Source: Dehalococcoidia bacterium (GTDB lineage Bacteria; Chloroflexota; Dehalococcoidia; Lucifugimonadales; UBA3495). From it: 64,000 nt of DNA. The notes below the pieces were generated by a model that saw only the letters and a program-made list of their open reading frames with translations, searched no databases and was not told where the DNA came from. A program made the translations under genes and the position numbers. Shown here one piece after another: positions 1 through 64,000 of the stretch. The stretch covers positions 346,944 through 410,943 of the forward strand of contig CBDANN010000005.1 of the NCBI GenBank assembly GCA_965197635.1, read 5' to 3'. The first letter of the stretch is position 1. Each line of letters starts with the position of its first letter.

Positions 1-16
1 CGGCAATGCCCGCGCT

Positions 17-577
17 TTGTTGTCTTCTAAAAACTCGCGCCTCGAAACTCTTCCCGATTATCTGCGTCGCGGATTGGACGTGGTGTTGATCGGCCTGAAC
101 CCATCCGCATATTCAGTCCGAGCCGGCCATTACTTCGCCAATCCCCGCAACCGTTTTTGGCGGGCTATATCCGCCGCCAACCTGGCCGGCAAGCCCGTCG
201 GCCCGGAGAACGACGCCGAACTGCTGGAAGCCGGAATCGGGTTCACTGACGTGGTGAAGCGCCCGACGCCGCAAGCATCGGGTTTGTCCGCCGCCGACTA
301 CCGCCGAGACGCCCCGTCGCTGCGGGAAAAACTGCTTAGTTACTCACCGTCCATCGCCTGCTTTCACGGCCTCACCGCATACCGCGCCTACCTCCGTTAC
401 GCTGAAGGCATCGCAAAACCGGCGTCAATTTCCCTCGGCCGGCAGGATTTCACCATCGGAAGCAGTAGGGTCTTCGTGCTGCCCAATCCCAGCCCGGCCA
501 ACGCCCGCTATTCTTTGGACTGCCTGACCCGGTGGTACGTCAAGCTCGGCCAATTGCGGAATCAATTGCGACCATGA
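17..577 (+). CDS. mug: G/U mismatch-specific DNA glycosylase (Mug/TDG, UDG family 2)
   Basis: 186-aa ORF with the GLNPS...HYFANPRNRFW block typical of Mug/TDG. The TTG start is provisional because the frame is open to the window edge. The stop overlaps the next start (ATGA at 574-577). Confidence 0.75.
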   Translation: MLSSKNSRLETLPDYLRRGLDVVLIGLNPSAYSVRAGHYFANPRNRFWRAISAANLAGKPVGPENDAELLEAGIGFTDVVKRPTPQASGLSAADYRRDAPSLREKLLSYSPSIACFHGLTAYRAYLRYAEGIAKPASISLGRQDFTIGSSRVFVLPNPSPANARYSLDCLTRWYVKLGQLRNQLRP

Positions 578-1161
578 ACCAAGGGCCAAACACCATTCGC
601 GCCTTCATCGCCCTCCCGCTCCCCGAGGACTGGGTACAGGCGTTGACCCACACCATATCGGAGCTGCGGCGTTCTCTGCCAGCGGGCGTCCGCTGGGTTG
701 ACCCATACGGCATCCATTTGACTCTCAAGTTCCTGGGCCCGACCGATGCGAGCCTCGCTCCTCGGATCATGGACGGACTGGCCAGACGCCTGGCGCAATC
801 AACATCACCGCGATTGACCCTCTCCGGTTTGGGAACTTTTCCGACCGGCCGCAATCCTCGGGTAATCTGGGCTGGGGTGTCCGGTGATAGCACCGCGTTG
901 GGCACGCTGCACGACAGCGCTGACGACACGGCAGCCAGCCTTGGGTGGCCCCAGGAGAACCGCCCTTTTCGCCCTCATCTTACGCTGGGCCGCGTCCGCG
1001 ATCGTGTGCCTCCCCGAGAGCGCCAAACCATTGCCGACGCGATTGCTCGCGCTCGGCTTCCCGCCGCCTCGTTGTGGACGCCGGATACCGTCCGCCTCTA
1101 TCGCAGCGAGCTGACCCCGCGTGGGGCCATTTACTCCAGCCTTGGCGAGGTTCCGATCTAA
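574..1161 (+). CDS. thpR: RNA 2',3'-cyclic phosphodiesterase (2H phosphoesterase, ThpR/LigT)
   Basis: Two H-x-T-x motifs (HLTLKF, HLTLGR). ATG 574 inside ORF 532..1161 was chosen because it overlaps the mug stop. Confidence 0.8.
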   Translation: MNQGPNTIRAFIALPLPEDWVQALTHTISELRRSLPAGVRWVDPYGIHLTLKFLGPTDASLAPRIMDGLARRLAQSTSPRLTLSGLGTFPTGRNPRVIWAGVSGDSTALGTLHDSADDTAASLGWPQENRPFRPHLTLGRVRDRVPPRERQTIADAIARARLPAASLWTPDTVRLYRSELTPRGAIYSSLGEVPI

Positions 1162-2093
1162 TGGAAACAACCATAACCACCTCCATATCTCCGGTCGCTC
1201 CCTATGATTTTGAGCTGACGGCCGGCCAGCCCAGCTACTCCCGCGACCAGGAGTTCAAGACGGAAGAGTACGTTGAAGGAACCTACATCCGTTTGCTGGA
1301 TTTGGGCGACAAGGTTGCCCTGGCTTCGGTTAGCTCCCACGGCGCCGTGGATCGCCCCCAATTGTCCGTCACTCTTACCGGCGAAGACGTGACGGACGAG
1401 GACGGCCAACAAGCCTCAAAACAGCTTGCCTGGCTCCTGGGCTGTGACCAGGACCTGGGCCCGTTCTACGACTCGGTGTTTGACGATCCAGTGTTATCCG
1501 ACGTGGTGCGCCATTTTTACGGTTATCACAACACGCGCACCGCGTCCGTGTACGAGGCCCTCGTGCAAGCGGTCATGGGCCAGCAAATCGCCACCAATGT
1601 CGCTAGAATTATCCGCAACCTTCTCATCCAGCAATACGGTGTCCGAGCCACCGTTTCCGACCGGGAGTGGTACGCCTTCCCCCGCCCGGCCACCCTGGCC
1701 GCGGCCGATGTCGCCGACCTGCGCCAGCTCAAGCTCAGCATGAGAAAGGCAGAGTACATCCAGGGCATTGCCCGGGCCGCCTTGGACGCGCCCCATGGTT
1801 TCGAGGAAATGCACGACCTTTCCGACGACGAAGTGGTCAAGAGCATGGTGGCCCTGCGCGGCGTCGGCAATTGGACGGCTCAGTGGGTACTGGTTCGCGC
1901 CCTGGCGCGTCCTGACGGTTTCCCGGTGGGAGACCTCGCTCTGCGGCGCACCGTGGCCGCGCTGTACTTCGACGGGGCGGAAATTGACGACGACCAGCTT
2001 TTGGAATTCTCCCAACGCTGGTCGCCCTGGCGTTCTTACGCCACTTCGTATCTTTTCGCAGCCCTTCGCTCCGGGCGCGTCGCCGTTTCTTAG
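1161..2093 (+). CDS. HhH-GPD superfamily DNA glycosylase, AlkA-like
   Basis: ATG 1161 (METTITT...) overlaps the thpR stop (TAATG). The C-terminal LRGVGNWTAQWVL...FPVGDLALRR is a helix-hairpin-helix type block. Confidence 0.7.
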   Translation: METTITTSISPVAPYDFELTAGQPSYSRDQEFKTEEYVEGTYIRLLDLGDKVALASVSSHGAVDRPQLSVTLTGEDVTDEDGQQASKQLAWLLGCDQDLGPFYDSVFDDPVLSDVVRHFYGYHNTRTASVYEALVQAVMGQQIATNVARIIRNLLIQQYGVRATVSDREWYAFPRPATLAAADVADLRQLKLSMRKAEYIQGIARAALDAPHGFEEMHDLSDDEVVKSMVALRGVGNWTAQWVLVRALARPDGFPVGDLALRRTVAALYFDGAEIDDDQLLEFSQRWSPWRSYATSYLFAALRSGRVAVS

Positions 2094-2130
2094 CAACCCA
2101 CTACCCGGCGACGGTTATGGTGAGGCCACC

Positions 2131-3456
2131 TTATCGCAGCATCCGCAGCAGTCCCTTGGGGTTGTTGGAAAACTGGCGCATCAGTCGCTGGGTCTGCTTG
2201 AACTGATTCAGCACCCGGTTCACGTCCGAAGGGTTGGTACCGCTGCCCAAGGCGATGCGCCGTCGCCGGCTGCCCTTGATAATCTCCGGGTGTTCCCGTT
2301 CCTGAAAAGTCATCGAGCGGATGATTGCCTCGGTTTTGCGCAATTCCGACTCGTCCAGTTGTTCCTGCATCTTCTTGGTCTGTCGGCCCATCCCCGGCAT
2401 CATCTCTAAAACCGACGCCAGGCCTCCCATCTTCTTGACGCCCTGAATCTGTTCCAGGAAGTCGTCGAGGGTGAAGGTCGCCGTCCGCATCTTGCGTTCC
2501 AGTTCCCGCGCTTTATCCTCGTCGACCGCCTCCTGCGCCCGTTCTATCAGCGTCAGCACGTCGCCCATAGCGAGAATGCGGGACGCCATGCGCTCAGGAT
2601 GGAACTGCTCCAGGGCGTCGCTGCGCTCTCCCGTTCCCACGAACTTGATGGGCACGCCCGTGACTCGCGTTATGGAAAGAGCCGCGCCTCCCCGCGCGTC
2701 GCCGTCCATCTTGGACATGACCAAACCGTCCAATCCGACCCTCTGGTGAAACTCCTGGGCCGCGTTCACCGCGTCCTGACCGGTCATGGCGTCCACCACC
2801 AGCAGCGTTTGGTGGGGTGAAACCGCCCGTTTCACCTCTTCCAGTTCCGACATCAACTCATCGTCGATGTGGAGCCGGCCGCCGGTATCAACGATCGCCC
2901 AAGTGTGGGCCAGCTCCGTGGCGCGGCGCACGCCGGCGGCGGCGACTTTGGCCGGCGTGGACGACTGGGGGTCTTCCGAGTACACCGGTATGTCCAGTTG
3001 GTTGCCCAGCGTTTGCAATTGCGATATGGCGGCAGGCCGTCGGAGATCCGCCGCAATCAACATGGCGCTGTGTTGCTGCCGTTTCATTTGCATGGCTAAC
3101 TTGGCGGCAGTGGTGGTTTTGCCGGATCCCTGCAAGCCCACCAGCATGAGCACCGAAGGCAGCTGGCTGGCCGGCGTAAGACGATGATCCCCGGCGCTCA
3201 AAATGGATGTCAGCTCCTCGTGAACGATTTTCACCACCTGCTGACCCGGCGAAAGGCTTTCCATTACGTCGCCGCCCAGGGTGCGCTCCTTCACCGTCGC
3301 GACGAAATCCCGTGCCACGCGGAAGTTGACGTCCGCTTCCAGGAGTGACCGCCGCACCTGGCCCAGGGCATCGTCGATGTCCTTTTCGGTCAACCGCCCC
3401 TTTCCCTGAAGACGGTTGAATATCCCGGTCAGCCGATCCGTTAAATTGTCAAACAT
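2131..3456 (-). CDS. ffh: signal recognition particle protein Ffh
   Basis: 441 aa. N-terminus MFDNLTDRL...EADV, GTPase GLQGSGKTTT and DTGGR motifs, Met-rich C-terminal M domain. Confidence 0.95.
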   Translation of the reverse strand: MFDNLTDRLTGIFNRLQGKGRLTEKDIDDALGQVRRSLLEADVNFRVARDFVATVKERTLGGDVMESLSPGQQVVKIVHEELTSILSAGDHRLTPASQLPSVLMLVGLQGSGKTTTAAKLAMQMKRQQHSAMLIAADLRRPAAISQLQTLGNQLDIPVYSEDPQSSTPAKVAAAGVRRATELAHTWAIVDTGGRLHIDDELMSELEEVKRAVSPHQTLLVVDAMTGQDAVNAAQEFHQRVGLDGLVMSKMDGDARGGAALSITRVTGVPIKFVGTGERSDALEQFHPERMASRILAMGDVLTLIERAQEAVDEDKARELERKMRTATFTLDDFLEQIQGVKKMGGLASVLEMMPGMGRQTKKMQEQLDESELRKTEAIIRSMTFQEREHPEIIKGSRRRRIALGSGTNPSDVNRVLNQFKQTQRLMRQFSNNPKGLLRMLR

Positions 3457-3504
3457 AGTTGTCCTGTCCCTTCGTCGTGGCGACCGCGATGTGCGGGTCG
3501 GCTT

Positions 3505-4605
3505 CTATTCCCACCGGAAAGTTCGGTTAGCGATTATGAAGGCTATCACAAGCCACACCGCCAGGCCTAGGAAATTGGGCCACTGCATCAACACCGTGTC
3601 CCCCTGAACCGTCATTCCGCGTATCGCCTCCACCAGGTAGGTCAGAGGCAGGTAGTCCGTAATCCGTTGGAGGACTACCGGGAGAACGTCCCTGGAGAAG
3701 AAAACCCCCGATAGGAACATCATCGGCAGCGACACGATGTTGGCCAGCGGCGCCGCCTGTTGTTCCGTGCGCGCCCAACCCGAAACGGCAAAACCCAGAG
3801 CCAGGAACACCGCGCCCCCAAGTCCCGCCGCCAGCAGAACCGCAAAGAAGTTGCCCGCGAACTCTGCCCCAAACAGGAACACCGCGACCGCCGCGAGTAT
3901 TACAGTTTGGATCATCACAACCATCAGGCGCGTGACCACCTGGGACAACAGCAGCGTGTTCGGGTTCAATGGAGTCGCCAGCAGTCTCCGCAGCACGCCC
4001 TCCCGTTTCATCGTGACGAAACTGAATGCCACGCTAAACAGGCCCAACTGCATTATCGACATTCCTATCACCCCTGGCATAAGGAAATCGATATAGCCCA
4101 AATCCCGAGCCTCTACCGCTTCGCTCTCTAATGTAACCAGACGTTCCGTTTCGCTGATGGCGAAGTTCATGTGGTCGATGCCGGATTGCAAAATGCTCAG
4201 CCCAACTTGCGACTCGCTCGTCCGGCTGCCGTGATACAGGGCTTGGATCGCGACCGGATGCCATACCGGTCTCTGCTCAACTAATGTAGGACCGAAATTT
4301 GCCGGAAGGATGACCACCAGATCTCGTTGTCCATCCGACAGCGCAGCCTTCTCTTCTTCAACGTTTCCCGTACTGACCCGCAACGCCTCTATCGCCTCGG
4401 TTTCGGCGATGAATCGTTCCGACGCCTCATTCTGGGCATTGTCAACTATCCCCAAATCGACCTTGCCCAGTTCACCGAAATTCAGCAAGCCGAAGATGAT
4501 CATGATCACCAACGGCAGAAAGAACGTCCAGAACAAAGCCGCCCGGTCGCGAGACCACATCTTGATTGATGTCCAGGTCAGATATATTGTCGGCCGGGTC
4601 AACAA
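3505..4605 (-). CDS. ABC-2 type transporter permease
   Basis: 366 aa with an N-terminal TM, a large loop and then about 5 TM helices. Lies immediately downstream of its ATPase (1-nt gap). Confidence 0.8.
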   Translation of the reverse strand: MLTRPTIYLTWTSIKMWSRDRAALFWTFFLPLVIMIIFGLLNFGELGKVDLGIVDNAQNEASERFIAETEAIEALRVSTGNVEEEKAALSDGQRDLVVILPANFGPTLVEQRPVWHPVAIQALYHGSRTSESQVGLSILQSGIDHMNFAISETERLVTLESEAVEARDLGYIDFLMPGVIGMSIMQLGLFSVAFSFVTMKREGVLRRLLATPLNPNTLLLSQVVTRLMVVMIQTVILAAVAVFLFGAEFAGNFFAVLLAAGLGGAVFLALGFAVSGWARTEQQAAPLANIVSLPMMFLSGVFFSRDVLPVVLQRITDYLPLTYLVEAIRGMTVQGDTVLMQWPNFLGLAVWLVIAFIIANRTFRWE

Positions 4606-4606
4606 C

Positions 4607-5401
4607 CTAAAACTCCCGCAGGGACCGTCCGGTCAAGTCCAGGAAAACGTCTTCCAGTGTGGCCAAACGCACCTCATGCTCGCGGCGAAATCCCCGGCCG
4701 ATCAGATCGTCGATGAGGGCGCCCGGCGGGTCCATGGCAATAATCCTGCCGCTGTCCATCACGGCCACCCGGTCGCACAGTTCCTCCGCTTCTTCCATGT
4801 AGTGTGTGGTGAGCACGACCGTGCGGCGTTCCGCCTTCCAGGTTAACACCAGGTCCCACATACGCCGGCGCGCCTGGGGGTCAAGCCCGGTGGTCGGTTC
4901 GTCCAGGAAGATCACGTCGGGATTGTTGACCAGGGAAGCCGCGATGGCAAACCGCTGTTTCTGCCCGCCCGACAATGTGCGGAAGGACGCGGACCGCCGT
5001 TGTTCCAAATCAACTGCTTTCAACAGCGGTTCAGGATCCACTGAAACTCCGTAGATGCTACCCAACATCTTGAGCACTTCGGCCAGGCGCAGATGCTCAA
5101 AAAAGGCGCTGCTTTGCAACTGTACGCCGATGAGTTGCTTCACCGCCTTCGGATTTTTGCCGACGTCAATGCCGCCGACCGTCGCCCGGCCGCTGTCGGC
5201 GCTCCTCATTCCCTCGATGATCTCTACGGTAGTTGTCTTGCCCGATCCGTTCGGCCCCAACAGGGCAAACACCTCGCCACGGGCCACCTGGAATGAGACA
5301 CCATCCACCGCTTGCACGTCGCCATACCGCTTGCGCAAGTCCTCCACCACAATGATGGGGGCGCTCCCATCTTCCCCTGTCATACTCGGCGCGTTGGTCA
5401 T
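4607..5401 (-). CDS. ABC transporter ATP-binding protein (DrrA/ABC-2 subfamily)
   Basis: Walker A GPNGSGKTT, signature LSGGQKQR, Walker B IFLDEPT. Confidence 0.9.
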   Translation of the reverse strand: MTNAPSMTGEDGSAPIIVVEDLRKRYGDVQAVDGVSFQVARGEVFALLGPNGSGKTTTVEIIEGMRSADSGRATVGGIDVGKNPKAVKQLIGVQLQSSAFFEHLRLAEVLKMLGSIYGVSVDPEPLLKAVDLEQRRSASFRTLSGGQKQRFAIAASLVNNPDVIFLDEPTTGLDPQARRRMWDLVLTWKAERRTVVLTTHYMEEAEELCDRVAVMDSGRIIAMDPPGALIDDLIGRGFRREHEVRLATLEDVFLDLTGRSLREF

Positions 5402-5530
5402 TTCATCGATACCGTCGAAAAATTATACCACCAGCAGTCATTCATCTATCGCCGCAGCATTGAGACTGCCCATATCTCTTGCCCAAGAAAACGCCTGCCG
5501 CCGGCGGCCAGTGATAAAATCGCTCGTGAC

Positions 5531-8098
5531 ATGATCCCGCTGAAACTCTCCGTCCGAAATTTTCTGTGCTACCGGGACAACGTGCCACCACTGGACTTGC
5601 GCGGCATCCACGTCGCATGTTTGTGCGGAGCCAACGGCCACGGCAAGTCCGCACTGCTGGATGCGATGACCTGGTGCCTGTGGGGACAGGCCAGGACCGG
5701 CAGCCAGAACTACAACGCCCTGATAGCTTACGGGGAAACGGAGTGCCGGGTCGAACTGGATTTTTTGGCCGGAGGCCAGATTTACCGCGCCATACGCCGC
5801 CGGCGTAGCTCCGGGCAAGGGCGCACCGAAGTTGACCTTTTCGTGCTGGACGATGGGGGCGAACCGCGCCCCATCACGGGGAACTCTGTGAGTGAAACCA
5901 ACCGCACGATACTGCGTTTGGTGGGCATGGACTACGCCACGTTCGTCAACACCGCGTTTCTCCGGCAGGGCCACGCCGACGAATTCACTAGCAAGGCTCC
6001 CAGCCAGCGGAAAGAAGTCCTGTCTTCCGTCCTGGGCCTCGGCCTTTACGACATTCTCCAGTCGGAGTCCCGCGGCCATCGGGACAATTGGAGGGATTCC
6101 GCTACCCGTGCTGAAGGCGCGGTCGAACGAAGCCAGGCGGCTTTGGAAGCATTGCCCGATCCGGTCAACGATCTGGCGGACATCGCCCAACGCCTAACCA
6201 ATTTGGCGACGCACATTGCCGCAGCTACAGCCGATGCGTCCCGACATCGCGCCACCGTAGAGGAACTGCGGAGGAAACGGGAGGGATTGGACACCACTGC
6301 TCAACGCATTGCCACTCTCCAGAAGGACCTACAGCAGGCTGACCTCGCCGCAGATACCCTCCAGCAGCGCATAAATGCAACCCGCACCCTGGTCGAACGC
6401 TCTGATGAGATTGAAGACGGGGCTAAACAGTTTGCATCAGCGCGCGCCGAATTGAACCGGTTGGAGGCCGTCCGCCGCGAATACGACCGCCTCAGCAGCC
6501 ACCGCAACGAGTTGCAGGCCGCCACCGACCGGGAACAGGCCCGACTGTCTGCTGAAATTGGCCAACTGGAGCGACGCATCAGATTGGAGCTGGAACCCCA
6601 GGCCGACCGTTCGGATGAGATCGCACGGCAAACATCCGGCCTGGCGGAGTTGGAACGAACTTTGTCGGGGGAACAAGACGAACTCGTCCGACAAGAGGCC
6701 GCCGTTGGAGACGTCCACCGTGAAATCGCTTTACGGCAGGCGGAACTCGACCGGTGCGTCGCCGAAGGTAAAGAGCTTCGGGCCAAACAGAACGAGATGC
6801 AGTCCGTCGACGCCCTCTGCCCTTTGTGTCGCACACCGCTCAGCGAGGACGCCTGCGGCAACATCACATCGTGGTACGAATCGGAAATCCAGGACAAGCT
6901 GCGCTTGCACCGTGAACTCAATCAAACCGTTTCCGACCTCGCTGCCAAACATGCCCGGCTGCTATCGGATACGGAGACAGGTCGCAAATCTCTGACCCGC
7001 CGGCAGCGCGAGATCGAGCGCGACAAGGCTCGTTTGGAGCAGGAACAGAAGCAGAGCGAGTACGCTGCCCGGGAGTTGCAAGACGTTGGTCCCCGGGTTC
7101 AGGCACTGTTGAAGTCGCTGGAAACGGGAGACTTCGCTCATCAGGAACGAGCTGAGTTGAGCGGGACAAATGATGAAATCCGTTCCCTGAAATACGATGA
7201 GGCGGTGTGGGAAACGACCTACGCGCTGGTTCAATCATTACAGCACTGGGATCCTGAAGAGCGCGAATTGCGGGTTGCGCTGGAGCGCCTCCCCCTGGAC
7301 GAAAGCGAATTGGCGCATAACCGCGAACAGGCCGCTCGCTGGAGCGACGAACTCCGGGAGGCCGAAGCAGCAGCAGCAGCTGACCGAGCCGCAATTCAAG
7401 GCCTCCCATCCCTTGAGAAAGACTTGGAAACAGCCGGGGCCGTCGTCGCCCGGCTATCCGCAGAACGTGACGATTTGCTGGCCCGGCAGGGACGGCTGCA
7501 AAGGGACGAGGAGCGGCGCCAAGAATATCTGGAAGAATTGAGAACTCTGAGACAAAGCCGTTCCAAAGCCCAGACTGAACAGAGCATTTATGCTGACCTC
7601 TTCGACGCCTTCGGGCGCGGCGGCGTACCTGCCATGCTCATCGACGCCGCCGTCCCCCGGATTGAGGCCGAGGCAAACTATCTGCTGGGACGCATGACCG
7701 ACAACCGATTGGCAATTAAGCTGGAGACCCAGCGCGTGCGGCAGGGCGGCAATGTCGCAGAAACCCTGGACATATTCGTCAGCGACGAACTGGGTTCTCG
7801 TAGCTACGAGATGTTCAGCGGCGGAGAGGCTTTCCGCATCAACCTGGCGCTCAGAATTGCACTATCAAAAATCCTGGCTCAGCGCATGGGGTTGCCGCTG
7901 CCCACGCTCTTCATCGATGAGGGTTTTGGCACCCAAGACGCTGCCGGCCGCGAGCGCATCGTCGATGCCATATCCGCCATCCAAAACGATTTCGAGAAGA
8001 TCATCGTCATCACCCATCTGGAAGAACTCAAAGACCTCTTCCCCGTCCGCATCGAAGTCCTCAAAACCGACAACGGTTCCCAATTTTGGCTAAGTTGA
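5531..8098 (+). CDS. sbcC: SbcC/Rad50-family SMC-like ATPase
   Basis: ATG 5531 (MIPLKLSVRNF...) within ORF 5312..8098. Walker A GANGHGKSA, long coiled coil with a CPLC zinc hook, C-terminal SGGEAFR...FIDEGFG. Confidence 0.85.
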   Translation: MIPLKLSVRNFLCYRDNVPPLDLRGIHVACLCGANGHGKSALLDAMTWCLWGQARTGSQNYNALIAYGETECRVELDFLAGGQIYRAIRRRRSSGQGRTEVDLFVLDDGGEPRPITGNSVSETNRTILRLVGMDYATFVNTAFLRQGHADEFTSKAPSQRKEVLSSVLGLGLYDILQSESRGHRDNWRDSATRAEGAVERSQAALEALPDPVNDLADIAQRLTNLATHIAAATADASRHRATVEELRRKREGLDTTAQRIATLQKDLQQADLAADTLQQRINATRTLVERSDEIEDGAKQFASARAELNRLEAVRREYDRLSSHRNELQAATDREQARLSAEIGQLERRIRLELEPQADRSDEIARQTSGLAELERTLSGEQDELVRQEAAVGDVHREIALRQAELDRCVAEGKELRAKQNEMQSVDALCPLCRTPLSEDACGNITSWYESEIQDKLRLHRELNQTVSDLAAKHARLLSDTETGRKSLTRRQREIERDKARLEQEQKQSEYAARELQDVGPRVQALLKSLETGDFAHQERAELSGTNDEIRSLKYDEAVWETTYALVQSLQHWDPEERELRVALERLPLDESELAHNREQAARWSDELREAEAAAAADRAAIQGLPSLEKDLETAGAVVARLSAERDDLLARQGRLQRDEERRQEYLEELRTLRQSRSKAQTEQSIYADLFDAFGRGGVPAMLIDAAVPRIEAEANYLLGRMTDNRLAIKLETQRVRQGGNVAETLDIFVSDELGSRSYEMFSGGEAFRINLALRIALSKILAQRMGLPLPTLFIDEGFGTQDAAGRERIVDAISAIQNDFEKIIVITHLEELKDLFPVRIEVLKTDNGSQFWLS

Positions 8099-8149
8099 AC
8101 CAAGATCCTTGGTTTCGAGCCTTCCGCACCAGAGAACAGGAGACCAACC

Positions 8150-8569
8150 ATGTTGACCGACGCCCAGCGGCAATTCCTTTCGCAAAACCACAACGGCGCT
8201 TTGACCACCTTCCGCCGGAACGGCGCCGCCCAAATGAGCATCGTCACCTGCGGCCTCTATGGCGACGGCGTGGCGTTCACCACCACCGCTGACCGGGCCA
8301 AGCTGCGAAACCTGCGCCGCAACCCGCGTTGCACCATCCTGGTCGGCACCGACGACTGGCGCAACTTCCTCGTCTTGGAGGGTGAGGCCCGGTTGGTAGA
8401 CGTGGAAAGTTCCACCCCGGACGAATACCGCGATACCTTGCGTGACGTATTCCGCACCGCTGCCGGCCAGGAACACCCCAACTGGCCCGAATACGATCAA
8501 GCGATGCGGGATGACCGCCGGCTGGGCGTCATCGTGACACCCGCGCATATTTATGGGCGGGCTGATTAA
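8150..8569 (+). CDS. PPOX-class (pyridoxamine 5'-phosphate oxidase fold) probable F420-dependent enzyme
   Basis: 139 aa. FLSQNHNGALTTFRRNGAAQMSIV...RKLRNLRRNPR pattern typical of the split-barrel PPOX/F420 class. Confidence 0.65.
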   Translation: MLTDAQRQFLSQNHNGALTTFRRNGAAQMSIVTCGLYGDGVAFTTTADRAKLRNLRRNPRCTILVGTDDWRNFLVLEGEARLVDVESSTPDEYRDTLRDVFRTAAGQEHPNWPEYDQAMRDDRRLGVIVTPAHIYGRAD

Positions 8570-8792
8570 ACGTTCAACATGTAACTGTTCAGACTTGCGG
8601 GGATCTACGGGTCAAACCGGCCCCTCCGGGGTGAAAGTCAAGCACGGGATTTCGGCAAAGCCTGTTCAGATCCCCTCAAACGTGAGCAGTTACTTCAACA
8701 TGAATGGATTGACAATAGCCAAGGGAACCGCTACTATTAACCTAACGCCAGACTGTGATGCTTCGCGAGCGTCACTTTTGGCGTTCTGGTGT

Positions 8793-9596
8793 TTAACTTC
8801 CACAGAGATCCCCATCCCGGGAATAATCCTCTTCCCTCTCGGTTTCGGAGTAGTAATGGAAATGCTCTGACATTTGATGGATTCCGTGCCAAGTGCGGTT
8901 CTCCAACGGGTCCAAGACGTCAGGAGATTTTTCCCGGACAATCCGATAGTACCGCGCAATGGCGGAAAGGTACGTATCCGGCGGAGACTGGCGAAAGAGC
9001 TCAGCCTCGTAGTACTGCCGTAGCACTCCGGCGACTAAATCCGCCAATTGGATGCCGACCGTAAATCGGGAATCCACGAAATAGGGGGAATCGACAACTT
9101 TGCTGAGTGCCCGACCTTCACCATGTCGGTGAAGGTATTGCTCCATCTTTGCCGACAGGCCACCGTACTGGCTCCCGTCGCCATCGATTAAGACAACGGA
9201 GAGGGAGTACGGATTATCCTGCAACAGCATATTGACCTGCCTGAGCAGGTAGCGATACTGCCGTGGTAATCTGCCATCTGACCTGGGCAACGGTTGGTCA
9301 GGGCGCTCCATCACCACACCGAAAACCGTGATCGGCAACTCGCGCAACTGTTCGAATACCGATTCCACCAGCTCGTGCAGCTCCGGCTTACGCCTGAACG
9401 TCCTGGAATTGAGCAGGCTGTGGGCTTTCAGTTCTTTGTTAGCCTGCTCAATGCCCAGGAGATTCCTCTTGATGCCGTATATCTTGGCGCTGATGTCGCG
9501 GGAGTCGCGTTGAGCGAACGAGACAGAAGCCAAAACCGGGCGAGTGGCTGGATCGCTGGGGTGCGGGTGTCCGCTTTCATCAATGAAGGTCAGCAT
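8793..9596 (-). CDS. DUF3800 domain protein
   Basis: 267 aa beginning MLTFIDESGHP, the characteristic IDESG start of DUF3800. Lies in a visibly lower-GC stretch. Confidence 0.6.
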   Translation of the reverse strand: MLTFIDESGHPHPSDPATRPVLASVSFAQRDSRDISAKIYGIKRNLLGIEQANKELKAHSLLNSRTFRRKPELHELVESVFEQLRELPITVFGVVMERPDQPLPRSDGRLPRQYRYLLRQVNMLLQDNPYSLSVVLIDGDGSQYGGLSAKMEQYLHRHGEGRALSKVVDSPYFVDSRFTVGIQLADLVAGVLRQYYEAELFRQSPPDTYLSAIARYYRIVREKSPDVLDPLENRTWHGIHQMSEHFHYYSETEREEDYSRDGDLCGS

Positions 9597-9597
9597 A

Positions 9598-9717
9598 TCA
9601 GTCCCCAGTAATCCCTTCCACCTAACGCAACGCCGCTACGTCAAAAGAGATATCCGCGGTCTCGCCGTTCAGCGCTGCTAGCATCCGCTCGCCCCACAAC
9701 CGCAGTTCCTTGGCCAA
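9598..9717 (-). pseudogene. degenerate copy of the 3' end of the Mo-hydroxylase large-subunit gene
   Basis: Ungapped alignment to 10706-10825 is roughly three quarters identical by eye. It would read DVAALR*VEGITGD*, compared with the authentic DVEALRRAEGITGD*. Confidence 0.7.
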
Positions 9718-9763
9718 TGTGTACGGGCGGACGAATTTAAACGTTCGGTAAAGGAGGAGTCGT

Positions 9764-10207
9764 ATGCAATCCATCATTCAAACCATCATGTCGTTTGCAA
9801 CTAGGTGGTGGATAATCTCAGTGGGATTAATCGCGGTGGCCGCTTTCGCACAAGCCGTCATTGAAGGTGAAGTAACCTTCCAGGATGCTCTCATAGCCCT
9901 TTGCGTAACGACTGTGGCAATGGTGGAGACCATCAAGGAACATCGTTGGCTGGGAGCCGCTGGAGCAGCCGGCGGCGTCGCAGGCTCATACCTGTGGTTG
10001 GCGAATGGAGCAGAAACATCACCTGTGGAGGGCAAGTTTGTAGCGTTGGTAGTGCTGACGTTTCTCGTGGCTCTCCTAGCCGGTCTGGGGCCTAGTGTAG
10101 TGCTCAGCCGGTCCTCCAATACCGTACAGACGGTGGCAATGGCACTCACATCATTCCTAGCGGTATCGGGGGCCATCTGGCTGGTGCTTCGCTTTTTATT
10201 GCGGTGA
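9764..10207 (+). CDS. hypothetical membrane protein (about 4 TM)
   Basis: AAGGAGG 6-14 nt upstream of ATG 9764. The sequence has a hydrophobic helix pattern and I recognised no family. Confidence 0.5.
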   Translation: MQSIIQTIMSFATRWWIISVGLIAVAAFAQAVIEGEVTFQDALIALCVTTVAMVETIKEHRWLGAAGAAGGVAGSYLWLANGAETSPVEGKFVALVVLTFLVALLAGLGPSVVLSRSSNTVQTVAMALTSFLAVSGAIWLVLRFLLR

Positions 10208-10379
10208 GTCAGCCGAGACCGCGAACACCACGAACAGTAGTGGCTGGCCCTTGCTAACTTGGGACATCACCATTAGACGAGGGACTGGTTCCGTATCTCT
10301 TCGGCGGAACCAGCCCCATAGGTCACGTTGTACGCTGCTCATTTGAAGAAACTAGCACCGCCGGTGGGGGCTTTGAGGA

Positions 10380-10646
10380 CTAGCGCTTCACACGGCGAAA
10401 CGTTTCACTCAGATGCTGGTCTCCATGGTTGCCATTGAACTCGCTGTAAAGGTACTGATATTTCTTGCCGTTGACCGAGTACACGACGCCTTCGTCGTTG
10501 GCGAGATCAGGAGCTTCTGTCAAGACGTTCCAGACCCACTCGGGCAACCCTTTCTCTATGTTTCCCATTCCTTTGGGATCATGATAGTAGTTGCCGTATG
10601 AAGCGCTGTAGCCTGTACGTTCCCAAGCTGAATGAGAATTTGGCAA
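10380..10646 (-). CDS. hypothetical small protein
   Basis: 88-aa ORF in the lower-GC stretch with non-repetitive composition. No recognisable family. Confidence 0.3.
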   Translation of the reverse strand: MPNSHSAWERTGYSASYGNYYHDPKGMGNIEKGLPEWVWNVLTEAPDLANDEGVVYSVNGKKYQYLYSEFNGNHGDQHLSETFRRVKR

Positions 10647-10705
10647 ATATCCCCATGCTTTTGTACCCTCACATTTGTGCGTGTAGCAGTGGGTTTGACT
10701 TTGGT

Positions 10706-12994
10706 TTAGTCCCCGGTAATCCCCTCCGCCCGACGCAGCGCCTCCACGTCAAAGGGAATGTCCGCAGCCTCGCCGTTCAAAGCGGCCAAAACCCGCTCAC
10801 CGGAAAGCGGCAGCTCCTTGACCCGCACTCCCACGGCGTCATAGACCGCGTTGGCGATAGCGGCCGGCGGCCCGAACCCAGGCGGTTCGGCCACGGCCCG
10901 AGCGCCGAACGGGCCATCCGGGGCCGGCACGTTCACCAGCACGATTTCCATTTCCGGCAGATCAATCGCCAACGGCATCAGGTAAGACGCTAAGGACGGG
11001 TTCCTTACCGCCCCGGTGTCAGGGTCAAACTGTTGGTCTTCCGTCAGGGCGCGCCCGATTCCCTGCACCACACCGCCGTCCAACTGGCCCTCAACCGCCA
11101 TAGGGTTGATCGCAGTACCCACGTCCTGAGCCTGTACGTAACGCAGCACCCTGACCTGCCCGGTGTCGCGATCGACCTTCACCTCCGCCGCCTGCGCCGC
11201 GAACACCGGAGTGTACGGCATACTGGACAATGCAGCGGTCCCGATGATCGGCCCACCTCGCGACGTGATGCTGGCTGCCGCCAGTTGCGCGAAGGTCAAC
11301 CCTTGCGGCTCGTTGTCCAGCACATAGACGCGCCCGTCTTCGGAACCCAGCGCGTCCTCCGGCACACCCAGCCGCTCAGCGGCCAGCGCCGTCAGCTTTT
11401 GCAGCGTGTCTTGCGCCGCCCGCAGCACGGCAGTTCCCTGGCTGTAAACTACTCTGCTGCCGCCCGACTGCCCGGTATAGGGCGCCATGTCGGTGTCGCG
11501 CTTGGCAACGATGACACTATCCATGGGGATGCCCAGCGCCTCGGCCGCTATGGCTGCCAGCGAAGTGTCGCTGCCGGAAATGTCGGTTGAGCCGGTCAGC
11601 AGGCTCACCGTACCGTCGTCGTTGACGCTGATTGCTGCCGTAGAAGGCCCGCTGCCGCTGCGCCACTCGCACAAAGCCAGGCCCATGCCGTGCCCATCCT
11701 CCAGCTCCCGGGGCCAGTCCATCTTCTCCTTGATGGCCTCCAGGGTTTCCAGCAGTCCGTTGGTCGGCACCACCGCCCCGTTCACGGATACGTCGCCCTC
11801 GCGCAGGGCGTTTTGCACCCGCAGGTCGAAGGGGTCGATCCCCAATTCGTGGGCGATGTGGTCCATATGAGATTCCACGGCGAAAGTCATGTCCGCCACG
11901 CCGGAGGCCCGATACGATCCCACATAGATCTTGTTGGTATAGACGCCGTACGACCGGAGTCGGAAGTTGGGCACCCGGTAAGCGCCGATGCCATGGCCGA
12001 TGCCCGAGTTGGGCCCGGCGCCCAGATACGCGCCCACGTCAAAGATGGTGTACGCCTCGCGGGCGATGATGGTGCCGTCCCGCATCACCCCGGAGCGGAT
12101 GTAGTTTGACACCGGCAGGCGCGGCCCGTTCATGGTGAAAACTTCTTCCCGGGTGTTGACCAGTTTCACCGGCCGCCCGGTCTTCATGGCCAGCAGGGCC
12201 GGAAAGGCTTCAAGGGTAGAGCGCAGCTTGGCGCCGAACCCGCCGCCCAGTTCCATTGCCACCACGCGGATGCGCGAGACGGGCAGCTCCAGCACGGAGG
12301 CCAGCCCGGCCCGTAGCTGATACGGCCCTTGGGTGGAGGCGTAAATCACCAGGCGACCGTTGGGTTCCACGTCGGCAACGCAGGCCATGGGTTCCAGGAA
12401 GCCCTGGTTGATGCCCTGGGAGCGATAAACGTCCTCGACTACCACGTCGGCGTCCTTGAACGCCTGCTCCACGTCGCCCCGGTCCGCGTCCAGCAGCGTG
12501 CTGACGTTGTGCCCCAGGGTGAACCCATAGCCTTCGTAGCTCTCCAGCTCCGGGTGCACTGTGGCCGCGCCCGATGCCATGGAAGCCAGCGGATTCACCA
12601 CCGACGGCAAATCCTCGTATTCCACCTCAATGAGTTCGATAGCCTCCTGTGCCGTCGCCTCGTCATCCGCCGCCACCGCCGCAATGGGTTCGCCCAGGAA
12701 ATTCACCACCTCCCGCGGCATAATGTAGCGGTCACGCAGTGCGCCGGAGCCAAAGCGGATTTCGGGGAAATCCGTTCCCGTGATTACGCACCGCACGCCG
12801 GGCAGAGCCTCGGCCTTGCTTGTGTCAAGTCTGGTGATACGGGCATGGCTGCGCGCACCGGGCAGTAGCTTGCAAGCCAGCGTTCCCGGCAAGTACACGT
12901 CGGACGCATAGGTCGCCCGCCCAGTCACCTTGTCATAGGCGTCAACTCGCGGATGGTTTCGTTCCAGAACTTTGAACTGCTGTGTCATTGTCAT
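10706..12994 (-). CDS. xanthine dehydrogenase family molybdopterin-binding large subunit (CoxL-like)
   Basis: 762 aa with an aldehyde oxidase/xanthine dehydrogenase a/b-hammerhead and MoCo domains. The active-site loop reads GSYRASGV, so it is not a form-I CO dehydrogenase. Confidence 0.9.
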   Translation of the reverse strand: MTMTQQFKVLERNHPRVDAYDKVTGRATYASDVYLPGTLACKLLPGARSHARITRLDTSKAEALPGVRCVITGTDFPEIRFGSGALRDRYIMPREVVNFLGEPIAAVAADDEATAQEAIELIEVEYEDLPSVVNPLASMASGAATVHPELESYEGYGFTLGHNVSTLLDADRGDVEQAFKDADVVVEDVYRSQGINQGFLEPMACVADVEPNGRLVIYASTQGPYQLRAGLASVLELPVSRIRVVAMELGGGFGAKLRSTLEAFPALLAMKTGRPVKLVNTREEVFTMNGPRLPVSNYIRSGVMRDGTIIAREAYTIFDVGAYLGAGPNSGIGHGIGAYRVPNFRLRSYGVYTNKIYVGSYRASGVADMTFAVESHMDHIAHELGIDPFDLRVQNALREGDVSVNGAVVPTNGLLETLEAIKEKMDWPRELEDGHGMGLALCEWRSGSGPSTAAISVNDDGTVSLLTGSTDISGSDTSLAAIAAEALGIPMDSVIVAKRDTDMAPYTGQSGGSRVVYSQGTAVLRAAQDTLQKLTALAAERLGVPEDALGSEDGRVYVLDNEPQGLTFAQLAAASITSRGGPIIGTAALSSMPYTPVFAAQAAEVKVDRDTGQVRVLRYVQAQDVGTAINPMAVEGQLDGGVVQGIGRALTEDQQFDPDTGAVRNPSLASYLMPLAIDLPEMEIVLVNVPAPDGPFGARAVAEPPGFGPPAAIANAVYDAVGVRVKELPLSGERVLAALNGEAADIPFDVEALRRAEGITGD

Positions 12995-13028
12995 TTCAAG
13001 TGCCTCCGTTGCCGCCGAGATTGCCCAA

Positions 13029-13505
13029 CTAGCCGGCGTTTCGAATGTCCTCAGCGGCGGCCATGATCGCCTCCACCACCCGGGCGTACCCAGTGCAGCG
13101 GCAAAGGTTGCCCCCGATGGCGAACCGGACCTCTTCTTCAGTGGGATCGGAATTCTCCTGCAAAAACCCGGTGGCCGACACGATCAGCCCGGGTATGCAA
13201 AAACCACACTGCAAGCCGCCATGTTCTACGAATGCCTGCTGCACCGAGCTTAGTCCATCAACGCCGGCCAGCCCCTCGATTGTGGTTATCGCAGAGTCGT
13301 GGGCGCTGTGGGCCAAGACCAGGCAGGACGTTACGGGCTTGCCGTCCATCAGGACCGTGCATGCTCCACAGTCGCCTTCGTCGCATCCCTTTTTGGTGCC
13401 GGTCAGCTGCGCCTCATCGCGCAGGCAATCCAGCAGAGAATAGAATGGCTCCACCAGCATTAACCGGTTTTCACCATTGATAGACAGAGTCAGGGGTTGT
13501 TTCAT
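13029..13505 (-). CDS. (2Fe-2S)-binding small subunit (CoxS-like)
   Basis: 158 aa. CDEGDCGACTV and CGFCIPG...CRCTGY cysteine clusters. Confidence 0.9.
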   Translation of the reverse strand: MKQPLTLSINGENRLMLVEPFYSLLDCLRDEAQLTGTKKGCDEGDCGACTVLMDGKPVTSCLVLAHSAHDSAITTIEGLAGVDGLSSVQQAFVEHGGLQCGFCIPGLIVSATGFLQENSDPTEEEVRFAIGGNLCRCTGYARVVEAIMAAAEDIRNAG

Positions 13506-13526
13506 TGCGTCAACCTCAATCCATGC

Positions 13527-14447
13527 TCACCAAGTTGTTTGCACGGCCATGCGTCGGATGTCCTCAAACGTCGGCGCGCCATCCCCGGCAGTAGTTGCCG
13601 CGTGGCGCAGCGTTCGCTCAGTCAGCACCTGGACCATTTCCCGGCGATAATCGGCGCCGCTCCTAACGTCAGCAATCGGACTGGACGCTTGGGCGGCAAT
13701 TCGTCCGGCCTCGGCGATGGTCTCCACATTAGGCTGCTGACCCACCAGATAACCCTCAGCTCCATAGGCGCGCATGGGAGTCGGCGCCACGGAGCCCAAC
13801 GCAATCCTCACCCGGGCACAGGTTCCATCGCCGGCGAGGCTCACTACTGACGCCACTCCGATCGCTGAGATGTCCATTGCTCCCCGCGGGCTATGCTTGA
13901 TGTACAGGCCGCCTGTGTCGGGACCTGGAGCAGGCAACCGGATTTCGGTCATGATCTCGCCAGATTCCAATGCGGTCCGCCCTGGCCCCAGGAAAACTTC
14001 GTCAAGCGGCAGCCAGCGCTCTCCGCCTGGTCCGACCACGCGGCATTGAGCGTCGTAAGCCAACAGCGCCGGCAGGGTGTCGCCGGCCGGAGAAGCGTTG
14101 CAGATGTTGCCGGCCACTGTGGCAAGGTTACGCACCTGAACGCCCGCGAAAGCGGCCGCGCCGGCCACGAGGGCAGGGTAGCGAGTGCGCACGATGTCGC
14201 TCTGCTCAATGTCCTGCACCGTAACCATCGCCCCAATGGAGAGGCCATCGTCGTCATTGAAATCGATACCGTCCAGCCCCGGCACATGCTGCATACACAC
14301 CACGGTCTCGGGTCGCCATGCACCGGTGCGGAACCTCACCAGGAAGTCCGTACTCCCGGCCACCAGGCGCGCCCGCTCGCCATGCTCGGCCAGCATTCCC
14401 AACGCCTCGTCCAGAGAATGCGGCTCCAAATAGTCAAAACGAGCCAT
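13527..14447 (-). CDS. FAD-binding medium subunit (CoxM-like)
   Basis: 306 aa. FAD-binding PCMH-type domain (AGSTDF, GNICNASPAGD). First gene of the M-S-L operon. Confidence 0.85.
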   Translation of the reverse strand: MARFDYLEPHSLDEALGMLAEHGERARLVAGSTDFLVRFRTGAWRPETVVCMQHVPGLDGIDFNDDDGLSIGAMVTVQDIEQSDIVRTRYPALVAGAAAFAGVQVRNLATVAGNICNASPAGDTLPALLAYDAQCRVVGPGGERWLPLDEVFLGPGRTALESGEIMTEIRLPAPGPDTGGLYIKHSPRGAMDISAIGVASVVSLAGDGTCARVRIALGSVAPTPMRAYGAEGYLVGQQPNVETIAEAGRIAAQASSPIADVRSGADYRREMVQVLTERTLRHAATTAGDGAPTFEDIRRMAVQTTW

Positions 14448-14621
14448 TCAAACCCTCCCCGCGCCGGCGGAGATGGAGTATGGGGCAGCAGCGGCAACCC
14501 CGGTCATACGCCGGCCTGTGGCGATTATATGGGCCACCGGATAGACGGTCAACGAAACTCGGAAGGCCATGCCGGGCAATCGCATTTTGATTGCATCACA
14601 TTCGTCATCCCCGGGAAAGGG

Positions 14622-15954
14622 CTGACAGGGGTAGGTAACGGCTCAAACTGGCTTTCGCCGTAACTTGGGAAGGCGCATCAGCCTCCGGCATCTTGGTTGT
14701 GACACCACCAGATGCAGGAGACCCGCGATGCGCCTTCCCAAGGAATGCTATCAGATGCAAAAAACGATTGAAACGCATTTGCCTCACCTCTCCCAGCCAC
14801 AATTGACTGGCCTGGCGCTGTGGGTTTGTGGGGCCATCCTGGCGGGCAGCGCCTGTCAGAACGCCGTGGCCTCGGCCCTCTCGCCCTGGGGCAGATGGAA
14901 CAGCCTCCGGCAGTATCTCCGGGAGTGGCTCTACGACGGCAGCGACCGGAAAAGCCCCTGCCAAACCCAACTGGATGTCACTCTCTGCTTCGCGCCACTG
15001 CTGAAATGGGTTCTCTCCTGGTGGAGTTCCGAACGTCTCGCGCTGGCCATCGACCCCACGCTCAAGGGAGACCAGACCACCGCCATTGTCATCAGCGTCC
15101 TCTACCGTAGTTGCGCCATCCCCGTTGCCTGGCGCATCCACCACGCCACTCAGAAAGGCTCCTGGATGGACCCCACGGCGGAACTGCTCCAAGCCCTGGC
15201 CCCAGCGGTTCCCGAGGAAATGACCGTAATCGTGCTCTGCGACCGGGGCATCGCCAGTCCCAAGCTCTGGACACAGATACGCGCCCAGGGCTGGCATCCC
15301 GGTATGCGCTACCGGAAGAACATCACCTTCTGCGCCGACGGCGGCCAACGATTGCCCGCCTTGCGCTTCGTTTCCCGTCCCGATACCGCCTGGATTGGCC
15401 GTGGCACCGCCTTCGGTGCGCCAACCGCCCAGCGCCGTTGCACCCTGCTGGTGGTCTGGTACGCCGAGCAGGAGGAACCCTGGGTCATCCTCACCGACCT
15501 GCCGCCGGAGGAGGTCGGGGTCAGTTGGTACGCCCTGCGCTTCTGGATCGAGCTGGGCTTCAAGGCCCTCAAGAGCTTGGGCTGGAAGTGGGACAAGACC
15601 CGCCGCACCGACCCAACTCGTGTCTCCCGCCACTGGCTGGTATTGTCGGTGGCCACCCTGCTGGCCCTGGCCTACGGCACCCGGGTGGAAGACGCCCAGG
15701 ACCGCCGGATTGATCCAGGTAATCTGCGGGCGCCGCCCAAGGCGCTGGCTCCCAATCATCGAGACCCTCGGACCCGTCCGGCGCGCACCGTCAGCGTGAT
15801 CCGCCACGGCATCGACTGGCTCAGGCGGTTGCTGCTCAAGGGCCGCCTGTGGAGCCGTGTCTGGCTGTTGCCTGAACCCTGGCCTCAGCCCAAGCCCAAC
15901 TTGGAGATTACCCACCATGTGCCACCGTAAAAACGCGTTACCTACCCCTGTCAG
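14622..15954 (+). mobile_element. IS4-family insertion sequence (1333 bp)
   Basis: Perfect 19-bp terminal IRs CTGACAGGGGTAGGTAACG (14622-14640; reverse complement at 15936-15954). Flanked by an 11-bp direct repeat CCGGGAAAGGG (14611-14621 and 15955-15965). Confidence 0.85.
14755..15930 (+). CDS. IS4-family DDE transposase
   Basis: ATG 14755 within ORF 14665..15930. DDE context (LAIDPT, VLCDRG) and Y-x2-R-x3-E-x6-K signature in YALRFWIELGFKALK. Confidence 0.85.
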   Translation: MQKTIETHLPHLSQPQLTGLALWVCGAILAGSACQNAVASALSPWGRWNSLRQYLREWLYDGSDRKSPCQTQLDVTLCFAPLLKWVLSWWSSERLALAIDPTLKGDQTTAIVISVLYRSCAIPVAWRIHHATQKGSWMDPTAELLQALAPAVPEEMTVIVLCDRGIASPKLWTQIRAQGWHPGMRYRKNITFCADGGQRLPALRFVSRPDTAWIGRGTAFGAPTAQRRCTLLVVWYAEQEEPWVILTDLPPEEVGVSWYALRFWIELGFKALKSLGWKWDKTRRTDPTRVSRHWLVLSVATLLALAYGTRVEDAQDRRIDPGNLRAPPKALAPNHRDPRTRPARTVSVIRHGIDWLRRLLLKGRLWSRVWLLPEPWPQPKPNLEITHHVPP

Positions 15955-16074
15955 CCGGGAAAGGGGGGATCCAATGGCCTGTGGCGGCGGTTTCGTTCGC
16001 CGGTTGAGAACGCCGGCGAAACCCCATACAATCAGCCCACACCGCGCGACCACCCAATTCCGGAGGGCCCTACC

Positions 16075-16752
16075 GTGGCAGCCACCAGAATCATCACCAA
16101 CGCCTGGAAAGTGCGAACCATGCCCGACGTCTTCTACGAAGACCCGGAGCCGGTTGAGGACGGTATGCGTCAAGACCCCTTCATCCACCGTATCGCGCAT
16201 TTGCTGCGGGAACGTTACGAAGACCGCACGGATGTGTTCGTCTCCACCGGCGGCTACGTCTCCTACGACCGAACCAACGGCAACCGGCGGGTCGCCCCCG
16301 ACTGCTACATCGCCTTTGACGTGGACGTGGCGGGCATCTACGAGAACCTGCCGAACTTCTGGATTTGGGAGACGGGCAAGGCGCCGGACTTTGTGATGGA
16401 AGTGGCGTCGCCGAGCACGGCGGAGCACGATTTGGGCTGGAAGCGGGAGCTGTACCAGCGGCTGGAGATAATGGAGTACTGGCGGTTCGACCCGACGGGG
16501 GGACGGCTCTATGGCCGGCCCATTGCGGGAGAGCGGCTGGTTGACGGCCGGTACGAAGATTACCCGTTGGAGTACGGCGGTGACGGTTCGGCGCGGGGTC
16601 ACAGCGAGTTGCTGGGCGTGGCGTTCTACTGGGACGGCCGGCAGGATTTTGACGTGCTGGATCCGGTCACGGGCCTGACGATAGACAAACGCGTTGCCGC
16701 CGAAGCCGAACTCGCCCACCTCAGGGCGCAACTCCGCCGACAGCGGCCGTAA
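16075..16752 (+). CDS. Uma2-family (DUF820) endonuclease
   Basis: PD-(D/E)xK-like block APDFVMEVASPST...KRELYQRLEIMEYWRFDP typical of Uma2. The start is uncertain (GTG 16075 or ATG 16120). Confidence 0.7.
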   Translation: MAATRIITNAWKVRTMPDVFYEDPEPVEDGMRQDPFIHRIAHLLRERYEDRTDVFVSTGGYVSYDRTNGNRRVAPDCYIAFDVDVAGIYENLPNFWIWETGKAPDFVMEVASPSTAEHDLGWKRELYQRLEIMEYWRFDPTGGRLYGRPIAGERLVDGRYEDYPLEYGGDGSARGHSELLGVAFYWDGRQDFDVLDPVTGLTIDKRVAAEAELAHLRAQLRRQRP

Positions 16753-16833
16753 CCTGACACCACCCAGTACCCCGATCTAACCAGCAAGGGCGGGTGTACA
16801 ACCCGCCCCCATCGAGTCAGAGCAGCGACGCTG

Positions 16834-18942
16834 CTAATGGCTGCCATTCCCGTAGGGCTGGATCAGCACCCGCAGCGTCCCATCGTCCTCTTTGCGCTGA
16901 GTCAGCAGGCGATGTCCGGCTTGCTCCGCCCAGTAGATGACGTCGTAGATGTTGAGCGCGTCGTGCAGGATGGCCTCAATGAACGAAGTCCGGTCATACT
17001 CCATCTGCCGGCTGAGCGCCGCAATGACGCCGGCGCAGTTCTTGCCCCGCCCGTCGATCACCGTCCACCCGTTGCTGCCGTTCCCGTTGCTGTGCCCATT
17101 GCCGTATCCGTTGCCGCCTGGGACGGCGCCGACCGGAGCGCGAACATCGATAACGCCGCTCTTGCGCAGATCCAACTGCTCCTTGAAGTAGGCCACCGCT
17201 TCCCAGGCCACTGCCCGGTCCCGTTCGCCACTGGAACAAACTGCGCCCCGCACACCCACGATGTCCGGGTTGATGCGGGTCAGTTCGTCCAGGTTTTCCA
17301 GCTTCAGGTGTCCGCTCAGGGCAGTGCTGAGACCGGCCTGCTTGGCCTCCATCACCATATCCCGCAATATCGTCTCGGGCATGAAGTCAAACAGGTTGCG
17401 CCCATCCTTGGTCAGGGTGTCGATCAGGAACCCGTCGCACTCGCCTTCCTTCGCCAACTGCACCATCAGATTCGGGTCCAATCCACCCTCAAACAACAGG
17501 TTGTCAGCGAAAAGCGACCCGATGAGCTTGGTGTCTGCATTTCCGATAGCCGCACGGGATTCGCGCAGCACTTGCACTGCGGTTTGATAATCGGCGACCC
17601 GGAACCCCACCTTGACCGACGTGGCATCCAGCAACGCAGCCGCGTGAACCGCCATGGCTACCGTGCCGGGTTGGTTGGGGACCACTCCGAGCGTGACGCT
17701 GACGTGCTTATGCTCCGGAATGCGCTCCCGCACTTCCCGCACCAGGTTGGGATGTCCCGAACCTACCAACGCCTCCTGGAGGTTCTTCACATCAATGATA
17801 TCCGCGCCTCCCCGGTCAGCCTCCAGCGCTTCGGGCATATCCTGGACGCTGACCAGCAACATCATCCCGGATTCGCTCAAACCGCTGCGACCGTCGCGGA
17901 CTCCGGCGCCATTCAGCCACGGGGCATGGGGCCTTCCGTGGATGACCTCGCGGGCAGGTTGGGCCGGCGCGGCGGCACGCGGGAGCAGGGGCTCCAACTC
18001 ACTCCACAACTCGGCCTTTTCATCTGCGGTCAGGTCCACCAGCGGCGCGCGGACACTGCCGCCGGCCATCCCCATCATCTCGCCCCAAGCCTTGCACATC
18101 GCCACCGGGAGGGCGCCGCCCATCTTCTTCATCGTGCCGCCCCACCACTTGTCGGACAGCGCCTTGATGTCCTTCAGGTGGCGGTTGTAGAATTCCATGT
18201 CGTGGTCGCCGGCGGTGGCGCGGTCAATGAACTGGGTGTAGTAGTTTTGACGTGGGGTGTCGAACCGCCAATCGGAGGTGTTGGCGAACATCACCTGCTG
18301 GTGGAAGCCCAACTCTTTCGCCTTGTGGAATATCCACTCGTCCGGCGTGCTGATGATGGCGTCGCGTCCCACCAGCAGATGGGTTTCGATGGAAATCTGT
18401 TGGTTGAAGCTGGCTTCTTTCACGCCTACCACGTTGGGAATAGCGCACAGCCGCTTCAATCCCTGGGGACTGATGGTGATCCCGAACTGGGGCGAGTTGT
18501 AGAACATCATCGCCAGGTCGGTGGTTTCGGCCACTTGCCGCACGAAATCCACCACCTGGTCCTCAGTCTTGGTAACCATGTAGGACGGGGCGATGATGAG
18601 CAGATCAAAACCGCGTTGCTGGGCGTGTCGCGCCAGGGCGACGCTTTCCCCCAACGAGGTGTCGGTTACGTGAGCGCCAATAAGCCAGTGACCCGTGGCC
18701 TCATCGGCCACGGTGTCCATCACCAGCCGGCGTTCCGCCTCGGTCAAACTCCAAAATTCGCCCATGTTCCAAGTGCAGCCACCGCCGCGCACGCCCAAGC
18801 TCCGCACATGTCGGACGTTGCGCCGCAATCCCTCTGTATCCACCTGGTTGTCAGGCGTGAAAGGCGTAACCAGGGTTGTCCATTGCCCCTTCAGCGTTTG
18901 CCAGGCCCATTCCTGCGCCTCATGCTTGCGGTAATCGGCCAT
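16834..18942 (-). CDS. tri-domain fusion of DapA-family aldolase, MfnB-like (DUF556) domain and TusA-like domain
   Basis: Residues 1-330 carry DHDPS-family motifs (FYNSP, GVKEAS). Residues about 370-600 align by eye to archaeal MfnB (LLVS..ADIIDVKN, VKVGF, IDTLTKDG, IVGVRGAVC). A G/N-rich linker follows, then IDGRGKNCAG..., a TusA/SirA-like fold. Confidence 0.75.
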   Translation of the reverse strand: MADYRKHEAQEWAWQTLKGQWTTLVTPFTPDNQVDTEGLRRNVRHVRSLGVRGGGCTWNMGEFWSLTEAERRLVMDTVADEATGHWLIGAHVTDTSLGESVALARHAQQRGFDLLIIAPSYMVTKTEDQVVDFVRQVAETTDLAMMFYNSPQFGITISPQGLKRLCAIPNVVGVKEASFNQQISIETHLLVGRDAIISTPDEWIFHKAKELGFHQQVMFANTSDWRFDTPRQNYYTQFIDRATAGDHDMEFYNRHLKDIKALSDKWWGGTMKKMGGALPVAMCKAWGEMMGMAGGSVRAPLVDLTADEKAELWSELEPLLPRAAAPAQPAREVIHGRPHAPWLNGAGVRDGRSGLSESGMMLLVSVQDMPEALEADRGGADIIDVKNLQEALVGSGHPNLVREVRERIPEHKHVSVTLGVVPNQPGTVAMAVHAAALLDATSVKVGFRVADYQTAVQVLRESRAAIGNADTKLIGSLFADNLLFEGGLDPNLMVQLAKEGECDGFLIDTLTKDGRNLFDFMPETILRDMVMEAKQAGLSTALSGHLKLENLDELTRINPDIVGVRGAVCSSGERDRAVAWEAVAYFKEQLDLRKSGVIDVRAPVGAVPGGNGYGNGHSNGNGSNGWTVIDGRGKNCAGVIAALSRQMEYDRTSFIEAILHDALNIYDVIYWAEQAGHRLLTQRKEDDGTLRVLIQPYGNGSH

Positions 18943-19165
18943 GATAGAAAGCCTCCAACGAAAATCGTCAAAACTTCTGCGCCAATTCCACGGTGGGCCG
19001 GCTATGTGCGATCGGCGGAATCAACCGCTTGGCGGGTTCCCAGTGTAAGGGCCGGCGCGCGCCGCCGTCAACAAACCGTGTCAACCCAACACGATCCGCC
19101 GCGCCCAAATTACCGTACTTCCCAGGGGCCGATGGCGCTTTGCCTTGCCTTCCCGCGGCCCTTTA

Positions 19166-20876
19166 CCCCCAATCCACCGAAAGGATGAGGTTGGTGTCGT
19201 GCTGAAGGGTTGAAAAAGTGCTCCCGGCTTCGGGGATAATGGTTTGTGAGACACCAAACCAACCCGGAACAAGGAGCACCCAACGGATGCTACCACCTGA
19301 GCGCCTTGAGCGCATCCAGGTCGCCTTCGACGATCACCGCCTGGTGGCCAACGCCGGACTGATCCTGCCGGTCACGCTGGCCCATCACCTGGGTCTGGGC
19401 GAACTGGTGGACCGCCACGTTGACTTGGGAGATGCACCGGGTCGTGCGAATGCTGGGGACAAGATGCTGACCCTGGTGGCGTCGGCCCTGGCCGGTGGCG
19501 ACTGCATCGACGACGCCGACGCGCTGCGCGCTGGCGGGACCGAGCAGGTGCTGGGCTGTGTGGTCAAGGCGCCGTCCACGTTGGGTACGTTCCTGCGGAG
19601 TTTCCGTTGGGGCCACGCGCGGCAGCTGGATCGGGTGAGCCGTGAGGCGCTGGCCCGAGCCTGGGGCGCCGGGGCCGGACCGGGCGATGATCCGTTGACC
19701 ATCGACCTGGACTCCACCATCTGTGAGACCTACGGTCCGGCCAAGGAAGGGGCGCGCCGCCACACCTACACCGGCCAGCGGGGCTATCACCCGCTGTTCG
19801 CCGTCGCCGCTGGCACCGGCGACGTGCTGATGGCTCGGCTGCGCCAGGGACGCGCCAACACCGCTCGCGGCGCGGCCCACTTCCTGCGAGAGACGGTAAG
19901 GCGAGTGCGCTGCGCCGGAGCCACCGGACCGCTCACCATGCGGGCCGACAGCGGCTTCTACAACCACGACATCGTCGCCGTCTGCCGCAAGATGAAGGTC
20001 CGCTTCTCCATCACCGTCCGCCAGCACGCCCAGTTGCGCAATCTCATCGCAGCCATACCTGAAGAGGACTGGACGCCCATCCCTTACTGGATGGAGGGCG
20101 CCGCCGACGTGGCCGAAACCAGCTACACTCCCTTCGCCAGTGAGCCCGATGCTGTGCCGGTGCGTCTCATCGTCCGAAGGGTGCAGCCCACGCCCAACTC
20201 CCAGCTGGCCCTCTTGGTCGACTACAGCTATCACGGCTTCATCACCGATAGAGACGGCGACACCCTGGAACTGGAGGCCGATCATCGCCGCCACGCCGAG
20301 ATCGAGAACGCCATCCGCGACCTCAAGTACGGGGTGGGTCTCAACCACCTGCCCTCGGGCCGCTTCCCCGCCAACGCCGCCTGGCTGGCCGTCCAGACGA
20401 TGGCCCACAACCTGGCCCGCTGGACCACGCGCCTCGGGCTGGGCGAGCCGGTGGCGACCACCAAGACCCTGCGCAGGCGCTTCTTCTCCCTGGCCGGACG
20501 CCTCACCCGCAAGGCACGCCGCCTCACTTTGCATCTCCCCCAGGGCTGGCCCTGGCGAAACCAGTTCAGCAGCGCCCTGGCCAGACTGCGCGCACTGCCA
20601 CTCCCTTCTTGACCACGCCCGCGGCGTCTGACCTGTCCCCCAGATTACCTAACTGTCTGGCCCAGCCGCGCCAGGCTCGGCTCCTGATGGCCTCCGCCGG
20701 CGATCGGCGCTGAAAATCGCTTCCCGCGCCGCTACTACGGGTCGTCAACATCTCTTTGGACCGGCATCCACGCCCCACATCGTCCATTTCATCGGCATCA
20801 GGTCCCCGCCAGCCCGATCCCTGGTCCCTCATCCCTCCTCTGACCGCCGCCACGGTTTCCCTTCGGTGGATTCGGG
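19166..20876 (+). mobile_element. IS1380-family insertion sequence (about 1.7 kb)
   Basis: Imperfect IRs: CCCCCAATCCACCGAA at 19166 and the reverse complement CCCGAATCCACCGAA ending at 20876. Flanked by a TTTA direct repeat (19162-19165 and 20877-20880). Confidence 0.7.
19287..20612 (+). CDS. IS1380-family transposase
   Basis: AAGGAG 11 nt upstream of ATG 19287. DLDSTICETYG...GYHPLFAV...LRQGRANTARGA block typical of IS1380/ISEcp1-like DDE transposases. Confidence 0.85.
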   Translation: MLPPERLERIQVAFDDHRLVANAGLILPVTLAHHLGLGELVDRHVDLGDAPGRANAGDKMLTLVASALAGGDCIDDADALRAGGTEQVLGCVVKAPSTLGTFLRSFRWGHARQLDRVSREALARAWGAGAGPGDDPLTIDLDSTICETYGPAKEGARRHTYTGQRGYHPLFAVAAGTGDVLMARLRQGRANTARGAAHFLRETVRRVRCAGATGPLTMRADSGFYNHDIVAVCRKMKVRFSITVRQHAQLRNLIAAIPEEDWTPIPYWMEGAADVAETSYTPFASEPDAVPVRLIVRRVQPTPNSQLALLVDYSYHGFITDRDGDTLELEADHRRHAEIENAIRDLKYGVGLNHLPSGRFPANAAWLAVQTMAHNLARWTTRLGLGEPVATTKTLRRRFFSLAGRLTRKARRLTLHLPQGWPWRNQFSSALARLRALPLPS

Positions 20877-21010
20877 TTTACAATGCCCGCCAGCAACTGG
20901 GGCATTCATCGGCCGAAAATTCCACGCCCGCACAGGTGAGCGTTTTGCAGGAACCCCAAACCGCAACCCGAATTGACCGTGCGCACCTCGCTTTGGGGGG
21001 TCGCACCATC

Positions 21011-22189
21011 ATGCCGGGCCTGGCCGCCGGCCATGTCATGTTCCATTGGATAATCCAGAGCTTTGTCGTGGTCTTCCCCGAGATCCAAGCGGCTTTCGGT
21101 ATCACGGCAGTTGGTGTTGGCGGCCTGGTATCGGCGCGGGAGGTGGCCGCAGGAGTGGTCGCCCTGCCCGGAGGAGTGGCGGTGGACATCGTCCGCCGAT
21201 ACTGGAGCCTGCTGCTTGCAGTGTGCCTGGGGGCATCCGCTTTGGGTTCTTTCGTGATTGGGGTGTCGCCGCTCTACGTTCTGTTATTGTTCGGCATCGC
21301 CGTAGTGGCCGCGTCCCATTCCATTTGGCACCTGCCCGCGTCGTCGTCACTTTCCTATCACTATGCCCAAAAGCGCGGCATGGCGCTGTCGATTCATGGT
21401 GTGGGCGGGAGCATCGGAGACGTGGTGGGTCCGGTAGCCACCGGGGCATTGTTGCTGTTCCTCACCTGGCGAGAATTGTTCAGCGTGTACGCCGCCGTCC
21501 CATTGTTCCTGGCCGCCATCGCGCTCTGGGCGTTTCGCGACATCGGGCGGGTTACGGAACAAGAGCATTCCGACGTGGACATGGCAAGCCGGGTGGAGGC
21601 GACCAAGCAACTGCTGCGAAGCCCGGTGCTTTGGGGGTTGATGGCGGTGCGCGGATTCCGGTCTATGGCGCTGGTGGCGTTGGTCACCATATTGCCGCTT
21701 TACCTGAACAACGACATCGGGCTGAACGAGTGGAACCGCGGGTTTCACATCGGATTGCTGATTGCCGTCGGCCTGGTGGCAAAAACCGGGGCGGGTTACC
21801 TGTCCGACCGGTTCGGCCGAAAGCAGGTGCTGGTTCCAGGGTTGGTTTGGTCCTGCGTTGTGGCGTTGGCCATGGTCGTATTTGACGCCGGGATAATGCT
21901 CACCATTACGATCGCGTTGCTGGGATTGTTCCTGTATCCCGACCAACCCATCCTGACGGCCACCATATTCGATTTCGTGGGCCGGGAATTCGCATCCACC
22001 GGCCTGGGTGTGGTTGCCTTCGCCGCCTTCCTGATGGCGGCAGTTTCATCTGTGATCGCTGGGGCCCTGTACGAAACGTTGGGCTTCGCGGCGACGATGT
22101 ACTACGTTGCCACATTGTTTGCCGTGTCAGCCGTGGTTTTTCTGATGTTGCCGGTGTCTGGAAGAGGGGATGGCCAAGCGGTCACGTAA
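21011..22189 (+). CDS. MFS transporter
   Basis: ATG 21011 within ORF 20756..22189, because the upstream part lies inside the IS1380 end. About 12 predicted TM helices and DRFGRK between TM8 and TM9. Confidence 0.8.
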   Translation: MPGLAAGHVMFHWIIQSFVVVFPEIQAAFGITAVGVGGLVSAREVAAGVVALPGGVAVDIVRRYWSLLLAVCLGASALGSFVIGVSPLYVLLLFGIAVVAASHSIWHLPASSSLSYHYAQKRGMALSIHGVGGSIGDVVGPVATGALLLFLTWRELFSVYAAVPLFLAAIALWAFRDIGRVTEQEHSDVDMASRVEATKQLLRSPVLWGLMAVRGFRSMALVALVTILPLYLNNDIGLNEWNRGFHIGLLIAVGLVAKTGAGYLSDRFGRKQVLVPGLVWSCVVALAMVVFDAGIMLTITIALLGLFLYPDQPILTATIFDFVGREFASTGLGVVAFAAFLMAAVSSVIAGALYETLGFAATMYYVATLFAVSAVVFLMLPVSGRGDGQAVT

Positions 22190-23000
22190 CCGGCCTCGGT
22201 TGACACTCTGGGCAATGCCAGGAACTCCGACCCCGCACTCTAATCATCTCCACCGGTGCGCCGCATTGCGGACACGCTTCACCGGCGGCCCTGGGTATCG
22301 TCCACGGCGAAAGGGCCGTTGGAGGATCGGGCCACTCCGCGTCCCGCGCGGCGGCATAGGCGGCCACTGAGCGGGTGAGGGCGGTCACAATGCCTTTGTG
22401 AAGGCGCCCAAATTCGTCGTCCGTGAGGCCCGGGGCCGTCCGCTCGGGATGTATGCCCGACAGGTACAGGGCTTCATCGGCGTAAAGGTTGCCCAATCCG
22501 GCAATTACCGATTGCTCCAGCAGCAGAGCTTTCACTGGGGCTTTCCTTCCTGCCAATGCCGCCTCGAGTGCGGCGACGCAAAAAGACGGTTCGAGCGGCT
22601 CCGGACCCATTTTGGTCATTGCCTCGGCGGGGTCCCCCAACAGCCAGAGATGACCGAACTTGCGGGGGTCGATGAACCGCAGTTCTTGGCCGTCGTCCAG
22701 AGGAAAAGTGTGCCGCAGCATGGATGGAGGTTCCCGGTCAGCGCCGTGGATGCGCAGGCTGCCAGTCATGCCCAAGTGCATCACCAAGTATTGACCGTCG
22801 TCCAGCGGGCTGATGAGATATTTGCCCCGGCGCTGCACGTCGGTGACTCGCCGTCCGGCGACACCCTCAATGAACTCTCCCACCGACGGCGATCTCACCG
22901 TCTTAGCCCAGGTGATCTCGGGCGCCCCGAAACGGCAACCCGCCAGACCCGAACGTAGCAGGTACTGGCGGGTGTTCTCGACCTCGGGCAGTTCGGGCAT
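22182..23000 (-). CDS. mutM: formamidopyrimidine-DNA glycosylase
   Basis: MPELPEVE N-terminus, H2TH domain, C-terminal CPQCG...CPECQ zinc finger. Confidence 0.9.
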   Translation of the reverse strand: MPELPEVENTRQYLLRSGLAGCRFGAPEITWAKTVRSPSVGEFIEGVAGRRVTDVQRRGKYLISPLDDGQYLVMHLGMTGSLRIHGADREPPSMLRHTFPLDDGQELRFIDPRKFGHLWLLGDPAEAMTKMGPEPLEPSFCVAALEAALAGRKAPVKALLLEQSVIAGLGNLYADEALYLSGIHPERTAPGLTDDEFGRLHKGIVTALTRSVAAYAAARDAEWPDPPTALSPWTIPRAAGEACPQCGAPVEMIRVRGRSSWHCPECQPRPVT

Positions 23001-23006
23001 GGCCGG

Positions 23007-26000
23007 CTAACCCGTCGTCACCCGGCGCACCCCCAGGGTGATTTCTATACCTTCGATTTTCGCTGTTTCCGATTTGGCGGCGTCGTCGGGGACAATGGGG
23101 AGCAGGTCTTCGCTCAGCGTTTCCTGCTTGATGTAGTCGCCATGGGCGTTCATGACGCGGGCCACGTCCTCCGGCCCTTCATAATAGGAGTAAATTCGGT
23201 CAGTGATCTCGAACCCGGCGCCCTTGCGCAGGTTCTGGATCCGGTGCGCCAACTCACGCGCCAGTCCCTCGTCGGCCAGCTCCGGCGTCAGTCGGGCGTC
23301 CACCGCCACCATGTAACCGGCTTCCAAGGTCGCAGAGTATCCGTCCACCGAAACCACGGTATCCCCATCGTCGCCTGCAATAGCTCGAGCTTGCTCGTAC
23401 AGGTCCAGGCCGCCGTCCACCGAGCGGAGCCTTTTGATGTTCAGCTCTTCAAGGATTTGCGGCTCCACTTGTGACAGATAATCCCGTTCGGCGTCAGACC
23501 GGGTCTTGACCACTACCTCGGCCAGCGGCTGCCGCACCTTCAGGCCGGCCTTGCTTCGCGCCGCCCGTCCCATGCTGGATACGCGGATTGCCAACCGGGT
23601 GGCGTCCAAGACGCTTTGATCTATCAACGAATTATCAGCCGCCGGGTAGTTGGCGAGGTGAACGCTGTCGGGGCCGTCTGCGTTGTACCGTAGTTCGAGG
23701 TTCCGGTACATCTGCTCCGACACGAATGGAGCCAACGGAGCCATCAGCCGGGCCACCGTGGTCAGGCACCGGTAAAGCGTCGCATAAGCGCCGATTTTGT
23801 CCGCATCCGTTTCCGACTTCCAGAACCGCCGGCGGGAACGACGCACGTACCAGTTGGAAAGCACGTCGATGAACTCGGCGATCCGTCGGCCGGCGTCGGT
23901 CGGATTGTAGTTGTCGAGGTAGTCGTCAACGACCTGAACCAGCTGATTCAGTTCCGCCAGCACCCAACGATCCAATTCGGCTTCGGGCCGCCAGCCTTCG
24001 GGGATTTGCCCCGGCTCAAACTCGTCGATGTTGGCGTAGTTGGTGAAGAATGAGTACACGTTCCACAGGGTTAGCAGCACCTGGCGCAGGGTCTGCTGCA
24101 CCAGCCGGTCCGAGAACCGGCGCGGCTCACCCGGATGGGAAGCGGTGAACAGATACCAGCGCAGCGCGTCGGCGCCGTGGGAATCCAGGATGGTGTCGGG
24201 TTCAACGATATTGCCCAACCGTTTGCTCATCTTGCGGCCGCGGTCGTCCAGGATCAGGCCCAGGCAAATGACGTTGCGGTAAGCCACGTCATCCCGCAGC
24301 AGCGTGGACAGGGCGTGCAGGCTGTAGAACCAGCCGCGCGTCTGGTCCACGGCCTCGCAGATGTAGTCGGCCGGCAGGCGGCCATCGGTTTCGATTTCCC
24401 GGTTTTCAAAAGGAAAATGCCACTGAGCGTAGGGCATCATCCCGGAGTCAAACCAGCAATCCATCACCTCCGGGATACGCCGCATGACGCCGCGGCAAGT
24501 TGGGGTGTCCTCGCGTGTGCGGGGGAGATGATCGTTCCCGGGAAATGGCCTAGTCCACGTCTGGCCTATCCCCACGTTTGTGAGAGAAGAATCGTGCTGG
24601 TCGCAGGTCCAAGTCAGATCGTCCACATAGGGACGGTGCAGGTCCAAGTCGCTGACATCAACCCCGGAGCGTTTCTCCAGCTCGGCCACGCTGCCGATGC
24701 AATCTGTGAAACCGCAAACGTCGCACCGCCAAATCGGCATGGGCGTTCCCCAATACCGCTCGCGCGAGAGGGCCCAGTCCTGATTATTCCGCAGCCACTC
24801 GCCGAAACGGCCCTCACGAATATGCTCCGGGTACCAGTTGATGCCGCTGTTGATGTCCACCAAACGATCTTTGACCGCCGTGGTGCGGATGTACCAGGAC
24901 GTCTTGGCGTAATACAGCAACGGGGTGTCGCACCGCCAGCAGAAGGGGTACGTATGCCGGTACACCCCCTGGTGGTAGAGGAGACCACGAGAGTCCAGGT
25001 CAGCGGCGATTTCCGGGTCAGCGTCCTTTACGAATTTGCCGGCAAAAGGATAGTTGCCGGTAATGACCCCCTGCAAATCCACTGGCTGGACGAATGCCAA
25101 CTCCTTTTCCCGCCCCAGCGCCAAGTCCTCGTCGCCAAAGGCCGGCGCGATGTGGACGATGCCGCTGCCGTCATCCATGCTAACGAAATCGGCCGCCACG
25201 ACGCGGGGGGCATAGCCGTCGGCGTCTTCCAGTTGCGCTGTGCCGTTTCGCCGGACGAACTGACGAATCGGCGAGCCATATTCCGTGGCGTCGTACAACG
25301 GTCGGTAAGGTAAGCCAACCAGTTCGCCGCCCGGCAATGTCTTGATTACGGTGTATTCCTCTTGCAACACGCTGAGCAGGGCGGTGGCAAGAACCAGTTG
25401 ACAGTCGGCGGTTGCTACTACCGAGTATTCGGCTTCGGAGTCCACCGCCAGGGCGGTGTTGCCGGGCAGCGTCCACGGAGTGGTGGTCCACGCCAGCGCG
25501 TATGTGGCGGCGTAATCTTTCCCCGCACACGCGGGGAAACGCGAATTTGATGAAGACGCACGGGTCGGGCGTAGGTCTATCCCCACGTCTGCGGGAGAGT
25601 CCGGGAGCGACGCAGTAAGCTCGAATTTGACGAAAGTTGACGGATCGGGCGTATTTTCCCGGTAGCCCAGCGCCACCTCGTGGGACGACAGGCTGGACAC
25701 GCAGCGTGGGCAATGCGGCGTTCCCCGACGGTCCTGGTAGAGGAGACCCCGGTCCCACAACTGCTTTAGGATCCACCAGCCGGTTTCGATGTAATCGGTT
25801 TCCAGAGTCACGTAGGGATCGTCCATATCGACCCAGTAGCCGATACGGTCGGTCATCACCTCCCAGTCTTTCACGTAGCGGAAGACGCTTTCGCGGCAGC
25901 GTCTGTTGAACTCAGCGATGCCGTATTCCTCGATGTCGAGCTTGGAAGACAGGCCCAGCTCTTGCTCAACCGCCATTTCCACCGGCAGGCCGTGGGTGTC

Positions 26001-26261
26001 CCAGCCGCCCTTGCGTATCACGCGGCATCCCTTCATGGTGCGGTAGCGGGAGATTACGTCCTTGAACACCCGCGCCAGCACGTGATGGATGCCCGGGCTG
26101 CCGTTGGCAGTGGGCGGCCCCTCGTACATCATAAACAGCGGGGCGTCCGGCCTTTCGTCCACCGAGCGGCGGAACACCTCGCGTTCCTTCCAATATTCAA
26201 GAACCTCGGCGTCCAGGTCGGGGAAGCTGACCCGACTGGAAACCACGTCAAAACCTGCCAT
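23007..26261 (-). CDS. ileS: isoleucine--tRNA ligase (type 2)
   Basis: 1084 aa. PPTANGSPGIHH (HIGH), WTTTPWTLPGN, KMSKRLGN. Carries two unusual in-frame insertions (see findings). Confidence 0.95.
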   Translation of the reverse strand: MAGFDVVSSRVSFPDLDAEVLEYWKEREVFRRSVDERPDAPLFMMYEGPPTANGSPGIHHVLARVFKDVISRYRTMKGCRVIRKGGWDTHGLPVEMAVEQELGLSSKLDIEEYGIAEFNRRCRESVFRYVKDWEVMTDRIGYWVDMDDPYVTLETDYIETGWWILKQLWDRGLLYQDRRGTPHCPRCVSSLSSHEVALGYRENTPDPSTFVKFELTASLPDSPADVGIDLRPTRASSSNSRFPACAGKDYAATYALAWTTTPWTLPGNTALAVDSEAEYSVVATADCQLVLATALLSVLQEEYTVIKTLPGGELVGLPYRPLYDATEYGSPIRQFVRRNGTAQLEDADGYAPRVVAADFVSMDDGSGIVHIAPAFGDEDLALGREKELAFVQPVDLQGVITGNYPFAGKFVKDADPEIAADLDSRGLLYHQGVYRHTYPFCWRCDTPLLYYAKTSWYIRTTAVKDRLVDINSGINWYPEHIREGRFGEWLRNNQDWALSRERYWGTPMPIWRCDVCGFTDCIGSVAELEKRSGVDVSDLDLHRPYVDDLTWTCDQHDSSLTNVGIGQTWTRPFPGNDHLPRTREDTPTCRGVMRRIPEVMDCWFDSGMMPYAQWHFPFENREIETDGRLPADYICEAVDQTRGWFYSLHALSTLLRDDVAYRNVICLGLILDDRGRKMSKRLGNIVEPDTILDSHGADALRWYLFTASHPGEPRRFSDRLVQQTLRQVLLTLWNVYSFFTNYANIDEFEPGQIPEGWRPEAELDRWVLAELNQLVQVVDDYLDNYNPTDAGRRIAEFIDVLSNWYVRRSRRRFWKSETDADKIGAYATLYRCLTTVARLMAPLAPFVSEQMYRNLELRYNADGPDSVHLANYPAADNSLIDQSVLDATRLAIRVSSMGRAARSKAGLKVRQPLAEVVVKTRSDAERDYLSQVEPQILEELNIKRLRSVDGGLDLYEQARAIAGDDGDTVVSVDGYSATLEAGYMVAVDARLTPELADEGLARELAHRIQNLRKGAGFEITDRIYSYYEGPEDVARVMNAHGDYIKQETLSEDLLPIVPDDAAKSETAKIEGIEITLGVRRVTTG
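24509..24590 (-). repeat. hairpin-pair element inside ileS (locus B)
   Basis: GC hairpin CCTCGCGTGTGCGGGG (24509-24524) and motif CTATCCCCACGT (24566-24577). The same two motifs occur at the same spacing at 25512-25599. Confidence 0.5.
25512..25599 (-). repeat. hairpin-pair element inside ileS (locus A)
   Basis: Two 29-nt hairpin segments (25512-25540 and 25571-25599) separated by 30 nt. The sense-strand sequence GACTCTCCCGCAGACGTGGGGATAGACCT resembles a type I-E CRISPR repeat. Confidence 0.5.
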
Positions 26262-26363
26262 AGCCGGAAATACCTCTGTCCCTTGTCTCGCCCGGATGTG
26301 GGATCAACGTCCGGACGCACCGATTACCTCAGTATAGGTGGCGATTATAGCCCAGCAGGCTTA

Positions 26364-27161
26364 TCACCAAAAAGCGTGAAAATGGTGCAGGGGGCCGTGT
26401 CCCTGCCCAATTGGATAAGCCGCTCGTATCGCGGCAGTGACGTACTCCTTGGCGCGTGCCACTGCCTGCGGCGTCTCCAATCCATGCGCCAGTCCGGCGG
26501 CAACTGCGGACGCGAAAGTACAACCCGTGCCATGGGTGTTGGTGGATGGGATGCGTTCCGTCGTGAACTCTCTGAACTGCTCCCCGTCATACAGCAGGTC
26601 GGTGGGCGCCCCATCCCGGTGTCCCCCTTTGATAACCACCGCGCGAGGCCCCATTGCCGAGATGGTCACCGCCGCCCGGCGGACGTCGTCTTCAGATCTG
26701 ATCGCGCGGCCGGTCAAATCCTCCGCCTCGGGAATGTTTGGGGTAACCACCGCTGCCAGCGGCAACAAGGTGTCGCAAATTGATGCAATGGCTTCCGTGC
26801 GCAGCAACCGGTCGCCACTTTTGGCGACCATGACGGGGTCAACCACGAGATTCTCGATGCCGTGGCGGCGGATCGCCTCCGCAACGGTTTCCACGATGGC
26901 GCTGGACGATAGCATCCCCGTCTTAACCGCATCCGCTCCGATATCCATCATTACAGCGTCGATCTGAGCGGAGACCACGTCGGTGGGCACCTCATGCACG
27001 GCAGTTACACCAATCGTGTTCTGCGCCGTGATCGCGGTGAGCGTCGAGGTGCCAAATACGCCCAGCGCCGAGAATGTTTTCAGGTCTGCCTGGATACCGG
27101 CGCCTCCTCCCGAGTCGGAACCGGCGATGGTCATCACGGTTGGCGGTCTCGATCTGGTCAT
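26364..27161 (-). CDS. thiD: hydroxymethylpyrimidine/phosphomethylpyrimidine kinase
   Basis: 265 aa. [19 protein letters not shown]-terminus and HGTGCTF motif. Confidence 0.9.
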
Positions 27162-27191
27162 GGCATATTCCCTGAACTCGACGCGGTATGC

Positions 27192-27584
27192 TTACTCTGG
27201 CTCATCGGGCAGGCGCCACTCATCGCCGCTATTTGGTTCGTCTGGGCCGTTGGGTAGGCCCAGCGCAACCGCGGCGTCCCGGAGGATGCTGATATGCTCC
27301 TCGTCGGAAAGCACCCCTACCGGCATCGCAGGTAATGTTTCGATGTTGAGACCGGCACGGACACCCAGTTCCAACGACAAACGGGCTGCGGCATGGTTGT
27401 CGACCGCCTCGGTTATGATGACGAAATCGTGTTGGCCCAACACTGCGTACTGCGTCAGCACCTTGCCGGTTGACGTTTCCACTTCCTCGGCAGCCTCGCT
27501 CAACAGGTTGGGGTTGGCCTGGCTCATTCGTCGGCCCCGGCCGGTGAGATTGGCGAGCATTATGTAGAGTGGCATTCCAAGCAC
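27192..27584 (-). CDS. GYD domain protein
   Basis: [14 protein letters not shown]...LGQHDFVII pattern of the GYD family. The true start may be ATG 27575. Confidence 0.65.
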
Positions 27585-27669
27585 CTCAATCGTATGAACA
27601 ACGGGTGAGTATCCGACGTCAAGTATAACATCCGATTGGATGACCGCCGCATAGACCCCCCTTTCCCGT

Positions 27670-27833
27670 CAGGGCAATCGCATTTGAAATTGCAACCCCG
27701 TCACGCCGGCGAAAGACGGAGTCCATAAGGTCATTGCATGAACGAATTGGAAACGTAATTAACGAATTCGGTCACTGAATTCCTGCTTGCGCAGGAATAA
27801 CGGGCATTAAACTGCCCATATGCGATTGCCCTG
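27670..27833. mobile_element. 164-bp MITE-like element
   Basis: Perfect 14-bp terminal IRs CAGGGCAATCGCAT / ATGCGATTGCCCTG. Flanked by a 10-bp direct repeat CCTTTCCCGT (27660-27669 and 27834-27843). No ORF, and internal hairpins. Confidence 0.65.
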
Positions 27834-27904
27834 CCTTTCCCGTCCCGCCGTGCTATTATCCCGACAGAAAACGTCCGAATATCCTTAGCGTAGCGGAGGC
27901 TCAA

Positions 27905-28747
27905 ATGGACATCGGTTTGAATATGTCAATTTCCACCAACTCCATTGACGTGGCGGACATCGCAGCCAAAGCGGAAGCCATGGGTTTCGAGTCGATCTGG
28001 CTGCCGGAACATCCGGTGATGCCCGTGAATACTGCGTCGAAATATCCGGGCTCCCCTGACGGGTCCATCCCCAACTATATGAGCGACATGGCGGACCCGT
28101 ACATCGGCCTGGCCCGCGCCTCCGCGGTAACGAACACGATCAAACTCGGCACCGGCATCACACTGATCCCCGAGCGCAACCCCTTGGTGCTGGCCGGAGC
28201 CATCTCCACGTTGGACCGTTTTTCAGGCGGACGTTTCATCCTTGGCATCGGCACCGGTTGGTTGCGCGAGGAAACGGAAATTATGGGAGGCGACTTCGAC
28301 CATCGCTGGACACAAGCCAGGGAGGCCATCGAAGTGATGCGTGCGCTGTGGACCCAAGATGCTGCCGAGTATCACGGACGCCACTACGATTTCCCGCCCG
28401 TCCAATGCAATCCGAAGCCAGTCCAGGAAGGGGGCCCGCCGGTGATCCTGGGCGGCAACGCCCGCAACGTGTTCCGCCGGGTGGCTCGTTGGGGCGACGG
28501 CTGGATGCCCACGGCGTCCAGTCCGGACCAAATAGCCGCTGGCCGCGCCGCAATCGACGAGTTGGCCGAGGCGTCGGGCCGCGACCCTTCCGGCATCAAC
28601 ATCACCGTGTTCGGCCAGCCGGCGGACCGTGAGTTGATCTCTCGCTTTGAGGAAGCCGGCGCCAACCGCGTGATCATCCGTCTTCCCGACACCACCAGCG
28701 CCGCTGCTCTTGACGAGGTCGAGCGAATAGCGGAGGCAGCCTTGTGA
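27905..28747 (+). CDS. luciferase-like (LLM class) F420-dependent oxidoreductase
   Basis: 280 aa. ESIWLPEH...GTGWLREE...FPPVQCNPKPVQ pattern typical of LLM-class F420 enzymes. Confidence 0.75.
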   Translation: MDIGLNMSISTNSIDVADIAAKAEAMGFESIWLPEHPVMPVNTASKYPGSPDGSIPNYMSDMADPYIGLARASAVTNTIKLGTGITLIPERNPLVLAGAISTLDRFSGGRFILGIGTGWLREETEIMGGDFDHRWTQAREAIEVMRALWTQDAAEYHGRHYDFPPVQCNPKPVQEGGPPVILGGNARNVFRRVARWGDGWMPTASSPDQIAAGRAAIDELAEASGRDPSGINITVFGQPADRELISRFEEAGANRVIIRLPDTTSAAALDEVERIAEAAL

Positions 28748-29013
28748 TCACTTGACCCACACCACCATTCCGTGCGTGATGCGCCGGTTGCCTCCGCCTT
28801 TGGGGACGCGCGACCGGCGTTTCGTTATGACTATCAATACGCGAGATATATTCATATGCATGATATTGCATATTTGCTTCAGGAATAAACCGCTGGTTTC
28901 CTTTCGTCACGATGATGGCCCAACAATAAAGAATAGACTATAAAAAAACGTTTAACGTCGTTTTATTTTGATTATTATTCAGTTTCCGTAATAATTAGTC
29001 AAAAAATAGAGGT

Positions 29014-29042
29014 TTGACTCCAATATAGCATTTTTATATATT
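29014..29042 (+). promoter_or_regulatory. candidate sigma-70 promoter of ABC cassette 1
   Basis: TTGACT (29014-29019), N17, TATATT (29037-29042), inside a strongly AT-rich stretch about 85 nt upstream of the binding-protein start. Confidence 0.4.
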
Positions 29043-29125
29043 GATAACGTCAACCTCGCTGAAAAAGAGGCGGCCTGCGCCGTCTCTCGGAGTCGACAGT
29101 CGCACCGTATCGTGGGAGGGTCCAA

Positions 29126-31099
29126 ATGCTTATCCGACGGTTCATGACTTTTCCGGCTATCGCTCTTCTGGCTGCCCTAACCGCTACCGTGGTTATCGTG
29201 GGGTGCGGCGGCGCCGCCGAAGAGGCAACGGTCACTCGGACGCAAGCCGCTGATACCGGCTCTGCCCCGGCAGCTGCCCCCACCGACACGCCTTTGGCGG
29301 TCCGCGCCACCAATACTCCGGCGCCAGTGGCGGCCCAGCCCACTCCCACCCAACGCATTTCGGTGCAGCAGGTTGCTGCACGACCCACCCTGCCGCCGGA
29401 AGCCCTGCAAGGGGAACTGACCACCGACCGCCTCATTGTCGTGATCGACTCCCCGGTCCTGTCCTCCATGCTGGACTGTGAGGTAACGGGCTCCGGAGTG
29501 CTCGTTTACCGGATGTCTGCTGAGTACATGGTGGAAGCCGGCCGTTTCGACGGTTCATACGAGCCGATGCTGGCCACCGAGTGGAGTATCACACCGGATG
29601 GGCGGACCTGGAACTTCAAGCTGCGCCAGGGTGTTCCCTGGCAACATGGGTGGGGTGAATACACTGCTCAGGACGTGTCTCATTCCATGGACTACTACAC
29701 CAATCCCGAGTGCCGGGCCACCTACTCCGACTATTTCCGCACCGACCCGGGAACCGAAGTGGAAATCGTCAATGACTATGAAGTCAATATGCATATGCAG
29801 CTGCGCCCGGCGGTGGACTTCCTCTATTGGCTATTCCAGTTATCGTGGCATCCCCCAAAGCAGCAGCGACCAGTGGCACCAGGACTGTCCCAACGGGGAG
29901 GCCGACTACGGAACTACTGAGACTGGCGTCCCAACGGGATATTGCAAAGCCAGTCGCGACAAGGTGTATGAGCAGTCGGCCCGCACCGGCCCTTACCAAT
30001 TCGTCAGTTTCGAGGAAAACGTAGGTTGGGAGTGGGAAGTCGTTCCCTACGACCACTGGCGGGTCGATCCCGATTTCGCCGAGCTTGAAATCAAGGACGT
30101 CAAGGAAGCGGCTACGCGCCTGGCCATCATGTTGGCCCGGGAGGGGCATGTCGCGGCCATCAATCGCGCCCTGCTGAGCGATGCCATCAACGGTGGGCTG
30201 GAGGTCTTTGACAGCTCGGTGACAGCGAACACGACCTTTGCCCTGTTCGGCGGCCTGTATTACACCACCGGTGAAACGGGCGTTAATCCCAACTTGCCCC
30301 CGGAAAAGCAGGCAGAACTTCGGGAGCAATACAACATCGTGGCGGCCCGCGACGAGGAAAACCCCTGGAACATTCCTGGGGAGACTGGTCGGATGGTCCG
30401 CCAGGCCATCAACAAAGCCATCAACCGCGACGAGATCAACGCGGCCATCTTCAGGGGAGCGGGAGGTCGTCAGTGGGTCTCCACGCTGGCGCCTGAACTT
30501 CCCGCAGGTTACAACCCGGCCTGGGAGGAAAAGTGGGACGAGCTCTACGGATACGATCCGGAACGGGCGAAAGAACTCCTGGCCGAGGCCGGTTTCCCCG
30601 AAGGGTTCTCGTTCCGGGTGCCAACGTACACGTTGTCCGGAGTGCCTGAGATGCCGGACATGATGGAAGCCATGGCCAAGTATTGGCGGGAAATTGGTCT
30701 GGACCCGCAACTCGACCCCTTAGAAGTTTGCCACGTGGCGCAACCACTACCGCGGCCTGGACACCGACTGCTGCGTGTTACCCGCTCCGTGGCCCCGCGT
30801 CTCCGGTAGATACCCGAGTTCACTTCTACTACAGCGCGGAGCGCTTCATCCGCGCTTACACCAGCGACGCCATCCAGGAAACCAAGAACAGAGCATTGCG
30901 CGCGCTGAACGAAGCCGACGCCACCGAAGACTGGCAAAAAGTCACCGACGAGATTTACTACCAATCTGGATCCATCCCTGGTTGGACCCTACCTGTGAGC
31001 GCAGTGGTTAACCCCGATGTAATTGCCGAGTACATCTTCCTGGGACCGAACAACGGAAACTACGTCTACCTGGAATACGTCAAAGGCGTTCGGGAATAG
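29126..31099 (+). pseudogene. family-5 ABC substrate-binding lipoprotein, frameshifted (cassette 1)
   Basis: Homologous along its whole length to the intact paralog at 33717..35705 but split over ORFs 29126.., 29598.., 30775.. and 30683... There are single-nt insertions at about 29831, 30726-30735 and 30778-30787. Confidence 0.8.
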
Positions 31100-31122
31100 A
31101 TGGAGCAGGGATTGTCGTGCTG

Positions 31123-31160
31123 CTACCCGGTGTCGACGCGTTTTCGCCTGCGTCGGGTAG
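31123..31160 (+). other. stem-loop between binding-protein gene and permease gene (cassette 1)
   Basis: CTACCCG...CGACGC-N10-GCGTCG...CGGGTAG nested inverted repeat. Confidence 0.4.
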
Positions 31161-31244
31161 CGCCTGTCGAACCAAACGACCAAGGTCTTGCGACAGACGC
31201 ATCAGACGGTAGTTTGGCAGTCATCCTCCAAGAGGACCAGCATC

Positions 31245-32159
31245 ATGCAGCGATTTATCGTATTGCGCCTCCTTCAAGGGTTGTTGGCGGTGTTCGTAAT
31301 CAGCCTGGTAGTGTTCGCTTTGTCCAGAGTTGCCGGGGACCCCCTGGCGGCCATCCTGGATGACGAGACCGGCAAGGAGCAAATCGAATTGCTCCGAAGA
31401 GAATGGGGGCTGGACAAGCCGCTTCACGTCCAGTACCTGACTTACATGAAGAGGCTGCTGACGGGTGATCTGGGCACGTCCTTCAAGTGGGACCGGCCAG
31501 TTTTGGAGCTGATCGCCGAAAAATTGCCCGCTACCATCCAGCTGTCCGCTTTCGCGCTCATCATCACTGGATTGATCGCTTTTCCGGTGGGGGTTTTGTC
31601 CGCAGTCAAAAAAGACTCCTTATTCGATACCGGCGGGAAGATGTTCGCGATTCTGGGGCAATCCGCTCCAACCTTCGCCGTCGGCCTGATACTGATGTGG
31701 GTGTTCGCCGTTCAGTTCGACGTGTTCCCCACCTCCGGCAAGGGCGGCGTCCTGCACATGATATTGCCCGGTTTCGCCTTGGGTTACTACAACGTCGCGG
31801 CGATTATGCGCCTCACCCGCTCGTCCATGTTGGAAGTGCTGGACACCGAATACGTGAAACTGGCCCGCATCAAGGGCATTGCGGAATGGAAGATCATCTG
31901 GAAGCACTGCTTCCGCAATGCCTTGATTGTCCCCATCACCTTCTTCAGCCTGATCGGAGCGGTCCTCATCACCGGTTCGGTGGTTATCGAGACCGTGTTC
32001 GCATGGCCGGGAGTGGGCCAACTGGTAATTCAAGCCATCGTCGCGAAGGACCACATCACGGTACAGGCGGTCGTCATGATGTTTGCTCTGCTGTACATCG
32101 GCATCAACATCGTGACGGACATCGCTTACGCCTACGTTGATCCCCGGATCCGGTACTGA
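31245..32159 (+). CDS. ABC peptide/nickel-type permease (DppB/OppB-like), cassette 1
   Basis: ATG 31245 (MQRFIVLRLLQGL). Classical N-terminus and EAA-like loop of the family. About 85 percent identical by eye to 35850..36767. Confidence 0.9.
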   Translation: MQRFIVLRLLQGLLAVFVISLVVFALSRVAGDPLAAILDDETGKEQIELLRREWGLDKPLHVQYLTYMKRLLTGDLGTSFKWDRPVLELIAEKLPATIQLSAFALIITGLIAFPVGVLSAVKKDSLFDTGGKMFAILGQSAPTFAVGLILMWVFAVQFDVFPTSGKGGVLHMILPGFALGYYNVAAIMRLTRSSMLEVLDTEYVKLARIKGIAEWKIIWKHCFRNALIVPITFFSLIGAVLITGSVVIETVFAWPGVGQLVIQAIVAKDHITVQAVVMMFALLYIGINIVTDIAYAYVDPRIRY

Positions 32160-32193
32160 CCGGTTCCTGACCCCATCTCGAGAGGAACTGAAT

Positions 32194-33282
32194 ATGGCTG
32201 TGCAAGCGAGCGCCCCGGGATCCGCGGGCGAAGTCCAACAAGCGGCGCCGGCCATTGGCGGCTTTTCCATTGGACGGACAATCCGTCAAGCTCGCCGCTT
32301 TCCGGTGGTCGCTTTGTTGGTCCTGGTGGTCGTGCTGGTTGTCCCCGCCATTTTCGCGAACTTGATCGCGCCTCACGACCAAATTAATGGAGACTTGGAT
32401 CGTGCGCTCGAACCGCCCGGATGGGTTCGAGAGCGCCATACCGAGTTGGTAATCGTCAACCGCGTCAGGGATAGTAGCAGCGAAATGAGCGTGCGCAACG
32501 CCGCGCGCACGGTGGCGGACGGTTCGACCACGCTGATAGACGCCAACGGAAACGGTCAGGCTGACCTCGGTGAAGCGGTGGTGCGCCTCGACCGTGGCGG
32601 GAGTTGGGAATACCCGTTGGGTACCGACAAACAGGGACGCGACGTCCTGAGCCGCATCATCTATGGATCACGAGTTTCTCTTATGGTGTCCATGCTGGCA
32701 ATTTTGCTGGGCGGTATTTTGGGTACGGCCCTGGGCATGATTGCCGCATTCCGCGGCGGCCTGACCGATGCCATCGTTATGCGCATCGTTGACATCAAAC
32801 TGGCTTTCCCGTCAATCCTGCTGGCGCTGACTTTGGTGTCTGCCATCGGCTCCGGGTTCAGCACCGTGATTATCGTAATCGCCTTGCTGCTTTGGGCGAG
32901 GTACGCTCGCGTCGTGCGAGGTGACGCCCTGGCGATCAAGCAACGCGATTTTATCGACCGGGCCCGCGTTTCGGGCGCGTCCAACCTTCGCATAATGCTG
33001 TGGCACATCTTCCCCAACGTGGTGAACACCGTGGTTGTGCTGGCCACGTTGGAGGTCGGACACGTCATCATATTGGAATCGACCCTCAGCTTCCTGGGCG
33101 CCGGCATCCCGGCGCCGACCCCGGCTTGGGGCGTAATGGCCGCCGACGGGCGGGAGCTCATCACCAGCAGTTGGTGGATCTTCCTGTTCCCCTGCCTGGC
33201 CATCGTCCTCACCGTGCTGTCCATGAACCTCTTGGGCGACTGGCTCCGCGATCGACTCGACCCCAAACTGAGGAACGTCTAG
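32194..33282 (+). CDS. ABC peptide/nickel-type permease (DppC/OppC-like), cassette 1
   Basis: ATG 32194. GTDKQGRDVLSRIIYG motif and a long periplasmic insertion after TM1. Confidence 0.9.
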   Translation: MAVQASAPGSAGEVQQAAPAIGGFSIGRTIRQARRFPVVALLVLVVVLVVPAIFANLIAPHDQINGDLDRALEPPGWVRERHTELVIVNRVRDSSSEMSVRNAARTVADGSTTLIDANGNGQADLGEAVVRLDRGGSWEYPLGTDKQGRDVLSRIIYGSRVSLMVSMLAILLGGILGTALGMIAAFRGGLTDAIVMRIVDIKLAFPSILLALTLVSAIGSGFSTVIIVIALLLWARYARVVRGDALAIKQRDFIDRARVSGASNLRIMLWHIFPNVVNTVVVLATLEVGHVIILESTLSFLGAGIPAPTPAWGVMAADGRELITSSWWIFLFPCLAIVLTVLSMNLLGDWLRDRLDPKLRNV

Positions 33283-33367
33283 CCTTCTCACCGAGAGGGC
33301 CGACCTTACGAATCAAACATACTCCTATCCGCGGGGGCTTTCGGTTCTCCACTACCGCCGCGATCTC

Positions 33368-33443
33368 GTCACTCTGGCGAAAGCCGGAATCCAGAACGTC
33401 TTTGCTGCAAGAGACGCCGGATTCCGGCTCTCGCCAGAGTGAC
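33368..33443. repeat. long near-perfect hairpin (about 25-bp arms)
   Basis: GTCACTCTGGCGAAAGCCGGAATCC ... CCGGATTCCGGCTCTCGCCAGAGTGAC. The GGCGAAAG-CGGA-TCC core recurs inside the MITE at about 27699-27725. Confidence 0.7.
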
Positions 33444-33590
33444 GGCAGGGCGCGCGGGAGTGACGGGTAGGGTATTTTCATGGCAATTCGGAGCAACTCG
33501 TTACGGTGATGCGGGGGGCGCTGTGGATGCAATGGTCGGCATAACCCGATCCCTTACGAATTCCGTATATCTCTGTCAACAATGGCGGAT

Positions 33591-33632
33591 TTGACTACAT
33601 CGCCAATGTTGCCTATATAATGTTGCCTATAT
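33591..33632 (+). promoter_or_regulatory. candidate sigma-70 promoter of ABC cassette 2, with a tandem 14-bp duplication
   Basis: TTGACT (33591-33596), N17, TATATA (33614-33619). AATGTTGCCTATAT is repeated exactly in tandem (33605-33618 and 33619-33632). Confidence 0.4.
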
Positions 33633-33716
33633 TGCGTGCGCTGACACTATGACCAGACTGGCTGTGACCCGCCAGCGGTCGCGCTTGACAACCTGAACCA
33701 CATCGCGGAGAGGACC

Positions 33717-35705
33717 ATGGTTTATCGACGGTTTTTGAAGTTCCCGGTCGTTGCCCTGTCGGTGGCGTTAGCCGCCACGGTGGTTATTGTAGGATGCGGC
33801 GGCGCAGCTGAGCAGGGAGCGGCTGCTCCCACTCAGGCCGCCGCTACTGGCGGTGGCGCGGCGGCTCCGGCCCCACCCACCGACATGCCGGCTGCAGTCC
33901 GAGCCACGAATACCCCGGTTCCTGGGGGGGCAGCGGTAGAACCCACTCCCACGCAGCGTATTTCGGTGCTGCCAGCCCGGCCCACTCCTACTGCAACTCC
34001 GGTTGGGCAAGAGCCCGAAGGAGAGTTGGCAACTACCCGGCTAATCGCGGTCGTTGACCCGCCTTCCCTGGAGTCGATGCTGGACTGCGAAGTAACCGGG
34101 TCAGGGGTGCTCAATTACCGTATGTCCGCTGAGTGGATGGTGGACGCCAGCCGGTTTGACGGCTCCTATGAGCCGATGCTGGCTACTGAATGGAGCGTTT
34201 CCGAAGATGCCCGCACCTGGAACTTCAAGCTGCGGCAGGGCGTGCGCTGGCATGACGATTGGGGCGAGTTCACTGCCCGGGACGTCAAGCACTCCATGGC
34301 TTACTACACCAATCCCGAATGCCGAGCATCGTATTCGGACTATTTCCGCAACGACCCCGGCGCTGAGGTTGAAATAGTCAACGACTACGAGGTTAACCTT
34401 CATATGAAGCGACGCCCTGCCGTTGACTTCGTATACTGGTACTCCGGTTATCGCGGCATCCCGCATAGCAGTAGCGCCCAGTGGAACCAGGATTGCCCCA
34501 ACGGCGAAGCCGACTACGGCACTAACGAGGCCGGCGAGCCGCTGAACTACTGCAAGGCCAGCCGGGATGCCACCGCTGAAAAACCGGCCCGCACCGGCCC
34601 TTACGAATTCGTCAGCTTTGAGGAAGGCGTCGGCTGGCAATGGGAGCGAGTCGATTACGACCACTGGCGGATCAATCCTGATTTTGCCGAGATTGAACTG
34701 AAGGACGTGCGCGAATCCGCCACCCGCCTGGCGATTATGCAGGCCCGCGAAGGCCATATCGCCACCATCAACCGGGCGCTGTTGCAGGACGCTATCGATG
34801 ACGGCCTGGAAGTCGTTGACAGCTCGGTCACCTCAATAACCGCCTTCGCCCTCTTTGGCGGCATGTATTTCGCCACCGGCGCCAAAGGCGTTCCCACCGA
34901 CCTTCCGGCAGAGCAGCAGGCTGACATCCGGGCAAGCTATGATATCGTCGCCGCTCGCGACGAGAAGATGCCTTGGAGCGAGGCCGACGAAAGCGGTCGC
35001 CTGGTTCGCATGGCGATGAACAAAGCCATTGACCGGGACCAGATCAACAATGCCATCTTCCAAGGCGTCGGTGGGAAGCAATGGGTCGCCACCCTGACTC
35101 CCGACTTCCCCGGCGGCTACAGCGCGGAGTGGGAAGACCGCTGGGAAGAACTGTATGGTTATGATCCGGACAAAGCCCGCGAACTGCTCGTCGAAGCCGG
35201 ATACCCCGAAGGATTCTCCTTCCGTGTTCCTGTATTCGTTCTGGGCGGCGTGCCCGAACTCCCCGATATGATGGAGGCCATGGCCAAGTTCTGGACCGAA
35301 ATCGGCCTGGAGCCCCAGCTGGACCCCATCGAATTCTCCAACTGGCGCAACAACTACCGCGGCCTGGATACCGACTGCTGTGTCTATGGTTTCCGCGGAC
35401 CGGCCGCGCCCATCGACACCCGCGTTCACTTCTACTTTAGCGCCGAACGGTTCTTCCGGGCCCACACCAGCGACGAAATCCAAGAATGGAAAAACCAGGC
35501 CTTGCGCGCCCTTAACGAGGCCGACGCAGAGGGGCAGTGGCAAAACGTATCCGACCAACTCTTCTACGATGTGGGCACCATCCCCGGCTGGACCATGCCC
35601 ATCAGCGCAACCATCGACCCCGAAGTGGTGGCCGAGTACGTGTTCCTGGGGCCCAATCAGGGCAGCTTCATCTACCTGGAGTACGTCAAAGGCGTGCGCG
35701 AGTAA
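33717..35705 (+). CDS. family-5 ABC substrate-binding lipoprotein (cassette 2)
   Basis: 662 aa. Lipobox VIVGC, Ala/Pro/Thr-rich linker, SBP_bac_5-like body. Confidence 0.9.
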   Translation: MVYRRFLKFPVVALSVALAATVVIVGCGGAAEQGAAAPTQAAATGGGAAAPAPPTDMPAAVRATNTPVPGGAAVEPTPTQRISVLPARPTPTATPVGQEPEGELATTRLIAVVDPPSLESMLDCEVTGSGVLNYRMSAEWMVDASRFDGSYEPMLATEWSVSEDARTWNFKLRQGVRWHDDWGEFTARDVKHSMAYYTNPECRASYSDYFRNDPGAEVEIVNDYEVNLHMKRRPAVDFVYWYSGYRGIPHSSSAQWNQDCPNGEADYGTNEAGEPLNYCKASRDATAEKPARTGPYEFVSFEEGVGWQWERVDYDHWRINPDFAEIELKDVRESATRLAIMQAREGHIATINRALLQDAIDDGLEVVDSSVTSITAFALFGGMYFATGAKGVPTDLPAEQQADIRASYDIVAARDEKMPWSEADESGRLVRMAMNKAIDRDQINNAIFQGVGGKQWVATLTPDFPGGYSAEWEDRWEELYGYDPDKARELLVEAGYPEGFSFRVPVFVLGGVPELPDMMEAMAKFWTEIGLEPQLDPIEFSNWRNNYRGLDTDCCVYGFRGPAAPIDTRVHFYFSAERFFRAHTSDEIQEWKNQALRALNEADAEGQWQNVSDQLFYDVGTIPGWTMPISATIDPEVVAEYVFLGPNQGSFIYLEYVKGVRE

Positions 35706-35849
35706 TTCACATCCGCGCAAAGGACGCTAACCCTTGACGCTGACGGCTCAAACCGCAGCGTTGGGGGTCTGTCGCCAACTACATCAGGCGCAACGAACCA
35801 TACTGCCATTCCCGGTTCACTCAACAACCGGCAAGTGGGGCGAACTATC

Positions 35850-36767
35850 ATGCAGAGATTCATCGTACTGAGAATTTTACAGGGGCTACTGGCAGTGTTC
35901 GTCATCAGCCTGATTGTCTTTGCCCTCTCCCGAGTGGCCGGTGATCCGCTGGCTGCCATTCTGGATGACGAAGCCGGCAAGGAGCAGATTGAACTGCTTC
36001 GCAAAAGCTGGGGACTCGACCAACCGCTCCATGTCCAATATTTCACTTATACGCGCCGTCTGTTGACCGGAGACTTGGGGGTATCATTTCGATGGGACCG
36101 CCCGGTTGCCGAACTGATCGCAGAAAGGCTCCCCGCCACCGTGCAGCTTTCCTCGTTCGCGTTGGTCATTACCGGCCTGATTGCCTTTCCCATCGGCGTG
36201 CTGTCGGCAGTGAGAAAAGACTCCCTGTTTGACACCGGCGGAAAAATGTTCGCCATATTGGGACAGTCGGCTCCGACTTTTGCGGTTGGCCTGATTCTGA
36301 TGTGGCTTTTCGCGGTTCAGCTGGGATGGCTGCCCACGTCCGGCAAAGGCGGCTTGAGACATATGCTGCTGCCGGGCTTTGCGCTGGGTTACTACAACGT
36401 GGCGGCAATCATGCGCCTAACCCGCTCCTCAATGCTGGACGTGCTGGATACCGAGTACGTGAAACTGGCCCGTATCAAAGGCATACCGGAATGGAAAATT
36501 GTCTGGAAACATTGCTTCCGCAACGCACTGATCGGACCGCTGACTTATTTCAGCCTGATTTTCGCGGTGATCATCACCGGCTCGGTGGTCATTGAAACCG
36601 TTTTCGCCTGGCCGGGCCTGGGGCTGATGGTCATTGAAGCCATCAACTCCAAAGACCACATCGTTGTTCAAGCCGTGGTGATGCTGTTCGCGTTGCTGTA
36701 TGTCGGGATTAACATCGTCACCGACATCACCTACGCTTATGTTGACCCGCGCATCCGTTACGGCTAG
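35850..36767 (+). CDS. ABC permease (DppB-like), cassette 2
   Basis: ATG 35850 (MQRFIVLRILQGL). Paralog of 31245.. and 40090... Confidence 0.9.
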   Translation: MQRFIVLRILQGLLAVFVISLIVFALSRVAGDPLAAILDDEAGKEQIELLRKSWGLDQPLHVQYFTYTRRLLTGDLGVSFRWDRPVAELIAERLPATVQLSSFALVITGLIAFPIGVLSAVRKDSLFDTGGKMFAILGQSAPTFAVGLILMWLFAVQLGWLPTSGKGGLRHMLLPGFALGYYNVAAIMRLTRSSMLDVLDTEYVKLARIKGIPEWKIVWKHCFRNALIGPLTYFSLIFAVIITGSVVIETVFAWPGLGLMVIEAINSKDHIVVQAVVMLFALLYVGINIVTDITYAYVDPRIRYG

Positions 36768-36838
36768 AACGCCCTTGGACTGTGTCACCGGTTCGATAAG
36801 ACCGATCGCATTGTCCTGAACATCGGAGGAAAAGGATA

Positions 36839-37933
36839 ATGGCCGTACAAACGACTGCGCCGGGCGGGCCAGTTGACGCTTTGGCAGGGGCCGCTCCCGC
36901 CGCCCGGGGGTTTTCCCTGGGCCGGGCTTGGCGCGAATTTCGCCGCTTTCCGGTGGTGCCGCTTTGCGTGTTGATTTTCCTGCTGATTATCCCGGCGATT
37001 TTCGCCGACCTGCTGTCCCCCCATAGCCATATCATCGGAGACCTGGACCATGCGCTGGAACCGCCGGGCTGGGTTCCCGACCGAGAGAAAAGCCAGGTTG
37101 TAGTTCAGCGTGTTAAAGACAAGAACCCCAACGAAGTCAGTATCAGAAACGCTCAACGTAACCTGGACAACGGTGTTGCCACTCTGAGGGACGCCAACGG
37201 CAACGGCGCGGTTGACCTGGGCGAAACGATGGTGAGGGCTGAACCGGGCGGGAGCTGGGAGTATCCCTTCGGCACTGACAAGCAGGGGCGGGATTTGCTG
37301 AGCCGAATGATGCACGGCGCCCGCATCTCCCTGGCCGTCTCCTGCCTAGCCATTTTGGTCGGGGGAGTATTGGGCACCGGCCTGGGGATGCTGGCGGCTT
37401 TCCGGGGTGGCTTCCTCGACGCCTTGGTAATGCGTATTGTGGACATCAAACTGGCTTTCCCGTCAATACTGCTGGCGCTCACGCTCGTCGTCGCCATCGG
37501 CTCCGGGTTCAGCACCGTTATCATAGTCATCGCGCTGCTGCTCTGGGCCCGCTATGCCCGGGTAGTGCGCGGCGAAGCTTTGGCCATCCGCGAACGCGAC
37601 TTCATCGACCGGGCCAGAGTCGCCGGCGCGTCCAACTTGCGGATTATGGGGCGGCATATTTTCCCCAACGTGTTCAATACGGTGATTGTGCTGGCGACGC
37701 TGGAGGTGGGCCACGTCATCATCCTGGAAGCCACTCTGAGCTTCCTGGGGGCCGGCATTCCTCGGCCCAACCCCGCATGGGGTTTGATGGCCGCCGACGG
37801 CAGGGAGGTCATCACCAGTTCTTGGTGGATTTTCATGTTCCCTTGTTTGGCAATTGTGCTCACCGTGCTGTCCATGAATCTGCTGGGCGACTGGCTGCGC
37901 GACCGACTCGACCCTAAGCTCAGAAACGTATAA
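36839..37933 (+). CDS. ABC permease (DppC-like), cassette 2
   Basis: 364 aa. GTDKQGRDLLSRMMHG motif. Paralog of 32194.. and 41066... Confidence 0.9.
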   Translation: MAVQTTAPGGPVDALAGAAPAARGFSLGRAWREFRRFPVVPLCVLIFLLIIPAIFADLLSPHSHIIGDLDHALEPPGWVPDREKSQVVVQRVKDKNPNEVSIRNAQRNLDNGVATLRDANGNGAVDLGETMVRAEPGGSWEYPFGTDKQGRDLLSRMMHGARISLAVSCLAILVGGVLGTGLGMLAAFRGGFLDALVMRIVDIKLAFPSILLALTLVVAIGSGFSTVIIVIALLLWARYARVVRGEALAIRERDFIDRARVAGASNLRIMGRHIFPNVFNTVIVLATLEVGHVIILEATLSFLGAGIPRPNPAWGLMAADGREVITSSWWIFMFPCLAIVLTVLSMNLLGDWLRDRLDPKLRNV

Positions 37934-38005
37934 GATGCGCGGGCCGAGAGGCTTGGTTCCTCTGACGAGGGACCACACCAAACATTCTCGTTTTCGGAGG
38001 ACTGA

Positions 38006-39970
38006 ATGACCCGCAGTAGTTTGTTCCGGTTGCCGGTGCTTTTGATTGCCCTGACGCTGGTGGCAGCGCTATTCATTGTGGGGTGCGGCGGAGCTGAAGA
38101 AGCCCCCGCTCCACAGGCCGCCCCAGCCACTCAAGCTGCGGCCGCCGCACCTCAGCAGGCCGCTTCTACTGCGGCGCCGGCCGCAGCAGCGCCCGCGCCG
38201 GCCCAGCCCCCGGCGACATCGGCGCCCACCAGGCCATCCTTCGTTGCCTCAACCCCGGTTGCCGAAGCCACTCCAACGCCCGAAACGGCAGCACGCACCG
38301 GTGAACTCCAAACCAAGGACCTCATCTTCCTGTTCTCGCAACAAACCCGCCAGGGCATTATGGATTGTGATGTCACCGGCAGCGCGACCAGTCAACACCG
38401 GCCATCCCATGAATTCATGCTGGACGCCGACCGCTACACCGGCGCGCTGGTTCCCCAACTCTCCACCGACTGGAGCGTCAGCGATGACGGACGAACCTGG
38501 AACTTCAAGCTACGCGAGGAGGTCAACTTTCACTTCGGGTACGGCGAGTTCACCGCGCACGATATCGTGAATTCGCTGAACTATTACACCAACCCGGCGT
38601 GCGGGGCCTCTTACTCCGACTACTTCCGCACCAACCCCCAGGCGTTGCCCGAAGTCGTGAGCGACCACGAAATCAACATCGCCATGGGCGCCAGGCCCGA
38701 GTTGATTTTCGACTATTGGATTTCCGGTTATCGTGGCTTGCCCATGTCCAGCAAGGCCCAATGGGATACGGGATGCCCCAATGGAGAAGCCGATTACGAG
38801 ACCTTTGACGTAACGGCTCATCTCGAAGGTTACTGTTCCGCCGGAGAAGATACCCTGCTCGAGCAAGGTCCGGCTCGGTTGGGACCGTACCAATTCGCCA
38901 ATTTTGAAAAGGGCATCGGTTGGCTGTGGGAACGTGCGCCCGGAGATCATTATCGGGTCGACCCGGACTGGGACTCCATTGAAATCAAGATCATTGAGGA
39001 AGCCTCCACCCGGCTCGCGGCTATGCTGGCTCGCGAGGCTCACCTCGCCACCATTGACCGCGCCCTGGTAGGGCAAGCATTGGACTCCGGCTTGGACGTT
39101 GCCGAAAGCCAGGTGGTCGCCGTGAACAGCATGATGGTCTTCGGCGGGCTCTACTATTCGACCAAAGAGGGAGCGGCGTTCGACCCATATTCGGCCGCCT
39201 CGTACGATGCCACGGTTCCCTGGGCCGCCCCCGGCGAAACCGGCAAAATGGTTCGCCAAGCCATGAACAAAGCCATCGACCGCGACTCCATCCGGGAGAA
39301 CATCTTTGACGGACAGGGCGCGGAGGGCCGCGTCGCCGGCCTTATTCCCAGCGCCGAGGCCTTCGGCGGCGAATACGCCGGTTACAACCCCGATTGGGAA
39401 AGCAATTGGGCAGACCTGTACGGCTACGACCCGGAGGCCGCCAGAGAGTTGTTGGCAGAGGCCGGCTATCCCAACGGGTTCCACGTGCCCATTATCAGCT
39501 ACACCATGAGCGGCCTGCCCGAAATGAAAGACTACGTGGTGGCCATCGCCGCAATGTGGGAGAACATCGGACTGGAAACCGAAATCCTCGAGATGGAGTT
39601 CTCCGCCTGGCGGTCGGAGTATCGCGGCGCCACCACCAACTGCTGCGTCTATCCCTTCCGCGGCTACGCTGAGCCGCCGCACCCGACCATCCACTTTGCC
39701 TACAGTCCGGAAAGGTTCATGCGGTTCTACGTCAGCGACACTGCCTGGGAAAATACCTACAAGGCCCTGAACTCCCTCAATTTTGAGGAGCAGTTGGGCT
39801 ATTGGCACGCCGTCACCGACGAGTTGTTCTACGAGGTGGCCTCCATCCCGCTGCATACGCTGTCGGTGCAGGTGGTCATTGACCCCGAAGTGGTGGAAGA
39901 GTACATCTACCTTGGCCCCTACGGCGGTCAGTTCACCGACTTGGAGCACATCAAAGGAGTACGCTACTGA
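38006..39970 (+). CDS. family-5 ABC substrate-binding lipoprotein (cassette 3)
   Basis: 654 aa. Lipobox FIVGC and Ala/Pro-rich linker. A more diverged paralog of 33717... Confidence 0.9.
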   Translation: MTRSSLFRLPVLLIALTLVAALFIVGCGGAEEAPAPQAAPATQAAAAAPQQAASTAAPAAAAPAPAQPPATSAPTRPSFVASTPVAEATPTPETAARTGELQTKDLIFLFSQQTRQGIMDCDVTGSATSQHRPSHEFMLDADRYTGALVPQLSTDWSVSDDGRTWNFKLREEVNFHFGYGEFTAHDIVNSLNYYTNPACGASYSDYFRTNPQALPEVVSDHEINIAMGARPELIFDYWISGYRGLPMSSKAQWDTGCPNGEADYETFDVTAHLEGYCSAGEDTLLEQGPARLGPYQFANFEKGIGWLWERAPGDHYRVDPDWDSIEIKIIEEASTRLAAMLAREAHLATIDRALVGQALDSGLDVAESQVVAVNSMMVFGGLYYSTKEGAAFDPYSAASYDATVPWAAPGETGKMVRQAMNKAIDRDSIRENIFDGQGAEGRVAGLIPSAEAFGGEYAGYNPDWESNWADLYGYDPEAARELLAEAGYPNGFHVPIISYTMSGLPEMKDYVVAIAAMWENIGLETEILEMEFSAWRSEYRGATTNCCVYPFRGYAEPPHPTIHFAYSPERFMRFYVSDTAWENTYKALNSLNFEEQLGYWHAVTDELFYEVASIPLHTLSVQVVIDPEVVEEYIYLGPYGGQFTDLEHIKGVRY

Positions 39971-40013
39971 CGCCATCAACCTGACGCGGTTGTTTGCTCA
40001 GTCCTTGTCATCT

Positions 40014-40050
40014 TCCGGCATCGTTCACTCTCGGGTTGAACGATGCCGGA
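40014..40050 (+). other. 14-bp-stem hairpin after the binding-protein gene (cassette 3)
   Basis: TCCGGCATCGTTCA-N9-TGAACGATGCCGGA, a perfect inverted repeat 44 nt after the stop codon. Confidence 0.5.
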
Positions 40051-40089
40051 GCAATCTCGTTCCTGTCGTAATAAAGTCGGAGCGCACCG

Positions 40090-41010
40090 ATGCAACGTTA
40101 CATCCTACGGCGGATAGCCCAGGGCATCCTGGCCATATTCGTCATCAGCACTATCACCTTCGCGCTGGCCCGCGTGTCCGGCGACCCGCTCAACGTGCTG
40201 CTGCCCGAAGAAGCCTCCGAAGAGCAGATTGAGCTGACCAAGAAGGAGTGGGGCCTGGACAAGCCGCTCCATATGCAGTACCTGCTGTACTTGGGCAAAC
40301 TGTTCCAGGGCGACATGGGCGAAGCCTTGGCCTGGCCCAACTCGACGGCCGGCGAACTGATTGTGGAGCGGCTGCCCAATACCATCAAACTGTCGGCGCT
40401 GGCTCTGGTAGTGAGCGGCATCATCGCGTTTCCCATCGGCGTGCTGGTGGCCGTCAAGAAGGACACGCCCTTTGACTACGGCGGCAAGCTGTTCGCCATC
40501 CTGGGCCAATCCGCCCCGTCTTTCGCGGTGGGGTTGATTCTGATGTGGATTTTTGCAGTCCAGCTCAATATCTTCCCCACATCTGGCAGCGGGGGTATCG
40601 AGTACATGATTCTGCCGGCGCTGGCCTTGGGCTACTACAACGTAGCAGCATTGATGCGCCTCACCAGATCCTCGATGCTGGAAGTATTAGACACCGAGTA
40701 CGTGAAACTGGCCAGAATCAAGGGCGTGGCCGAATGGAAAGTGATTTGGAAACATTGTTTTCGCAACGCCCTGATCGTTCCCCTGACTTACTTTGGTCTG
40801 ATTGGAGCCGTCCTGATCACCGGTTCGGTGGTCATCGAAACAGTTTTCGCATGGCCTGGGCTGGGAGCGCTGGTGATTGACGCCATCCTCTTCCGCGACT
40901 ACGTGGTTGTGCAAGCCGTCGTGTTGTTGTTCGCCACGGCGTTTGTAATCATCAACATCATGGTTGACGTGCTCTACGCCTACATTGACCCACGCATCAG
41001 GTATTCCTGA
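40090..41010 (+). CDS. ABC permease (DppB-like), cassette 3
   Basis: 306 aa, MQRYILRRIAQGIL N-terminus. Confidence 0.9.
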   Translation: MQRYILRRIAQGILAIFVISTITFALARVSGDPLNVLLPEEASEEQIELTKKEWGLDKPLHMQYLLYLGKLFQGDMGEALAWPNSTAGELIVERLPNTIKLSALALVVSGIIAFPIGVLVAVKKDTPFDYGGKLFAILGQSAPSFAVGLILMWIFAVQLNIFPTSGSGGIEYMILPALALGYYNVAALMRLTRSSMLEVLDTEYVKLARIKGVAEWKVIWKHCFRNALIVPLTYFGLIGAVLITGSVVIETVFAWPGLGALVIDAILFRDYVVVQAVVLLFATAFVIINIMVDVLYAYIDPRIRYS

Positions 41011-41065
41011 GGCCGGTGTGGGAATATACTCGCGAAAAGACGCAGACCATCGATTGAGGTATTAA

Positions 41066-42148
41066 ATGGCAGCGGTAATCACTCCCGACCTCGCAACTCC
41101 GGCAACTCCCCAACCCACCAGCCGAGCAGTAGCCGGACTCAAGGCGGTACGCCAATTGCCGCTTATTCCGTTGGTGATGCTGCTAATACTGCTGGTGATA
41201 CCGGCCATTTTCGCGAACCAGTTGGCTCCCCACAGCCATCGCATCGGCGTTTTGGACGACGCCAAACTGCCTCCCTTCTGGATATCAGAGAGCTATGAAG
41301 AACGCGCGGTGATCCAGCGCGCCGACCGCAACCGATTGGACCTGGAAATCGGCCTGTCCAACGCGCGGCGGAAGATTGAACGCGGAGAAGCGACTTTCCT
41401 GACCGGCGGCGAGGACGGTCAGGTTAATCCTGGCGACACCATCCGATTCCAGGCCCGAGAAGGCGGCTCCATGGAATACCCACTGGGCACCGACAAGCAA
41501 GGGCGCGACATCCTTAGCCGGATCATGCACGGGGCGCGGGTTTCCTTGATGGTGTCATGTCTTGCCATCCTGTTAGGAGGTGGGCTGGGCACCTTGTTGG
41601 GTATGCTCGCGGCCTATCGGGGCGGCAAAATCGACTCGATAATCATGCGCGTCGTGGACATCAAACTGGCCTTCCCGTCCATCCTGCTCGCCCTGGTGCT
41701 TGTCGCCGCCATCGGCGCCGGCTTCGCAACCGTCATCATCGTCATCGCCGTGTTGCTTTGGGCCAGATACGCTCGCGTGGTCCGTGGTGAGGCGCTCGCC
41801 ATCAAGCAGCAGGATTTCATCGATCGCGCCCGCGTTTCGGGCGCCTCAAACTCCCGGATTATGATGCGCCACATTTTCCCCAATTTGGTCAATACGGTGG
41901 TAGTATTAGCCACGTTGGAGGTAGGACACGTTATAATACTGGAGTCAACACTGAGTTTCCTCGGCGCCGGCATTCCTGCGCCGACCCCGGCCTGGGGAGT
42001 AATGGTGGCCGATGGCAGAGATCTGATTACCACCGCTTGGTGGATTTTCCTTTTCCCCTGCTTGGCTATCGTGCTCACCGTGCTGTCCATGAACCTGCTG
42101 GGCGACTGGCTAAGAGACAAACTAGACCCCAAATTGAGGAACATTTAG
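41066..42148 (+). CDS. ABC permease (DppC-like), cassette 3
   Basis: 360 aa, GTDKQGRDILSRIMHG motif. Confidence 0.9.
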   Translation: MAAVITPDLATPATPQPTSRAVAGLKAVRQLPLIPLVMLLILLVIPAIFANQLAPHSHRIGVLDDAKLPPFWISESYEERAVIQRADRNRLDLEIGLSNARRKIERGEATFLTGGEDGQVNPGDTIRFQAREGGSMEYPLGTDKQGRDILSRIMHGARVSLMVSCLAILLGGGLGTLLGMLAAYRGGKIDSIIMRVVDIKLAFPSILLALVLVAAIGAGFATVIIVIAVLLWARYARVVRGEALAIKQQDFIDRARVSGASNSRIMMRHIFPNLVNTVVVLATLEVGHVIILESTLSFLGAGIPAPTPAWGVMVADGRDLITTAWWIFLFPCLAIVLTVLSMNLLGDWLRDKLDPKLRNI

Positions 42149-42151
42149 GCC

Positions 42152-43195
42152 ATGACAGCTGTACAGACCGCTACCGACACCATCCTTGAGGTAAGCGACC
42201 TCAGAACCTATATCTTCACCCGCGCCGCCGTGGTGAAAGCAGTCGACGGGATCTCTTTCAACCTGAAGAAGGGCGAGACGCTCGGTATCGTGGGCGAGTC
42301 CGGATGCGGCAAGACCATGACCGCCCTGTCGCTGCTGCGCTTGGTGCCCAAACCGGCCGGCCGCATCGTCGAAGGAAAGATCGTCCTCAACGGCGAAGAC
42401 ATCCTGCAAAAAAGCGAAGACGAGATGCGCGATGTGCGCGGCCGTCAAATTTCCATGATACTGCAGGACCCGCAAACTTCTCTTAATCCGGTGTTCACCA
42501 TCGGGAACCAGTTGCGGGAAGCCCTGGGGATCGCCCACAAAGAAAACAAAAGCTCCATGCTGTCCCGCGCGGTTGACGCCCTGCGCAAAGTCAACGTAGC
42601 GGCTCCGGAGCGTCGGTTGGACGACTACCCACATCAGATGTCCGGCGGCATGAAGCAGCGCGTCGTCGGCGCCATCGCCATGTCCTGCGAGCCTGGCATC
42701 ATCATCGCCGACGAGCCCACGACCGCTCTGGACGTCACCATCCAGTTGCAGTACCTGCGCCTCCTAAAGGAGATCCAGGCAGAAACCGGGTTGGCCATCA
42801 TTTTCATTACCCACGACTTCGGCGTCGTCGCCCGTATGTGCGACCGGGTGGCCGTGATGTATGCGGGGCGCATTATTGAGCAGGGAGAAGTACGCGACAT
42901 CTTCAGCCGCCCGGCTCATCCCTACACCCAGGCGCTAATTAACTCGGTGCCCAAGCTCGAGGAGCGGGTTGATCGGCTGTTTTCGATCGAGGGACAGCCG
43001 CCGCTGTTGTCCAACTTGCCGGAAGGCTGTCGCTTTGCGCCCCGGTGCGAGTACGCCAACGAGCAATGCATCACGACTTATCCGTCTTCTATCCAGCTAA
43101 ATGATGGCCACCACGCCGATTGCTGGGCTTTGGGCCCGGACTGGCAGGGTACTCCCATAGCCGAGTTCGTCGCGCCCACCGGCACTACCGGGTAG
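42152..43195 (+). CDS. ABC oligopeptide/dipeptide-type ATP-binding protein (DppD/OppD-like)
   Basis: Walker A GESGCGKT, signature MSGGMKQR, C-terminal oligopeptide-type extension with CRFAPRC. Confidence 0.9.
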   Translation: MTAVQTATDTILEVSDLRTYIFTRAAVVKAVDGISFNLKKGETLGIVGESGCGKTMTALSLLRLVPKPAGRIVEGKIVLNGEDILQKSEDEMRDVRGRQISMILQDPQTSLNPVFTIGNQLREALGIAHKENKSSMLSRAVDALRKVNVAAPERRLDDYPHQMSGGMKQRVVGAIAMSCEPGIIIADEPTTALDVTIQLQYLRLLKEIQAETGLAIIFITHDFGVVARMCDRVAVMYAGRIIEQGEVRDIFSRPAHPYTQALINSVPKLEERVDRLFSIEGQPPLLSNLPEGCRFAPRCEYANEQCITTYPSSIQLNDGHHADCWALGPDWQGTPIAEFVAPTGTTG

Positions 43196-43248
43196 GAAGA
43201 CGCGAGCTAGCAACCTTTTGAAATCCGATTGAGGAGGTCACGTCCATC

Positions 43249-44229
43249 ATGGCAGTAGCCACCAACGATACGCTGCTTGAGGTCAACGGTCTCAAAAAGT
43301 ATTTCCCAGTAACCAAAGGTCTCATCATGATGAAGACCATCGGCTATGTGCAAGCGGTGGACGGAATTTCCTTCATCATCAAACAGGGAGAGACCCTGGG
43401 GTTGGTGGGAGAATCAGGCTGCGGCAAAACCACCACCAGCAAACTGCTGTTGCGCTTGGAGCAGCCGACCGAAGGGGAGATTTTGCTCGAGGGAGCGGAT
43501 ATAAGTACGTTCCGTGGGGCTCAATTGCAAGAGTATCGCACTACCGTACAAGCGGTATTCCAAGATCCGTGGTCTTCCCTCAGCCCACGTATGAGGGTCA
43601 AGGACATCGTTTCCGAGCCTCTGGTTGTGAACCGGAACGTTAACACCCAGGAGAAAAACGAACGGGTCGCCGAAGTATTGGCGCAGGTCGGCCTACACTC
43701 CCAGCAGGCGAACAACTATCCCCACGAGTTCAGCGGCGGCCAACGCCAGCGCATCGCGGTAGCGTCGGCGTTGGTGTCGTATCCCAAACTCATCGTCCTG
43801 GACGAGCCGGTTTCCGCCCTTGATGTGTCAATCCGAGCTCAGGTGATGAACCTGCTGAAAGACCTGCAGGAACAATACAACGTCAGTTATCTGCTCATCG
43901 CCCATAACTTGGCGACCGTGCGTTACATGGCGCACCAGACCGCGGTTATGTACTTGGGCCAGATTGTGGAGTTCGCAGAGACCGAGGAGTTGTACGACAA
44001 CGCGCTGCACCCTTATACCAAAGCGTTGTTCTCGGCTGCCTTGCCGTCCCACCCCGACCTGATTCGGGAAGACATCGTACTCCAGGGCGAGGTGCCGTCG
44101 CCGATCAATCCGCCCAGCGGTTGCAGATTCCACCCCCGATGCCCGTTCGCCATGCCCCAGTGCTCGGAAGAAGCGCCTGTGGACAAGGAAGTTGCGCCGG
44201 GGCACAGGGTTGCCTGCCATTTGTACTGA
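43249..44229 (+). CDS. ABC oligopeptide/dipeptide-type ATP-binding protein (DppF/OppF-like)
   Basis: Walker [10 protein letters not shown], signature FSGGQRQR, C-terminal CRFHPRC. Confidence 0.9.
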
Positions 44230-44262
44230 CCCCTCTGATTTGGCACCGCCGCCAAACAAATC

Positions 44263-44289
44263 GCGCCGCGACCAGATTGGTTGCGGCGC
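44263..44289. terminator. candidate bidirectional terminator hairpin between convergent genes
   Basis: GCGCCGC-N13-GCGGCGC between the ATPase stop (44229) and the beta-propeller gene stop (44316). The T-tract is weak. Confidence 0.3.
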
Positions 44290-44315
44290 TCTCGATTCTA
44301 ATTTGCGTTGGCTGG

Positions 44316-46103
44316 TTATTCGATGCCAAATACGGTCCCATCAGACGTTCGGACGATCAGCAAGCCATTGCTAACCACCGGCGGGATCCTGATCCTCGAA
44401 CCCAAGTTGAGGGTCCAACTCGCCGCTCCAGTTTCCCGATCCAACGAATACAAATTGCCGTCATCGTCACCAAAAATGAGTTGGTCTTTCACAATCAACG
44501 GCGACGCCCAAATCTCATCGCTCGCCGCAAATGTCCACAGCGGGGAACCATCCGTGGCATCAAGGGCATACATGTTGTGGTCATGGCCACCGACGTACAA
44601 CACGTCTCCGCTTTCGTCATTGGCCAACGCTGGGCTGCTTTTCACTCCCTGCAAGGGATTTTCCGGCGTGAATCTCCACAAACCGCCCTGTTGACCCTTG
44701 GGACGTGGCACGCCCGGGACCTGCCAAAGCCACAGTTGCGCCCAAAGCTGCTTGAACTGATAAAGGCCGGGGATTTCGCGTATCTTGGCATCCACCGCGA
44801 ATAACTGTCCGCCCGAAGGGAAGTAGGCTCGCTCGCCATCTGCGGATATCACCGGGGAGCCGGTGATGGCCCGCGGCGTCCGATAGCGGAACCATTCTTG
44901 ACCGGTACGGGCAGACAGGATGTAAAAAATCCCCTTCTCGTCGCCGACGAACAATCGCCCGTCATGAATAGCGACGGCGTCGCCGGCATTGCTCTCCAGC
45001 TGGGTTCTCCAGATCAGCGTCCCGGCCAGCGCGTCCAGCGCGTACACCCAACCTTCGCCGGAACTGATGAACACCAAGCCATCGACGACCACGGGCGAAG
45101 TTTCTACCGTATCTTCAGCCGGGAAACTCCAGCGGACGTGACCATCGTAGGCGTCCCAGGAACTGACGGTATGGTCGGTACTGCCAAAAAACAGATGCAA
45201 ACCTACCACCGCGGCCGCACCGGTAATCCGCCCTGGGGTATCTCCTTCCCATCTTTCGACGAGGGACATGTCTTGGTGAGAGAGCGCATACATACCGTTG
45301 GACGATCCAACATACACGTGAGTGTCTTGTGCCACGGGCTCTGATTCGAGCGGCTCTCCGGGGACATCGCCATTCCAGAAACTGACTTTTCCAGCCGGCG
45401 GAGGCGGACCAATCTCTACTTGTCGGCTGTGGCGCAGGTCGCGCCCGGCGGCCGACCATGAACCAGGCCCGGCGTCGATGGTCATTTGGGTTTGGGTTTT
45501 TTTGAACAAGACCACGGGATTCGGGGCGAACGGGTAATTTATCCAGATTACAAAGACCATGAACAGCGCAATGGCACAGGCCATAATGATGCGCCTCCAA
45601 GACAAACGCCGCATCAGCCAGTTCTGTCGGCGATGCTGTGCCCATGGCGGAAGCCGCACAATTACCTGGTTACACCTTTGGTTGCCGCACCGAGAACCAA
45701 CCCGTTGGTCTTCCAAGCCGCAGTACGGGCAGGTGACCAATAGATGGTCTTCGTGCAGAACATCGTCGTCCCGTGAGATCGCGGGCACATCGGTTACCCC
45801 GACATTCGCTGCGGAGAACCCCGGTCCCAACGTACCGGTTTGCGATGGGCCGACCGGAACAGAAAACGGCGCCTCGGCTTGACGCGGGCTTTCGGACGTA
45901 ATGTCTACTCGCCGTCGTGGCTCTTGGACGTTGTTCTCCAGTCGCGAAGCGTTGTCCAAGGTCCCGGAGGGCCCTGTATCGTCAAAGAGCGGGTGTTCGC
46001 TCGTCGCGGGATCAGACCGGGGAGGACCAAAAACCGGTCCGGTCTCTTCACCTCTGGGTGAACGACCTGAAATTCTGCGAAATAGGTCTCCTATACCTGC
46101 CAT
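44316..46103 (-). CDS. membrane-anchored PQQ-like (BamB-type) beta-propeller repeat protein with N-terminal zinc ribbon
   Basis: 595 aa. Disordered N-terminus, CPYCG...CGNQRC ribbon, one TM helix, then repeated ...G.L.A.D...G...W blades. Confidence 0.7.
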   Translation of the reverse strand: MAGIGDLFRRISGRSPRGEETGPVFGPPRSDPATSEHPLFDDTGPSGTLDNASRLENNVQEPRRRVDITSESPRQAEAPFSVPVGPSQTGTLGPGFSAANVGVTDVPAISRDDDVLHEDHLLVTCPYCGLEDQRVGSRCGNQRCNQVIVRLPPWAQHRRQNWLMRRLSWRRIIMACAIALFMVFVIWINYPFAPNPVVLFKKTQTQMTIDAGPGSWSAAGRDLRHSRQVEIGPPPPAGKVSFWNGDVPGEPLESEPVAQDTHVYVGSSNGMYALSHQDMSLVERWEGDTPGRITGAAAVVGLHLFFGSTDHTVSSWDAYDGHVRWSFPAEDTVETSPVVVDGLVFISSGEGWVYALDALAGTLIWRTQLESNAGDAVAIHDGRLFVGDEKGIFYILSARTGQEWFRYRTPRAITGSPVISADGERAYFPSGGQLFAVDAKIREIPGLYQFKQLWAQLWLWQVPGVPRPKGQQGGLWRFTPENPLQGVKSSPALANDESGDVLYVGGHDHNMYALDATDGSPLWTFAASDEIWASPLIVKDQLIFGDDDGNLYSLDRETGAASWTLNLGSRIRIPPVVSNGLLIVRTSDGTVFGIE

Positions 46104-46128
46104 ACGGTTGAAATCCCCAGTCTCGTTA

Positions 46129-46698
46129 TCAGTGGCCGTCCAACGTGCCGTGGACGAGCAGGTTCCTTACCGAAGGAGTCAGCGTCCGGGCGCGTTCCAG
46201 AAGCGCATCATCGCTTGCGTTCGTAATGGGGTGAGGACACATCAGGTAAGGAAAGTTGGGAACTCCCATCAGCCTGGTGTACGCTCGGGCCGTGTTCTCG
46301 AAAACCGTTGTGATAATGGTCGCCGCGGGGATGCCCTGCCGTTCCAGAGTAATTCCGTCGTGCAAACTGCCCGACGAGCAACCCCCTCAATCGCCAACAC
46401 CTGCGACGACGAAATCCGCGTTGCGGTGCAGGTCGGCCAACACTTCCGGGTATGGCGGCAGGGAAGCGCTGTGCTTGCGAGCATAAAAGATGTCGGCGAA
46501 CTCAAACTCATCGTTTAGGGCATTGGCAATAGCCCAAAGGATACGGTCTGAGTTGTTTTTGGAATTGTCCAGGAGACCCAGGCGCCCGCCGCGCATATCA
46601 ACTGGCCGCGCCGCCATCACCAGAGGGCTTTCTCCAGGGTCGAAACCGGTGGGGTCTATCAGTTGTACGGTGGTCGCGTTTCCGATTGTCATTTCCAA
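46129..46698 (-). CDS. candidate selenoprotein (single frame with in-frame UGA at 46387-46389), GrdB/UGSC-like redox motif
   Basis: ORFs 46387..46698 and 46129..46365 are in the same frame and are separated only by TGA plus 7 sense codons. The joined sequence reads ...FVVAGVGD-U-GGCSSGSLHDGITLERQGIP.... The downstream part has no ATG or RBS of its own. Confidence 0.55.
46355..46377 (-). other. candidate bacterial SECIS hairpin
   Basis: mRNA positions +10 to +32 after the UGA read UCGUCG-G-GC-AGUUU-GC-A-CGACGG. That gives a 6-bp lower stem, an internal mismatch, a 2-3 bp upper stem and a G/U-containing apical loop about 20 nt from the UGA. Confidence 0.4.
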
Positions 46699-46718
46699 AC
46701 TCCTGTTATACCCGGGCG

Positions 46719-47765
46719 CTACAGCGCATCAATGGTCGTGGTAACCGCTGGTACCCCATAGTAATTCATTATCAGCTCACTGTAGATGCCGCTGTCTCCA
46801 CCTGCCTTGATGATCAGGATTTCGTCAGGGTTGTTAATTGTCATGTGGCGGTGTTCGTCATCTCCTTCCTCCACCGACCCACTCACCATGCCCAGCCGTT
46901 TAAGCTGACCGGTGGACCGCCAAGCCCGTTCGTACAGATATTCCTGCATATCTCGGCGGCTCCAGCCCAGCCGACCCAGTAGCTCCGAGTGCCAGTGGCC
47001 CACGACCCAAACCCACTTGATATCACGCCCGAAGTAGACGCCCAATCCATGGGACGCCATTCCGTCAGCAATGGAATCCAGGAGACTCTCCGCAGTCCTT
47101 CCGTACCTGTTGCCGTGCATTGAAGGATCCTGGATCGTCGCCACTGTGACCGTGGACTGGTCGGCCGAATAGCCTTCGCTGACATGGAACGGTTCCCAAG
47201 GGCTGTTCTCTTCGTCCTCGCCGATGACAACTCCGAACTTGGTCAAACTACCCATGCAACCACGATCGAGGAGGCCGGGCCGCTGTTCGAAAACGTTGAT
47301 CAATATCAACCGCAACGCCCGACCGATGGTGGAGTTGGCCCGGTTACCCGGGCTGAACAAATTGTCCGTACAGTTCAGACCGATTTCGCGTCGGATCGGC
47401 CCATTCACAATAGTAAGCAAACCCGTCGAATTGGTGACCGCCGAGACTTCGTGGATGCAGTTAGGATCGTGTTCAAACAGAACCCGCATAGTGGCCAGCA
47501 CTATAGGGAAATAAGCCGGCAGACAACCCGCCATAACCGCGTTGGCCGCCGCCTGCTCCGCCGTCAGGACGCGCCGGCGCACCGGCACCTCGCCGAGCAC
47601 GAAATCGGGCGCCAATCCCACGGCATCCAACATCGCTTGCACCCGGTCGGAGGTAGGCGGGACTACCGGGAGGCCGTCCGTCCAGCCCCGCCGATAGCAT
47701 TCCTCAATGGCATCCAGAGTGTCAGGGTACTGATGTACCGTGGCTCTCAGCACAGGCTCAACCAA
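46719..47765 (-). CDS. conserved-looking uncharacterised protein (348 aa), operon partner of the candidate selenoprotein
   Basis: Non-repetitive, globular-looking sequence (CYRRGWTDGLPVVPPT...). Ends 20 nt before the downstream gene start. I could not name a family. Confidence 0.6.
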   Translation of the reverse strand: MVEPVLRATVHQYPDTLDAIEECYRRGWTDGLPVVPPTSDRVQAMLDAVGLAPDFVLGEVPVRRRVLTAEQAAANAVMAGCLPAYFPIVLATMRVLFEHDPNCIHEVSAVTNSTGLLTIVNGPIRREIGLNCTDNLFSPGNRANSTIGRALRLILINVFEQRPGLLDRGCMGSLTKFGVVIGEDEENSPWEPFHVSEGYSADQSTVTVATIQDPSMHGNRYGRTAESLLDSIADGMASHGLGVYFGRDIKWVWVVGHWHSELLGRLGWSRRDMQEYLYERAWRSTGQLKRLGMVSGSVEEGDDEHRHMTINNPDEILIIKAGGDSGIYSELIMNYYGVPAVTTTIDAL

Positions 47766-48013
47766 GCTTCGGCCTCCCCGATAAGGTGTTGTTCTGCTGT
47801 TCCCTACGCCGTTGGCATTTTACCAACGGCGTCGCCACATTCTCAACCCGCACGACCAACCGCAGCGACGGTCTGACGCTCGGTGTTTTGACTGGATAAT
47901 ACGGCGCAGGGCAATTTTTGGATTGCCCAATCATCAACGACCGGGCGGAACGGCGACATTTTGTCCTAAGGATCCTAAGCAGAGATGACTGACCCGGAAG
48001 AACTGAATAGGCT

Positions 48014-48649
48014 TCAACGCTGGAGTTCGGACAGGCGTTGCTCCAGCCGGCGTTGTTGCAACGAGATAGTTAAATCGCCCCGGGTGCGTTCCAGCACGCC
48101 GCGCATTGCGTCCGTGCTGTGTCGCAGGCCTCCGGTCACAGCTTCCGGGAAGTCCACCGTCACCAATATGCCGTAAATCTCGTCCATCAGGTCCATCAAC
48201 TCTTCGCAACGACCGGTTTCATCGCGGCGCAAAGCATCGAGAATATAACGCCGCAACTCCCCTATCACCTCCGCCATTCCGTTCAGGTAAGCCGGCGGAT
48301 CCATGTTCAGCGTCTCCGCGTCCGGGATGTCGCCTCCCGAGATTACGGCCAACGTTATGTTGGCCTCCGTGAACTCCTTGCGGGCGTCGGACAGGAATCC
48401 GGCGTAATAAATTTCAGGGTTATGCGTCCGTATGCTGCGCGTTTCCGACAACCGCTCTGCCGCCTCTGCGATAAGCCGCCGCGCCTCGTCAAAGTCGTTG
48501 CGATGGACCGCGCGTATGGCGTTAGCCGAGTGGCGAATGACCTGCCGGGATACCGCCAACGCCTGCTCGCGAGCGAGGTGCCGCCCCGCCAGTTCTTCGA
48601 CCGCTTGCGCGGACAACGCCGACAAGTGTGGCCCGTAGCGGGTAGGCAT
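48014..48649 (-). CDS. translin-family protein
   Basis: 211 aa, all-helical, with the AYLNGMAEVIGELRRY block typical of translin/TRAX-like proteins. Confidence 0.6.
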   Translation of the reverse strand: MPTRYGPHLSALSAQAVEELAGRHLAREQALAVSRQVIRHSANAIRAVHRNDFDEARRLIAEAAERLSETRSIRTHNPEIYYAGFLSDARKEFTEANITLAVISGGDIPDAETLNMDPPAYLNGMAEVIGELRRYILDALRRDETGRCEELMDLMDEIYGILVTVDFPEAVTGGLRHSTDAMRGVLERTRGDLTISLQQRRLEQRLSELQR

Positions 48650-48662
48650 TCGGAAACTCGCC

Positions 48663-49634
48663 CTAAACCCGGCCGCCGGCGGACCGGATTGCTTTGGTCA
48701 ACGCGGCAGCGGCGGCCTCCGGCTCGGGAGCGTTTCCCACTGCCGCTGTCACGCATATGGCGTCGGCTCCCGCTTCGACCACCGGCGCAACATTCGCCGC
48801 AGTGATGCCGCCTATCGCTACCAACGGCACCTGGGCGGCGGCACGAGCCTGCTTCAACCGCTCCGGCCCTTGAGGCGCTCTGGTCACCTGCTTGGTAGTC
48901 GTGGTGTACATCGCTCCAAACGCCACGTGGTCCGCTCCCATCTGTTGGGACTCGACAATCAAATCAATCTCCCGGTTGGAGCGGCCCAACACCTGTCCGG
49001 GAGCCAGGATTTTCCGGGCCTCGGATACCGGCAGGTCGGTCTGGCCCACGTGCAGCCCGACATCATCCCCACCCAAGGCGGCAGCCAGATCGGCGTGGTC
49101 GTTGATAATCAGCAACGCACCATTGGCCGCGCACAAATCCCGTAAGGCCTCGCCCAACGGCAATTGTTCGCCCTTATCCCGCAACTTGTCGCGCAGTTGC
49201 AGCATCCGGGCGCCGCCGTTGATAGCGGCTCGCGCGATATCCAAAGGTTCGCGCCCCCCCGTGACTTCTGGATCTATGATCACGTACAGGCCACGAATGC
49301 GGTCAGCCTGCTCCTTACGCATCACTCCGCCGATACGGGCCGTCGCGTCATCCAGGGCTCTCCGCAGTTGCAGCGCCGAGTCCGCGCCGATTTGTCCTGC
49401 GTTCAGCATCACTTCCAATAGATTACGGGCCGCGCCGGCCAACGCGAGCGCTTCGCGCCGGTTTCCTGGCCGCCCGGCGTTGGCCGGCGTGGGGCGTGGC
49501 GCCTCAATCCCGGTGTCCAGCCAGCCGATTTCACCGCGCATCAGACCTTCCGGGATACCATCCGACGCCAACAGTCCCTCCAGGCAACCCACCAGGGCCG
49601 GCGTCAGATCAGGGGCGTTTTGTTCCGTCGTCAC
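48663..49634 (-). CDS. thiE: thiamine-phosphate synthase with about 105-aa N-terminal extension
   Basis: The C-terminal 215 aa carry LYVIIDP...LQLRDK...HVGQTDLP...AIGGI ThiE motifs. The N-terminal extension is unassigned. Confidence 0.85.
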   Translation of the reverse strand: MTTEQNAPDLTPALVGCLEGLLASDGIPEGLMRGEIGWLDTGIEAPRPTPANAGRPGNRREALALAGAARNLLEVMLNAGQIGADSALQLRRALDDATARIGGVMRKEQADRIRGLYVIIDPEVTGGREPLDIARAAINGGARMLQLRDKLRDKGEQLPLGEALRDLCAANGALLIINDHADLAAALGGDDVGLHVGQTDLPVSEARKILAPGQVLGRSNREIDLIVESQQMGADHVAFGAMYTTTTKQVTRAPQGPERLKQARAAAQVPLVAIGGITAANVAPVVEAGADAICVTAAVGNAPEPEAAAAALTKAIRSAGGRV

Positions 49635-49966
49635 AGATCAAGTCCTTTTGGAGCTTCGCCACTTCGGGCGGCGTCAATCGATTGGCGCACCGAGTCAGGC
49701 ATATCCACTCCATGTCGAGAGAAGGATTCCTCCACGTGCCGGCCGATGTTTCTCGGGTCGCTATAGTAGTCCCGATTATTGCCGACCATGGAATTAGCCT
49801 CGTGGACTCCGGCGGTGGTTTTGCCCATGGCGAAGGTGGACATTCGCCGTTCCATCTGTTCGCTGCCGCAACCCTTGCACATGGCGGGGAACGGGGTACT
49901 AATGGAGCGCACGAAAAAAGACGAAACTTCCGCGCACTGCTGGCACCGATATTCGTAGATGGGCAT
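49631..49966 (-). CDS. FmdB-family zinc-ribbon protein
   Basis: MPIYEYRCQQC...CKGCG (CxxC...CxxC). The stop overlaps the thiE start by 4 nt. Confidence 0.75.
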   Translation of the reverse strand: MPIYEYRCQQCAEVSSFFVRSISTPFPAMCKGCGSEQMERRMSTFAMGKTTAGVHEANSMVGNNRDYYSDPRNIGRHVEESFSRHGVDMPDSVRQSIDAARSGEAPKGLDL

Positions 49967-50028
49967 TGCACTTAACCGGTTCGCCTGTCATTGCCAGCAC
50001 ATCGGACCTGTTCCGCAACGAGGTCGAA

Positions 50029-50346
50029 TTAATTGTCCGAGTGGCTGATTTCATGGCGATGTTCGTGGAAGTCTGGAGTCACCACCCCGCCCATACCGTC
50101 GCTCATCCGTCCCATATGGGCATCAATGCTCCCAACGTGGCTATTGTCCAAGTCGGCTGCCGCGTTGTCCGGCATCCAATTTAAGCTGCCTCCCCACGAG
50201 CGGTGGAACGAAAAACCGGACACCAACCGCGTCAAATCGGCCCCGGCGCAGTTGTTGCAGGCCAAAGCACCAGCGGGCGTCCAACTGTACACCAGCCGAG
50301 ATTGGAGCCGGTCGCACTGGTTGCATCGATATTCAAAGAGTGGCAT
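50029..50346 (-). CDS. FmdB-family zinc-ribbon protein (paralog)
   Basis: ATG 50346 (MPLFEYRCNQC...CNNCAG) within ORF 50029..50415. Confidence 0.7.
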   Translation of the reverse strand: MPLFEYRCNQCDRLQSRLVYSWTPAGALACNNCAGADLTRLVSGFSFHRSWGGSLNWMPDNAAADLDNSHVGSIDAHMGRMSDGMGGVVTPDFHEHRHEISHSDN

Positions 50347-50469
50347 AACGTGCGCATTGTAGCATAGGGTCTCCGCGCCTGCCGCCAGTGGGCCTGATGT
50401 ATAATGCGGCACCATCGATGGCCGTTTCGGAGCGCAACAGTCTAGATAGATTCATGCGGGAGAGCGTTC

Positions 50470-53265
50470 ATGGCAACTTCAAACCAAATTTCAATGCCGA
50501 TGACGATAACGTCTCCCGGACGGGCGGCTCCAATGTTGCTGATAATTGACGGCCACGCCATGGTTCACCGCTCGTATCGGGCGATCAGCGTCAACCGTAA
50601 CCTCACCGTGTCCACGACCGGCGAGGATGTTACGGGAGTGTACGGTTTTGCCAGCGTTTTCATGCGCGCTTTGAACGAATGGCAACCCACCCACGTCACG
50701 GTAGCTTTTGATACACCCTCCCCAACCTTCCGACACGAGCGGTTTCCGGCATACAAAGCCCAACGACCACCAACGCCTCCCGAATTGCGCGGTCAGTTTG
50801 ACCGGGTAAAGGAATTGATGGCCTCCTTTGCGGTCCCGATTTACGAACTGCCCGGGTTTGAAGCCGACGACCTGATCGGCACGTTGTCCCGGCAGGCGGA
50901 AGCGGCCGGGGTCGAAACCGTAATCCTCACCGGCGACCGGGACACCTTCCAACTGATTACTCCTATGGTGCGCGTTGACCTGGCCAGCAGCGAGCGAGAC
51001 CGACGTATCGTGGACGAAACCGAACTGGCGGAACGATACGGCGGATTGACCGCTGCCCAACAACCCGATTACAAAGCCCTGGTCGGCGACAAGTCCGACA
51101 ACATCCCCGGCGTACCCGGAGTGGGCGACAAGACCGCCACTACGTTGCTGACCGAGTACCAAACCCTTGAGGGCATCTACGAGCATATCGAGCAGATAAC
51201 TCAAAAGCGCGTCCACAACAACTTGGCAGACAATCGGGACGCTGCTTTTGAGTACCGCTTCCTCACCACCATCAACTGCGACGCTCCAGTAGCGCTCGAC
51301 TTGGATGCCTGCCTATTCGGACACTACGAGCGGGCCGAAGTCGTCTCTTTGATGACTGCCCTTGAGTTCCACACCATCGTTGGCCGGGTACCGTCTCCGG
51401 ACGCGCCATGGGCTACCGCCTCCGCGTTCCCGGGAGGCGCCAACCAGGCGGAGGCCAAGGCAATCCCTGCGGCGACCGAAAGCGATTACCACGTCGTTGC
51501 CAATCGGGACGACCTGGAGGCCATGATCGCCGCCATTCGCGAAGCCGGTTCCTTCGCCTTTGACACTGAATCCAGCAGCACCGATCCGATGCACGCTGAC
51601 CTCGCCGGCCTCAGCTTCAGCATTCAAGGAGGTCGCGCCTGGTACGTTCCGGTGGGGCACCACAACGGAGACCAGCTCCCGTTGGACGAAGTTATGGCCG
51701 CCGTGCGCCCCCTCTTCATCGCAGACGACCTGCAACGTTGCGCCCACAATGCCAACTACGACCTGACGCTCCTCAGCAACTACGGAATAGATCCATACGG
51801 CGTGATCGACCACGACACCATGATCGCCGCGCACCTGTTGGGCAACGCCCGCCTGGGCCTCAAGCCCCTGGCTCTCACGGTGCTGGGCCGAGAAATGACC
51901 GAGATCACCGAACTGATCGGCAAGGGCGCCCGTCAGAAGACCTTCAACGAGGTTGACATTGCCGACGGCGCGCCCTACGCGGCTGCCGACGCCGATTGCA
52001 CGTTGCAACTCCGCCAGCACTTCGAGCCGCCCATCAAAGCCCAGGGTCTTTCTGACCTCCTGGCGAATGTGGAACTGCCACTGGTCCCCGTCCTAGTGGA
52101 AATGCAACAGGCGGGTGTCAGGTTGGACGCTGGCATCCTTCACGAAATGTCCAGAGACCTGAACGAGCAGCTGGAACAAATCCAAACAGCCCTGTACGCT
52201 GACATCGGCCATGCGGTCAACATCAACTCGCCCAAGCAGCTGAGCGACCTGCTTTTCGGCGAGTTGGGCCTGCCCAAAACACGCCGCACCCGGTCTGGTT
52301 ACTCCACTGACGCCAACGCTTTGGAAGGTCTCAAAGGGCTCCATCCGGTGGTGGACAAAATTCTCGATTACCGCCAGGTGTCCAAGCTCAAGTCAACCTA
52401 CGTTGACGCTTTGCCGCAGATGGTCAACCCCCGCACCGGGCGCATCCACACGTCTTACCACCAGACCGGGTCCGCCACCGGACGTGTCAGCAGCAGCGAT
52501 CCCAATTTGCAGAACATTCCGGTCCGGACCGAGTTGGGTCGCCAGGTCCGCCGCGCCTTCGTTGCCGCCTCAGATTGTCAGCTCTTGTCCGCCGACTACT
52601 CCCAGATCGAGCTTCGCGTTTTGGCGCATATGTCGCAGGACCCGTCGCTCCTGGACGCCTTCCGTCGCGGTGAAGATATTCATGCCGCCACCGCCAGCCA
52701 GATGTTCAACGTTCCGATCAACGACGTTGACGGCGAGCAGCGGCGCATCGCCAAGGTGCTCAACTTTGGCGTTATCTACGGTTTGGGGCCTTTTGGCATT
52801 TCCCAACAAACCGGTTTCAGCCGTGAGGAAGGTCGCCATTTCATAGACACCTATCTGTCTCGATATCCCGGTATCAACGGCTACCTGGAGTCGGTGAAGG
52901 ATCAAACACGCGGCACCATGTACGCCGCGACATTATTGGGCCGACGCCGCTACCTGCCGGATATCCAGTCGACCAACCACAACACTCGCGCCGCCGCCGA
53001 ACGCATGGCGATCAACATGCCCATCCAGGGCACCGCCGCCGACATTATGAAAATCGCCATGATCAACGTCCGCGCACGCATGGTCAACGAGCAAATGCGC
53101 TCCAAAATGATCCTCCAGGTTCACGACGAACTGGTGTTTGAAGTGCTCGACGATGAGATGGACGCAATGACCGCGTTGGCGCTGGACGAAATGCCGGCTG
53201 CAATGGACCTGGACGTCACGCTCAAAGTTGACGTGAAATCCGGCTATTCCTGGGGCGATTTCTAA
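50470..53265 (+). CDS. polA: DNA polymerase I
   Basis: 931 aa with a 5' nuclease domain, a 3'-5' exonuclease domain (FDTES) and pol motifs A, B and C (DYSQIELR, RRIAKVLNFGVIYG, QVHDE). Confidence 0.95.
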   Translation: MATSNQISMPMTITSPGRAAPMLLIIDGHAMVHRSYRAISVNRNLTVSTTGEDVTGVYGFASVFMRALNEWQPTHVTVAFDTPSPTFRHERFPAYKAQRPPTPPELRGQFDRVKELMASFAVPIYELPGFEADDLIGTLSRQAEAAGVETVILTGDRDTFQLITPMVRVDLASSERDRRIVDETELAERYGGLTAAQQPDYKALVGDKSDNIPGVPGVGDKTATTLLTEYQTLEGIYEHIEQITQKRVHNNLADNRDAAFEYRFLTTINCDAPVALDLDACLFGHYERAEVVSLMTALEFHTIVGRVPSPDAPWATASAFPGGANQAEAKAIPAATESDYHVVANRDDLEAMIAAIREAGSFAFDTESSSTDPMHADLAGLSFSIQGGRAWYVPVGHHNGDQLPLDEVMAAVRPLFIADDLQRCAHNANYDLTLLSNYGIDPYGVIDHDTMIAAHLLGNARLGLKPLALTVLGREMTEITELIGKGARQKTFNEVDIADGAPYAAADADCTLQLRQHFEPPIKAQGLSDLLANVELPLVPVLVEMQQAGVRLDAGILHEMSRDLNEQLEQIQTALYADIGHAVNINSPKQLSDLLFGELGLPKTRRTRSGYSTDANALEGLKGLHPVVDKILDYRQVSKLKSTYVDALPQMVNPRTGRIHTSYHQTGSATGRVSSSDPNLQNIPVRTELGRQVRRAFVAASDCQLLSADYSQIELRVLAHMSQDPSLLDAFRRGEDIHAATASQMFNVPINDVDGEQRRIAKVLNFGVIYGLGPFGISQQTGFSREEGRHFIDTYLSRYPGINGYLESVKDQTRGTMYAATLLGRRRYLPDIQSTNHNTRAAAERMAINMPIQGTAADIMKIAMINVRARMVNEQMRSKMILQVHDELVFEVLDDEMDAMTALALDEMPAAMDLDVTLKVDVKSGYSWGDF

Positions 53266-53311
53266 CCACGCAACCGAACCCCACTCTAGCCGCTCAGGAG
53301 GTCAAATCGCT

Positions 53312-54193
53312 GTGGAACTGCTCCGTAGCCTCGTATTTGTCCCGGGCAACCGGCCGAACATGCTGGAAAGGGCGCTGGATTTTGGCGCCGACATCGTGAT
53401 GGTCGATCTGGAAGACTCGGTCCCGCCCGGAGAAAAGTCCGCCGCCCGCGAGCTGGCGGTGGAATGGGCTCCTCGACTGACCGCCGCCGGCCGTCGGGTC
53501 ATGGTGCGAGTCAACTCACTGGACACCGGGCTGACCGCAGACGAGCTTGCCGCCGTAGTATCTCCGGAATTGGCGGGTATCAGCATCGGGAAAGGCAACA
53601 CCTCATGGGACTTGCAACAAGTTGACCGCCTGCTCGCCCCCCTTGAGTCCAGCGCTGGAATAGCAGTAGGGAGCATCAAAGTCATCCCGTGGATCGAGAC
53701 CGCCATGGCCATAGTTCACGTCTATGAGATGGCCCAAGCTTCGCCGCGCGTCGTCGGTATCGCTTTCGGTGCGGAGGATTACACCAACGACATGGGAGTC
53801 ATCCGCAGCGACTTCGGCGAGGAGTGCTATTATGCGCGCTCCGTCGTGGCAGTAGCGGCGCGCGCCGCCGGCGTCGCCGCCCTGGACGGCCCCTTCGTCG
53901 GTTTCCGCGACCCTGATGGTTTGAGAAAGGACGCTGGGGCCGCCCGTCAAATGGGGTACACCGGCAAGTTTGCCATTCATCCCGCTCAAATCGACATCAT
54001 CAATGAGACTTTCTCCCCGCATCCGGACGACGTGGCATACGCCCGCCGTGTGGTGGAAGCCTGGGCAGAAGCCGAAGCCGCCGGCCGTGGTTCACTGTCC
54101 ATTGACGGCCGTATGGTGGACGTGCCTGTGGTGAAGCGGGCGCAGAACCTGTTGGACCAGGTCGCCGCAATTGCGTCGCAGGCCGGCGCTTGA
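53312..54193 (+). CDS. HpcH/HpaI aldolase / citrate lyase beta subunit-like (CitE family) lyase
   Basis: GTG start with AGGAGG 10 nt upstream. SLVFVPGNRP...DIVMVDLEDSV...FGAEDY motifs. Confidence 0.8.
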   Translation: MELLRSLVFVPGNRPNMLERALDFGADIVMVDLEDSVPPGEKSAARELAVEWAPRLTAAGRRVMVRVNSLDTGLTADELAAVVSPELAGISIGKGNTSWDLQQVDRLLAPLESSAGIAVGSIKVIPWIETAMAIVHVYEMAQASPRVVGIAFGAEDYTNDMGVIRSDFGEECYYARSVVAVAARAAGVAALDGPFVGFRDPDGLRKDAGAARQMGYTGKFAIHPAQIDIINETFSPHPDDVAYARRVVEAWAEAEAAGRGSLSIDGRMVDVPVVKRAQNLLDQVAAIASQAGA

Positions 54194-54209
54194 CGCGGAG
54201 CCAATTTAC

Positions 54210-54560
54210 ATGGCTGCTGACACCCGCATCACGTGTGTTACCGCGGACGCCGTGCCGGGCCGTGAGGTTTCGGATGTATTGGACACCGTTATGGGCACGG
54301 CATATTTCGAACATTCCAATAGCGGCGGCCTGATACCAAATCCCTTCAACAAGGGACGACCCAAGCCATCTTCAATAGTAGGGACCTGCAAGTCAGCGAT
54401 CGAAGAAATGCGAATGGCCGCTCGCAAGATTGGCGCGAATGCTGTCGTTGGTGTGCGGTTTGATAGCGCGGTGGCGGGCATTTCAAAAGCCTCCTTCAAA
54501 TCGTGGCATCCAACTAGGGTTGAACACACCGCCTACGGCACGGCCGTCGCGCTGAACTGA
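54210..54560 (+). CDS. YbjQ-family (UPF0145) protein
   Basis: ATG 54210 within ORF 54171... EEMRMAARKIGANAVVGVRFD block typical of YbjQ. Confidence 0.6.
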   Translation: MAADTRITCVTADAVPGREVSDVLDTVMGTAYFEHSNSGGLIPNPFNKGRPKPSSIVGTCKSAIEEMRMAARKIGANAVVGVRFDSAVAGISKASFKSWHPTRVEHTAYGTAVALN

Positions 54561-54569
54561 GCGTTGTCG

Positions 54570-54944
54570 ATGCCAAGCGACCGCATCATTCTCACCGGGA
54601 TGCAGTTCTATGGTTTCCACGGGGTCAACCCGGAGGAACGCAGTCTGGGCCAACCCTTTGTCCTTGACCTCGAGGTGGAACTCGACCTTCGACCGGCTGC
54701 CGCCTCCGACCGCTTGGCCGACACCGTGAGTTACACGGAACTGTACCGGGCGGCCAAAGACGTGATGGAGGGTAAACCCCGGAATTTATTGGAAGCTGCC
54801 GCCGGGTCAATTGCCAGCCGGGTTCTTGAACAACACCCTGAAGTTTGCTCGGTTAGCGTTCGAGTGCAGAAACCCCGGCCACCCATCCGTGGCTCGGTGA
54901 TCGAGTCAGCCGCTGTCGAAATCTGCCGCCGCCGTGGAGAATAA
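54570..54944 (+). CDS. folB: dihydroneopterin aldolase
   Basis: IILTGMQFYGFHGVNPEERSLGQPFVLDLEV signature. ATG 54570. Confidence 0.85.
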   Translation: MPSDRIILTGMQFYGFHGVNPEERSLGQPFVLDLEVELDLRPAAASDRLADTVSYTELYRAAKDVMEGKPRNLLEAAAGSIASRVLEQHPEVCSVSVRVQKPRPPIRGSVIESAAVEICRRRGE

Positions 54945-55037
54945 TCCCGCCGTGGTCATGAAAAAAGTTTTTCTCGAACGGCGCCAACCCCACAGTAGGC
55001 CCTCAGGTGACATCTCTCCAGGAAAGGAACCGCCACT

Positions 55038-56669
55038 ATGACCACATCCCAAAGCATTGACGCCGGTATCGCCCAGCAGTTTAACGATGCTACCAAGCTG
55101 CAGTACATCAATCTCTCGAACAAACCCCCACTATACAAAACCTATCCTGGCCTCCGCGCGATCCCCCTGCCGGACGTTGCCGCTACGTCGGGCCTGGAGA
55201 TGCCCACCCTTGAGGCCATCGGGCACAGCCCCGGCTCAATCGGCTCCGGGCCTCTGTCGTTGGAGACCCTCGCCAATCTGTTGTATCACGCGGCGGCGGT
55301 AATCCGCCGACGGAACCTTCGTGATGGCGAAGTTCATTACCGTGCGGCCGCCTCCGCCGGCGCATTGTATCCCACGGAGGTGTATGTTGTTTGCGGCAAT
55401 TTGGACGGGTTGCGGGCCGGCGTCTATCACTTCAACCCACGCGACTTTACTCTAGCCCGCCTGCGCAACGGCGACTTGCGACGTTGGCTGGGAGCGGCGG
55501 CGGGCGACCACGCGGCCTATTCCGCCACCTTGGTGTTCACCACTCTCTTCTGGCGCAGCGCCTGGAAATATCGTGAACGCGGTTACCGCTACTGTTATTG
55601 GGATCTGGGCACCATAGCCGCCAATCTACTGGCCGCTGGCAATGCTGCCGCCACATCCGTCAACCTGCGGTTTGGTTTCGTTGACCGCCTTATCAGTGGG
55701 TTCCTGGGCCTTGACGGACACGATGAAGCCCCGGCGTTGCTGGCCACGATAGGCACGCCCGATGGGACGCTTCCTGCCGGTTCTGGGGACGTGCCCGGTC
55801 CGTTGCCGGAGGAGAGTAACGACCTGTTTTCGGGCGCCGTCGAATACCCGTTGTCCCGGGAATTGCATCGGGCTTCGCTGCTCCGGACACGCGAAGAGGT
55901 TCCCGCCTGGAATGACGCCTCCTCCAATCAGGCAAGCCTGGATCGTGAGGAACTTGACGGGACCGGGGAAAACTTCCGGCCGCTCAAATCGGGGACCGAT
56001 GGGGCATACGACGGAGCCACGGATCTTTCCGGCAATGCTTCGACTTCCCTGGGCGACTGCATACGCTTCCGAGGCTCCACGCGTCGCTTCGCCGCCGAAC
56101 CCATCACTTGGGAAGCTTTTCGGGCCATCGTCAACGCCGCCGGCAGCGGCATCAACTCGCCGCACTTCGCGTCGGGCTTTTCGCCGTACCTGAGCGTTTA
56201 TTTCATCGTCAACGCGGTCGATGGCCTGGCACCCGGCGCTTACTACTACAACGGTTTCTACAACGGGCTGCGGGCGCTCCAAACGGGTGATTTTCGTGAA
56301 ACCGCCGGTCACCTGGGGTTCGAGCAAGCTCTGCCGGCGGACGCATCCGCGGTGGCTTTCATCACCGCCGACCTGGCATTGATCGAGCAAGCATTCGGAC
56401 CACGCGGCTACCGTATGGCTCAGACCATCGCCGGGATCATTGGGGGTCGCATCTATCTCGCTGCCCATTCCGTCGGCCTGGGGGCCACCGGCCTCACGTT
56501 TTTTGACGACGCCGTGGCCGACTTCTTTGCCCCTCACGCCAACGGGCAGGAAGCTGTGTTCGTGGTGCCCATCGGCGTACCACACTCCGACAACCGGGTG
56601 AGGCCTTTCCGCTCTCGTCTGGCGGTCAGCCTGGACGCCCGCGCTCGGGGCGCCGGGCAGGCGGAATAA
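55038..56669 (+). CDS. SagB/ThcOx-family (double nitroreductase-fold) dehydrogenase
   Basis: 543 aa. RAAASAGALYPTEVYVV...GVYHFNP in the N-terminal half and a second nitroreductase-like half (RGSTRRF...). Confidence 0.7.
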   Translation: MTTSQSIDAGIAQQFNDATKLQYINLSNKPPLYKTYPGLRAIPLPDVAATSGLEMPTLEAIGHSPGSIGSGPLSLETLANLLYHAAAVIRRRNLRDGEVHYRAAASAGALYPTEVYVVCGNLDGLRAGVYHFNPRDFTLARLRNGDLRRWLGAAAGDHAAYSATLVFTTLFWRSAWKYRERGYRYCYWDLGTIAANLLAAGNAAATSVNLRFGFVDRLISGFLGLDGHDEAPALLATIGTPDGTLPAGSGDVPGPLPEESNDLFSGAVEYPLSRELHRASLLRTREEVPAWNDASSNQASLDREELDGTGENFRPLKSGTDGAYDGATDLSGNASTSLGDCIRFRGSTRRFAAEPITWEAFRAIVNAAGSGINSPHFASGFSPYLSVYFIVNAVDGLAPGAYYYNGFYNGLRALQTGDFRETAGHLGFEQALPADASAVAFITADLALIEQAFGPRGYRMAQTIAGIIGGRIYLAAHSVGLGATGLTFFDDAVADFFAPHANGQEAVFVVPIGVPHSDNRVRPFRSRLAVSLDARARGAGQAE

Positions 56670-56688
56670 CTTCGGCGGCCGGCAGACC

Positions 56689-57678
56689 TTATTCCCTGTC
56701 TTGTTCCGTTTCGGCCATTGTTGTGATGGCCGGCCAAGCGTCGGATTCAGCGTCCACGTCCAAAGTCGGCACGTCGTCGTTGGCGTCGGGGTCAACCACG
56801 ACTTCTTCGACTATTGCCAACGCCGCGCCTTCGTCCTCAGATTCCGGATCGCCGGTGACCACATGGTCCAAGTCTTCCACTGCCGTGTCAGCGTAATCGT
56901 CGTGGGCTTCCATGACTACGGGTTCGGCGCTCGCTAAAGGATTTCGTTGCGGCCTGTTCTGAGTGGACGGAAAAGACGCCACGCGCCGCAACGCCGGGTG
57001 CTGTTTGGTTTCTCGAATCAGGATCGACAAGCCATCAGGGCCGGATCCCACCACCGCTGCCGCGTACTCGTTTCCACCCGACATGAGTCTGCTTAGTCGA
57101 CGAGCCAATCGCCGCTCTATGGTGCCCAGGAAATTCCCATCCAGAGAAATGACCGCTATCCCTGCGTTATGAACGCTCAGAGACACTGCATCCCCCGAGC
57201 TGACAGACGTTATTGGGGGCGCCCCGCCCTGACGACGCAATGGCGTGATGCAGGATTTCCCACTGTCCGCGATGAACATGCGTGGCAGCCGGTCATCGCC
57301 GGGAGCGGCACGGCGACCGTCTCCACCACAAGCCTGCAATTGGTCCAGGCGCGCCAGGTTTTTGCGGGCAATGTTGTTGCCAGGAACACGGAGTTGCAGA
57401 CTTTCCAAAATCCGGCGAGCTTCGGCGTAGTCTCCCAGTTCCATCAGGGCTTTGGCCAAGCGGTTAGTCGCTTCACAGTCGTTGGGGTTCATATCCAGGA
57501 TGGACTGGTTCATCTCGACGGCCCGTTCCCATTCACCTTTTAGAGCGGCTTTGACGGCTGCCTTGCCCAAATTTGCCTTTTTGCGGCTGGCCGTTGACCC
57601 GCAAACCTGGGAAGCGCCAGGCTGATAAGCAGCATTCTTCAACATGATTGTCACTCCCTGCACAGTCCGGGATTGCAA
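56689..57678 (-). CDS. TPR-repeat protein with acidic C-terminal tail
   Basis: One to three TPR-like helices (WERAVEMNQSIL...LGDYAEARRILE). The C-terminus is rich in D and E. Confidence 0.55.
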   Translation of the reverse strand: MQSRTVQGVTIMLKNAAYQPGASQVCGSTASRKKANLGKAAVKAALKGEWERAVEMNQSILDMNPNDCEATNRLAKALMELGDYAEARRILESLQLRVPGNNIARKNLARLDQLQACGGDGRRAAPGDDRLPRMFIADSGKSCITPLRRQGGAPPITSVSSGDAVSLSVHNAGIAVISLDGNFLGTIERRLARRLSRLMSGGNEYAAAVVGSGPDGLSILIRETKQHPALRRVASFPSTQNRPQRNPLASAEPVVMEAHDDYADTAVEDLDHVVTGDPESEDEGAALAIVEEVVVDPDANDDVPTLDVDAESDAWPAITTMAETEQDRE

Positions 57679-58263
57679 ACGTCATCGCCTCGTGCGCTGA
57701 GGCCATAGCCCAACGGTATGCAAGATCATCGGACTAAAGTGGCGTATTTCAGATATGCCAGTTCGCGATTCAAGACTGCGTTATATGCCTGAGTTGTATG
57801 CCGGGACACGCTGTAGTCGCGTGGAGTTTGTATTGGACTTTTGGTGCGGATTTGGAAATTATCGACAGACGTGAACGGATCGAAACGGTCAAGATCTGGC
57901 CGCTGGCCACGTTGGTTCTCGATCCCCGCCTGATTCGGGTTGGCGAAGAGTTATCATGGCAACTGCATACCAGCCTAGCATTATTGGGGCATTCACAGAA
58001 ACAACCTTGTCTTCGTTTTTCGACCAAAATTCGTCGACCGAATTCCGAGCGCAGCGCTGACATTATCGAGCCTGCCAGCGGTAGGCAGATATGATTTGGT
58101 TAGATCACCCACCAAAGGGTGGGCGCAGAACCCTGTTTTTGCCGACGACCGCAGACTATTGAGCGGGCGTGTACGATGAGTTGATGCGATACACTACGGG
58201 GCAGACACATTCGCACCGGCCCGGTGCCGTCGCTTGGATCGTGGCCCAAAAGGAGAGTTTGCG

Positions 58264-60351
58264 ATGACGGAACCCATTGGCCCGGACTTGTTCCGCCACC
58301 TAACGACAGTGGGAGACATTTCCGTGGCGCCGGACGGAAGCCGGTGCGCCTACGTGCTCTCCTGGGTTGACCGCGATACTTCCGAAGCTCGGTCGCGCGT
58401 GTACCAGGTTGAACTTTCAGATGGCGACGATACGACTGAACCGCAAGCTTTCACCCGCGGCGACGCAGACGGGCATCCTCGCTACTCGCCGAACGGGAAA
58501 TTCCTGGCGTTTCTGCGACCCTCCCAAACCGCTGAATCGACTCCGACCGGTCGCCAGGTGTGGATGATGGCGTCGGGCGGGGGTGAAGCGTGGCAACTTA
58601 CTGAACTCCCCAATGGGGTTCGGGAATTCGCGTGGTCTCCCGACTCTACCAAGCTGGCGGCCGTTGTCGATATTTGCCCCGTAGATGGAGCCAGCGGCAA
58701 GTCCGCTGATGAGCCCAGTGTGCGCGAGGTGAATCGGATTCGCTATCGTCACGATGCAATTGGATGGCGAGGCGATTGCCACTTCCACTTGTTTGTAGTG
58801 GATGCCCAAAGCGGTCAAAGCAAACAGGTGACCGATGGTGACTGGGACGATATGGCCCCGGTCTGGTCGGCAAACGGGAAGAGGATTGCGTTCATATCAG
58901 GGCGATCTGATGAACGCGACGTTACGGCGGGCAACGAAATCTACGTGATAGACGTACCGGAAACTGCGAAGACTGGTGCGATTCAGCCGGAAGCGAAGTG
59001 TTGGTCGCGGGGTTTGACCGATGTTGCCGGGGTTGCGTGGTCGCCGGAAGGCGAGCGTCTGCTGGCTATAGGAGCCGTCGCAGACGGGCTAACGGTGTTG
59101 TGGCAGGCGTACCTGTACGTGCTGGAGCCGGGGAATGATCCGAGGCGATTGACCGACGACCGGATACGCCCCTGCCTTGGTTACCCGGGCATATACCCGC
59201 CTTTGGAGCTTCGCTGGATGGCAGGGGATGGGGACTGCGACGGACGAATTATTTTCCTGGGAGACGCTGCCGGACAGACGCGGGTATATTCGCTGGACGT
59301 GTGCGGCGAGAAGATTGGCAGCGAACCGTTGGAACTCACCGGGGGAAACGAATTGCTGTCAGGCATCAGCTCTGACGCGGATGGCAAAGTCATCGCCGTT
59401 GCGGCTTCGGGGGTGGATGCGCCGTCGGACCTCCATATCGTCATGCCAGCCAATAAATCCGGTGGGGGAACAAAGCGGCGCGCGACGTCCCACAACGACA
59501 GTTGGCTCGAAGACCATCCAGCTGTGCAAATGGAGAAATTCCTCGTTGAACGGGAAGACTGGGATATTGAGTGCCGGCTTTACCATCCGCCGGGGTTTGA
59601 TCCGGCTCAGCGGTACCCGTTGGTGTTGGAAATCCACGGTGGACCGAACGGCGCATTTTACGATTCCTTCGTACCGTGGCATCAGGTGCTGGCGGGAGCG
59701 GGCTACCTCACCCTGGCGGTGAACCCGCGAGGGTCGTCCACGTACGGCGAGGATTTTGTCAACGCGGTCCTGGGAGATTGGGGAGGCGACGACTACCGGG
59801 ATTTGACGGCAGCGTTGGACTGGGTGTGCGAACGGGATTACGTGGATACGGAACGGTTGGGAGTACACGGGTACAGTTACGGCGGGTACATGACGACCTG
59901 GATGATCGGGCAGACGGGCAGATTTCGCGCGGCCGTTGCCGGCGCGCCCTGCATAGACCTTTGGAGCATGTACGGCACGTCGGACATCGCCACCAGTTTC
60001 GGGGAAGCGCAATGGGCCATCCGGTTGGCGGGCGGTATGCCGATCAGCCGGCCGATGATCAGCGAGTTGTCGGAAGGGGTAGATACCCTGGCGTTCAGAT
60101 TGCTGCAAAGGTCGCCGATCAAATACGCTCCCGAAGTGCAAACACCAGTGTTGTTGCTGCACGGGGAAGCCGACGCGAGATGCCCCATCGGTCAGAGCGA
60201 GCAGTATTTTCAGGTGCTGAAGCGGCTGGGCAAGGAAGTGGAGATGGTACGGTTCCCTGGGTGTGGGCACGGGTTCCTGCGGACAGGACACGTGGCGCTG
60301 CGGGAAGCATATTTGCACCGGATGGTTGACTGGTTCAAGAGGTGGCTGTAG
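58264..60351 (+). CDS. S9-family serine peptidase (acylaminoacyl-peptidase/prolyl oligopeptidase-like)
   Basis: AAGGAGAG upstream of ATG 58264. N-terminal beta-propeller and a C-terminal alpha/beta hydrolase with GYSYGGY nucleophile elbow. Confidence 0.85.
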   Translation: MTEPIGPDLFRHLTTVGDISVAPDGSRCAYVLSWVDRDTSEARSRVYQVELSDGDDTTEPQAFTRGDADGHPRYSPNGKFLAFLRPSQTAESTPTGRQVWMMASGGGEAWQLTELPNGVREFAWSPDSTKLAAVVDICPVDGASGKSADEPSVREVNRIRYRHDAIGWRGDCHFHLFVVDAQSGQSKQVTDGDWDDMAPVWSANGKRIAFISGRSDERDVTAGNEIYVIDVPETAKTGAIQPEAKCWSRGLTDVAGVAWSPEGERLLAIGAVADGLTVLWQAYLYVLEPGNDPRRLTDDRIRPCLGYPGIYPPLELRWMAGDGDCDGRIIFLGDAAGQTRVYSLDVCGEKIGSEPLELTGGNELLSGISSDADGKVIAVAASGVDAPSDLHIVMPANKSGGGTKRRATSHNDSWLEDHPAVQMEKFLVEREDWDIECRLYHPPGFDPAQRYPLVLEIHGGPNGAFYDSFVPWHQVLAGAGYLTLAVNPRGSSTYGEDFVNAVLGDWGGDDYRDLTAALDWVCERDYVDTERLGVHGYSYGGYMTTWMIGQTGRFRAAVAGAPCIDLWSMYGTSDIATSFGEAQWAIRLAGGMPISRPMISELSEGVDTLAFRLLQRSPIKYAPEVQTPVLLLHGEADARCPIGQSEQYFQVLKRLGKEVEMVRFPGCGHGFLRTGHVALREAYLHRMVDWFKRWL

Positions 60352-60440
60352 CGTCTTGCCGAGCGGCGGCAGTTTGACAGGGCCGGCGGGGTTTCGTATC
60401 GTACCGAGGCGATGGGATATTCGAGCATGGGAGTGAGATC

Positions 60441-60638
60441 GTGATGACCGACGCGGATATGAGCCTGGAGCAAGTCAAGGGGTTGGCGGATTTGGTGGGC
60501 GTTCCGATTGACGCTGAGGATTTGCCGGAAGTGGCGAACCGCTTTGCCAGCCTCATAAGGGAATTGGACCGGCTGCGGGACATGGACCTGGAAGGGGTGG
60601 AGCCGGTTACGATATTTCCCGATACCGACGGCGGCTGA
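60441..60638 (+). CDS. GatC-like small subunit (AtzG-like partner of an amidase)
   Basis: 65 aa. LEQVKGLADLVGVPIDAEDLPEV...LEGVEPV matches the GatC pattern. No gatB is nearby. Confidence 0.6.
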   Translation: MMTDADMSLEQVKGLADLVGVPIDAEDLPEVANRFASLIRELDRLRDMDLEGVEPVTIFPDTDGG

Positions 60639-60674
60639 CCGCATGGGCCCAGACTGTCTCTTCCGGAGAGTTCG

Positions 60675-61097
60675 ATGCCGCTTGAACTCCAAAGTTTACG
60701 CAACGCAACCACCAGCTTGGGACAAGCCTTGCAGCGCAGCGAGGATCCCACGTTGATGGGAGGAATGGACGAAACGTTGCGTACCGTGGTGCAATCGGGG
60801 GTCATCAAGCACTTTGAGTTCACGTACGAGCTGTGTTGGAAGTTCATCAAACGATGGTTGGAAGAAAATGTAAATCGCACCGTTGCGGATGGGGTGACGC
60901 GGCGGGAATTGTTCCGGCTGGGAGCGGAGCAAAGGCTGATTGACGACGTGGACAGATGGATGGATCACCACGAGGCGCGCAACCAGACGTCTCACACCTA
61001 CCGAAAAGCCACGGCCGACCGAGTGTATGCGGCGATACCCGCGTTCCTGGATGATGCTCGACTGTTGCTCGCTGCGTTGGAGGCCCGGAATGATTGA
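60675..61097 (+). CDS. HEPN-domain protein, HI0074 family (nucleotidyltransferase substrate-binding protein; HepT-like toxin)
   Basis: 140 aa, four-helix pattern, R-x4-H motif in EARNQTSHTY. Confidence 0.8.
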   Translation: MPLELQSLRNATTSLGQALQRSEDPTLMGGMDETLRTVVQSGVIKHFEFTYELCWKFIKRWLEENVNRTVADGVTRRELFRLGAEQRLIDDVDRWMDHHEARNQTSHTYRKATADRVYAAIPAFLDDARLLLAALEARND

Positions 61098-61410
61098 CGT
61101 GCAGGAACGCCACCTCACTGAGACCAAGAAAATACTGGCCGAGCACGTTCCAGACTGCGAAGTCCGCGCGTTCGGGTCGCGAATAGCGGGCCGCGCCAAA
61201 CCCTGGTCGGACCTGGATCTGGCGGTGGTGGGCGCGGAGGCACTGACACTGCGGCGATTGGGGTTGCTGGTCGAGGCGTTCCAGGAATCAACTTTGCCGT
61301 TCCGCGTTGACGTGCTGGACTGGCACGAGGTTTCACCTTCATTCCAAAAGATCATCGACCGACAGTACGAAGTCATCCAGAAGGGACACGCCGCCGGAGT
61401 TAGCCAATGA
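61090..61410 (+). CDS. minimal nucleotidyltransferase (MNT; MntA-like antitoxin)
   Basis: ATG 61090 overlaps the HEPN stop by 8 nt. GS-x10-DLD motif (GSRIAGRAKPWSDLDLA). Confidence 0.8.
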   Translation: MIDVQERHLTETKKILAEHVPDCEVRAFGSRIAGRAKPWSDLDLAVVGAEALTLRRLGLLVEAFQESTLPFRVDVLDWHEVSPSFQKIIDRQYEVIQKGHAAGVSQ

Positions 61411-62846
61411 CTGCATCCAGCAACCACGACGAGATTGTTTTTCTCTCCGCCGAAGCAACGTCCGCGGGCATTCGGAACGGGGATTTCACGGCGACCGACG
61501 CGGTGAATGCTTACCTGCGCCGGATTGACGCTATCGATGGCGACATCAAGTCGTACATCACCGTATGCCGGGAGGAGGCGTTGGGGGACGCTGCTGAGAT
61601 TGACGAAGCGTTGCGCAGGGGCGACGAGGGGGTGGTCAACGCGCCGCTGTTCGGGGCGCCGGTGGCGATCAAGGACCAGTTCAATACGGCCGGGATACTT
61701 ACCAGCAACGGGTCGCGGGCGTACGCTGACAACGTGCCCGTTGCGGACGCCACAGTGGTAGCGCGGCTGAAGGCGGCCGGGGCGATCCTGCTGGGGAAGC
61801 TGAACCTGAGTGAGCTGGCGATGGGCGGTACAGCGGACCCACCATACGGGACGCCGCAGAATCCGTGGCGGCGGGAGCATACTCCCGGGGAGTCGAGCAG
61901 CGGGTCGGGCGCGGCGCTGGCGGCGCACCTGTGCGCGGCGTCGGTGGGCGAGGATACCGGAGGAAGCGGGCGCGGGCCGGCGTCGTACTGCAACGCGGTT
62001 GGATTGCGTCCGACGTTCACTCGCATCAGCCGGCATGGCATCACGCCGATGTGCTGGTTTATGGACGCGGCTTCGCCGATGACCAAGACGATAGAAGACT
62101 GCGCGTTGGTGCTGGAGGCGGTGGCGGGATACGACCCGCTGGATCCAACGACGAGCCGCCGTCCGGTGCCGAACTACCGAGGGATGCTGGACGGGGACAT
62201 TCGCGGGATGCGGGTGGGACGAATGAAGGAGCTGTGCGACGCGCCGGACATGCACGCGGACGTGCGACGGGCTACAGACGAAGCGCTGGATACGCTGGCC
62301 GGGTTGGGTGCTGAGATCGTCGAGGTTTCGCTGCCGCTGACTGAAATCGCCGGAGCGATATTCGTGGGTATTGCGGATACGGAGGGGGCCGGAGCGCGGG
62401 ACGGGTTGATGCGCCGAAACCCGGAGTTGCTGGACCGGGCATCGCGGACGCGGTTGCAATCGGCGGCATTGGTGCCGGCCAAGGTGCAGAACCGGGCGAT
62501 GAAGGCGCGGGTACTGTTGCGGAGGCAGTTCGAGGAGGCGTTCGCGCGAGTGGACGTGCTGGTGTCGCCGACGGCGCCGTATCCCGCGCCACGGCACGAC
62601 GCGCTGACCGCGCCGTTCGAGTCGGCGGACGACGTGCGGCAGAGGTTCTTCTTCCGGCGGTCGTACACAGGATGCTACCCATTGGCGGGGATGCCGGCGG
62701 TGTCGATCCCGGGCGGGTTTACGGAGGACGGACTGCCCATCGGGTTGCAGCTGGGCGGCGGGCCGTTTGCCGAGGGCACGATCTTGCAGGCGGCTTACGC
62801 GTACCAGGAAGCGACGGATTGGCATACGCGACGGGCGTCGGTGTAG
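61407..62846 (+). CDS. amidase-signature family amidase (GatA/AtzE-like)
   Basis: 479 aa. The KD...GGSSSGS-type signature is present as GESSSGSGAA with upstream K in AIKDQ. The ATG overlaps the MNT stop (ATGA). Confidence 0.85.
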   Translation: MTASSNHDEIVFLSAEATSAGIRNGDFTATDAVNAYLRRIDAIDGDIKSYITVCREEALGDAAEIDEALRRGDEGVVNAPLFGAPVAIKDQFNTAGILTSNGSRAYADNVPVADATVVARLKAAGAILLGKLNLSELAMGGTADPPYGTPQNPWRREHTPGESSSGSGAALAAHLCAASVGEDTGGSGRGPASYCNAVGLRPTFTRISRHGITPMCWFMDAASPMTKTIEDCALVLEAVAGYDPLDPTTSRRPVPNYRGMLDGDIRGMRVGRMKELCDAPDMHADVRRATDEALDTLAGLGAEIVEVSLPLTEIAGAIFVGIADTEGAGARDGLMRRNPELLDRASRTRLQSAALVPAKVQNRAMKARVLLRRQFEEAFARVDVLVSPTAPYPAPRHDALTAPFESADDVRQRFFFRRSYTGCYPLAGMPAVSIPGGFTEDGLPIGLQLGGGPFAEGTILQAAYAYQEATDWHTRRASV

Positions 62847-62853
62847 CAACATT

Positions 62854-63229
62854 TTTCGCATATATGGGCAGCGTTCCGTATCAGGTGGTTATTCACATTG
62901 TTGGACCGGATGAACGGGATGGTACGGTTTGCAGGGCCTGGCGCGGCCACGTTTGTGGATTGAAAATCAGGATGTCCCCGCCAGGGCAACCACAAGGGTT
63001 GCCCCTACGCCATGACCGCCTATTTTCATGGTAGTGACGCATTTCGCACGGATGGGCAGCGTTCCGTATCAGGTGGTTATTCACATTGATGGATAGGATG
63101 AACGGGATGGTACGGTTTGCAGGGCCTGGCGCGGCCACGTTTGTGGATTGAAAATCAGGATGTCCCCGCCAGGGCAACCACAAGGGTTGCCCCTACGCCA
63201 TGACCGCCTATTTTCATGGTAGTGACGCA
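62854..63229. repeat. two tandem copies of a 188-bp structured repeat
   Basis: 62854-63041 and 63042-63229 are nearly identical and differ in two small patches. Each contains GGGCAACC-ACAAG-GGTTGCCC and CCTGGCG...CGCCAGG inverted repeats. Confidence 0.85.
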
Positions 63230-63258
63230 ACGGCTGACCCGATAGATCGGGGGAACGG

Positions 63259-63654
63259 CTAGGCGGGAAGGGTTTGGGGGATGGGGATGCCGAAGGCGTG
63301 TTCCAAGGCGCGACGCCACAGGGGCGAGAGGGTGATGGTGGTTTCATCTTGGGACGGCATAGCACGGGTTTCAGGGTGGCACGAACAGGGCCGGGGCGTG
63401 CGCCCGTGCTCATACATGCCGTGGGGGTCGGGACGCTTGGCGAAGGGAGCCCCGATGAGGTCGTATGCGGCGACGATGTCCCGGTAGTTGGGAAGGTCGA
63501 GGATGTCCTGGACGCTGAGGATGGTTGGGGGCGTCGGCTGGGATTCCCGGGGAGGCAGGCCGCGCAACCAACGTTTGGGTACGCGGACGGTTTTCGGCTG
63601 GCCGGCGATGATGGCGGCGGCAGCGTTGACCAGGGCGGCGACGCGACGGCGCAT
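63259..63654 (-). CDS. hypothetical protein (possible fragment)
   Basis: 131-aa ORF with partly plausible composition (DILDLPNYRDIVAAYDLIG). High-GC overlapping ORFs on both strands make it uncertain. Confidence 0.25.
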   Translation of the reverse strand: MRRRVAALVNAAAAIIAGQPKTVRVPKRWLRGLPPRESQPTPPTILSVQDILDLPNYRDIVAAYDLIGAPFAKRPDPHGMYEHGRTPRPCSCHPETRAMPSQDETTITLSPLWRRALEHAFGIPIPQTLPA

Positions 63655-63746
63655 CCGGCGTAAGGTGATGATGGGGTCGGGGTTTGGGTGACGGGTGAGT
63701 CGGGCCGGGTATGACTGGTGGGAGCGACGGCGGCTACCGGATCGAG

Positions 63747-63852
63747 ATTGCCACGTCGCTTCGCTCCTCGCAATGACAAGGGGTTCAGGATGGACGCTCA
63801 GATTGTTGATGCCGTTGCGGATTTGCCACGTCGCTTCGGTCTTCGCAATGAC
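63747..63852. repeat. two copies of a 31-nt dispersed-repeat motif
   Basis: ATTGCCACGTCGCTTCGCTCCTCGCAATGAC (63747-63777) and TTTGCCACGTCGCTTCGGTCTTCGCAATGAC (63822-63852). Confidence 0.7.
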
Positions 63853-64000
63853 GGTGGGTGCGGGATTGGGGCGTGGCTCGGCCGGCTTGCCATGATCCTT
63901 CGACGGGCTCAGGATGGGCGGGTTATGAGATGGTGATGACAGGTGGGCGGGCAGGCTGTAAGCCTGGCGGAAGGTTTTTAGGTGGGAGCGGCTCAGTTGT

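What the first reader, a model, noticed from the sequence alone, without database searches (positions are those of the whole stretch)
16834..18942. Unusual tri-domain fusion of DapA-like aldolase, MfnB-like furan synthase fold and TusA-like domain
One 702-aa ORF joins three parts. The first is a DHDPS/NAL-family Schiff-base aldolase with an apparently intact catalytic Lys context (GVKEAS) and Tyr (FYNSP). The second is a domain matching, by eye, the catalytic landmarks of archaeal MfnB: DIIDVKN, KVG, DT..KDG, IVGVRGA. MfnB is 4-(hydroxymethyl)-2-furancarboxaldehyde-phosphate synthase of methanofuran biosynthesis. The third, after a Gly/Asn-rich linker, is a TusA/SirA-like domain whose usual CPxP is replaced by C-A-G-V. 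Fusing two class-I aldolase-type barrels with a sulfur-carrier-like fold suggests a dedicated small-molecule pathway, perhaps for a furan or heterocycle cofactor or metabolite. No other mfn genes are nearby. I do not know this architecture from described enzymes. The locus is flanked by two unrelated IS elements, and F420-type enzymes occur in the same window.
Basis: partly seen in the sequence, partly recalled or inferred. Interest (0 to 1): 0.7.

Follow-up and report, generated by a model that had tools for sequence, protein, structure and literature searches.

The report
Fused furan-synthase, aldolase, TusA-like enzyme
This gene fuses three enzyme parts that many uncultured marine bacteria and archaea also carry as a tight operon; it probably makes an unknown furan-based, possibly sulfur-containing, small molecule that nobody has described.

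Summary
Window 16834-18942 (minus strand) encodes an intact 702-aa protein with three parts:
- a DHDPS/NAL-fold Schiff-base aldolase (aa 1-320);
- a full-length MfnB-type 4-HFC-P synthase (aa 359-597) with all catalytic residues;
- a TusA-like domain (aa 625-697) with an invariant Cys in C-A-G instead of CPxP.

It is not an assembly artefact. More than 120 protein clusters and 116 SAR202/Dehalococcoidia species genomes carry the same architecture at 66-93% identity.

The same three parts also occur split. Other Chloroflexi have two translationally coupled genes. A Thermoprotei-type archaeal locus has two convergent genes. Thermoplasmata-type metagenome contigs have a three-gene operon. In 65 of 73 judgeable metagenome loci, MfnB and the TusA-like part lie beside the aldolase. 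The parts therefore work together.

Canonical bacterial MfnB (Azospirillum) is instead stand-alone among formyl-methanofuran genes. No mfn or fhc genes lie near any module.

Most likely mechanism (inferred, not shown): MfnB makes the furan aldehyde 4-HFC-P, the aldolase extends it with a 2-oxo acid, and the TusA-like Cys donates sulfur or carries an intermediate. The product is unknown, and I found no publication on it. It is an undescribed, widespread module built from known folds.

The parts
16834..18942 (-). Complete ORF, 702 aa: tri-domain protein (DHDPS-like aldolase, MfnB-like synthase, TusA-like domain)
17983..18942 (-). Domain 1 (aa 1-320): DHDPS/NAL-fold class I (Schiff-base) aldolase of a divergent orthologous group. 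Hallmarks are W58-N-M-G-E62 in place of GTTGE, FYNSPQFG, GVKEASFN, and the inserted loop N221-TSDWRFD-228.
   Evidence: Pfam E=1.8e-29. AF2 model pLDDT 95.5 and Foldseek TM 0.75-0.78 to DapA/NAL/YagE. Group-specific residues.
18418..18420 (-). Codon of Lys175, the predicted Schiff-base lysine of the aldolase domain. It is invariant in the 44-sequence fusion family, in the orthologues, and in at least 90% of 110 homologues.
18499..18501 (-). Codon of Tyr148 (equivalent of DapA Tyr133). It is invariant in the MfnB-associated orthologues and mostly Phe in paralogues.
17869..17982 (-). Linker 1 (aa 321-358): Pro/Ala-rich, variable in length and sequence among homologues, low pLDDT.
17152..17868 (-). 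Domain 2 (aa 359-597): full-length MfnB-type 4-HFC-P synthase barrel. D384/K386/K444/D508/K512/R574 correspond to M. jannaschii D25/K27/K85/D151/K155/R217.
   Evidence: Pfam E=2.9e-55. PDB 4rc1/4u9p E=7e-44 with alignment. Residue roles from PMC6604932 and PMC11365854.
17785..17787 (-). Codon of Lys386, the equivalent of the MfnB Schiff-base Lys27.
17071..17151 (-). Linker 2 (aa 598-624): Gly/Asn-rich, low complexity, length-variable.
16852..17070 (-). Domain 3 (aa 625-697): TusA/SirA-like beta-alpha-beta-alpha-beta-beta domain with the motif D-G-R-G-K-N-C636-A-G-V.
17035..17037 (-). Codon of Cys636. It is invariant in all 57 distinct TusA-like parts examined and aligns with the CPxP cysteine of TusA-family proteins.
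19042..19071 (-). Sigma-70-like promoter match (TTGACG, 18 nt spacer, TACACT) in the roughly 225 bp of native upstream DNA left between the start codon and IS-2. Tentative.
   Evidence: consensus match only

Best explanation
The ORF is a naturally fused three-component enzyme. Its parts act together on one small-molecule pathway that is distinct from the canonical methanofuran route.

- **Step 1 (inferred from full conservation of the catalytic residues).** The MfnB domain condenses two D-glyceraldehyde-3-phosphate molecules into the furan aldehyde 4-(hydroxymethyl)-2-furancarboxaldehyde phosphate (4-HFC-P), through a Schiff base on Lys386.
- **Step 2 (inferred).** The DHDPS-like domain forms a Schiff base on Lys175 with a 2-oxo acid, most likely pyruvate. 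It adds that acid to the aldehyde of 4-HFC-P. The result is a C9 furan 4-hydroxy-2-oxo acid, or its dehydrated enone. An aromatic-rich, Arg/Lys-containing specificity pocket would hold the furan phosphate.
- **Step 3 (speculative).** The TusA-like domain is tethered by a flexible Gly/Asn linker. It would use its invariant Cys636 either to deliver persulfide sulfur to the product or to hand over the reactive aldehyde as a thiohemiacetal.

The end product is probably a cofactor-like or otherwise important metabolite of SAR202 Chloroflexota and of Thermoplasmata- and Thermoprotei-type archaea.
For: **Functional coupling of the three parts (strong).**
- The fused form occurs in more than 120 protein clusters and 116 species genomes.
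- A two-gene form, DHDPS-like then MfnB-TusA, has an ATGA stop/start overlap. Its parts are 62-64% identical to the corresponding parts of the window protein.
- An archaeal-type locus has a convergent pair.
- A three-gene operon MfnB > TusA-like > DHDPS-like, or a convergent variant, occurs in 65 of 73 judgeable metagenome loci. All 65 have the TusA-like part.
- All three domains are highly conserved while only the linkers vary.

**Step 1.** The match to M. jannaschii MfnB has E=7e-44, and D25/K27/K85/D151/K155/R217 are all kept.

**Step 2.**
- Lys175 and Tyr148 are invariant, and the fold is confirmed.
- Residues specific to the MfnB-associated orthologues cluster at the C-terminal ends of the barrel strands. 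They are rich in aromatics (W58, F153, F179, W225, F227, W267), plus R226 (0% in paralogues) and K260 (6% in paralogues).
- In the one other non-methanofuran MfnB context found here (Streptomyces), the gene next to MfnB is an aldehyde dehydrogenase. In the methanofuran route the next step is a transamination of the aldehyde by MfnC (from my own knowledge). In both, the aldehyde is the handle that gets elaborated.

**Not the canonical methanofuran context.** No mfn or fhc/fwd genes were seen in the annotated or examined flanks of the modules, or among the window genes I scanned. Canonical Azospirillum MfnB, by contrast, sits among fhcA/C/D. SAR202 genome papers report only H4-folate C1 oxidation.

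**Step 3.** Cys636 is invariant in 57 distinct sequences and aligns with the TusA active-site Cys.
Against: - No enzyme assay exists and the product is unknown.
- The order of action of the two barrels is not determined by any data here.
- The usual pyruvate-carboxylate-binding Thr/Ser pair (GTTGE) is replaced by N/G-M, so the donor may not be pyruvate.
- The CPxP motif of sulfur-transferring TusA proteins is absent, and no cysteine desulfurase or other sulfur-relay gene is linked. The TusA-like part may therefore be structural or regulatory.
- Eight archaeal loci have the aldolase orthologue with no MfnB within 2.5 kb.
- Genome-wide absence of methanofuran-dependent enzymes could not be tested. 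Chistoserdova 2016 lists Chloroflexi, Thermoplasmatales and Thermoproteales among lineages with some H4MPT/MF genes.
Confidence: 0.4

Rival explanations
1. **Methanofuran- or methylofuran-type cofactor biosynthesis.** The MfnB domain has its canonical role of supplying the furan of a formyl-carrier coenzyme. The aldolase and TusA-like parts are lineage-specific accessories, for example replacing or feeding another Mfn step.
For: The MfnB domain is catalytically complete. The only characterised role of MfnB in the papers read here is methanofuran biosynthesis. Chistoserdova 2016 reports some H4MPT/MF-linked genes in Chloroflexi, Thermoplasmatales and Thermoproteales, the same broad lineages that carry the module.
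Against: No mfnA, mfnC-F, fhc/fwd or H4MPT gene was seen in the annotated or examined module flanks, or among the window genes scanned. Canonical bacterial MfnB is embedded in such an island and lacks both a TusA tail and a DHDPS-like partner. SAR202 genome studies describe H4-folate-linked C1 oxidation only. NCBIfam MfnB equivalog scores are far below cut-off (190 against 341 bits).
Confidence: 0.2
2. **The aldolase acts upstream, not downstream.** It would be a KD(P)G-type lyase that cleaves a 2-keto-3-deoxy-6-phospho sugar acid to pyruvate plus GA3P. That would channel GA3P into the MfnB domain, which needs two GA3P per turnover.
For: The DHDPS family includes archaeal KD(P)G aldolases, and there is a weak NCBIfam hit to that family (E=5.9e-10). 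R226 and K260, specific to the orthologues, could bind a sugar phosphate. Fusion would favour substrate channelling.
Against: GA3P is a central metabolite, so a dedicated supplier is not obviously needed. The specificity residues are dominated by aromatic side chains, which is unusual for a sugar-acid site. No sugar-acid pathway genes are linked. The idea gives no role to the TusA-like Cys.
Confidence: 0.12
3. **The MfnB-like barrel does different, sulfur-dependent chemistry.** With persulfide sulfur from the obligatory TusA-like partner, the MfnB-type cyclisation would yield a sulfur heterocycle (thiophene-type) or a thiolated furan rather than 4-HFC-P. The aldolase would then extend that product.
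For: In this module, MfnB always comes with a TusA-like part whose Cys is invariant (65 of 65 loci). Canonical (Azospirillum) and Streptomyces MfnB lack that part. From my own knowledge, ThiG/ThiS is an analogous pairing of a Schiff-base TIM barrel with a small sulfur carrier that makes a five-membered heterocycle.
Against: All residues needed for the oxygen-cyclising MfnB reaction are retained. The CPxP motif is lost. No sulfur-mobilising enzyme is linked. I know of no precedent for such chemistry.
Confidence: 0.12
4. **Artefact.** The ORF would be a chimeric assembly or a frameshift-generated read-through of separate genes.
For: Split versions of the genes do exist in other lineages, and the locus is flanked by IS elements.
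Against: The same 680-720-aa architecture is found in more than 120 independent 90%-identity clusters and 116 species genomes, including multi-megabase long-read chromosomes. Domains are conserved in frame and the linkers vary only by whole codons.
Confidence: 0.01

Closest known systems
MfnB, 4-HFC-P synthase of methanofuran biosynthesis (M. jannaschii MJ1099; PDB 4RC1/4U9P; Pfam PF04476)
   Same: The barrel is full length and E=7e-44 to MJ1099. All documented catalytic and substrate-binding residues are kept (D25, K27, K85, D151, K155, R217). It probably catalyses the same reaction.
   Different: Here it is always joined or adjacent to a TusA-like part and a DHDPS-like aldolase. It is not linked to other mfn, fhc or H4MPT genes, and it scores below the NCBIfam equivalog cut-offs.
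DHDPS/NAL superfamily of class I pyruvate aldolases (DapA, NanA, YagE/KDG aldolases; Pfam PF00701)
   Same: It has the (beta/alpha)8 fold with the C-terminal helical extension. The Schiff-base Lys sits on strand 6 and the catalytic Tyr on strand 5. The best PDB and Foldseek matches are DapA, NAL and YagE.
   Different: Identity is only 17-24% and TM only 0.75-0.78. GTTGE is replaced by W-N/G-M-G-E, DapA Arg138 by Phe and Tyr107 by Met. There is an 8-residue inserted loop, NTSDWRFD, and an aromatic-rich pocket. All NCBIfam subfamily cut-offs are missed. It is not DapA and not any characterised subfamily.
TusA/SirA sulfur-carrier family (Pfam PF01206; PDB 1PAV, Ta1170)
   Same: It has the same size and a beta-alpha-beta-alpha-beta-beta secondary structure. 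The conserved Cys sits at the N-terminus of helix 1 and aligns with the CPxP Cys. A D-x-P/L-x-x-D-(V/I)-x-x-W motif is also shared.
   Different: CPxP is replaced by C-x-G. The domain is fused or operon-linked to two aldolase-type barrels rather than to sulfur-relay or transport proteins. No sulfur-donor enzyme is nearby.
Streptomyces plasmid operon MfnB - aldehyde dehydrogenase - alcohol dehydrogenase - methyltransferase (L176, L177)
   Same: It is another MfnB context without methanofuran genes, in which the adjacent enzyme is predicted to act on an aldehyde.
   Different: It has no DHDPS-like or TusA-like partner, and the implied chemistry is oxidation or methylation rather than aldol extension. 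It also appears to be undescribed.
ThiG/ThiS thiazole synthase and NahE-type hydratase-aldolases (analogies from my own knowledge; not tested here)
   Same: ThiG/ThiS pairs a Schiff-base TIM barrel with a small sulfur-carrier protein to build a five-membered heterocycle. NahE-type DHDPS-family enzymes condense pyruvate with aromatic and heteroaromatic aldehydes.
   Different: There is no detectable sequence relationship to ThiG or ThiS. NahE/PhdJ did not appear among the 60 best PDB matches listed. These are mechanistic analogies only.

Membership tests
MfnB / 4-HFC-P synthase (PF04476) | Full-length match to the family profile above the curated threshold | tested here: met
   188 bits against a 22.4-bit gathering score, covering 1-225 of 228 profile positions
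MfnB / 4-HFC-P synthase (PF04476) | Two essential Lys and two essential Asp (Lys27 Schiff base, Asp25, Lys85, Asp151), plus Lys155 and Arg217 | tested here: met
   D384, K386, K444, D508, K512 and R574 align to these residues, and all are invariant in 44 homologues. Residue roles are from PMC6604932 and PMC11365854.
MfnB / 4-HFC-P synthase (PF04476) | NCBIfam equivalog score (functional equivalence to curated MfnB) | tested here: not met
   190 and 177 bits against cut-offs of 341 and 304
MfnB / 4-HFC-P synthase (PF04476) | Genomic association with other methanofuran or H4MPT genes (mfnA, mfnC-F, fhc/fwd) | tested here: not met
   None was seen in the annotated or examined module flanks, or among the window genes scanned. 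The contrast is Azospirillum MfnB next to fhcA/C/D. Genome-wide presence could not be tested.
MfnB / 4-HFC-P synthase (PF04476) | Formation of 4-HFC-P from two GA3P | not testable with these tools
   Needs an enzyme assay
DHDPS/NAL class I aldolase superfamily (PF00701) | Profile match and (beta/alpha)8 fold with C-terminal helices | tested here: met
   102.8 bits against a 22.1-bit threshold. AF2 pLDDT 95.5, and Foldseek probability 1.00 to DapA, NAL and YagE.
DHDPS/NAL class I aldolase superfamily (PF00701) | Schiff-base Lys on strand 6 and catalytic Tyr on strand 5 | tested here: met
   K175 and Y148 are aligned and invariant
DHDPS/NAL class I aldolase superfamily (PF00701) | G-x-(T/S)-(T/S)-G-E pyruvate-carboxylate-binding motif | tested here: not met
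   The sequence is W58-N-M-G-E62 (W-G-M-G-E in many homologues). Gly and Glu are kept but the Thr/Ser pair is lost.
DapA (4-hydroxy-tetrahydrodipicolinate synthase) proper | Arg138 (aspartate-semialdehyde binding), the Thr44/Tyr107 relay, and the TIGR00674 cut-off | tested here: not met
   Arg138 is replaced by Phe153, Tyr107 by Met122 and Thr44 by Asn59. The score is 72 bits against a 206-bit cut-off.
TusA/SirA sulfur carrier (PF01206) | Profile match above the gathering score | tested here: inconclusive
   The window domain scores 21.1 bits within the whole protein and 27.0 bits alone, against a 28.6-bit threshold. A stand-alone orthologue scores 28.9 bits. All 14 of 14 diverse members match (best E=7.5e-9), and the family profile hits 1PAV at E=2e-4 over the full length.
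TusA/SirA sulfur carrier (PF01206) | Conserved active-site Cys at the start of helix 1 | tested here: met
   C636 is invariant in 57 distinct sequences and aligns to the Cys of CPGP in 1PAV
TusA/SirA sulfur carrier (PF01206) | CPxP motif | tested here: not met
   The motif is C-A-G-V here and C-(K/T/Q/A)-G in orthologues
TusA/SirA sulfur carrier (PF01206) | Accepts persulfide sulfur from a cysteine desulfurase | not testable with these tools
   Needs biochemistry. No desulfurase gene is linked in any locus examined.

The most novel reading that the evidence does not exclude
The triad would be the core of an undiscovered biosynthetic route to a sulfur-bearing five-membered heterocycle or thiolated furan. 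The TusA-like Cys would feed persulfide sulfur into, or ferry intermediates between, an MfnB-type cyclase and a Schiff-base aldolase. The product would be a new cofactor-like metabolite shared by globally abundant SAR202 bacteria and by Thermoplasmata- and Thermoprotei-type archaea.
Probability: 0.12. Interest if true: 0.9.

Novelty: new variant of a known kind. Interest (0 to 1): 0.64.

Why it matters
SAR202 Chloroflexota are among the most abundant bacteria of the deep ocean and of marine sponges. Here the gene is single-copy and highly conserved (66-93% identity across more than 100 species). It sits among housekeeping genes, which suggests an important product.

The same three-part module recurs in uncultured Thermoplasmata- and Thermoprotei-type archaea. 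MfnB is the only enzyme I know of that builds a furan ring directly from triose phosphate. Its only characterised use in the papers I read is methanofuran.

A second, widespread MfnB-based pathway with an aldolase and a sulfur-carrier-like partner would point to an unknown furan-derived, possibly sulfur-containing, metabolite or cofactor. It would also offer a compact one-polypeptide biocatalyst that links C3 metabolism to functionalised furans.

The idea is directly testable in vitro with GA3P and pyruvate.

Tried and rejected
1. **Riboswitch or RNA element upstream.** An Rfam scan of the window, L001 and L004 found only a TPP riboswitch before thiC, several kb away. Nothing lies upstream of the gene.
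2. **Operon partners in SAR202.**
   - The order IleRS-Fpg-[fusion]-CoxM/S/L-like Mo-hydroxylase (or DUF1326/DUF2277)-PNPOx-SbcC-Ffh is conserved.
   - It looks like inherited synteny. The downstream partner differs between subclades, the gap is about 170 bp, and divergent members (L085, L079, L047, L072) sit among unrelated genes.
   - I considered the parallel between a Mo-hydroxylase plus acyl-CoA ligase and the furoyl-CoA pathway (HmfABC/HmfD, from my own knowledge). I left it as an unproven lead.
3. **Acs-like AMP-forming ligase near the module.** It occurs in 22 archaeal-type loci and in L094 and L085. The L085 copy is only 43% identical, which I would expect for any two Acs proteins (my own estimate). 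I treated it as possible lineage synteny.
4. **A characterised close relative of the aldolase domain.** Sequence, profile and structure searches of the PDB gave only generic DapA, NAL and YagE. Plasmid relatives at about 29% identity, and paralogues such as L095, sit in catabolic-looking clusters without MfnB and differ at the specificity residues.
5. **Full-length AF2 model.** It was too poor (pLDDT 64) to say anything about how the domains pack.
6. **Literature.** Searches for MfnB in bacteria, SAR202 with methanofuran or H4MPT, DUF556/UPF0264/PF04476, and TusA with DHDPS found nothing on this architecture. The 'DUF556' hit was a prefix match to DUF5565.
7. **Thiamine-thiazole or PLP alternative-pathway ideas.** ThiC/ThiD and a PNPOx-family gene lie in the neighbourhood. 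I dropped these ideas because the carbon skeletons do not fit and the linkage is not consistent.
Full report
**1. The observation**

The window carries an intact 702-aa ORF on the minus strand at 16834-18942 (ATG to TAG). A GGAGG ribosome-binding site lies about 10 nt upstream.

- DHDPS (PF00701): aa 18-315, E=1.8e-29.
- 4-HFC-P synthase/MfnB (PF04476): aa 362-584, E=2.9e-55, essentially the whole profile.
- TusA (PF01206): aa 628-695, E=2.8e-4, 21.1 bits, below the 28.6-bit gathering score.

The flanking mobile elements are real:
- IS-1 spans 14620-15956, with perfect 21-nt terminal inverted repeats and a DDE_Tnp_1 transposase.
- IS-2 spans about 19167-20876, with 19-nt inverted repeats and a DDE_Tnp_1_4 transposase.
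- A Uma2-family gene lies at 16075-16752.

About 225 bp of native upstream DNA remains and contains a promoter-like match.

**2. Not an artefact, and not rare**

A search of about 5.8 billion proteins returned 497 hits. The best 120 were all full-length (676-776 aa), had the same Pfam architecture, and were 67-92% identical.

A scan of one genome per GTDB species found 116 relatives. All 80 kept were in Dehalococcoidia, SAR202 or Chloroflexota MAGs. Many appear to be sponge-derived, judging from the bin names, and many are multi-megabase chromosome-level assemblies.

At 50% identity the fusion collapses to a single representative cluster, so the fused architecture belongs to one tight clade.

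In a 44-sequence alignment, all three domains are strongly conserved. Only the two linkers vary, and only in length and composition: aa 321-358 is Pro/Ala-rich and aa 598-624 is Gly/Asn-rich. That pattern is what a genuine multidomain protein under purifying selection looks like.

**3. Genomic setting in SAR202**

Across 80 loci the order is conserved: GYD - ThiD-like kinase - IleRS - Fpg - [fusion] - then either a CoxM/S/L-like three-subunit Mo-hydroxylase or DUF1326/DUF2277 - PNPOx-family - SbcC - Ffh.

The window has exactly this order on the minus strand. The two IS elements and the Uma2 gene interrupt it. An MFS gene also present in its closest relatives lies between Fpg and the fusion.

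This is a housekeeping neighbourhood. The most divergent fusion genes sit among unrelated genes, so the SAR202 context says little about function. Rfam finds no RNA element upstream of the gene.

**4. The decisive evidence: the same three parts occur unfused**

I searched with the aldolase domain alone. This found a large Chloroflexi family of stand-alone proteins (321-331 aa, about 64% identical) with the same hallmark motifs.

- **Two-gene form.**
  - In their genomes this gene overlaps by 4 bp (ATGA) with a 326-327-aa gene that is MfnB plus a TusA-like tail.
  - That gene is 62% identical to the corresponding part of the window protein over its whole length.
- **Archaeal-type orthologues.**
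  - More distant orthologues are 50-54% identical to the window domain.
  - One cluster has a member named as a Thermoplasmata archaeon, and another protein is named as a Thermoprotei archaeon. Some loci carry archaeal markers (Rpr2, an archaeal CCA-adding enzyme, TBP).
- **Metagenome survey.** A scan seeded with these orthologues kept 80 loci.
  - 53 have MfnB (about 254 aa) > TusA-like (about 94 aa, often with overlapping stop/start) > DHDPS-like (about 325 aa) on one strand.
  - 12 have the aldolase convergent with TusA-like and MfnB genes; in one of these the two are a single ORF.
  - 8 have no MfnB within 2.5 kb.
  - 7 contigs are too short to judge.
  - So 65 of 73 judgeable loci have MfnB adjacent, and all 65 have the TusA-like part. 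That count includes six where I found it by translating the gap.

Paralogues of the aldolase that lack an MfnB neighbour differ at exactly the hallmark motifs. One-, two- and three-gene versions across two domains of life are classic evidence that the parts act together.

**5. What each part looks like**

*MfnB domain.*
- It aligns to M. jannaschii MfnB (PDB 4RC1/4U9P) at E=7e-44.
- D384/K386/K444/D508 correspond to the two Asp and two Lys that are essential in MfnB (Lys27 forms the Schiff base; PMC6604932).
- K512 and R574 correspond to the substrate-binding Lys155 and Arg217 (PMC11365854).
- All of these are invariant in the family.
- The domain falls below the NCBIfam equivalog cut-offs.

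*Aldolase domain.*
- With a 110-sequence alignment, AlphaFold gives a confident model (pLDDT 95.5, pTM 0.92) of a DHDPS/NAL-type barrel.
- Foldseek and profile searches give only generic DapA, NAL and YagE matches (TM 0.75-0.78, 17-24% identity).
- The Schiff-base Lys175 and Tyr148 are invariant.
- The family's GTTGE motif reads W-N/G-M-G-E. DapA's Arg138 and Tyr107 are replaced by Phe and Met. An 8-residue loop, NTSDWRFD, is inserted.
- Residues invariant in the MfnB-associated orthologues but rare in paralogues include W58, Y148, Q152, F153, S178, F179, N221-D228 (with R226), K260 and W267.
- All of them lie at or just after the C-terminal ends of the barrel strands, which is the catalytic face of a TIM barrel. 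The set is aromatic-rich with two basic residues.
- I take that to fit a planar phosphorylated substrate such as 4-HFC-P. This is an inference.

*TusA-like part.*
- All 14 diverse representatives match PF01206 (best E=7.5e-9).
- Their profile finds the SirA/TusA-type structure 1PAV end to end, with the invariant Cys aligned to the CPGP cysteine.
- The low-confidence full-length model predicts a beta-alpha-beta-alpha-beta-beta secondary structure for this region.
- The Cys is invariant in 57 distinct sequences, but the motif is C-x-G and not CPxP.

**6. Comparison with other MfnB contexts**

- On an Azospirillum replicon, MfnB is a stand-alone gene of about 234 aa inside a classical H4MPT/methanofuran island (fhcA/C/D, PQQ methanol dehydrogenase).
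- On two Streptomyces plasmids, it heads an operon with an aldehyde dehydrogenase, an alcohol dehydrogenase and a methyltransferase.
- In both cases the match stops at the end of the MfnB barrel. There is no TusA tail and no DHDPS-like partner.
- In the methanofuran route the next enzyme, the aminotransferase MfnC, works on the aldehyde of 4-HFC-P (from my own knowledge). In the Streptomyces operon the adjacent enzyme is annotated as an aldehyde dehydrogenase.
- By analogy, a class I aldolase, which uses aldehydes as electrophiles, would also act on that aldehyde.

No mfn, fhc/fwd or H4MPT gene was seen in the annotated or examined module flanks, or among the window genes scanned.

SAR202 genome papers describe H4-folate-linked C1 oxidation. 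They use 'methylene-tetrahydromethanopterin reductase' only as a family name for luciferase-like oxidoreductases.

Chistoserdova (2016) does list Chloroflexi, Thermoplasmatales and Thermoproteales among lineages with some H4MPT/MF genes.

**7. Most likely mechanism and rivals**

Best explanation (confidence about 0.4 for the whole chain; coupling of the parts is about 0.9):
- MfnB makes 4-HFC-P from two GA3P.
- The aldolase, through Lys175, adds a 2-oxo acid (probably pyruvate) to the furan aldehyde.
- The tethered TusA-like Cys636 donates sulfur or carries an intermediate.

Step 1 rests on residue conservation. Steps 2 and 3 are inference.

Rivals:
- Canonical methanofuran-type cofactor synthesis with accessory partners (0.2).
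- The aldolase acting upstream as a KD(P)G-type supplier of GA3P (0.12).
- Sulfur-dependent alternative chemistry in the MfnB barrel (0.12).
- An assembly artefact (about 0.01).

**8. Novelty**

Each domain belongs to a known family. Databases name the protein only 'dihydrodipicolinate synthase family protein' or 'UPF0264/DHDPS'.

I found no paper describing the fusion, the operon or the association.

It is therefore an undescribed, widespread variant of MfnB-based chemistry: known folds in a new combination, with an unknown product. I rate it as a new variant of a known kind, with interest 0.64. A simple in-vitro experiment could settle it.

Noticed in passing
L176 (NZ_CP108735.1 303300-306596) and L177 (NZ_CP108274.1 110363-114625): Two Streptomyces plasmids share a conserved four-gene operon: MfnB homologue, aldehyde dehydrogenase, NAD(P) alcohol dehydrogenase, class I SAM methyltransferase. 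This is a separate, apparently undescribed, non-methanofuran use of MfnB, possibly for a furan-carboxylate natural product.
   Followed up: partly
window 14620-15956 and 19167-20876: Two different IS elements bracket the gene. IS-1 has perfect 21-nt terminal inverted repeats (GGCTGACAGGGGTAGGTAACG) and a DDE_Tnp_1 transposase at 14665-15930. IS-2 has 19-nt imperfect inverted repeats and a DDE_Tnp_1_4 (IS1380-type) transposase at 19218-20612. They interrupt an otherwise conserved SAR202 gene order. A Uma2-family gene (16075-16752) lies between IS-1 and the fusion.
   Followed up: yes
window 10706-14447 (minus strand): A three-subunit xanthine-dehydrogenase/CoxMSL-family Mo-hydroxylase (FAD, 2Fe-2S and MoCo subunits) lies directly downstream of the fusion in about 45 of 80 SAR202 loci, on the same strand. 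A remote paralogue of the aldolase on a Chelatococcus plasmid is also adjacent to an XDH-family subunit (L086). Whether this is functional linkage (compare furoyl-CoA dehydrogenase) or just synteny is unresolved.
   Followed up: partly
L001 and L002 (ENA contig ctg471347_115x_l, 6.2 Mb; positions about 0.76 Mb and 4.55 Mb): The same contig carries the whole EF-G...rpsL...IleRS-Fpg-fusion...Ffh region twice, with near-identical gene order. This is either a very large duplication or two strains joined in assembly.
   Followed up: no
L091 8992-9972: In one split-type locus the MfnB-TusA gene is broken into 188-aa and 125-aa ORFs, and the locus is surrounded by DDE_Tnp_1_4 transposases. The module may be decaying in that genome.
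   Followed up: no
L086-L088 (rhizobial and roseobacter plasmids) and L095: Paralogues of the aldolase domain (about 29-38% identity) that lack MfnB sit in conserved clusters. These include a 3-hydroxyanthranilate-dioxygenase-like cupin, aspartate dehydrogenase, succinate-semialdehyde dehydrogenase, cyclase/BKACE and XDH-family genes. They look like uncharacterised catabolic pathways for N-heterocyclic or aromatic compounds.
   Followed up: partly
L094 1757-3496; L105-L175 (22 loci); L085 7844-9913: An Acs-like AMP-forming acyl-CoA ligase recurs next to the module in Thermoplasmata-type loci and next to a divergent SAR202-type fusion. It often comes with an aldehyde dehydrogenase and a sarcosine-oxidase-alpha-like flavoprotein nearby. 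It is a possible further pathway component or lineage synteny.
   Followed up: partly
window 26364-27161, 48663-49634, 27905-28747, 55038-56669, 54564-54944; L004 383-497: The window also encodes ThiD, a ThiE-type TMP synthase with an N-terminal extension, a luciferase-like (F420/FMN-type) oxidoreductase, a 543-aa protein with a C-terminal nitroreductase domain, and a FolB-like gene (named from its sequence only, not scanned). In relatives, a TPP riboswitch precedes thiC a few kb upstream of the fusion.
   Followed up: no

What the first reader, a model, noticed from the sequence alone, without database searches (positions are those of the whole stretch)
25512..25651. Hairpin pair resembling type I-E CRISPR repeats, with a self-derived spacer, embedded in frame in ileS (locus A)
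On the ileS sense strand, GACTCTCCCGCAGACGTGGGGATAGACCT (reverse complement of 25571-25599) is followed after 30 nt by GTTTCCCCGCGTGTGCGGGGAAAGATTAC (reverse complement of 25512-25540). Both have a 5-6 bp GC stem with a 4-nt loop. The first matches about 19 of 29 positions of the E. coli type I-E repeat as I recall it, GAGTTCCCCGCGCCAGCGGGGATAAACCG, including the GGGGATA-ACC handle. The period is 59-60 nt. The intervening 30 nt (25541-25570) is a diverged copy, about three quarters identical, of ileS sequence 80 nt away (25621-25651). In another frame it would encode PDPCVFIKFA, compared with the authentic PDPSTFVKFE. Here it is read as ...PTRASSSNSRF.... The net effect is about 20-25 extra residues between the conserved VKFEL and LAWTTTPWTLPGN blocks of an essential enzyme. 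Possible explanations include an RPE-like in-frame mobile repeat, a fossil of recombination with a CRISPR-like locus or a foreign ileS, or RNA-level regulation.
Basis: seen in the sequence. Interest (0 to 1): 0.6.

Follow-up and report, generated by a model that had tools for sequence, protein, structure and literature searches.

The report
CRISPR repeat-spacer units inside ileS
The essential gene for isoleucyl-tRNA synthetase in this sponge-associated bacterium, and in six related species, carries miniature CRISPR units read through in frame as protein loops; every spacer is a PAM-flanked copy of nearby ileS sequence, an arrangement not found in the literature searched here.

Summary
ileS (23007-26261, minus strand) holds two in-frame repeat-spacer-repeat units. 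Locus A is the finding (25514-25601). Locus B lies at 24502-24590.

- **Repeats:** they belong to the type I-E repeat family that forms large arrays (period 61) across this genus. A covariance model of that repeat finds significant hits in ileS only in seven carrier species.
- **Spacers:** all five distinct source sites of the embedded spacers lie in ileS itself, within about 250 nt of the unit on either strand. Each is preceded by AA, the I-E PAM (p about 8e-8). None of 503 ordinary array spacers matches ileS as well.
- **Distribution:** spacers differ between species at the same site. Carriers are scattered over the ileS tree and sit in recombinant patches.
- **Possible crRNA use:** repeat parts that would end up in a mature crRNA are better kept than the discarded parts. 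The locus A spacer shows almost no synonymous drift between two species. Carriers' own target sites carry rare amino-acid changes.
- **This genome:** it has no cas genes, so its units are probably relics.

How the first repeat entered ileS is unknown. The scan has seen ordinary off-target spacer integrations elsewhere, but not this form.

The parts
23007..26261 (-). ileS, type-2 isoleucyl-tRNA synthetase, 1084 aa, intact. It is the only ileS in the genome.
   Evidence: Pfam finds tRNA-synt_1, Anticodon_1 and DUF5915. The best PDB relative is T. thermophilus IleRS 1ILE at E 5e-257, and that alignment breaks exactly at the two insertions. One search found one full-length IleRS match in G000; its other G000 matches were weak, the one listed being about 30% identical over part of the query.
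25574..25601 (-). Locus A repeat 1 (H1): GACTCTCCCGCAGACGTGGGGATAGACC. It has a weakened 5-bp stem and an intact ATAGACC 5' handle.
   Evidence: It matches the genus repeat at 23/28. The covariance model gives 32.5 bits, E 1.4e-7. The fold is -8.6 kcal/mol. G042 has it at the same site, and G022 and G011 hold decayed copies there.
25542..25573 (-). Locus A spacer, 32 nt: TACGCCCGACCCGTGCGTCTTCATCAAATTCG. It is a sense-strand copy of the ileS segment encoding TPDPSVFIKFE, read here in another frame.
   Evidence: It matches other species' ileS at 27/32, against a maximum of 25 for 503 control spacers. The source site is preceded by AAC or AAT. It is 31/32 identical to the G042 spacer.
25514..25541 (-). 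Locus A repeat 2 (H2): CGTTTCCCCGCGTGTGCGGGGAAAGATT. It has the full canonical CCCCGC/GCGGGG stem. Its loop GTGT is the inverse of the ACAC loop in G042.
   Evidence: The fold is -16.1 kcal/mol, z -4.7. The covariance model gives 23.7 bits. G042 has CCCCGCACACGCGGGGAAAGAT at the same place.
25621..25655 (-). The gene's own copy of the locus A source site (25621-25652), plus AAT at the PAM position (25653-25655).
   Evidence: It matches the spacer at 24/32, with positions 1-8 all matching.
24563..24590 (-). Locus B repeat 1: TCTTCTCTCACAAACGTGGGGATAGGCC. The stem is degenerate and the handle is kept.
   Evidence: It matches the genus repeat at 20/28. The covariance model gives 18.7 bits. G042 and G001 hold a homologous repeat at the same site.
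24530..24562 (-). Locus B spacer, 33 nt: AGACGTGGACTAGGCCATTTCCCGGGAACGATC. It is a sense copy of the ileS segment encoding RNNVDWAISRERY, about 224 nt upstream.
   Evidence: It matches other species' ileS at 28/32, with AAC in front of the source site. The same source site was used by the G056 locus C unit.
24502..24529 (-). Locus B repeat 2: ATCTCCCCCGCACACGCGAGGACACCCC. Its stem is broken by a G-to-A change.
   Evidence: It matches the genus repeat at 21/28. The covariance model gives 22.9 bits, E 2e-4. The fold is -6.2 kcal/mol. It lies exactly 61 nt after repeat 1.
24754..24788 (-). The gene's own copy of the locus B source site (24754-24785), plus AAT at the PAM position (24786-24788). 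It carries rare V-to-Q and I-to-L changes in the otherwise near-invariant motif RNNVDWAISRERY.
   Evidence: It matches the spacer at only 20/32, the worst of 56 species, with mismatches at seed positions 1, 3, 4 and 5. The motif is invariant in 48 of 56 species. Deviations are enriched at this site at p = 0.028.

Best explanation
The two insertions in ileS are degenerate one-spacer CRISPR units (repeat, spacer, repeat) of the type I-E system native to this genus. They lie on the sense strand in two surface loops of IleRS and are translated through as extra peptide.

Inferred mechanism:
- **Ectopic integration site:** real I-E repeats became resident in tolerant loops of ileS. There they served as off-array integration sites for Cas1-Cas2.
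- **Local spacer supply:** Cas1-Cas2 loaded them with 32-33-nt, AA-flanked fragments produced from DNA within about 250 nt of the site. These could arise from damage at the integration site or from priming.
- **Frame filter:** selection kept only readable forms. The repeat holds TAG in one of its three phases, so only one spacer between two repeats can be read through.
- **Turnover and spread:** spacers were replaced over time. The unit-bearing gene segments moved between species by homologous recombination.
- **Relatives with cas genes:** the units were probably transcribed within ileS mRNA and used as crRNAs. That would put pressure on the carrier's own target sites.
- **This genome:** cas genes are gone, so the units are relics that now only lengthen two loops.

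Shown directly: the identity of the repeats, the ileS origin and AA flank of every spacer, the distribution across species, and the frame logic. Inferred: integration in place, the local origin of the fragments, and crRNA use. Unknown: how the first repeat entered ileS.
For: 1. **Repeat identity.** The genus has I-E arrays of CCCCGCAC[A/G]CGCGGGGATAGAC with period 61 in 35 of 54 species. I-E cas1 and casE are present in carriers G069, G001, G042 and G022. A covariance model of that repeat hits 54 genus ileS loci (231 kb) at E<0.01 only in seven carriers, always on the sense strand apart from the strand-ambiguous, palindromic H2 of G000.
2. **Restriction to ileS.** Whole-genome scans of G000, G042 and G069 found no other convincing coding-gene hit outside arrays.
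3. **Spacer origin.** There are six distinct spacers in seven units, drawn from five source sites. Each matches ileS at 26-29 of 31-32 positions in species other than the carrier. For 503 array spacers the median is 21 and the maximum 25.
4. **PAM.** All five source sites have AA at positions -3 and -2. The AA frequency in ileS is 0.038, so p is about 8e-8. Position 29 of the canonical repeats varies (C>G>T>A), as expected if it comes from the PAM.
5. **Geometry.** The periods are 60, 60, 61, 61, 61, 63 and 61. Repeat 1 is always in codon phase 0, and the TAG-containing phase is never used.
6. **Turnover.** Locus B holds three different spacers in G000, G042 and G001 behind a homologous repeat 1. 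Locus A holds two.
7. **Recombinant patches.** G069 is 93-97% identical to its sister G064 except across aa 200-320, around the unit. G042 groups with G000 only across aa 184-318.
8. **Signs of crRNA use.** Parts that would be kept in a crRNA are canonical at 170/196 positions, against 132/196 for discarded parts (p 3.5e-6). In the G000-G042 comparison the handle plus spacer are identical at 43/45 positions, and third codon positions at 21/24 against 58-63% in the gene (p 0.002-0.014). Repeat-2 hairpins are intact in carriers that have cas genes. Own target sites are the worst or nearly worst matches and carry rare substitutions.
9. **Off-target activity in this lineage.** The same genome holds a classic off-target footprint, a perfect 28-bp duplication plus a 33-bp insert at C6:101020.
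Against: - No cas1, casE or cse1 was found in this genome, which is 95.6% complete. Nothing can act on the units here now.
- Known off-target integration duplicates the target's own sequence. Here the flanks are genuine repeats, so at least one further unknown step put a repeat into ileS.
- A 61-nt addition would shift the frame of an essential gene. Spacer replacement therefore needs a lethal-looking intermediate, several chromosome copies, or recombination.
- None of 512 spacers in ordinary arrays of the genus derives from ileS. There is thus no independent sign of priming on ileS.
- The AA PAM of this system could not be confirmed from ordinary spacers.
- The units are not statistically independent, because some share ancestry.
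- The escape signal at locus A sites is not significant.
- No expression data could be obtained.
Confidence: 0.75

Rival explanations
1. Whole repeat-spacer-repeat blocks were copied into ileS from ordinary CRISPR arrays that had earlier captured ileS-derived spacers. The route would be gene conversion or break repair after self-targeting, with the spacer's homology to ileS guiding the event. No spacer was integrated in place.
For: - The flanks are genuine repeats, not target duplications.
- The spacers are bona fide acquisitions with a PAM.
- The G000 locus B unit and the G056 locus C unit share one source site and a derived ATAGGCC handle, although they lie at different places in the gene. 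This suggests units can move as blocks.
- Recombination clearly shuffles this gene.
Against: - None of 512 array spacers sampled, including arrays of carriers G069, G001, G022 and G011, derives from ileS.
- The units do not sit at their source sites but 80-224 nt away. Homology-guided repair does not predict that.
- Thirty-two nt of homology is very short.
Confidence: 0.15
2. An 80-nt tandem duplication in ileS was followed by a 20-nt deletion, and the hairpins resemble CRISPR repeats only by chance. No CRISPR machinery was involved.
For: At locus A of this genome alone, the order is A1, linker, H1, A2, H2. A2 copies A1 and H2 loosely copies H1, which fits a duplicated 80-nt unit minus its linker.
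Against: - Where H1 and H2 differ from each other, each matches the genus repeat instead.
- Locus B, locus C and the G069 unit have antisense or distant spacers that no tandem duplication can produce.
- The AA flank is present in 5 of 5 source sites.
- The covariance-model E-values reach 1e-8.
Confidence: 0.02
3. The hairpins are a small mobile palindromic element (RPE, REP or MITE-like) that inserts in frame into genes and merely resembles the CRISPR repeat.
For: - The insertions are in frame, bear palindromes and sit in surface loops of an essential enzyme, as Rickettsia palindromic elements do.
- Their distribution across species is patchy.
Against: - Whole-genome scans of three carriers find no copies in any other gene.
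- The sequence is the genus's own array repeat.
- The units contain PAM-flanked 32-33-nt captured fragments.
Confidence: 0.03

Closest known systems
Off-target (non-canonical) Cas1-Cas2 spacer integration, 'neo-CRISPR' loci. Source: Nivala, Shipman and Church 2018, as cited in PMC7054753 and bioRxiv 10.1101/148544; the paper itself was not held.
   Same: - A spacer-sized, PAM-selected fragment lies outside a normal array and inside a gene.
- The total added period is about 61 nt.
- The same genome holds a textbook example of off-target integration at C6:101020.
   Different: - The flanking repeats here are genuine array repeats, not duplications of the target.
- Every spacer comes from within about 250 nt of its own insertion site.
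- The units persist in frame in an essential gene across species.
- The spacers have been replaced repeatedly.
Regulatory mini-arrays and crRNA-like RNAs (CreA of CreTA, CreR; survey by Shmakov et al. 2023, PMC10120712)
   Same: - Two repeat-like sequences flank one spacer.
- One repeat is degenerate, while the handle and the 3' hairpin are kept.
- The spacer matches a chromosomal site of the host only partly, next to a PAM. In two carriers the seed is still intact.
   Different: [quoted passage not shown]
- The units here lie inside the reading frame of a housekeeping gene far from the cas genes.
- They target that gene's coding sequence.
- Most match foreign alleles better than the carrier's own.
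Self-targeting spacers and CRISPR autoimmunity (review PMC6990116, listed but not read; the comparison below rests on my own knowledge of the field)
   Same: - The spacers derive from the host's own essential gene.
- The expected escape routes are seen: mutated target or PAM, and in this genome complete loss of cas genes.
   Different: The self-targeting spacers sit in the target gene itself rather than in the array. None was found in the ordinary arrays.
Rickettsia palindromic elements and other in-frame palindromic repeats
   Same: Short palindrome-bearing DNA is read through as an extra surface loop of an essential protein.
   Different: This is not a dispersed family, because a single gene is affected. 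The sequence is the CRISPR repeat, and it carries captured spacers.

Membership tests
Type I-E CRISPR repeat-spacer unit | Repeat sequence of a bona fide I-E repeat family | tested here: met
   A covariance model was built from 21 array repeat variants of the genus. The G000 ileS hits score 32.5, 23.7, 22.9 and 18.7 bits (E 1.4e-7 to 6e-3). Relatives score up to 35.5 bits. Rfam holds no usable model: it did not recognise even a true array.
Type I-E CRISPR repeat-spacer unit | 6-bp GC stem with a 4-nt loop, followed by an 8-nt handle | tested here: inconclusive
   H2 has the full stem. H1 has 5 bp including a G-U pair. The locus B repeats in G000 are degraded. Repeat 2 of every cas-positive carrier keeps the full hairpin.
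Type I-E CRISPR repeat-spacer unit | Period of 61 nt (28-29-nt repeat plus 32-33-nt spacer) | tested here: met
   Native arrays have period 61. The embedded units have periods of 60, 60, 61, 61, 61, 63 and 61.
Type I-E CRISPR repeat-spacer unit | Spacer copied from a source site flanked by the AA(G)-type PAM | tested here: met
   All 5 source sites have AA at positions -3 and -2, in exact register. That AA is the I-E PAM is established knowledge from E. coli and S. thermophilus. It could not be confirmed for this genus.
Type I-E CRISPR repeat-spacer unit | cas genes in the same genome | tested here: not met
   G000 has no Cas1 (PF01867, TIGR03638), no CasE (PF08798, TIGR01907) and no Cse1. These genes are present in carriers G069, G001, G042 and G022.
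Type I-E CRISPR repeat-spacer unit | Non-coding array with a leader and several repeats | tested here: not met
   Each unit has two repeats and lies inside an ORF that is read through. No leader is present.
Type I-E CRISPR repeat-spacer unit | Transcription and Cas6e processing into crRNA | not testable with these tools
Only indirect signs are available.
Off-target Cas1-Cas2 integration (neo-CRISPR) | Insert flanked by a direct duplication of the target's own 28 bp or so | tested here: not met
   In ileS the flanks are array-type repeats that differ from each other. The feature is met by the separate event at C6:101020, a perfect 28-bp duplication plus 33 bp.
Regulatory mini-array / crRNA-like RNA | Two repeat-like sequences and one spacer, with a partial seed-plus-PAM match to a host target | tested here: inconclusive
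   The architecture is met. Own-site seed matches are intact in G000 locus A (positions 1-8, AAT) and G001 locus B (positions 1-5 and 7-14, AAC). They are disrupted in the other four units.
Regulatory mini-array / crRNA-like RNA | Located in an intergenic region of a CRISPR-cas locus | tested here: not met
   The units lie inside ileS, far from the cas loci. In G069, for example, ileS is at 3.78 Mb and the cas genes at 1.54 Mb.
RPE / REP-type dispersed palindromic elements | Many copies dispersed in other genes or spacers | tested here: not met
   Genome-wide scans of G000, G042 and G069 found no other genuine coding-gene copies.

The most novel reading that the evidence does not exclude
The units may be working guides carried by a self-protecting ileS allele. 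Each would encode, inside the gene's own mRNA, a crRNA against the common ileS alleles of neighbouring species in the sponge. The carrier's own target site, a few hundred nt away and inside the same recombination patch, is recoded to resist it. That is a natural counterpart of engineered 'cleave-and-rescue' or homing drives. Such an allele would either block its own replacement by incoming ileS DNA or promote its own spread by gene conversion. A milder version is Cascade-mediated feedback on ileS.
Probability: 0.15. Interest if true: 0.97.

Novelty: new variant of a known kind. Interest (0 to 1): 0.85.

Why it matters
This finding shows three things about CRISPR adaptation.
- **Lasting footprints in an essential gene.** The adaptation machinery can leave heritable marks inside the reading frame of an essential gene. 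These are real repeats with one spacer, filtered by a simple frame rule.
- **Cis capture.** The off-array sites were filled only with DNA from their immediate neighbourhood. That is a natural record of local spacer capture, which has been hard to observe outside the laboratory.
- **Self-targeting in the wild.** The case links self-targeting to visible consequences: rare substitutions in conserved IleRS motifs, mosaic gene segments moving between species, and loss of cas genes.

If the units are used as guides, they would be the first crRNA genes nested in frame in a housekeeping gene and aimed at that gene's alleles. That would open a testable route to natural allele-level conflict or regulation by CRISPR.

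For annotation, the case is a warning that odd loops in conserved enzymes can be CRISPR-derived.

Tried and rejected
- **Rfam scan.** The scan of ileS loci and a true array gave nothing useful, so I built my own model.
- **Pfam Cas1 model.** It barely detects the I-E Cas1 of this genus (E about 1e-5). TIGR03638 and TIGR01907 settled presence and absence.
- **More carriers.** A word-based protein search on the loop found only G042. A metagenome scan gave one close relative without units and 79 distant ones, none of which gave a repeat-like hit. Ten of these distant ones have an unrelated 59-residue stretch at locus A, which shows the site tolerates length.
- **ileS spacers in ordinary arrays.** I looked for evidence of priming and found none among 512 spacers.
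- **PAM from ordinary spacers.** I tried to read it from matches to the G000 genome, but there were no reliable targets.
- **Local origin of the C6:101020 spacer.** It has no source in this genome.
- **Other candidate in-gene hits.** G042:C16 is a chance match in a dehydrogenase motif. G069:C1:2617.9k is a decayed non-coding pair.
- **Early idea about locus B, rejected.** I first thought the locus B spacers of G000 and G001 were diverged copies of one spacer. They come from different source sites.
- **Early idea about the unit length, rejected.** I considered that a 90-nt unit is inherently in frame. The observed net insertions are +75 to +105 nt and replace part of the old loop.
- **Nivala 2018.** The paper could not be read.
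Full report
**1. The observation**

ileS occupies 23007-26261 on the minus strand and encodes 1084 aa. It has the tRNA-synt_1, Anticodon_1 and DUF5915 domains. One search found one full-length IleRS match in this genome and otherwise only weak partial ones, so it is taken to be the only ileS.

On the sense strand the finding reads as follows:
- The gene's own segment ACGCCCGATCCGTCAACTTTCGTCAAATTCGA lies at 25652..25621 and is preceded by AAT.
- A 19-nt linker follows.
- Repeat 1 (H1) is GACTCTCCCGCAGACGTGGGGATAGACC at 25601..25574.
- A 32-nt spacer lies at 25573..25542.
- Repeat 2 (H2) is CGTTTCCCCGCGTGTGCGGGGAAAGATT at 25541..25514.

Everything else is as described. The repeat finder reports the 37-nt copy at 76% identity with spacing 80.

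**2. The repeats are this genus's own CRISPR repeat**

The genome is a 5.25-Mb assembly in 9 contigs from a Dehalococcoidia MAG. Relatives' record titles include MAG isolate names (SB0666_bin_1, RHO3_bin_54) that I recognise as sponge-derived; an earlier scan note called this genome a probable sponge symbiont, and the titles themselves do not name a host.

It holds small orphan arrays of GGTTCCCCCGCACGCGCGGGGATAGACC with period 61, at C6:31683-31833 and C9:606071-606160. It also holds solo or partial repeats at C8:302761, C7:221957 and C9:780365.

It has no Cas1, CasE or Cse1. In the genus, 35 of 54 species have arrays of this repeat, some with hundreds of copies. I-E cas1 and casE are present in the carriers G069, G001, G042 and G022.

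H1 matches the repeat at 23/28 and H2 at 19/28. Each agrees with the consensus where the other does not, so neither is simply a copy of the other.

**3. A second unit in the same gene, and units in six other species**

A genome-wide scan found two more repeat-like hits in ileS, exactly 61 nt apart at 24590..24502.

I fetched ileS from all 54 genus genomes. Three loops carry units:

| Locus | Position in IleRS | Carriers |
|---|---|---|
| A | between VKFE and WTTTPWT | G000, G042, G069; decayed single repeats in G022 and G011 |
| B | inside a C-x4-C zinc knuckle | G000, G042, G001 |
| C | before LDLHRPY | G056 |

A covariance model of the canonical repeat was run over 231 kb of ileS loci. It gave hits at E<0.01 only in these carriers, with the best at 1e-8. 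All were on the sense strand, apart from the strand-ambiguous, palindromic H2 of G000.

Whole-genome scans of G000, G042 and G069 found nothing comparable in any other gene.

The alignment to T. thermophilus IleRS (1ILE) breaks exactly at loci A and B. Locus B falls within the C-A-C that follows ELA in that chain. I take this to be the second cysteine pair of a zinc site, from my own knowledge of the structure.

**4. Every embedded spacer is a PAM-flanked copy of nearby ileS**

I cut the spacers in the register set by the repeats. Their sources are:
- **G000 and G042, locus A:** the sense strand encoding TPDPSVFIKFE, 80 nt upstream.
- **G069, locus A:** the antisense strand of LGYRENTPDPSV, 95 nt upstream.
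- **G000 locus B and G056 locus C:** the sense strand of RNNVDWAISRERY.
- **G042, locus B:** the antisense strand of SGMMPYAQWH.
- **G001, locus B:** the antisense strand of RRIPEVMDCW, 82 nt downstream.

With the carriers excluded, the matches are 26-29 of 31-32 positions. As a control I took 503 spacers of 32 nt from ordinary arrays of the genus. Their median best match is 21 and their maximum 25, and none of 512 array spacers is ileS-derived.

All five source sites have AA at positions -3 and -2. The AA frequency in ileS is 0.038, so p is about 8e-8. AA(G) is the established I-E PAM.

In the genus's arrays the 29th position varies (C>G>T>A), as expected if it is taken from the PAM.

These features rule out tandem duplication and chance. 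They identify the Cas1-Cas2 adaptation machinery as the source of the spacers.

**5. Frame logic**

The repeat contains TAG in one codon phase (GGA TAG ACC). In all seven units repeat 1 starts in phase 0, and repeat 2 is in phase 1 or 0. A third repeat at period 61 would fall in the stop phase.

This explains why only one-spacer units survive inside the gene. It does not explain the orientation, because the antisense orientation has no stop in any phase. Yet all units are in the sense orientation, which is the crRNA orientation.

**6. History**

Carriers are scattered on the ileS tree.
- G042 nests with G001 and G056, yet it is closest to G000 across aa 184-318.
- G069 is 93-97% identical to its sister G064 except across aa 200-320, around the unit, where identity falls to 49-85%.

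So unit-bearing segments move between species by homologous recombination.

At locus B, repeat 1 is homologous in three species but the spacers differ. At locus A there are two different spacers. So spacers are replaced at a fixed site.

G022 is exactly 42 nt shorter than G000 at locus A. It lacks the spacer and the 5' half of repeat 2.

The H2 loop in G000 (GTGT) is the inverse of the ACAC loop in G042.

**7. Signs that the units were used as guides**

1. Repeat parts that would be kept in a mature crRNA are the last 7 nt of repeat 1 and the first 21 nt of repeat 2. They are canonical at 170/196 positions, against 132/196 for the discarded parts (p 3.5e-6).
2. Between G000 and G042 the handle plus spacer are identical at 43/45 positions. 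Third codon positions in the unit agree at 21/24, against 58-63% in the gene (p 0.002-0.014). The few differences change amino acids.
3. Repeat-2 hairpins are intact in all carriers that have cas genes. Two of the four repeats in cas-less G000 are degraded.
4. Carriers' own target sites match their spacers badly. G000 locus B matches at 20/32, the worst of 56 species. G042 locus B matches at 18/32, rank 58 of 59. G069 has TAT in place of AA. These sites also carry rare changes in near-invariant motifs: V to Q and I to L in G000, A to C in G042, and IP to VS in G001. The enrichment is p 0.017-0.028 for each locus B site and is not significant at locus A.

The units share ancestry, so these tests overstate independence. 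I put the crRNA sub-claim at about 0.4-0.5.

**8. Mechanism and what remains open**

The best reading has four parts:
- Resident repeats in tolerant loops act as off-array integration sites.
- Fragments are supplied locally, either by damage at the site or by priming.
- Frame and stop-codon selection filter the products.
- Replacement happens by repeat-repeat recombination.

The genome also holds a textbook off-target footprint at C6:101020. It is a perfect 28-bp duplication plus a 33-bp insert with no source in this genome. An earlier scan note pointed to it, and I verified it. This suggests that this lineage's integrase hit off-array sites before the cas genes were lost.

Three things are unexplained:
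- How genuine repeats first entered ileS.
- Why ileS alone is affected.
- How a 61-nt addition is survived in an essential gene.

Block transfer from arrays is the main rival. The identical source site and the shared ATAGGCC handle of the G000 locus B and G056 locus C units hint that blocks can move.

**9. Comparison with what is known**

- **Off-target integration.** It is known from E. coli (Nivala 2018, cited in PMC7054753 and 10.1101/148544). This scan has noted natural cases in other genomes. Those duplicate the target and carry non-local DNA.
- **Regulatory mini-arrays.** The 2023 survey searched only intergenic regions of cas loci (PMC10120712).
- **Literature search.** I found no report of in-frame repeat-spacer units in a housekeeping gene with spacers from that gene.

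**10. Limits**

All genomes are MAGs, although several are single-contig. The PAM of the native system is inferred, not measured.

Noticed in passing
G000:C6:101020-101108 (outside the window, about 246 kb before it): A perfect 28-bp direct repeat, GACATGGCTACTCGTAACGGGAGCCGCC, flanks a 33-bp insert with no source in this genome. This is the classic footprint of off-target Cas1-Cas2 integration. An earlier scan note places it in a dead adhesin gene.
   Followed up: partly
G000:C6:31683-31833; C9:606071-606160; C6:100637-100726; C8:302761; C7:221957; C9:780365: These are orphan and decayed I-E arrays and solo or partial repeats, in a genome without any detectable cas genes. The 'iteron-like AGGTCT boxes' noted earlier near C6:100.6 kb look like reverse-complemented repeat handles.
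   Followed up: partly
window 25526-25529 (loop of H2): The hairpin loop is GTGT here, but ACAC in G042 and in canonical repeats, with identical stems. This is a clean loop inversion, as expected from template switching at an extruded hairpin.
   Followed up: no
L007 (G012) locus A; L002 (G011) locus B: G012 has a different 48-nt insertion at locus A (loop ...EGSAYRLAQQAIILRAADPLY...), and G011 an 18-nt one at locus B. The repeat model does not detect either. Their origin is unknown.
   Followed up: no
L255 (G069:C1:2617900-2617995): Two degenerate repeat-like sequences lie 61 nt apart in apparently non-coding DNA, far from the cas locus. This is another orphan mini-array.
   Followed up: partly
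Genus genomes G002, G022, G063, G017, G006: Cas1 domains sit in open frames of 578-797 aa. This suggests fused Cas1 proteins, possibly reverse-transcriptase or Cas4 fusions, from a second CRISPR type in the genus.
   Followed up: no
L107, L109, L119 and seven other distant Chloroflexota ileS loci: A conserved 59-residue stretch from DPS to WTTTPWT at the locus A position (…AKSLY…GFLE.LR..YGDR.ADFAKWLLDL…; about 25 residues more than L094). This shows that the loop accepts large additions in other lineages.
   Followed up: no

What the first reader, a model, noticed from the sequence alone, without database searches (positions are those of the whole stretch)
46129..46698. Candidate selenoprotein: one reading frame with a single in-frame UGA in a GD-U-GGC motif followed by a SECIS-like hairpin
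The 103-aa and 78-aa ORFs are in the same frame. Only TGA (46387-46389) interrupts a 189-codon frame: ...DFVVAGVGD-U-GGCSSGSLHDGITLERQGIPAATIITTVFEN...PHPI.... The downstream piece has no ATG or SD and would need a TTG 8 codons after the stop. The stop sits in a U-x-x-C redox-type context. Starting 10 nt after the UGA, the mRNA can fold into UCGUCG/CGACGG plus an upper stem with a G/U-containing apical loop about 20 nt from the UGA. This is the geometry expected for a bacterial SECIS. From memory, the motif and the GIP..I....F...A......G.P..P....PHP tail resemble the GrdB/PrdB-like fold and the UGSC-motif selenoprotein family reported from marine metagenomes. Function and substrate are unknown.
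Basis: partly seen in the sequence, partly recalled or inferred. Interest (0 to 1): 0.8.

Follow-up and report, generated by a model that had tools for sequence, protein, structure and literature searches.

The report
UGSC-family selenoprotein gene with SECIS
This is a real selenoprotein gene of the already described but functionally uncharacterised UGSC family, in an uncultured SAR202-type Dehalococcoidia bacterium: its in-frame UGA is read as selenocysteine with the help of a conserved hairpin, and it always sits beside, and is sometimes fused to, one unnamed partner gene.

Summary
On the minus strand a single frame runs from ATG 46692 to the stop at 46129-46131, interrupted only by TGA 46387-46389 in the motif GVGD-U-GGC.

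With Cys in place of U, the protein passes the curated models for the 'UGSC family (seleno)protein': NCBIfam NF041046 scores 129.1 bits (cutoff 125) and Pfam PF24696 scores 172.5 bits.

- All 88 related loci (mainly Dehalococcoidia) and 120 unrelated metagenomic loci carry TGA at this codon, followed by conserved coding sequence.
- Full-length Cys homologues align Cys to U (GD-C-GSC).
- The hairpin lies 14-34 nt from the U of UGA, with apical loop G23-U24.
- In the SAR202 clade the hairpin has almost no synonymous variation. Across the family it shows compensatory changes (85% of cells paired against 19-46% in slid controls; 0 of 500 shuffles reach the covariation score).
- UGA is an ordinary stop in at least four other genes of the window.

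The family has been described since 2007-2008 and its function is unknown.

- Additional finding: a 348-aa gene with no family model (46719-47765) is an obligate neighbour and is sometimes fused to UGSC.
- The predicted fold is flavodoxin/Rossmann-like, not thioredoxin-like.
- Similarity to PrdB/GrdB is weak but in register.
- Selenocysteine machinery could not be checked.

The parts
46129..46692 (-). Coding sequence of the UGSC-family selenoprotein: 187 codons including Sec at codon 102; stop TGA 46129-46131 followed by TAA.
   Evidence: Continuous frame. NCBIfam NF041046 129.1 bits against cutoff 125. Pfam PF24696 172.5 bits covering residues 11-180.
46700..46704 (-). Shine-Dalgarno-like AGGAG, 7 nt upstream of ATG 46692.
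   Evidence: Read directly from the sequence. Homologues start MT(T/I).. at the equivalent position.
46387..46389 (-). In-frame UGA read as selenocysteine, in the motif GVGD-U-GGC.
   Evidence: TGA at this codon in 88/88 related loci and in 120 metagenomic loci. Cys is found here in full-length homologues P0053, P0068 and P0081.
46378..46380 (-). UGC codon of the resolving cysteine of the U-x-x-C motif.
   Evidence: Cys is invariant in 85 SAR202-clade sequences (TGC 78, TGT 7) and nearly invariant in Cys forms (C97 of A1).
46356..46376 (-). SECIS-type hairpin inside the coding sequence. Stem positions 14-22 pair with 26-34, counted from the U of UGA. Apical loop G23-U24-U25 lies at 46365-46367. 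There is a G.A mismatch at positions 19/29.
   Evidence: RNAfold. Synonymous-site entropy is 0-0.27 bit at codons +4..+11 against 0.8-1.7 bit in the flanks. In 117 sequences 85.4% of cells are paired and 0 of 500 shuffles reach the covariation score; compensatory pair types are seen at three stem positions.
46719..47765 (-). Partner gene (348 aa, no family model). It ends 26 nt upstream of the UGSC start, so the two are probably one operon.
   Evidence: No Pfam, NCBIfam or PDB sequence hit. At least 7985 homologues. Adjacent to UGSC in 80/80 genome loci and in 40/41 metagenomic loci with both flanks. Fused to UGSC in L152, L173 and L176.
47817..47846 (-). Promoter-like site (TTGAGA-18-TAAAAT with TG) about 50 nt upstream of the partner gene. 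This is a consensus match only.
   Evidence: 4 sites found against 1.9 expected in the region.

Best explanation
The locus encodes one 187-residue selenoprotein of the UGSC family.

Decoding. During translation the UGA at codon 102 is decoded as selenocysteine. The mRNA directly downstream folds into a SECIS hairpin whose apical loop presents G23 and U24, counted from the U of UGA. By inference this hairpin recruits SelB carrying Sec-tRNA(Sec).

Protein. It is predicted to be a five-unit beta-alpha (flavodoxin/Rossmann-like) domain. Sec sits in the loop after strand 3 and the Cys of U-G-G-C sits in the first turn of the next helix. That geometry suits a selenol/thiol pair that cycles through a selenenylsulfide. 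The other conserved family motifs are DNSKxN (just after strand 1 in the model) and HPI (C-terminal part); that they lie near the Sec in three dimensions is likely for this kind of fold but was not checked on the model.

Function. It most probably acts as the redox-active or nucleophilic subunit of a two-component enzyme formed with the product of the upstream 348-aa gene. The closest mechanistic analogue is the Sec subunit of proline or glycine reductase (PrdB/GrdB). The substrate is unknown.

Shown here: a single reading frame, family membership, Sec/Cys correspondence, a conserved and covarying hairpin, and obligate linkage and fusion with the partner.

Inferred: SelB dependence, the redox cycle, the physical complex, and a reductase-type chemistry.
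For: - Family models passed.
- All nine closest database proteins stop exactly at the UGA. About 135 of the 150 best cluster representatives do the same, and about 7 are full-length forms with GD-C-GSC.
- TGA followed by conserved downstream coding sequence in 88/88 loci and in 120 independent metagenomic loci from many sub-clades.
- Near-zero synonymous variation at codon -1 and codons +4..+11.
- Hairpin covariation: pair 19/29 is UA 69, GU 24, GC 10, AU 5, CG 1; pair 20/28 is GC 101, CG 11, AU 3; pair 21/27 is CG 110, GC 4. Slid controls give 19-46% paired against 85.4% observed.
- UGA terminates at least four other family-confirmed genes in the window, so there is no genome-wide reassignment.
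- AlphaFold2 model of a Cys form has pLDDT 91, with the CxxC at the strand 3/helix 3 junction.
- The partner is adjacent in 80/80 genomes, in Cys-form loci of Betaproteobacteria and Actinobacteria, and in 40/41 metagenomic loci with both flanks. It is fused in frame in three loci.
- In-register remote similarity to PrdB-like selenoproteins.
- The literature describes the UGSC-containing protein as a major aquatic selenoprotein family of unknown function: 255 Sec against 21 Cys forms in GOS (PMC2398784; PMC1976440; PMC13188914).
Against: - No selA, selB, selD or tRNA-Sec is present in the 64-kb window or near the related loci. The rest of the genome could not be examined.
- No Rfam SECIS model matches.
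- The hairpin's folding energy alone is not significant.
- In this clade the stem carries a conserved G.A mismatch.
- Part of the covariation coincides with amino-acid substitutions between sub-families, so protein-level co-variation and shared ancestry contribute to the counts.
- There is no experimental evidence for Sec insertion, for a complex with the partner, or for any activity.
- The partner has no universally conserved cysteine and no confident structural relative.
- The PrdB/GrdB similarity has only 37% HHalign probability.
Confidence: 0.9

Rival explanations
1. The TGA is a sequencing or assembly error, or a recent inactivating mutation, in an ordinary Cys-containing gene (TGC/TGT changed to TGA).
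For: A single base change would produce it, and Cys-form homologues exist. One database relative, P0010, is clearly a frameshifted assembly, so errors do occur at this locus type.
Against: TGA is found at the same codon in 88/88 loci from about 80 different species-level genomes and in 120 independent metagenomic contigs. The downstream coding sequence is under strong purifying selection. The codon before it is invariably GAT.
Confidence: 0.01
2. There are two separate products. A ~101-aa protein ends at the UGA, and the C-terminal 78-85 aa either is translated independently or is not made at all.
For: Gene callers annotate it this way everywhere. Sec insertion is usually inefficient, so a truncated product may coexist with the full-length one.
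Against: The downstream part has no ATG or SD, only a TTG eight codons in. The Pfam UGSC domain spans the junction, residues 11-180. Cys forms are single polypeptides. The U-x-x-C motif straddles the stop. The model predicts one compact domain.
Confidence: 0.03
3. UGA is decoded here by something other than the Sec system: a genome-wide UGA reassignment (to Trp, Gly or Cys) or context-dependent near-cognate read-through.
For: The selenocysteine machinery was not observed. Cys can functionally replace Sec in homologues.
Against: UGA ends at least four other family-confirmed genes in the window, and this gene itself. A hairpin with loop G23-U24 at a fixed distance from the UGA covaries across the family, which simple read-through does not need. 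Sec forms greatly outnumber Cys forms, as published for this family.
Confidence: 0.04
4. The conserved stretch after the UGA reflects only protein and codon-usage constraints on the motif C-S-S-G-S-L-H-D-G. It is not a functional RNA structure.
For: The amino-acid sequence there is invariant within the SAR202 clade. Much of the inter-clade variation changes amino acids.
Against: Six-fold (Ser) and four-fold (Gly) codons inside the hairpin are fixed: TCG 85/85 twice, AGT 85/85, GGC 85/85. The same amino acids outside it use 3-4 codons. The rare synonymous changes keep pairing (GAC to GAT gives G-U) or fall in the loop (TTG to CTG). Across clades the substitutions are complementary, and 0 of 500 shuffles reach the score.
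Confidence: 0.03

Closest known systems
UGSC family (seleno)protein (NCBIfam NF041046; Pfam PF24696). This is the 'UGSC-containing protein' of Zhang and Gladyshev, found in Hyphomonas neptunium, the Olavius symbiont, and the Sargasso Sea/GOS metagenomes.
   Same: It scores above both curated cutoffs. It has the same length and the same position of Sec/Cys, the same U-x-x-C motif, a SECIS directly after the UGA, and Sec forms far more common than Cys forms.
   Different: The motif is U-G-G-C instead of U-G-S-C in all 88 SAR202-clade sequences. The stem of its SECIS carries a fixed G.A mismatch. The family was proposed to have a thioredoxin-like fold (PMC2398784), but the AlphaFold2 model and Foldseek hits indicate a flavodoxin/Rossmann-like beta-alpha domain.
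Selenoprotein B subunits of D-proline reductase and glycine reductase (PrdB, GrdB; Pfam PF07355 GRDB) and the marine 'PrdB-like' selenoproteins.
   Same: Both have a U-x-x-C motif directly after a hydrophobic strand and about 85-90 residues from the C-terminus. It is followed by a helix, by '(L/F)E..G(I/L)(P/S)(T/A)', and by a Pro/Gly-rich segment. Profile-profile alignment gives E 3.5e-4 over 91 columns with U/C in register, score 32.2 against at most 20.2 in shuffled controls. Both work, or probably work, with a separately encoded partner subunit.
   Different: There is no Pfam GRDB hit at E<=1 and HHalign probability is only 37%. No PrdA, GrdE or GrdA genes lie nearby. The partner here is an unrelated 345-aa family. 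The hosts are aerobic or facultative heterotrophs rather than Stickland fermenters. Homology is plausible but not established.
Bacterial SECIS of the Escherichia coli fdhF type (SelB-binding hairpin). The comparison with fdhF rests on my own knowledge of the published element.
   Same: The hairpin lies inside the coding sequence immediately 3' of the UGA. The apical loop begins with G-U at positions 23-24 from the U of UGA, the positions known as G23/U24 in fdhF. The upper stem GCA/UGC resembles the fdhF minihelix.
   Different: No Rfam model matches. The loop has 3 nt (GUN) in most members. The window clade has an internal G.A mismatch rather than a bulged U. SelB binding was not tested.
Thioredoxin-fold CxxC/UxxC oxidoreductases (Trx-, Prx-, DsbA- and SelW-like selenoproteins).
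   Same: A redox-type U-x-x-C pair sits at the N-terminus of a helix, so a selenenylsulfide cycle is the expected chemistry.
   Different: No thioredoxin-fold structure is among the top 50 Foldseek hits. The predicted topology is five beta-alpha units with the motif after strand 3. No Trx-family Pfam hit.

Membership tests
UGSC family (seleno)protein (NF041046 / PF24696) | Score at or above the curated HMM cutoffs over the full domain. | tested here: met
   NF041046 129.1 bits against 125, profile 2-146/147. PF24696 172.5 bits against 25, profile 2-171/172. The query had Cys substituted for U.
UGSC family (seleno)protein (NF041046 / PF24696) | A U/C-G-S-C motif with Sec (TGA) or Cys at the first position. 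| tested here: met
   The motif here is U-G-G-C, so the U and C positions are kept and S is replaced by G. Cys forms have C-G-S-C in 73 of 82 sequences. Metagenomic Sec forms are mostly U-G-S-C with some U-G-A-C.
UGSC family (seleno)protein (NF041046 / PF24696) | In Sec forms, a single polypeptide continues through the UGA. | tested here: met
   Conserved in-frame continuation in 88 + 120 loci. The domain model spans the junction. Translation itself is not testable here.
Bacterial SECIS element | A stem-loop immediately downstream of the UGA, with the apical loop roughly 16-37 nt from it and G/U in the loop. | tested here: met
   Stem at positions 14-22/26-34 and loop G23-U24-N25. G and U are more than 90% conserved in alignment A3.
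Bacterial SECIS element | Structure maintained in evolution (covariation). | tested here: met
   85.4% of cells paired against 77.3% shuffled (0/500). Covariation score 0.205 against 0.082 (0/500). Slid registers give 19-46% paired. Four pairs show double changes. Caveat: the four outer 3' columns were fixed by the search pattern.
Bacterial SECIS element | Binding by SelB, and presence of selA, selB, selC and selD in the genome. | not testable with these tools
   None is present in the 64-kb window.
Bacterial SECIS element | A match to a curated Rfam SECIS model. | tested here: not met
   No hit at gathering threshold or at E<=10 on 46250-46450. Whether Rfam release 15 holds a bacterial SECIS model that would fit this lineage was not checked, so the absence of a hit says little against a SECIS.
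GrdB/PrdB selenoprotein B (PF07355) | Sequence membership in the GRDB family. | tested here: not met
   Only PF24696 is reported at E<=1. In the two GOS reads that matched it, the GRDB model ended at or next to the Sec position, so this test is partly blind to the region after U.
GrdB/PrdB selenoprotein B (PF07355) | Remote homology of the Sec-containing region. | tested here: inconclusive
   HHalign of a UGSC profile (115 sequences) against 22 GOS PrdB-like sequences: E 3.5e-4, probability 37%, 91 columns, U/C in register. Control scores are 9.8-20.2 against 32.2.
GrdB/PrdB selenoprotein B (PF07355) | Genomic association with the pyruvoyl proprotein (PrdA/GrdE) and GrdA or thioredoxin-system genes. 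| tested here: not met
   The neighbours are the 348-aa partner, a PQQ-like beta-propeller, a ThiE-like gene, a PRK14562-like gene and Opp-type ABC transporter genes.
Thioredoxin-fold oxidoreductases | A thioredoxin fold around the CxxC/UxxC motif. | tested here: not met
   The AlphaFold2 model (pLDDT 91) has five beta-alpha units. The Foldseek top hits are flavodoxin-like, lumazine synthase, FtsZ N-domain and TIR, with TM 0.37-0.48 and no Trx-fold entries in the top 50. The model is of a 43%-identical Cys homologue, not of the window protein itself.

The most novel reading that the evidence does not exclude
UGSC and its obligate 345-aa partner form a previously uncharacterised two-subunit (sometimes single-chain) selenoenzyme. 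It would be distantly related in its Sec subunit to proline/glycine reductase B proteins. It would catalyse a reductive or group-transfer step on an unknown small organic substrate in aerobic heterotrophs such as SAR202, where it is universally retained. The partner would be a new catalytic or substrate-binding fold.
Probability: 0.3. Interest if true: 0.6.

Novelty: new member of a known kind. Interest (0 to 1): 0.3.

Why it matters
For annotation. This gene is split or truncated in essentially every public record examined. All nine nearest database proteins and about 90% of the 150 best cluster representatives end at the UGA. Recognising it restores a complete, conserved protein to SAR202/Dehalococcoidia genomes and shows that this abundant ocean and sponge-associated clade depends on selenium.

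For biology. UGSC is one of the most abundant aquatic selenoprotein families, yet it has had no function for nearly twenty years. Three results give concrete handles for finding its function:
- the strict pairing with one unmodelled family of at least 8000 members, which is fused to UGSC in some lineages;
- the non-thioredoxin fold;
- the in-register similarity to PrdB-like proteins.

The finding itself is not surprising to a selenoprotein specialist.

Tried and rejected
- Rfam at gathering threshold on the whole window, and at E<=10 on the locus: no SECIS hit.
- Single-sequence RNAfold z-scores: not significant, so they were not used as evidence.
- ARAGORN on the window and on 60 related loci: no tRNA-Sec.
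- Pfam/NCBIfam scans of about 45 ORFs across the window: no SelA, SelB or SelD.
- A scan of the window for other ORF pairs split by a single TGA: 63 mechanical candidates. Judged only by eye from the residues around each TGA, none besides this one looked like a real split gene; they were not scanned against family models.
- The joined protein could not be submitted to the exhaustive representative search or to structure prediction. The N-terminal half and a Cys homologue were used instead.
- PDB sequence and profile searches for both proteins: nothing meaningful. The hit of the partner to designed TIM barrels is treated as a curiosity.
- Foldseek for the partner: only weak matches to class I fumarate hydratase and Toblerone-fold hydrolases (TM <=0.3), not used for inference.
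- Figure S1A of PMC2398784 (the UGSC/'Unknown_1' fusion) is held only as an image. Identity of 'Unknown_1' with the partner is therefore likely but unverified.
- P0012, a 1611-aa repeat protein, was discarded as a spurious hit.
- A thiol-redox role for the partner was considered and down-weighted, because no cysteine is conserved across diverse partners.
- Literature search for SAR202 plus selenocysteine: nothing useful.
Full report
**Observation.** The gene lies on the minus strand. Translating 46740-46100 gives one frame...LEMTIGNATTVQLIDPTGFDPGES...HRNADFVVAGVGD*GGCSSGSLHDGITLERQGIPAATIITTVFENTARAYTRLMGVPNFPYLMCPHPITNASDDALLERARTLTPSVRNLLVHGTLDGH**. The single internal stop is TGA at 46387-46389. 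The likely start is ATG 46692, preceded by AGGAG at 46700-46704. The gene ends with TGA-TAA at 46129.

**Family.** With Cys in place of the stop, the 187-residue protein scores 129.1 bits against NCBIfam NF041046, 'UGSC family (seleno)protein' (equivalog, cutoff 125). It scores 172.5 bits against Pfam PF24696 'UGSC' over residues 11-180, that is, across the UGA. The literature describes the 'UGSC-containing protein' as follows:
- a selenoprotein of unknown function first noted in Hyphomonas neptunium and in the Olavius symbiont (PMC1976440);
- one of the most abundant selenoprotein families in the Global Ocean Sampling data, with 255 Sec forms against 21 Cys forms, a UxxC motif, a 'likely Trx-like fold', and occasional fusion to a domain called Unknown_1 (PMC2398784);
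- still listed as uncharacterised in 2022 and 2026 reviews.

**Is the UGA a real, conserved Sec codon?**
- The nine closest proteins in a 5.8-billion-sequence collection are all 102-132-aa ORFs ending ...G[VI]GD. The tenth is a frameshifted assembly.
- An exhaustive HMMER search with the N-terminal half found 495 cluster representatives. Of the best 150, about 135 end exactly at the position of the U. About seven are full-length proteins with ...GD-C-GSC..., so Cys aligns with U.
- DNA of seven encoding contigs shows TGA followed by in-frame, conserved GGCSSGSLHDG(I/V)TLE....
- A scan of one genome per GTDB species with the neighbouring gene returned 80 loci. Nearly all are Dehalococcoidia, SAR202 or Chloroflexota MAGs, plus Candidatus Entotheonella. 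All carry the UGSC gene, and 88/88 loci overall have TGA at this codon.
The 80 whose read-through translations were inspected are all UGSC genes of many sub-clades, with coding continuity through the TGA.
- UGA is not reassigned. It terminates at least four other family-confirmed genes in the window, and this gene itself.

**SECIS.** Counting from the U of UGA, positions 14-22 (CGUCGGGCA) pair with positions 26-34 (UGCACGACG) around the loop G23-U24-U25. There is a G.A mismatch at 19/29, and U13.G35 can extend the stem.

The folding energy of this one sequence is not exceptional (z = -1.47 and -0.46), so the case rests on comparison.
- Within 85 distinct SAR202-clade sequences whose proteins differ by up to about 40%, the codons in the hairpin show almost no synonymous variation: TCG 85/85, TCG 85/85, GGC 85/85, AGT 85/85, TTG 82 with CTG 3, CAC 85/85, GAC 81 with GAT 4, GGA 83/85.
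- Gly, Val, Thr, Leu, Pro and Ala codons on either side use three to five synonymous codons, with entropy 0.8-1.7 bit. The codon before UGA is GAT in 85/85, although an Asp eight codons upstream is GAC 49 and GAT 36.
- The few changes either keep pairing (G-C to G-U) or fall in the loop.
- Across the family (117 distinct sequences in a gap-free 45-column alignment, A3) the named helix is paired in 85.4% of cells. Column-shuffled controls give 77.3% (0 of 500 reach the observed value). Registers slid by 1-3 nt give 19-46%.
- The covariation score is 0.205 against 0.082 (0/500). Pair 19/29 occurs as U-A 69, G-U 24, G-C 10, A-U 5 and C-G 1. Pair 20/28 occurs as G-C 101, C-G 11 and A-U 3. Pair 21/27 occurs as C-G 110 and G-C 4.

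Caveats:
- The four outer 3' columns were fixed by my search pattern.
- Related sequences inflate shuffle statistics.
- Many of the compensatory changes also change amino acids, for example G-S-V-L against C-S-L-H against A-S-L-A.

The loop G23-U24 and the spacing coincide with the numbering I recall for the E. coli fdhF SECIS (G23, U24). That point rests on memory and was not tested here. No Rfam family matches.

**Surroundings.** Only 26 nt upstream of the UGSC start a 348-aa ORF ends (46719-47765). It has no Pfam, NCBIfam or PDB-sequence match. It does have at least 7985 homologues at 60-95% identity, all called 'hypothetical', from Chloroflexota, Entotheonella, Binatia, Rokubacteria and Methylomirabilota.
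- It is followed by UGSC on the same strand in 80/80 genome loci.
- Homologues at 33-43% identity abut the Cys-form UGSC genes of Advenella (Betaproteobacteria), of a 5.3-Mb contig and of Agromyces (Actinobacteria, with the gene order reversed). A homologue also abuts a divergent Sec form on a 3.2-Mb circular contig.
- In the pattern-selected metagenomic sample, which was chosen without reference to the partner, 104/120 loci contain it on the same strand (86 upstream, 18 downstream).
- Of the 41 loci with at least 1.1 kb on both sides, 40 have it directly adjacent and one has it 783 nt away.
- In L152, L173 and L176 the two are a single ORF, with the UGSC domain and its Sec first and the partner domain second. 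This is probably the 'UGSC/Unknown_1 fusion' of PMC2398784, but that figure panel is not readable.
- Across diverse partners no cysteine is invariant. The conserved residues are polar or glycine/proline: G(W/L)xDGLPxxPxT, NAxxAG, NGP, ANxxIxRA, ExEExSxW.
- Other neighbours vary. In this window and its syntenic relatives they are a PQQ-like beta-propeller, ThiE-like and PRK14562-like genes and Opp transporter genes. Elsewhere they are acyl-CoA dehydrogenases, CoA transferases, acyl-CoA synthetases, amidohydrolase, short-chain dehydrogenase (SDR) and luciferase-like monooxygenase genes.
- A promoter-like site lies about 50 nt upstream of the partner gene.

**Structure.** An AlphaFold2 model of a Cys-form member (P0053, with an 82-sequence alignment) is confident: pLDDT 91.1 and pTM 0.86. 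It consists of five beta-alpha units. The Sec-equivalent Cys94 lies between strand 3 (residues 86-92) and helix 3 (95-110), and Cys97 lies in the first helical turn. Foldseek against the PDB returns only generic flavodoxin-like or Rossmann-like three-layer sandwiches at TM 0.37-0.48. No thioredoxin-fold entries appear among the top 50. The published guess of a Trx-like fold is therefore not supported. The partner model (pLDDT 86.5) has only weak, low-TM resemblance to class I fumarate hydratase and Toblerone-fold cyclic amide hydrolases.

**PrdB/GrdB question.** Pfam reports no GRDB hit for UGSC. In the two GOS reads that matched GRDB, that model ended at or next to the Sec position. Using 22 'proline reductase (PrdB)-like' and GrdB-like selenoprotein sequences from Dataset S1 of PMC2398784 and a 115-sequence UGSC profile, HHalign gives:
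- score 32.2, E 3.5e-4 and probability 37% over 91 columns;
- the U/C-x-x-C motifs, the preceding strand, the '(L/F)E..G(I/L)(P/S)(T/A)' segment and the following Pro-rich segment all in register;
- control scores of 14.0 for the reversed profile, at most 16.1 for column shuffles and at most 20.2 for block shuffles.

In the UGSC proteins examined the Sec lies about 85 residues from the C-terminus; from memory, it lies at a similar distance (about 85-90 residues) in PrdB and GrdB. This supports a distant relationship but does not prove one.

**Mechanism.**
- Shown: one reading frame, Sec/Cys equivalence, a structured and covarying element at canonical distance, and obligate genomic coupling and fusion with one partner family.
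- Inferred from established knowledge of bacterial Sec decoding: SelB with GTP and Sec-tRNA(Sec) binds the hairpin loop and delivers Sec to the UGA.
- Inferred from UxxC selenoenzymes: Sec acts as nucleophile or redox centre and is resolved by the Cys three residues downstream as a selenenylsulfide.
- Inferred from the gene pairing and the PrdB analogy: the protein is the Sec subunit of a two-component enzyme whose substrate-binding part is the partner. The substrate is unknown.

**Verdict.** The object is a new, routinely mis-annotated member of an already described selenoprotein family, so novelty and surprise are low. The partner linkage, the fold assignment and the PrdB-like similarity are useful additions. 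The one refutation test that remains open is the presence of selenocysteine machinery elsewhere in the genome.

Noticed in passing
window 46719-47765 (-); loci L008-L087, L088-L094, L095-L214: The 348-aa neighbour belongs to a very large family (at least 7985 homologues) with no Pfam or NCBIfam model. It is almost invariably adjacent to UGSC genes across Chloroflexota, Proteobacteria and Actinobacteria, in either order. In L152, L173 and L176 it is fused to UGSC in one ORF. No cysteine is conserved across the family.
   Followed up: yes
window 29126-29920 and 29598-30809 (+): One family-5 solute-binding protein gene appears split over two overlapping ORFs in different frames. Pfam SBP_bac_5 profile positions 2-99 fall in the first ORF and 116-324 in the second. 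This suggests a frameshift, a pseudogene or an assembly error.
   Followed up: no
window 19218-20612 (+): A DDE transposase (DDE_Tnp_1_4, E 2e-58), that is, an insertion sequence, sits between an aldolase-like gene and an MFS transporter gene.
   Followed up: no
window 16834-18942 (-): A 702-aa ORF combines a DapA/KdgD-like aldolase N-terminal half with a C-terminal half similar to (5-formylfuran-3-yl)methyl phosphate synthase (MfnB-like, E 3e-56), an unusual fusion. A 783-aa ORF on the opposite strand overlaps it and is probably a GC-rich artefact.
   Followed up: no
Pfam PF07355 (GRDB) against GOS PrdB/GrdB-like reads: The GRDB profile ends at or next to the selenocysteine position (profile 345-346 of 347). 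The model was probably built from proteins truncated at the UGA, so it cannot detect similarity downstream of Sec.
   Followed up: partly
partner protein residues 278-322 (window about 46800-46934): A profile of the partner family matches the repeat unit of de novo designed TIM barrels (sTIM11, DeNovoTIM6; E 2e-8 summed over four repeats). This is most likely convergence of an idealised beta-alpha unit, not homology.
   Followed up: no
window 10706-14447 (-): A three-gene xanthine dehydrogenase / 4-hydroxybenzoyl-CoA reductase-type molybdoenzyme cluster: Mo subunit, 2Fe-2S subunit and FAD subunit. The Mo subunit matches selenium-dependent XDH models only weakly, well below their cutoffs.
   Followed up: no
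window 33717-44229 (+) and 29126-33282 (+): Three successive Opp/Dpp-type ABC systems or parts of them: several family-5 binding proteins and permease pairs, plus one ATPase pair. The last system is syntenic with the UGSC locus in L001.
   Followed up: no
L152, L173, L176, L178, L192: The sub-clade with fused UGSC-partner proteins (motif U-G-S-C-T-K-(F/Y)-L-V) does not fit the family's consensus hairpin. It seems to use a different stem-loop after the UGA.
   Followed up: no
window 48663-49634 (-): The thiamine-phosphate synthase (TMP-TENI) domain occupies only residues 116-299 of a 323-aa ORF. The N-terminal extension of about 115 residues has no match. The same arrangement (336-348 aa) is seen in the syntenic loci L001 and L007.
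   Followed up: no
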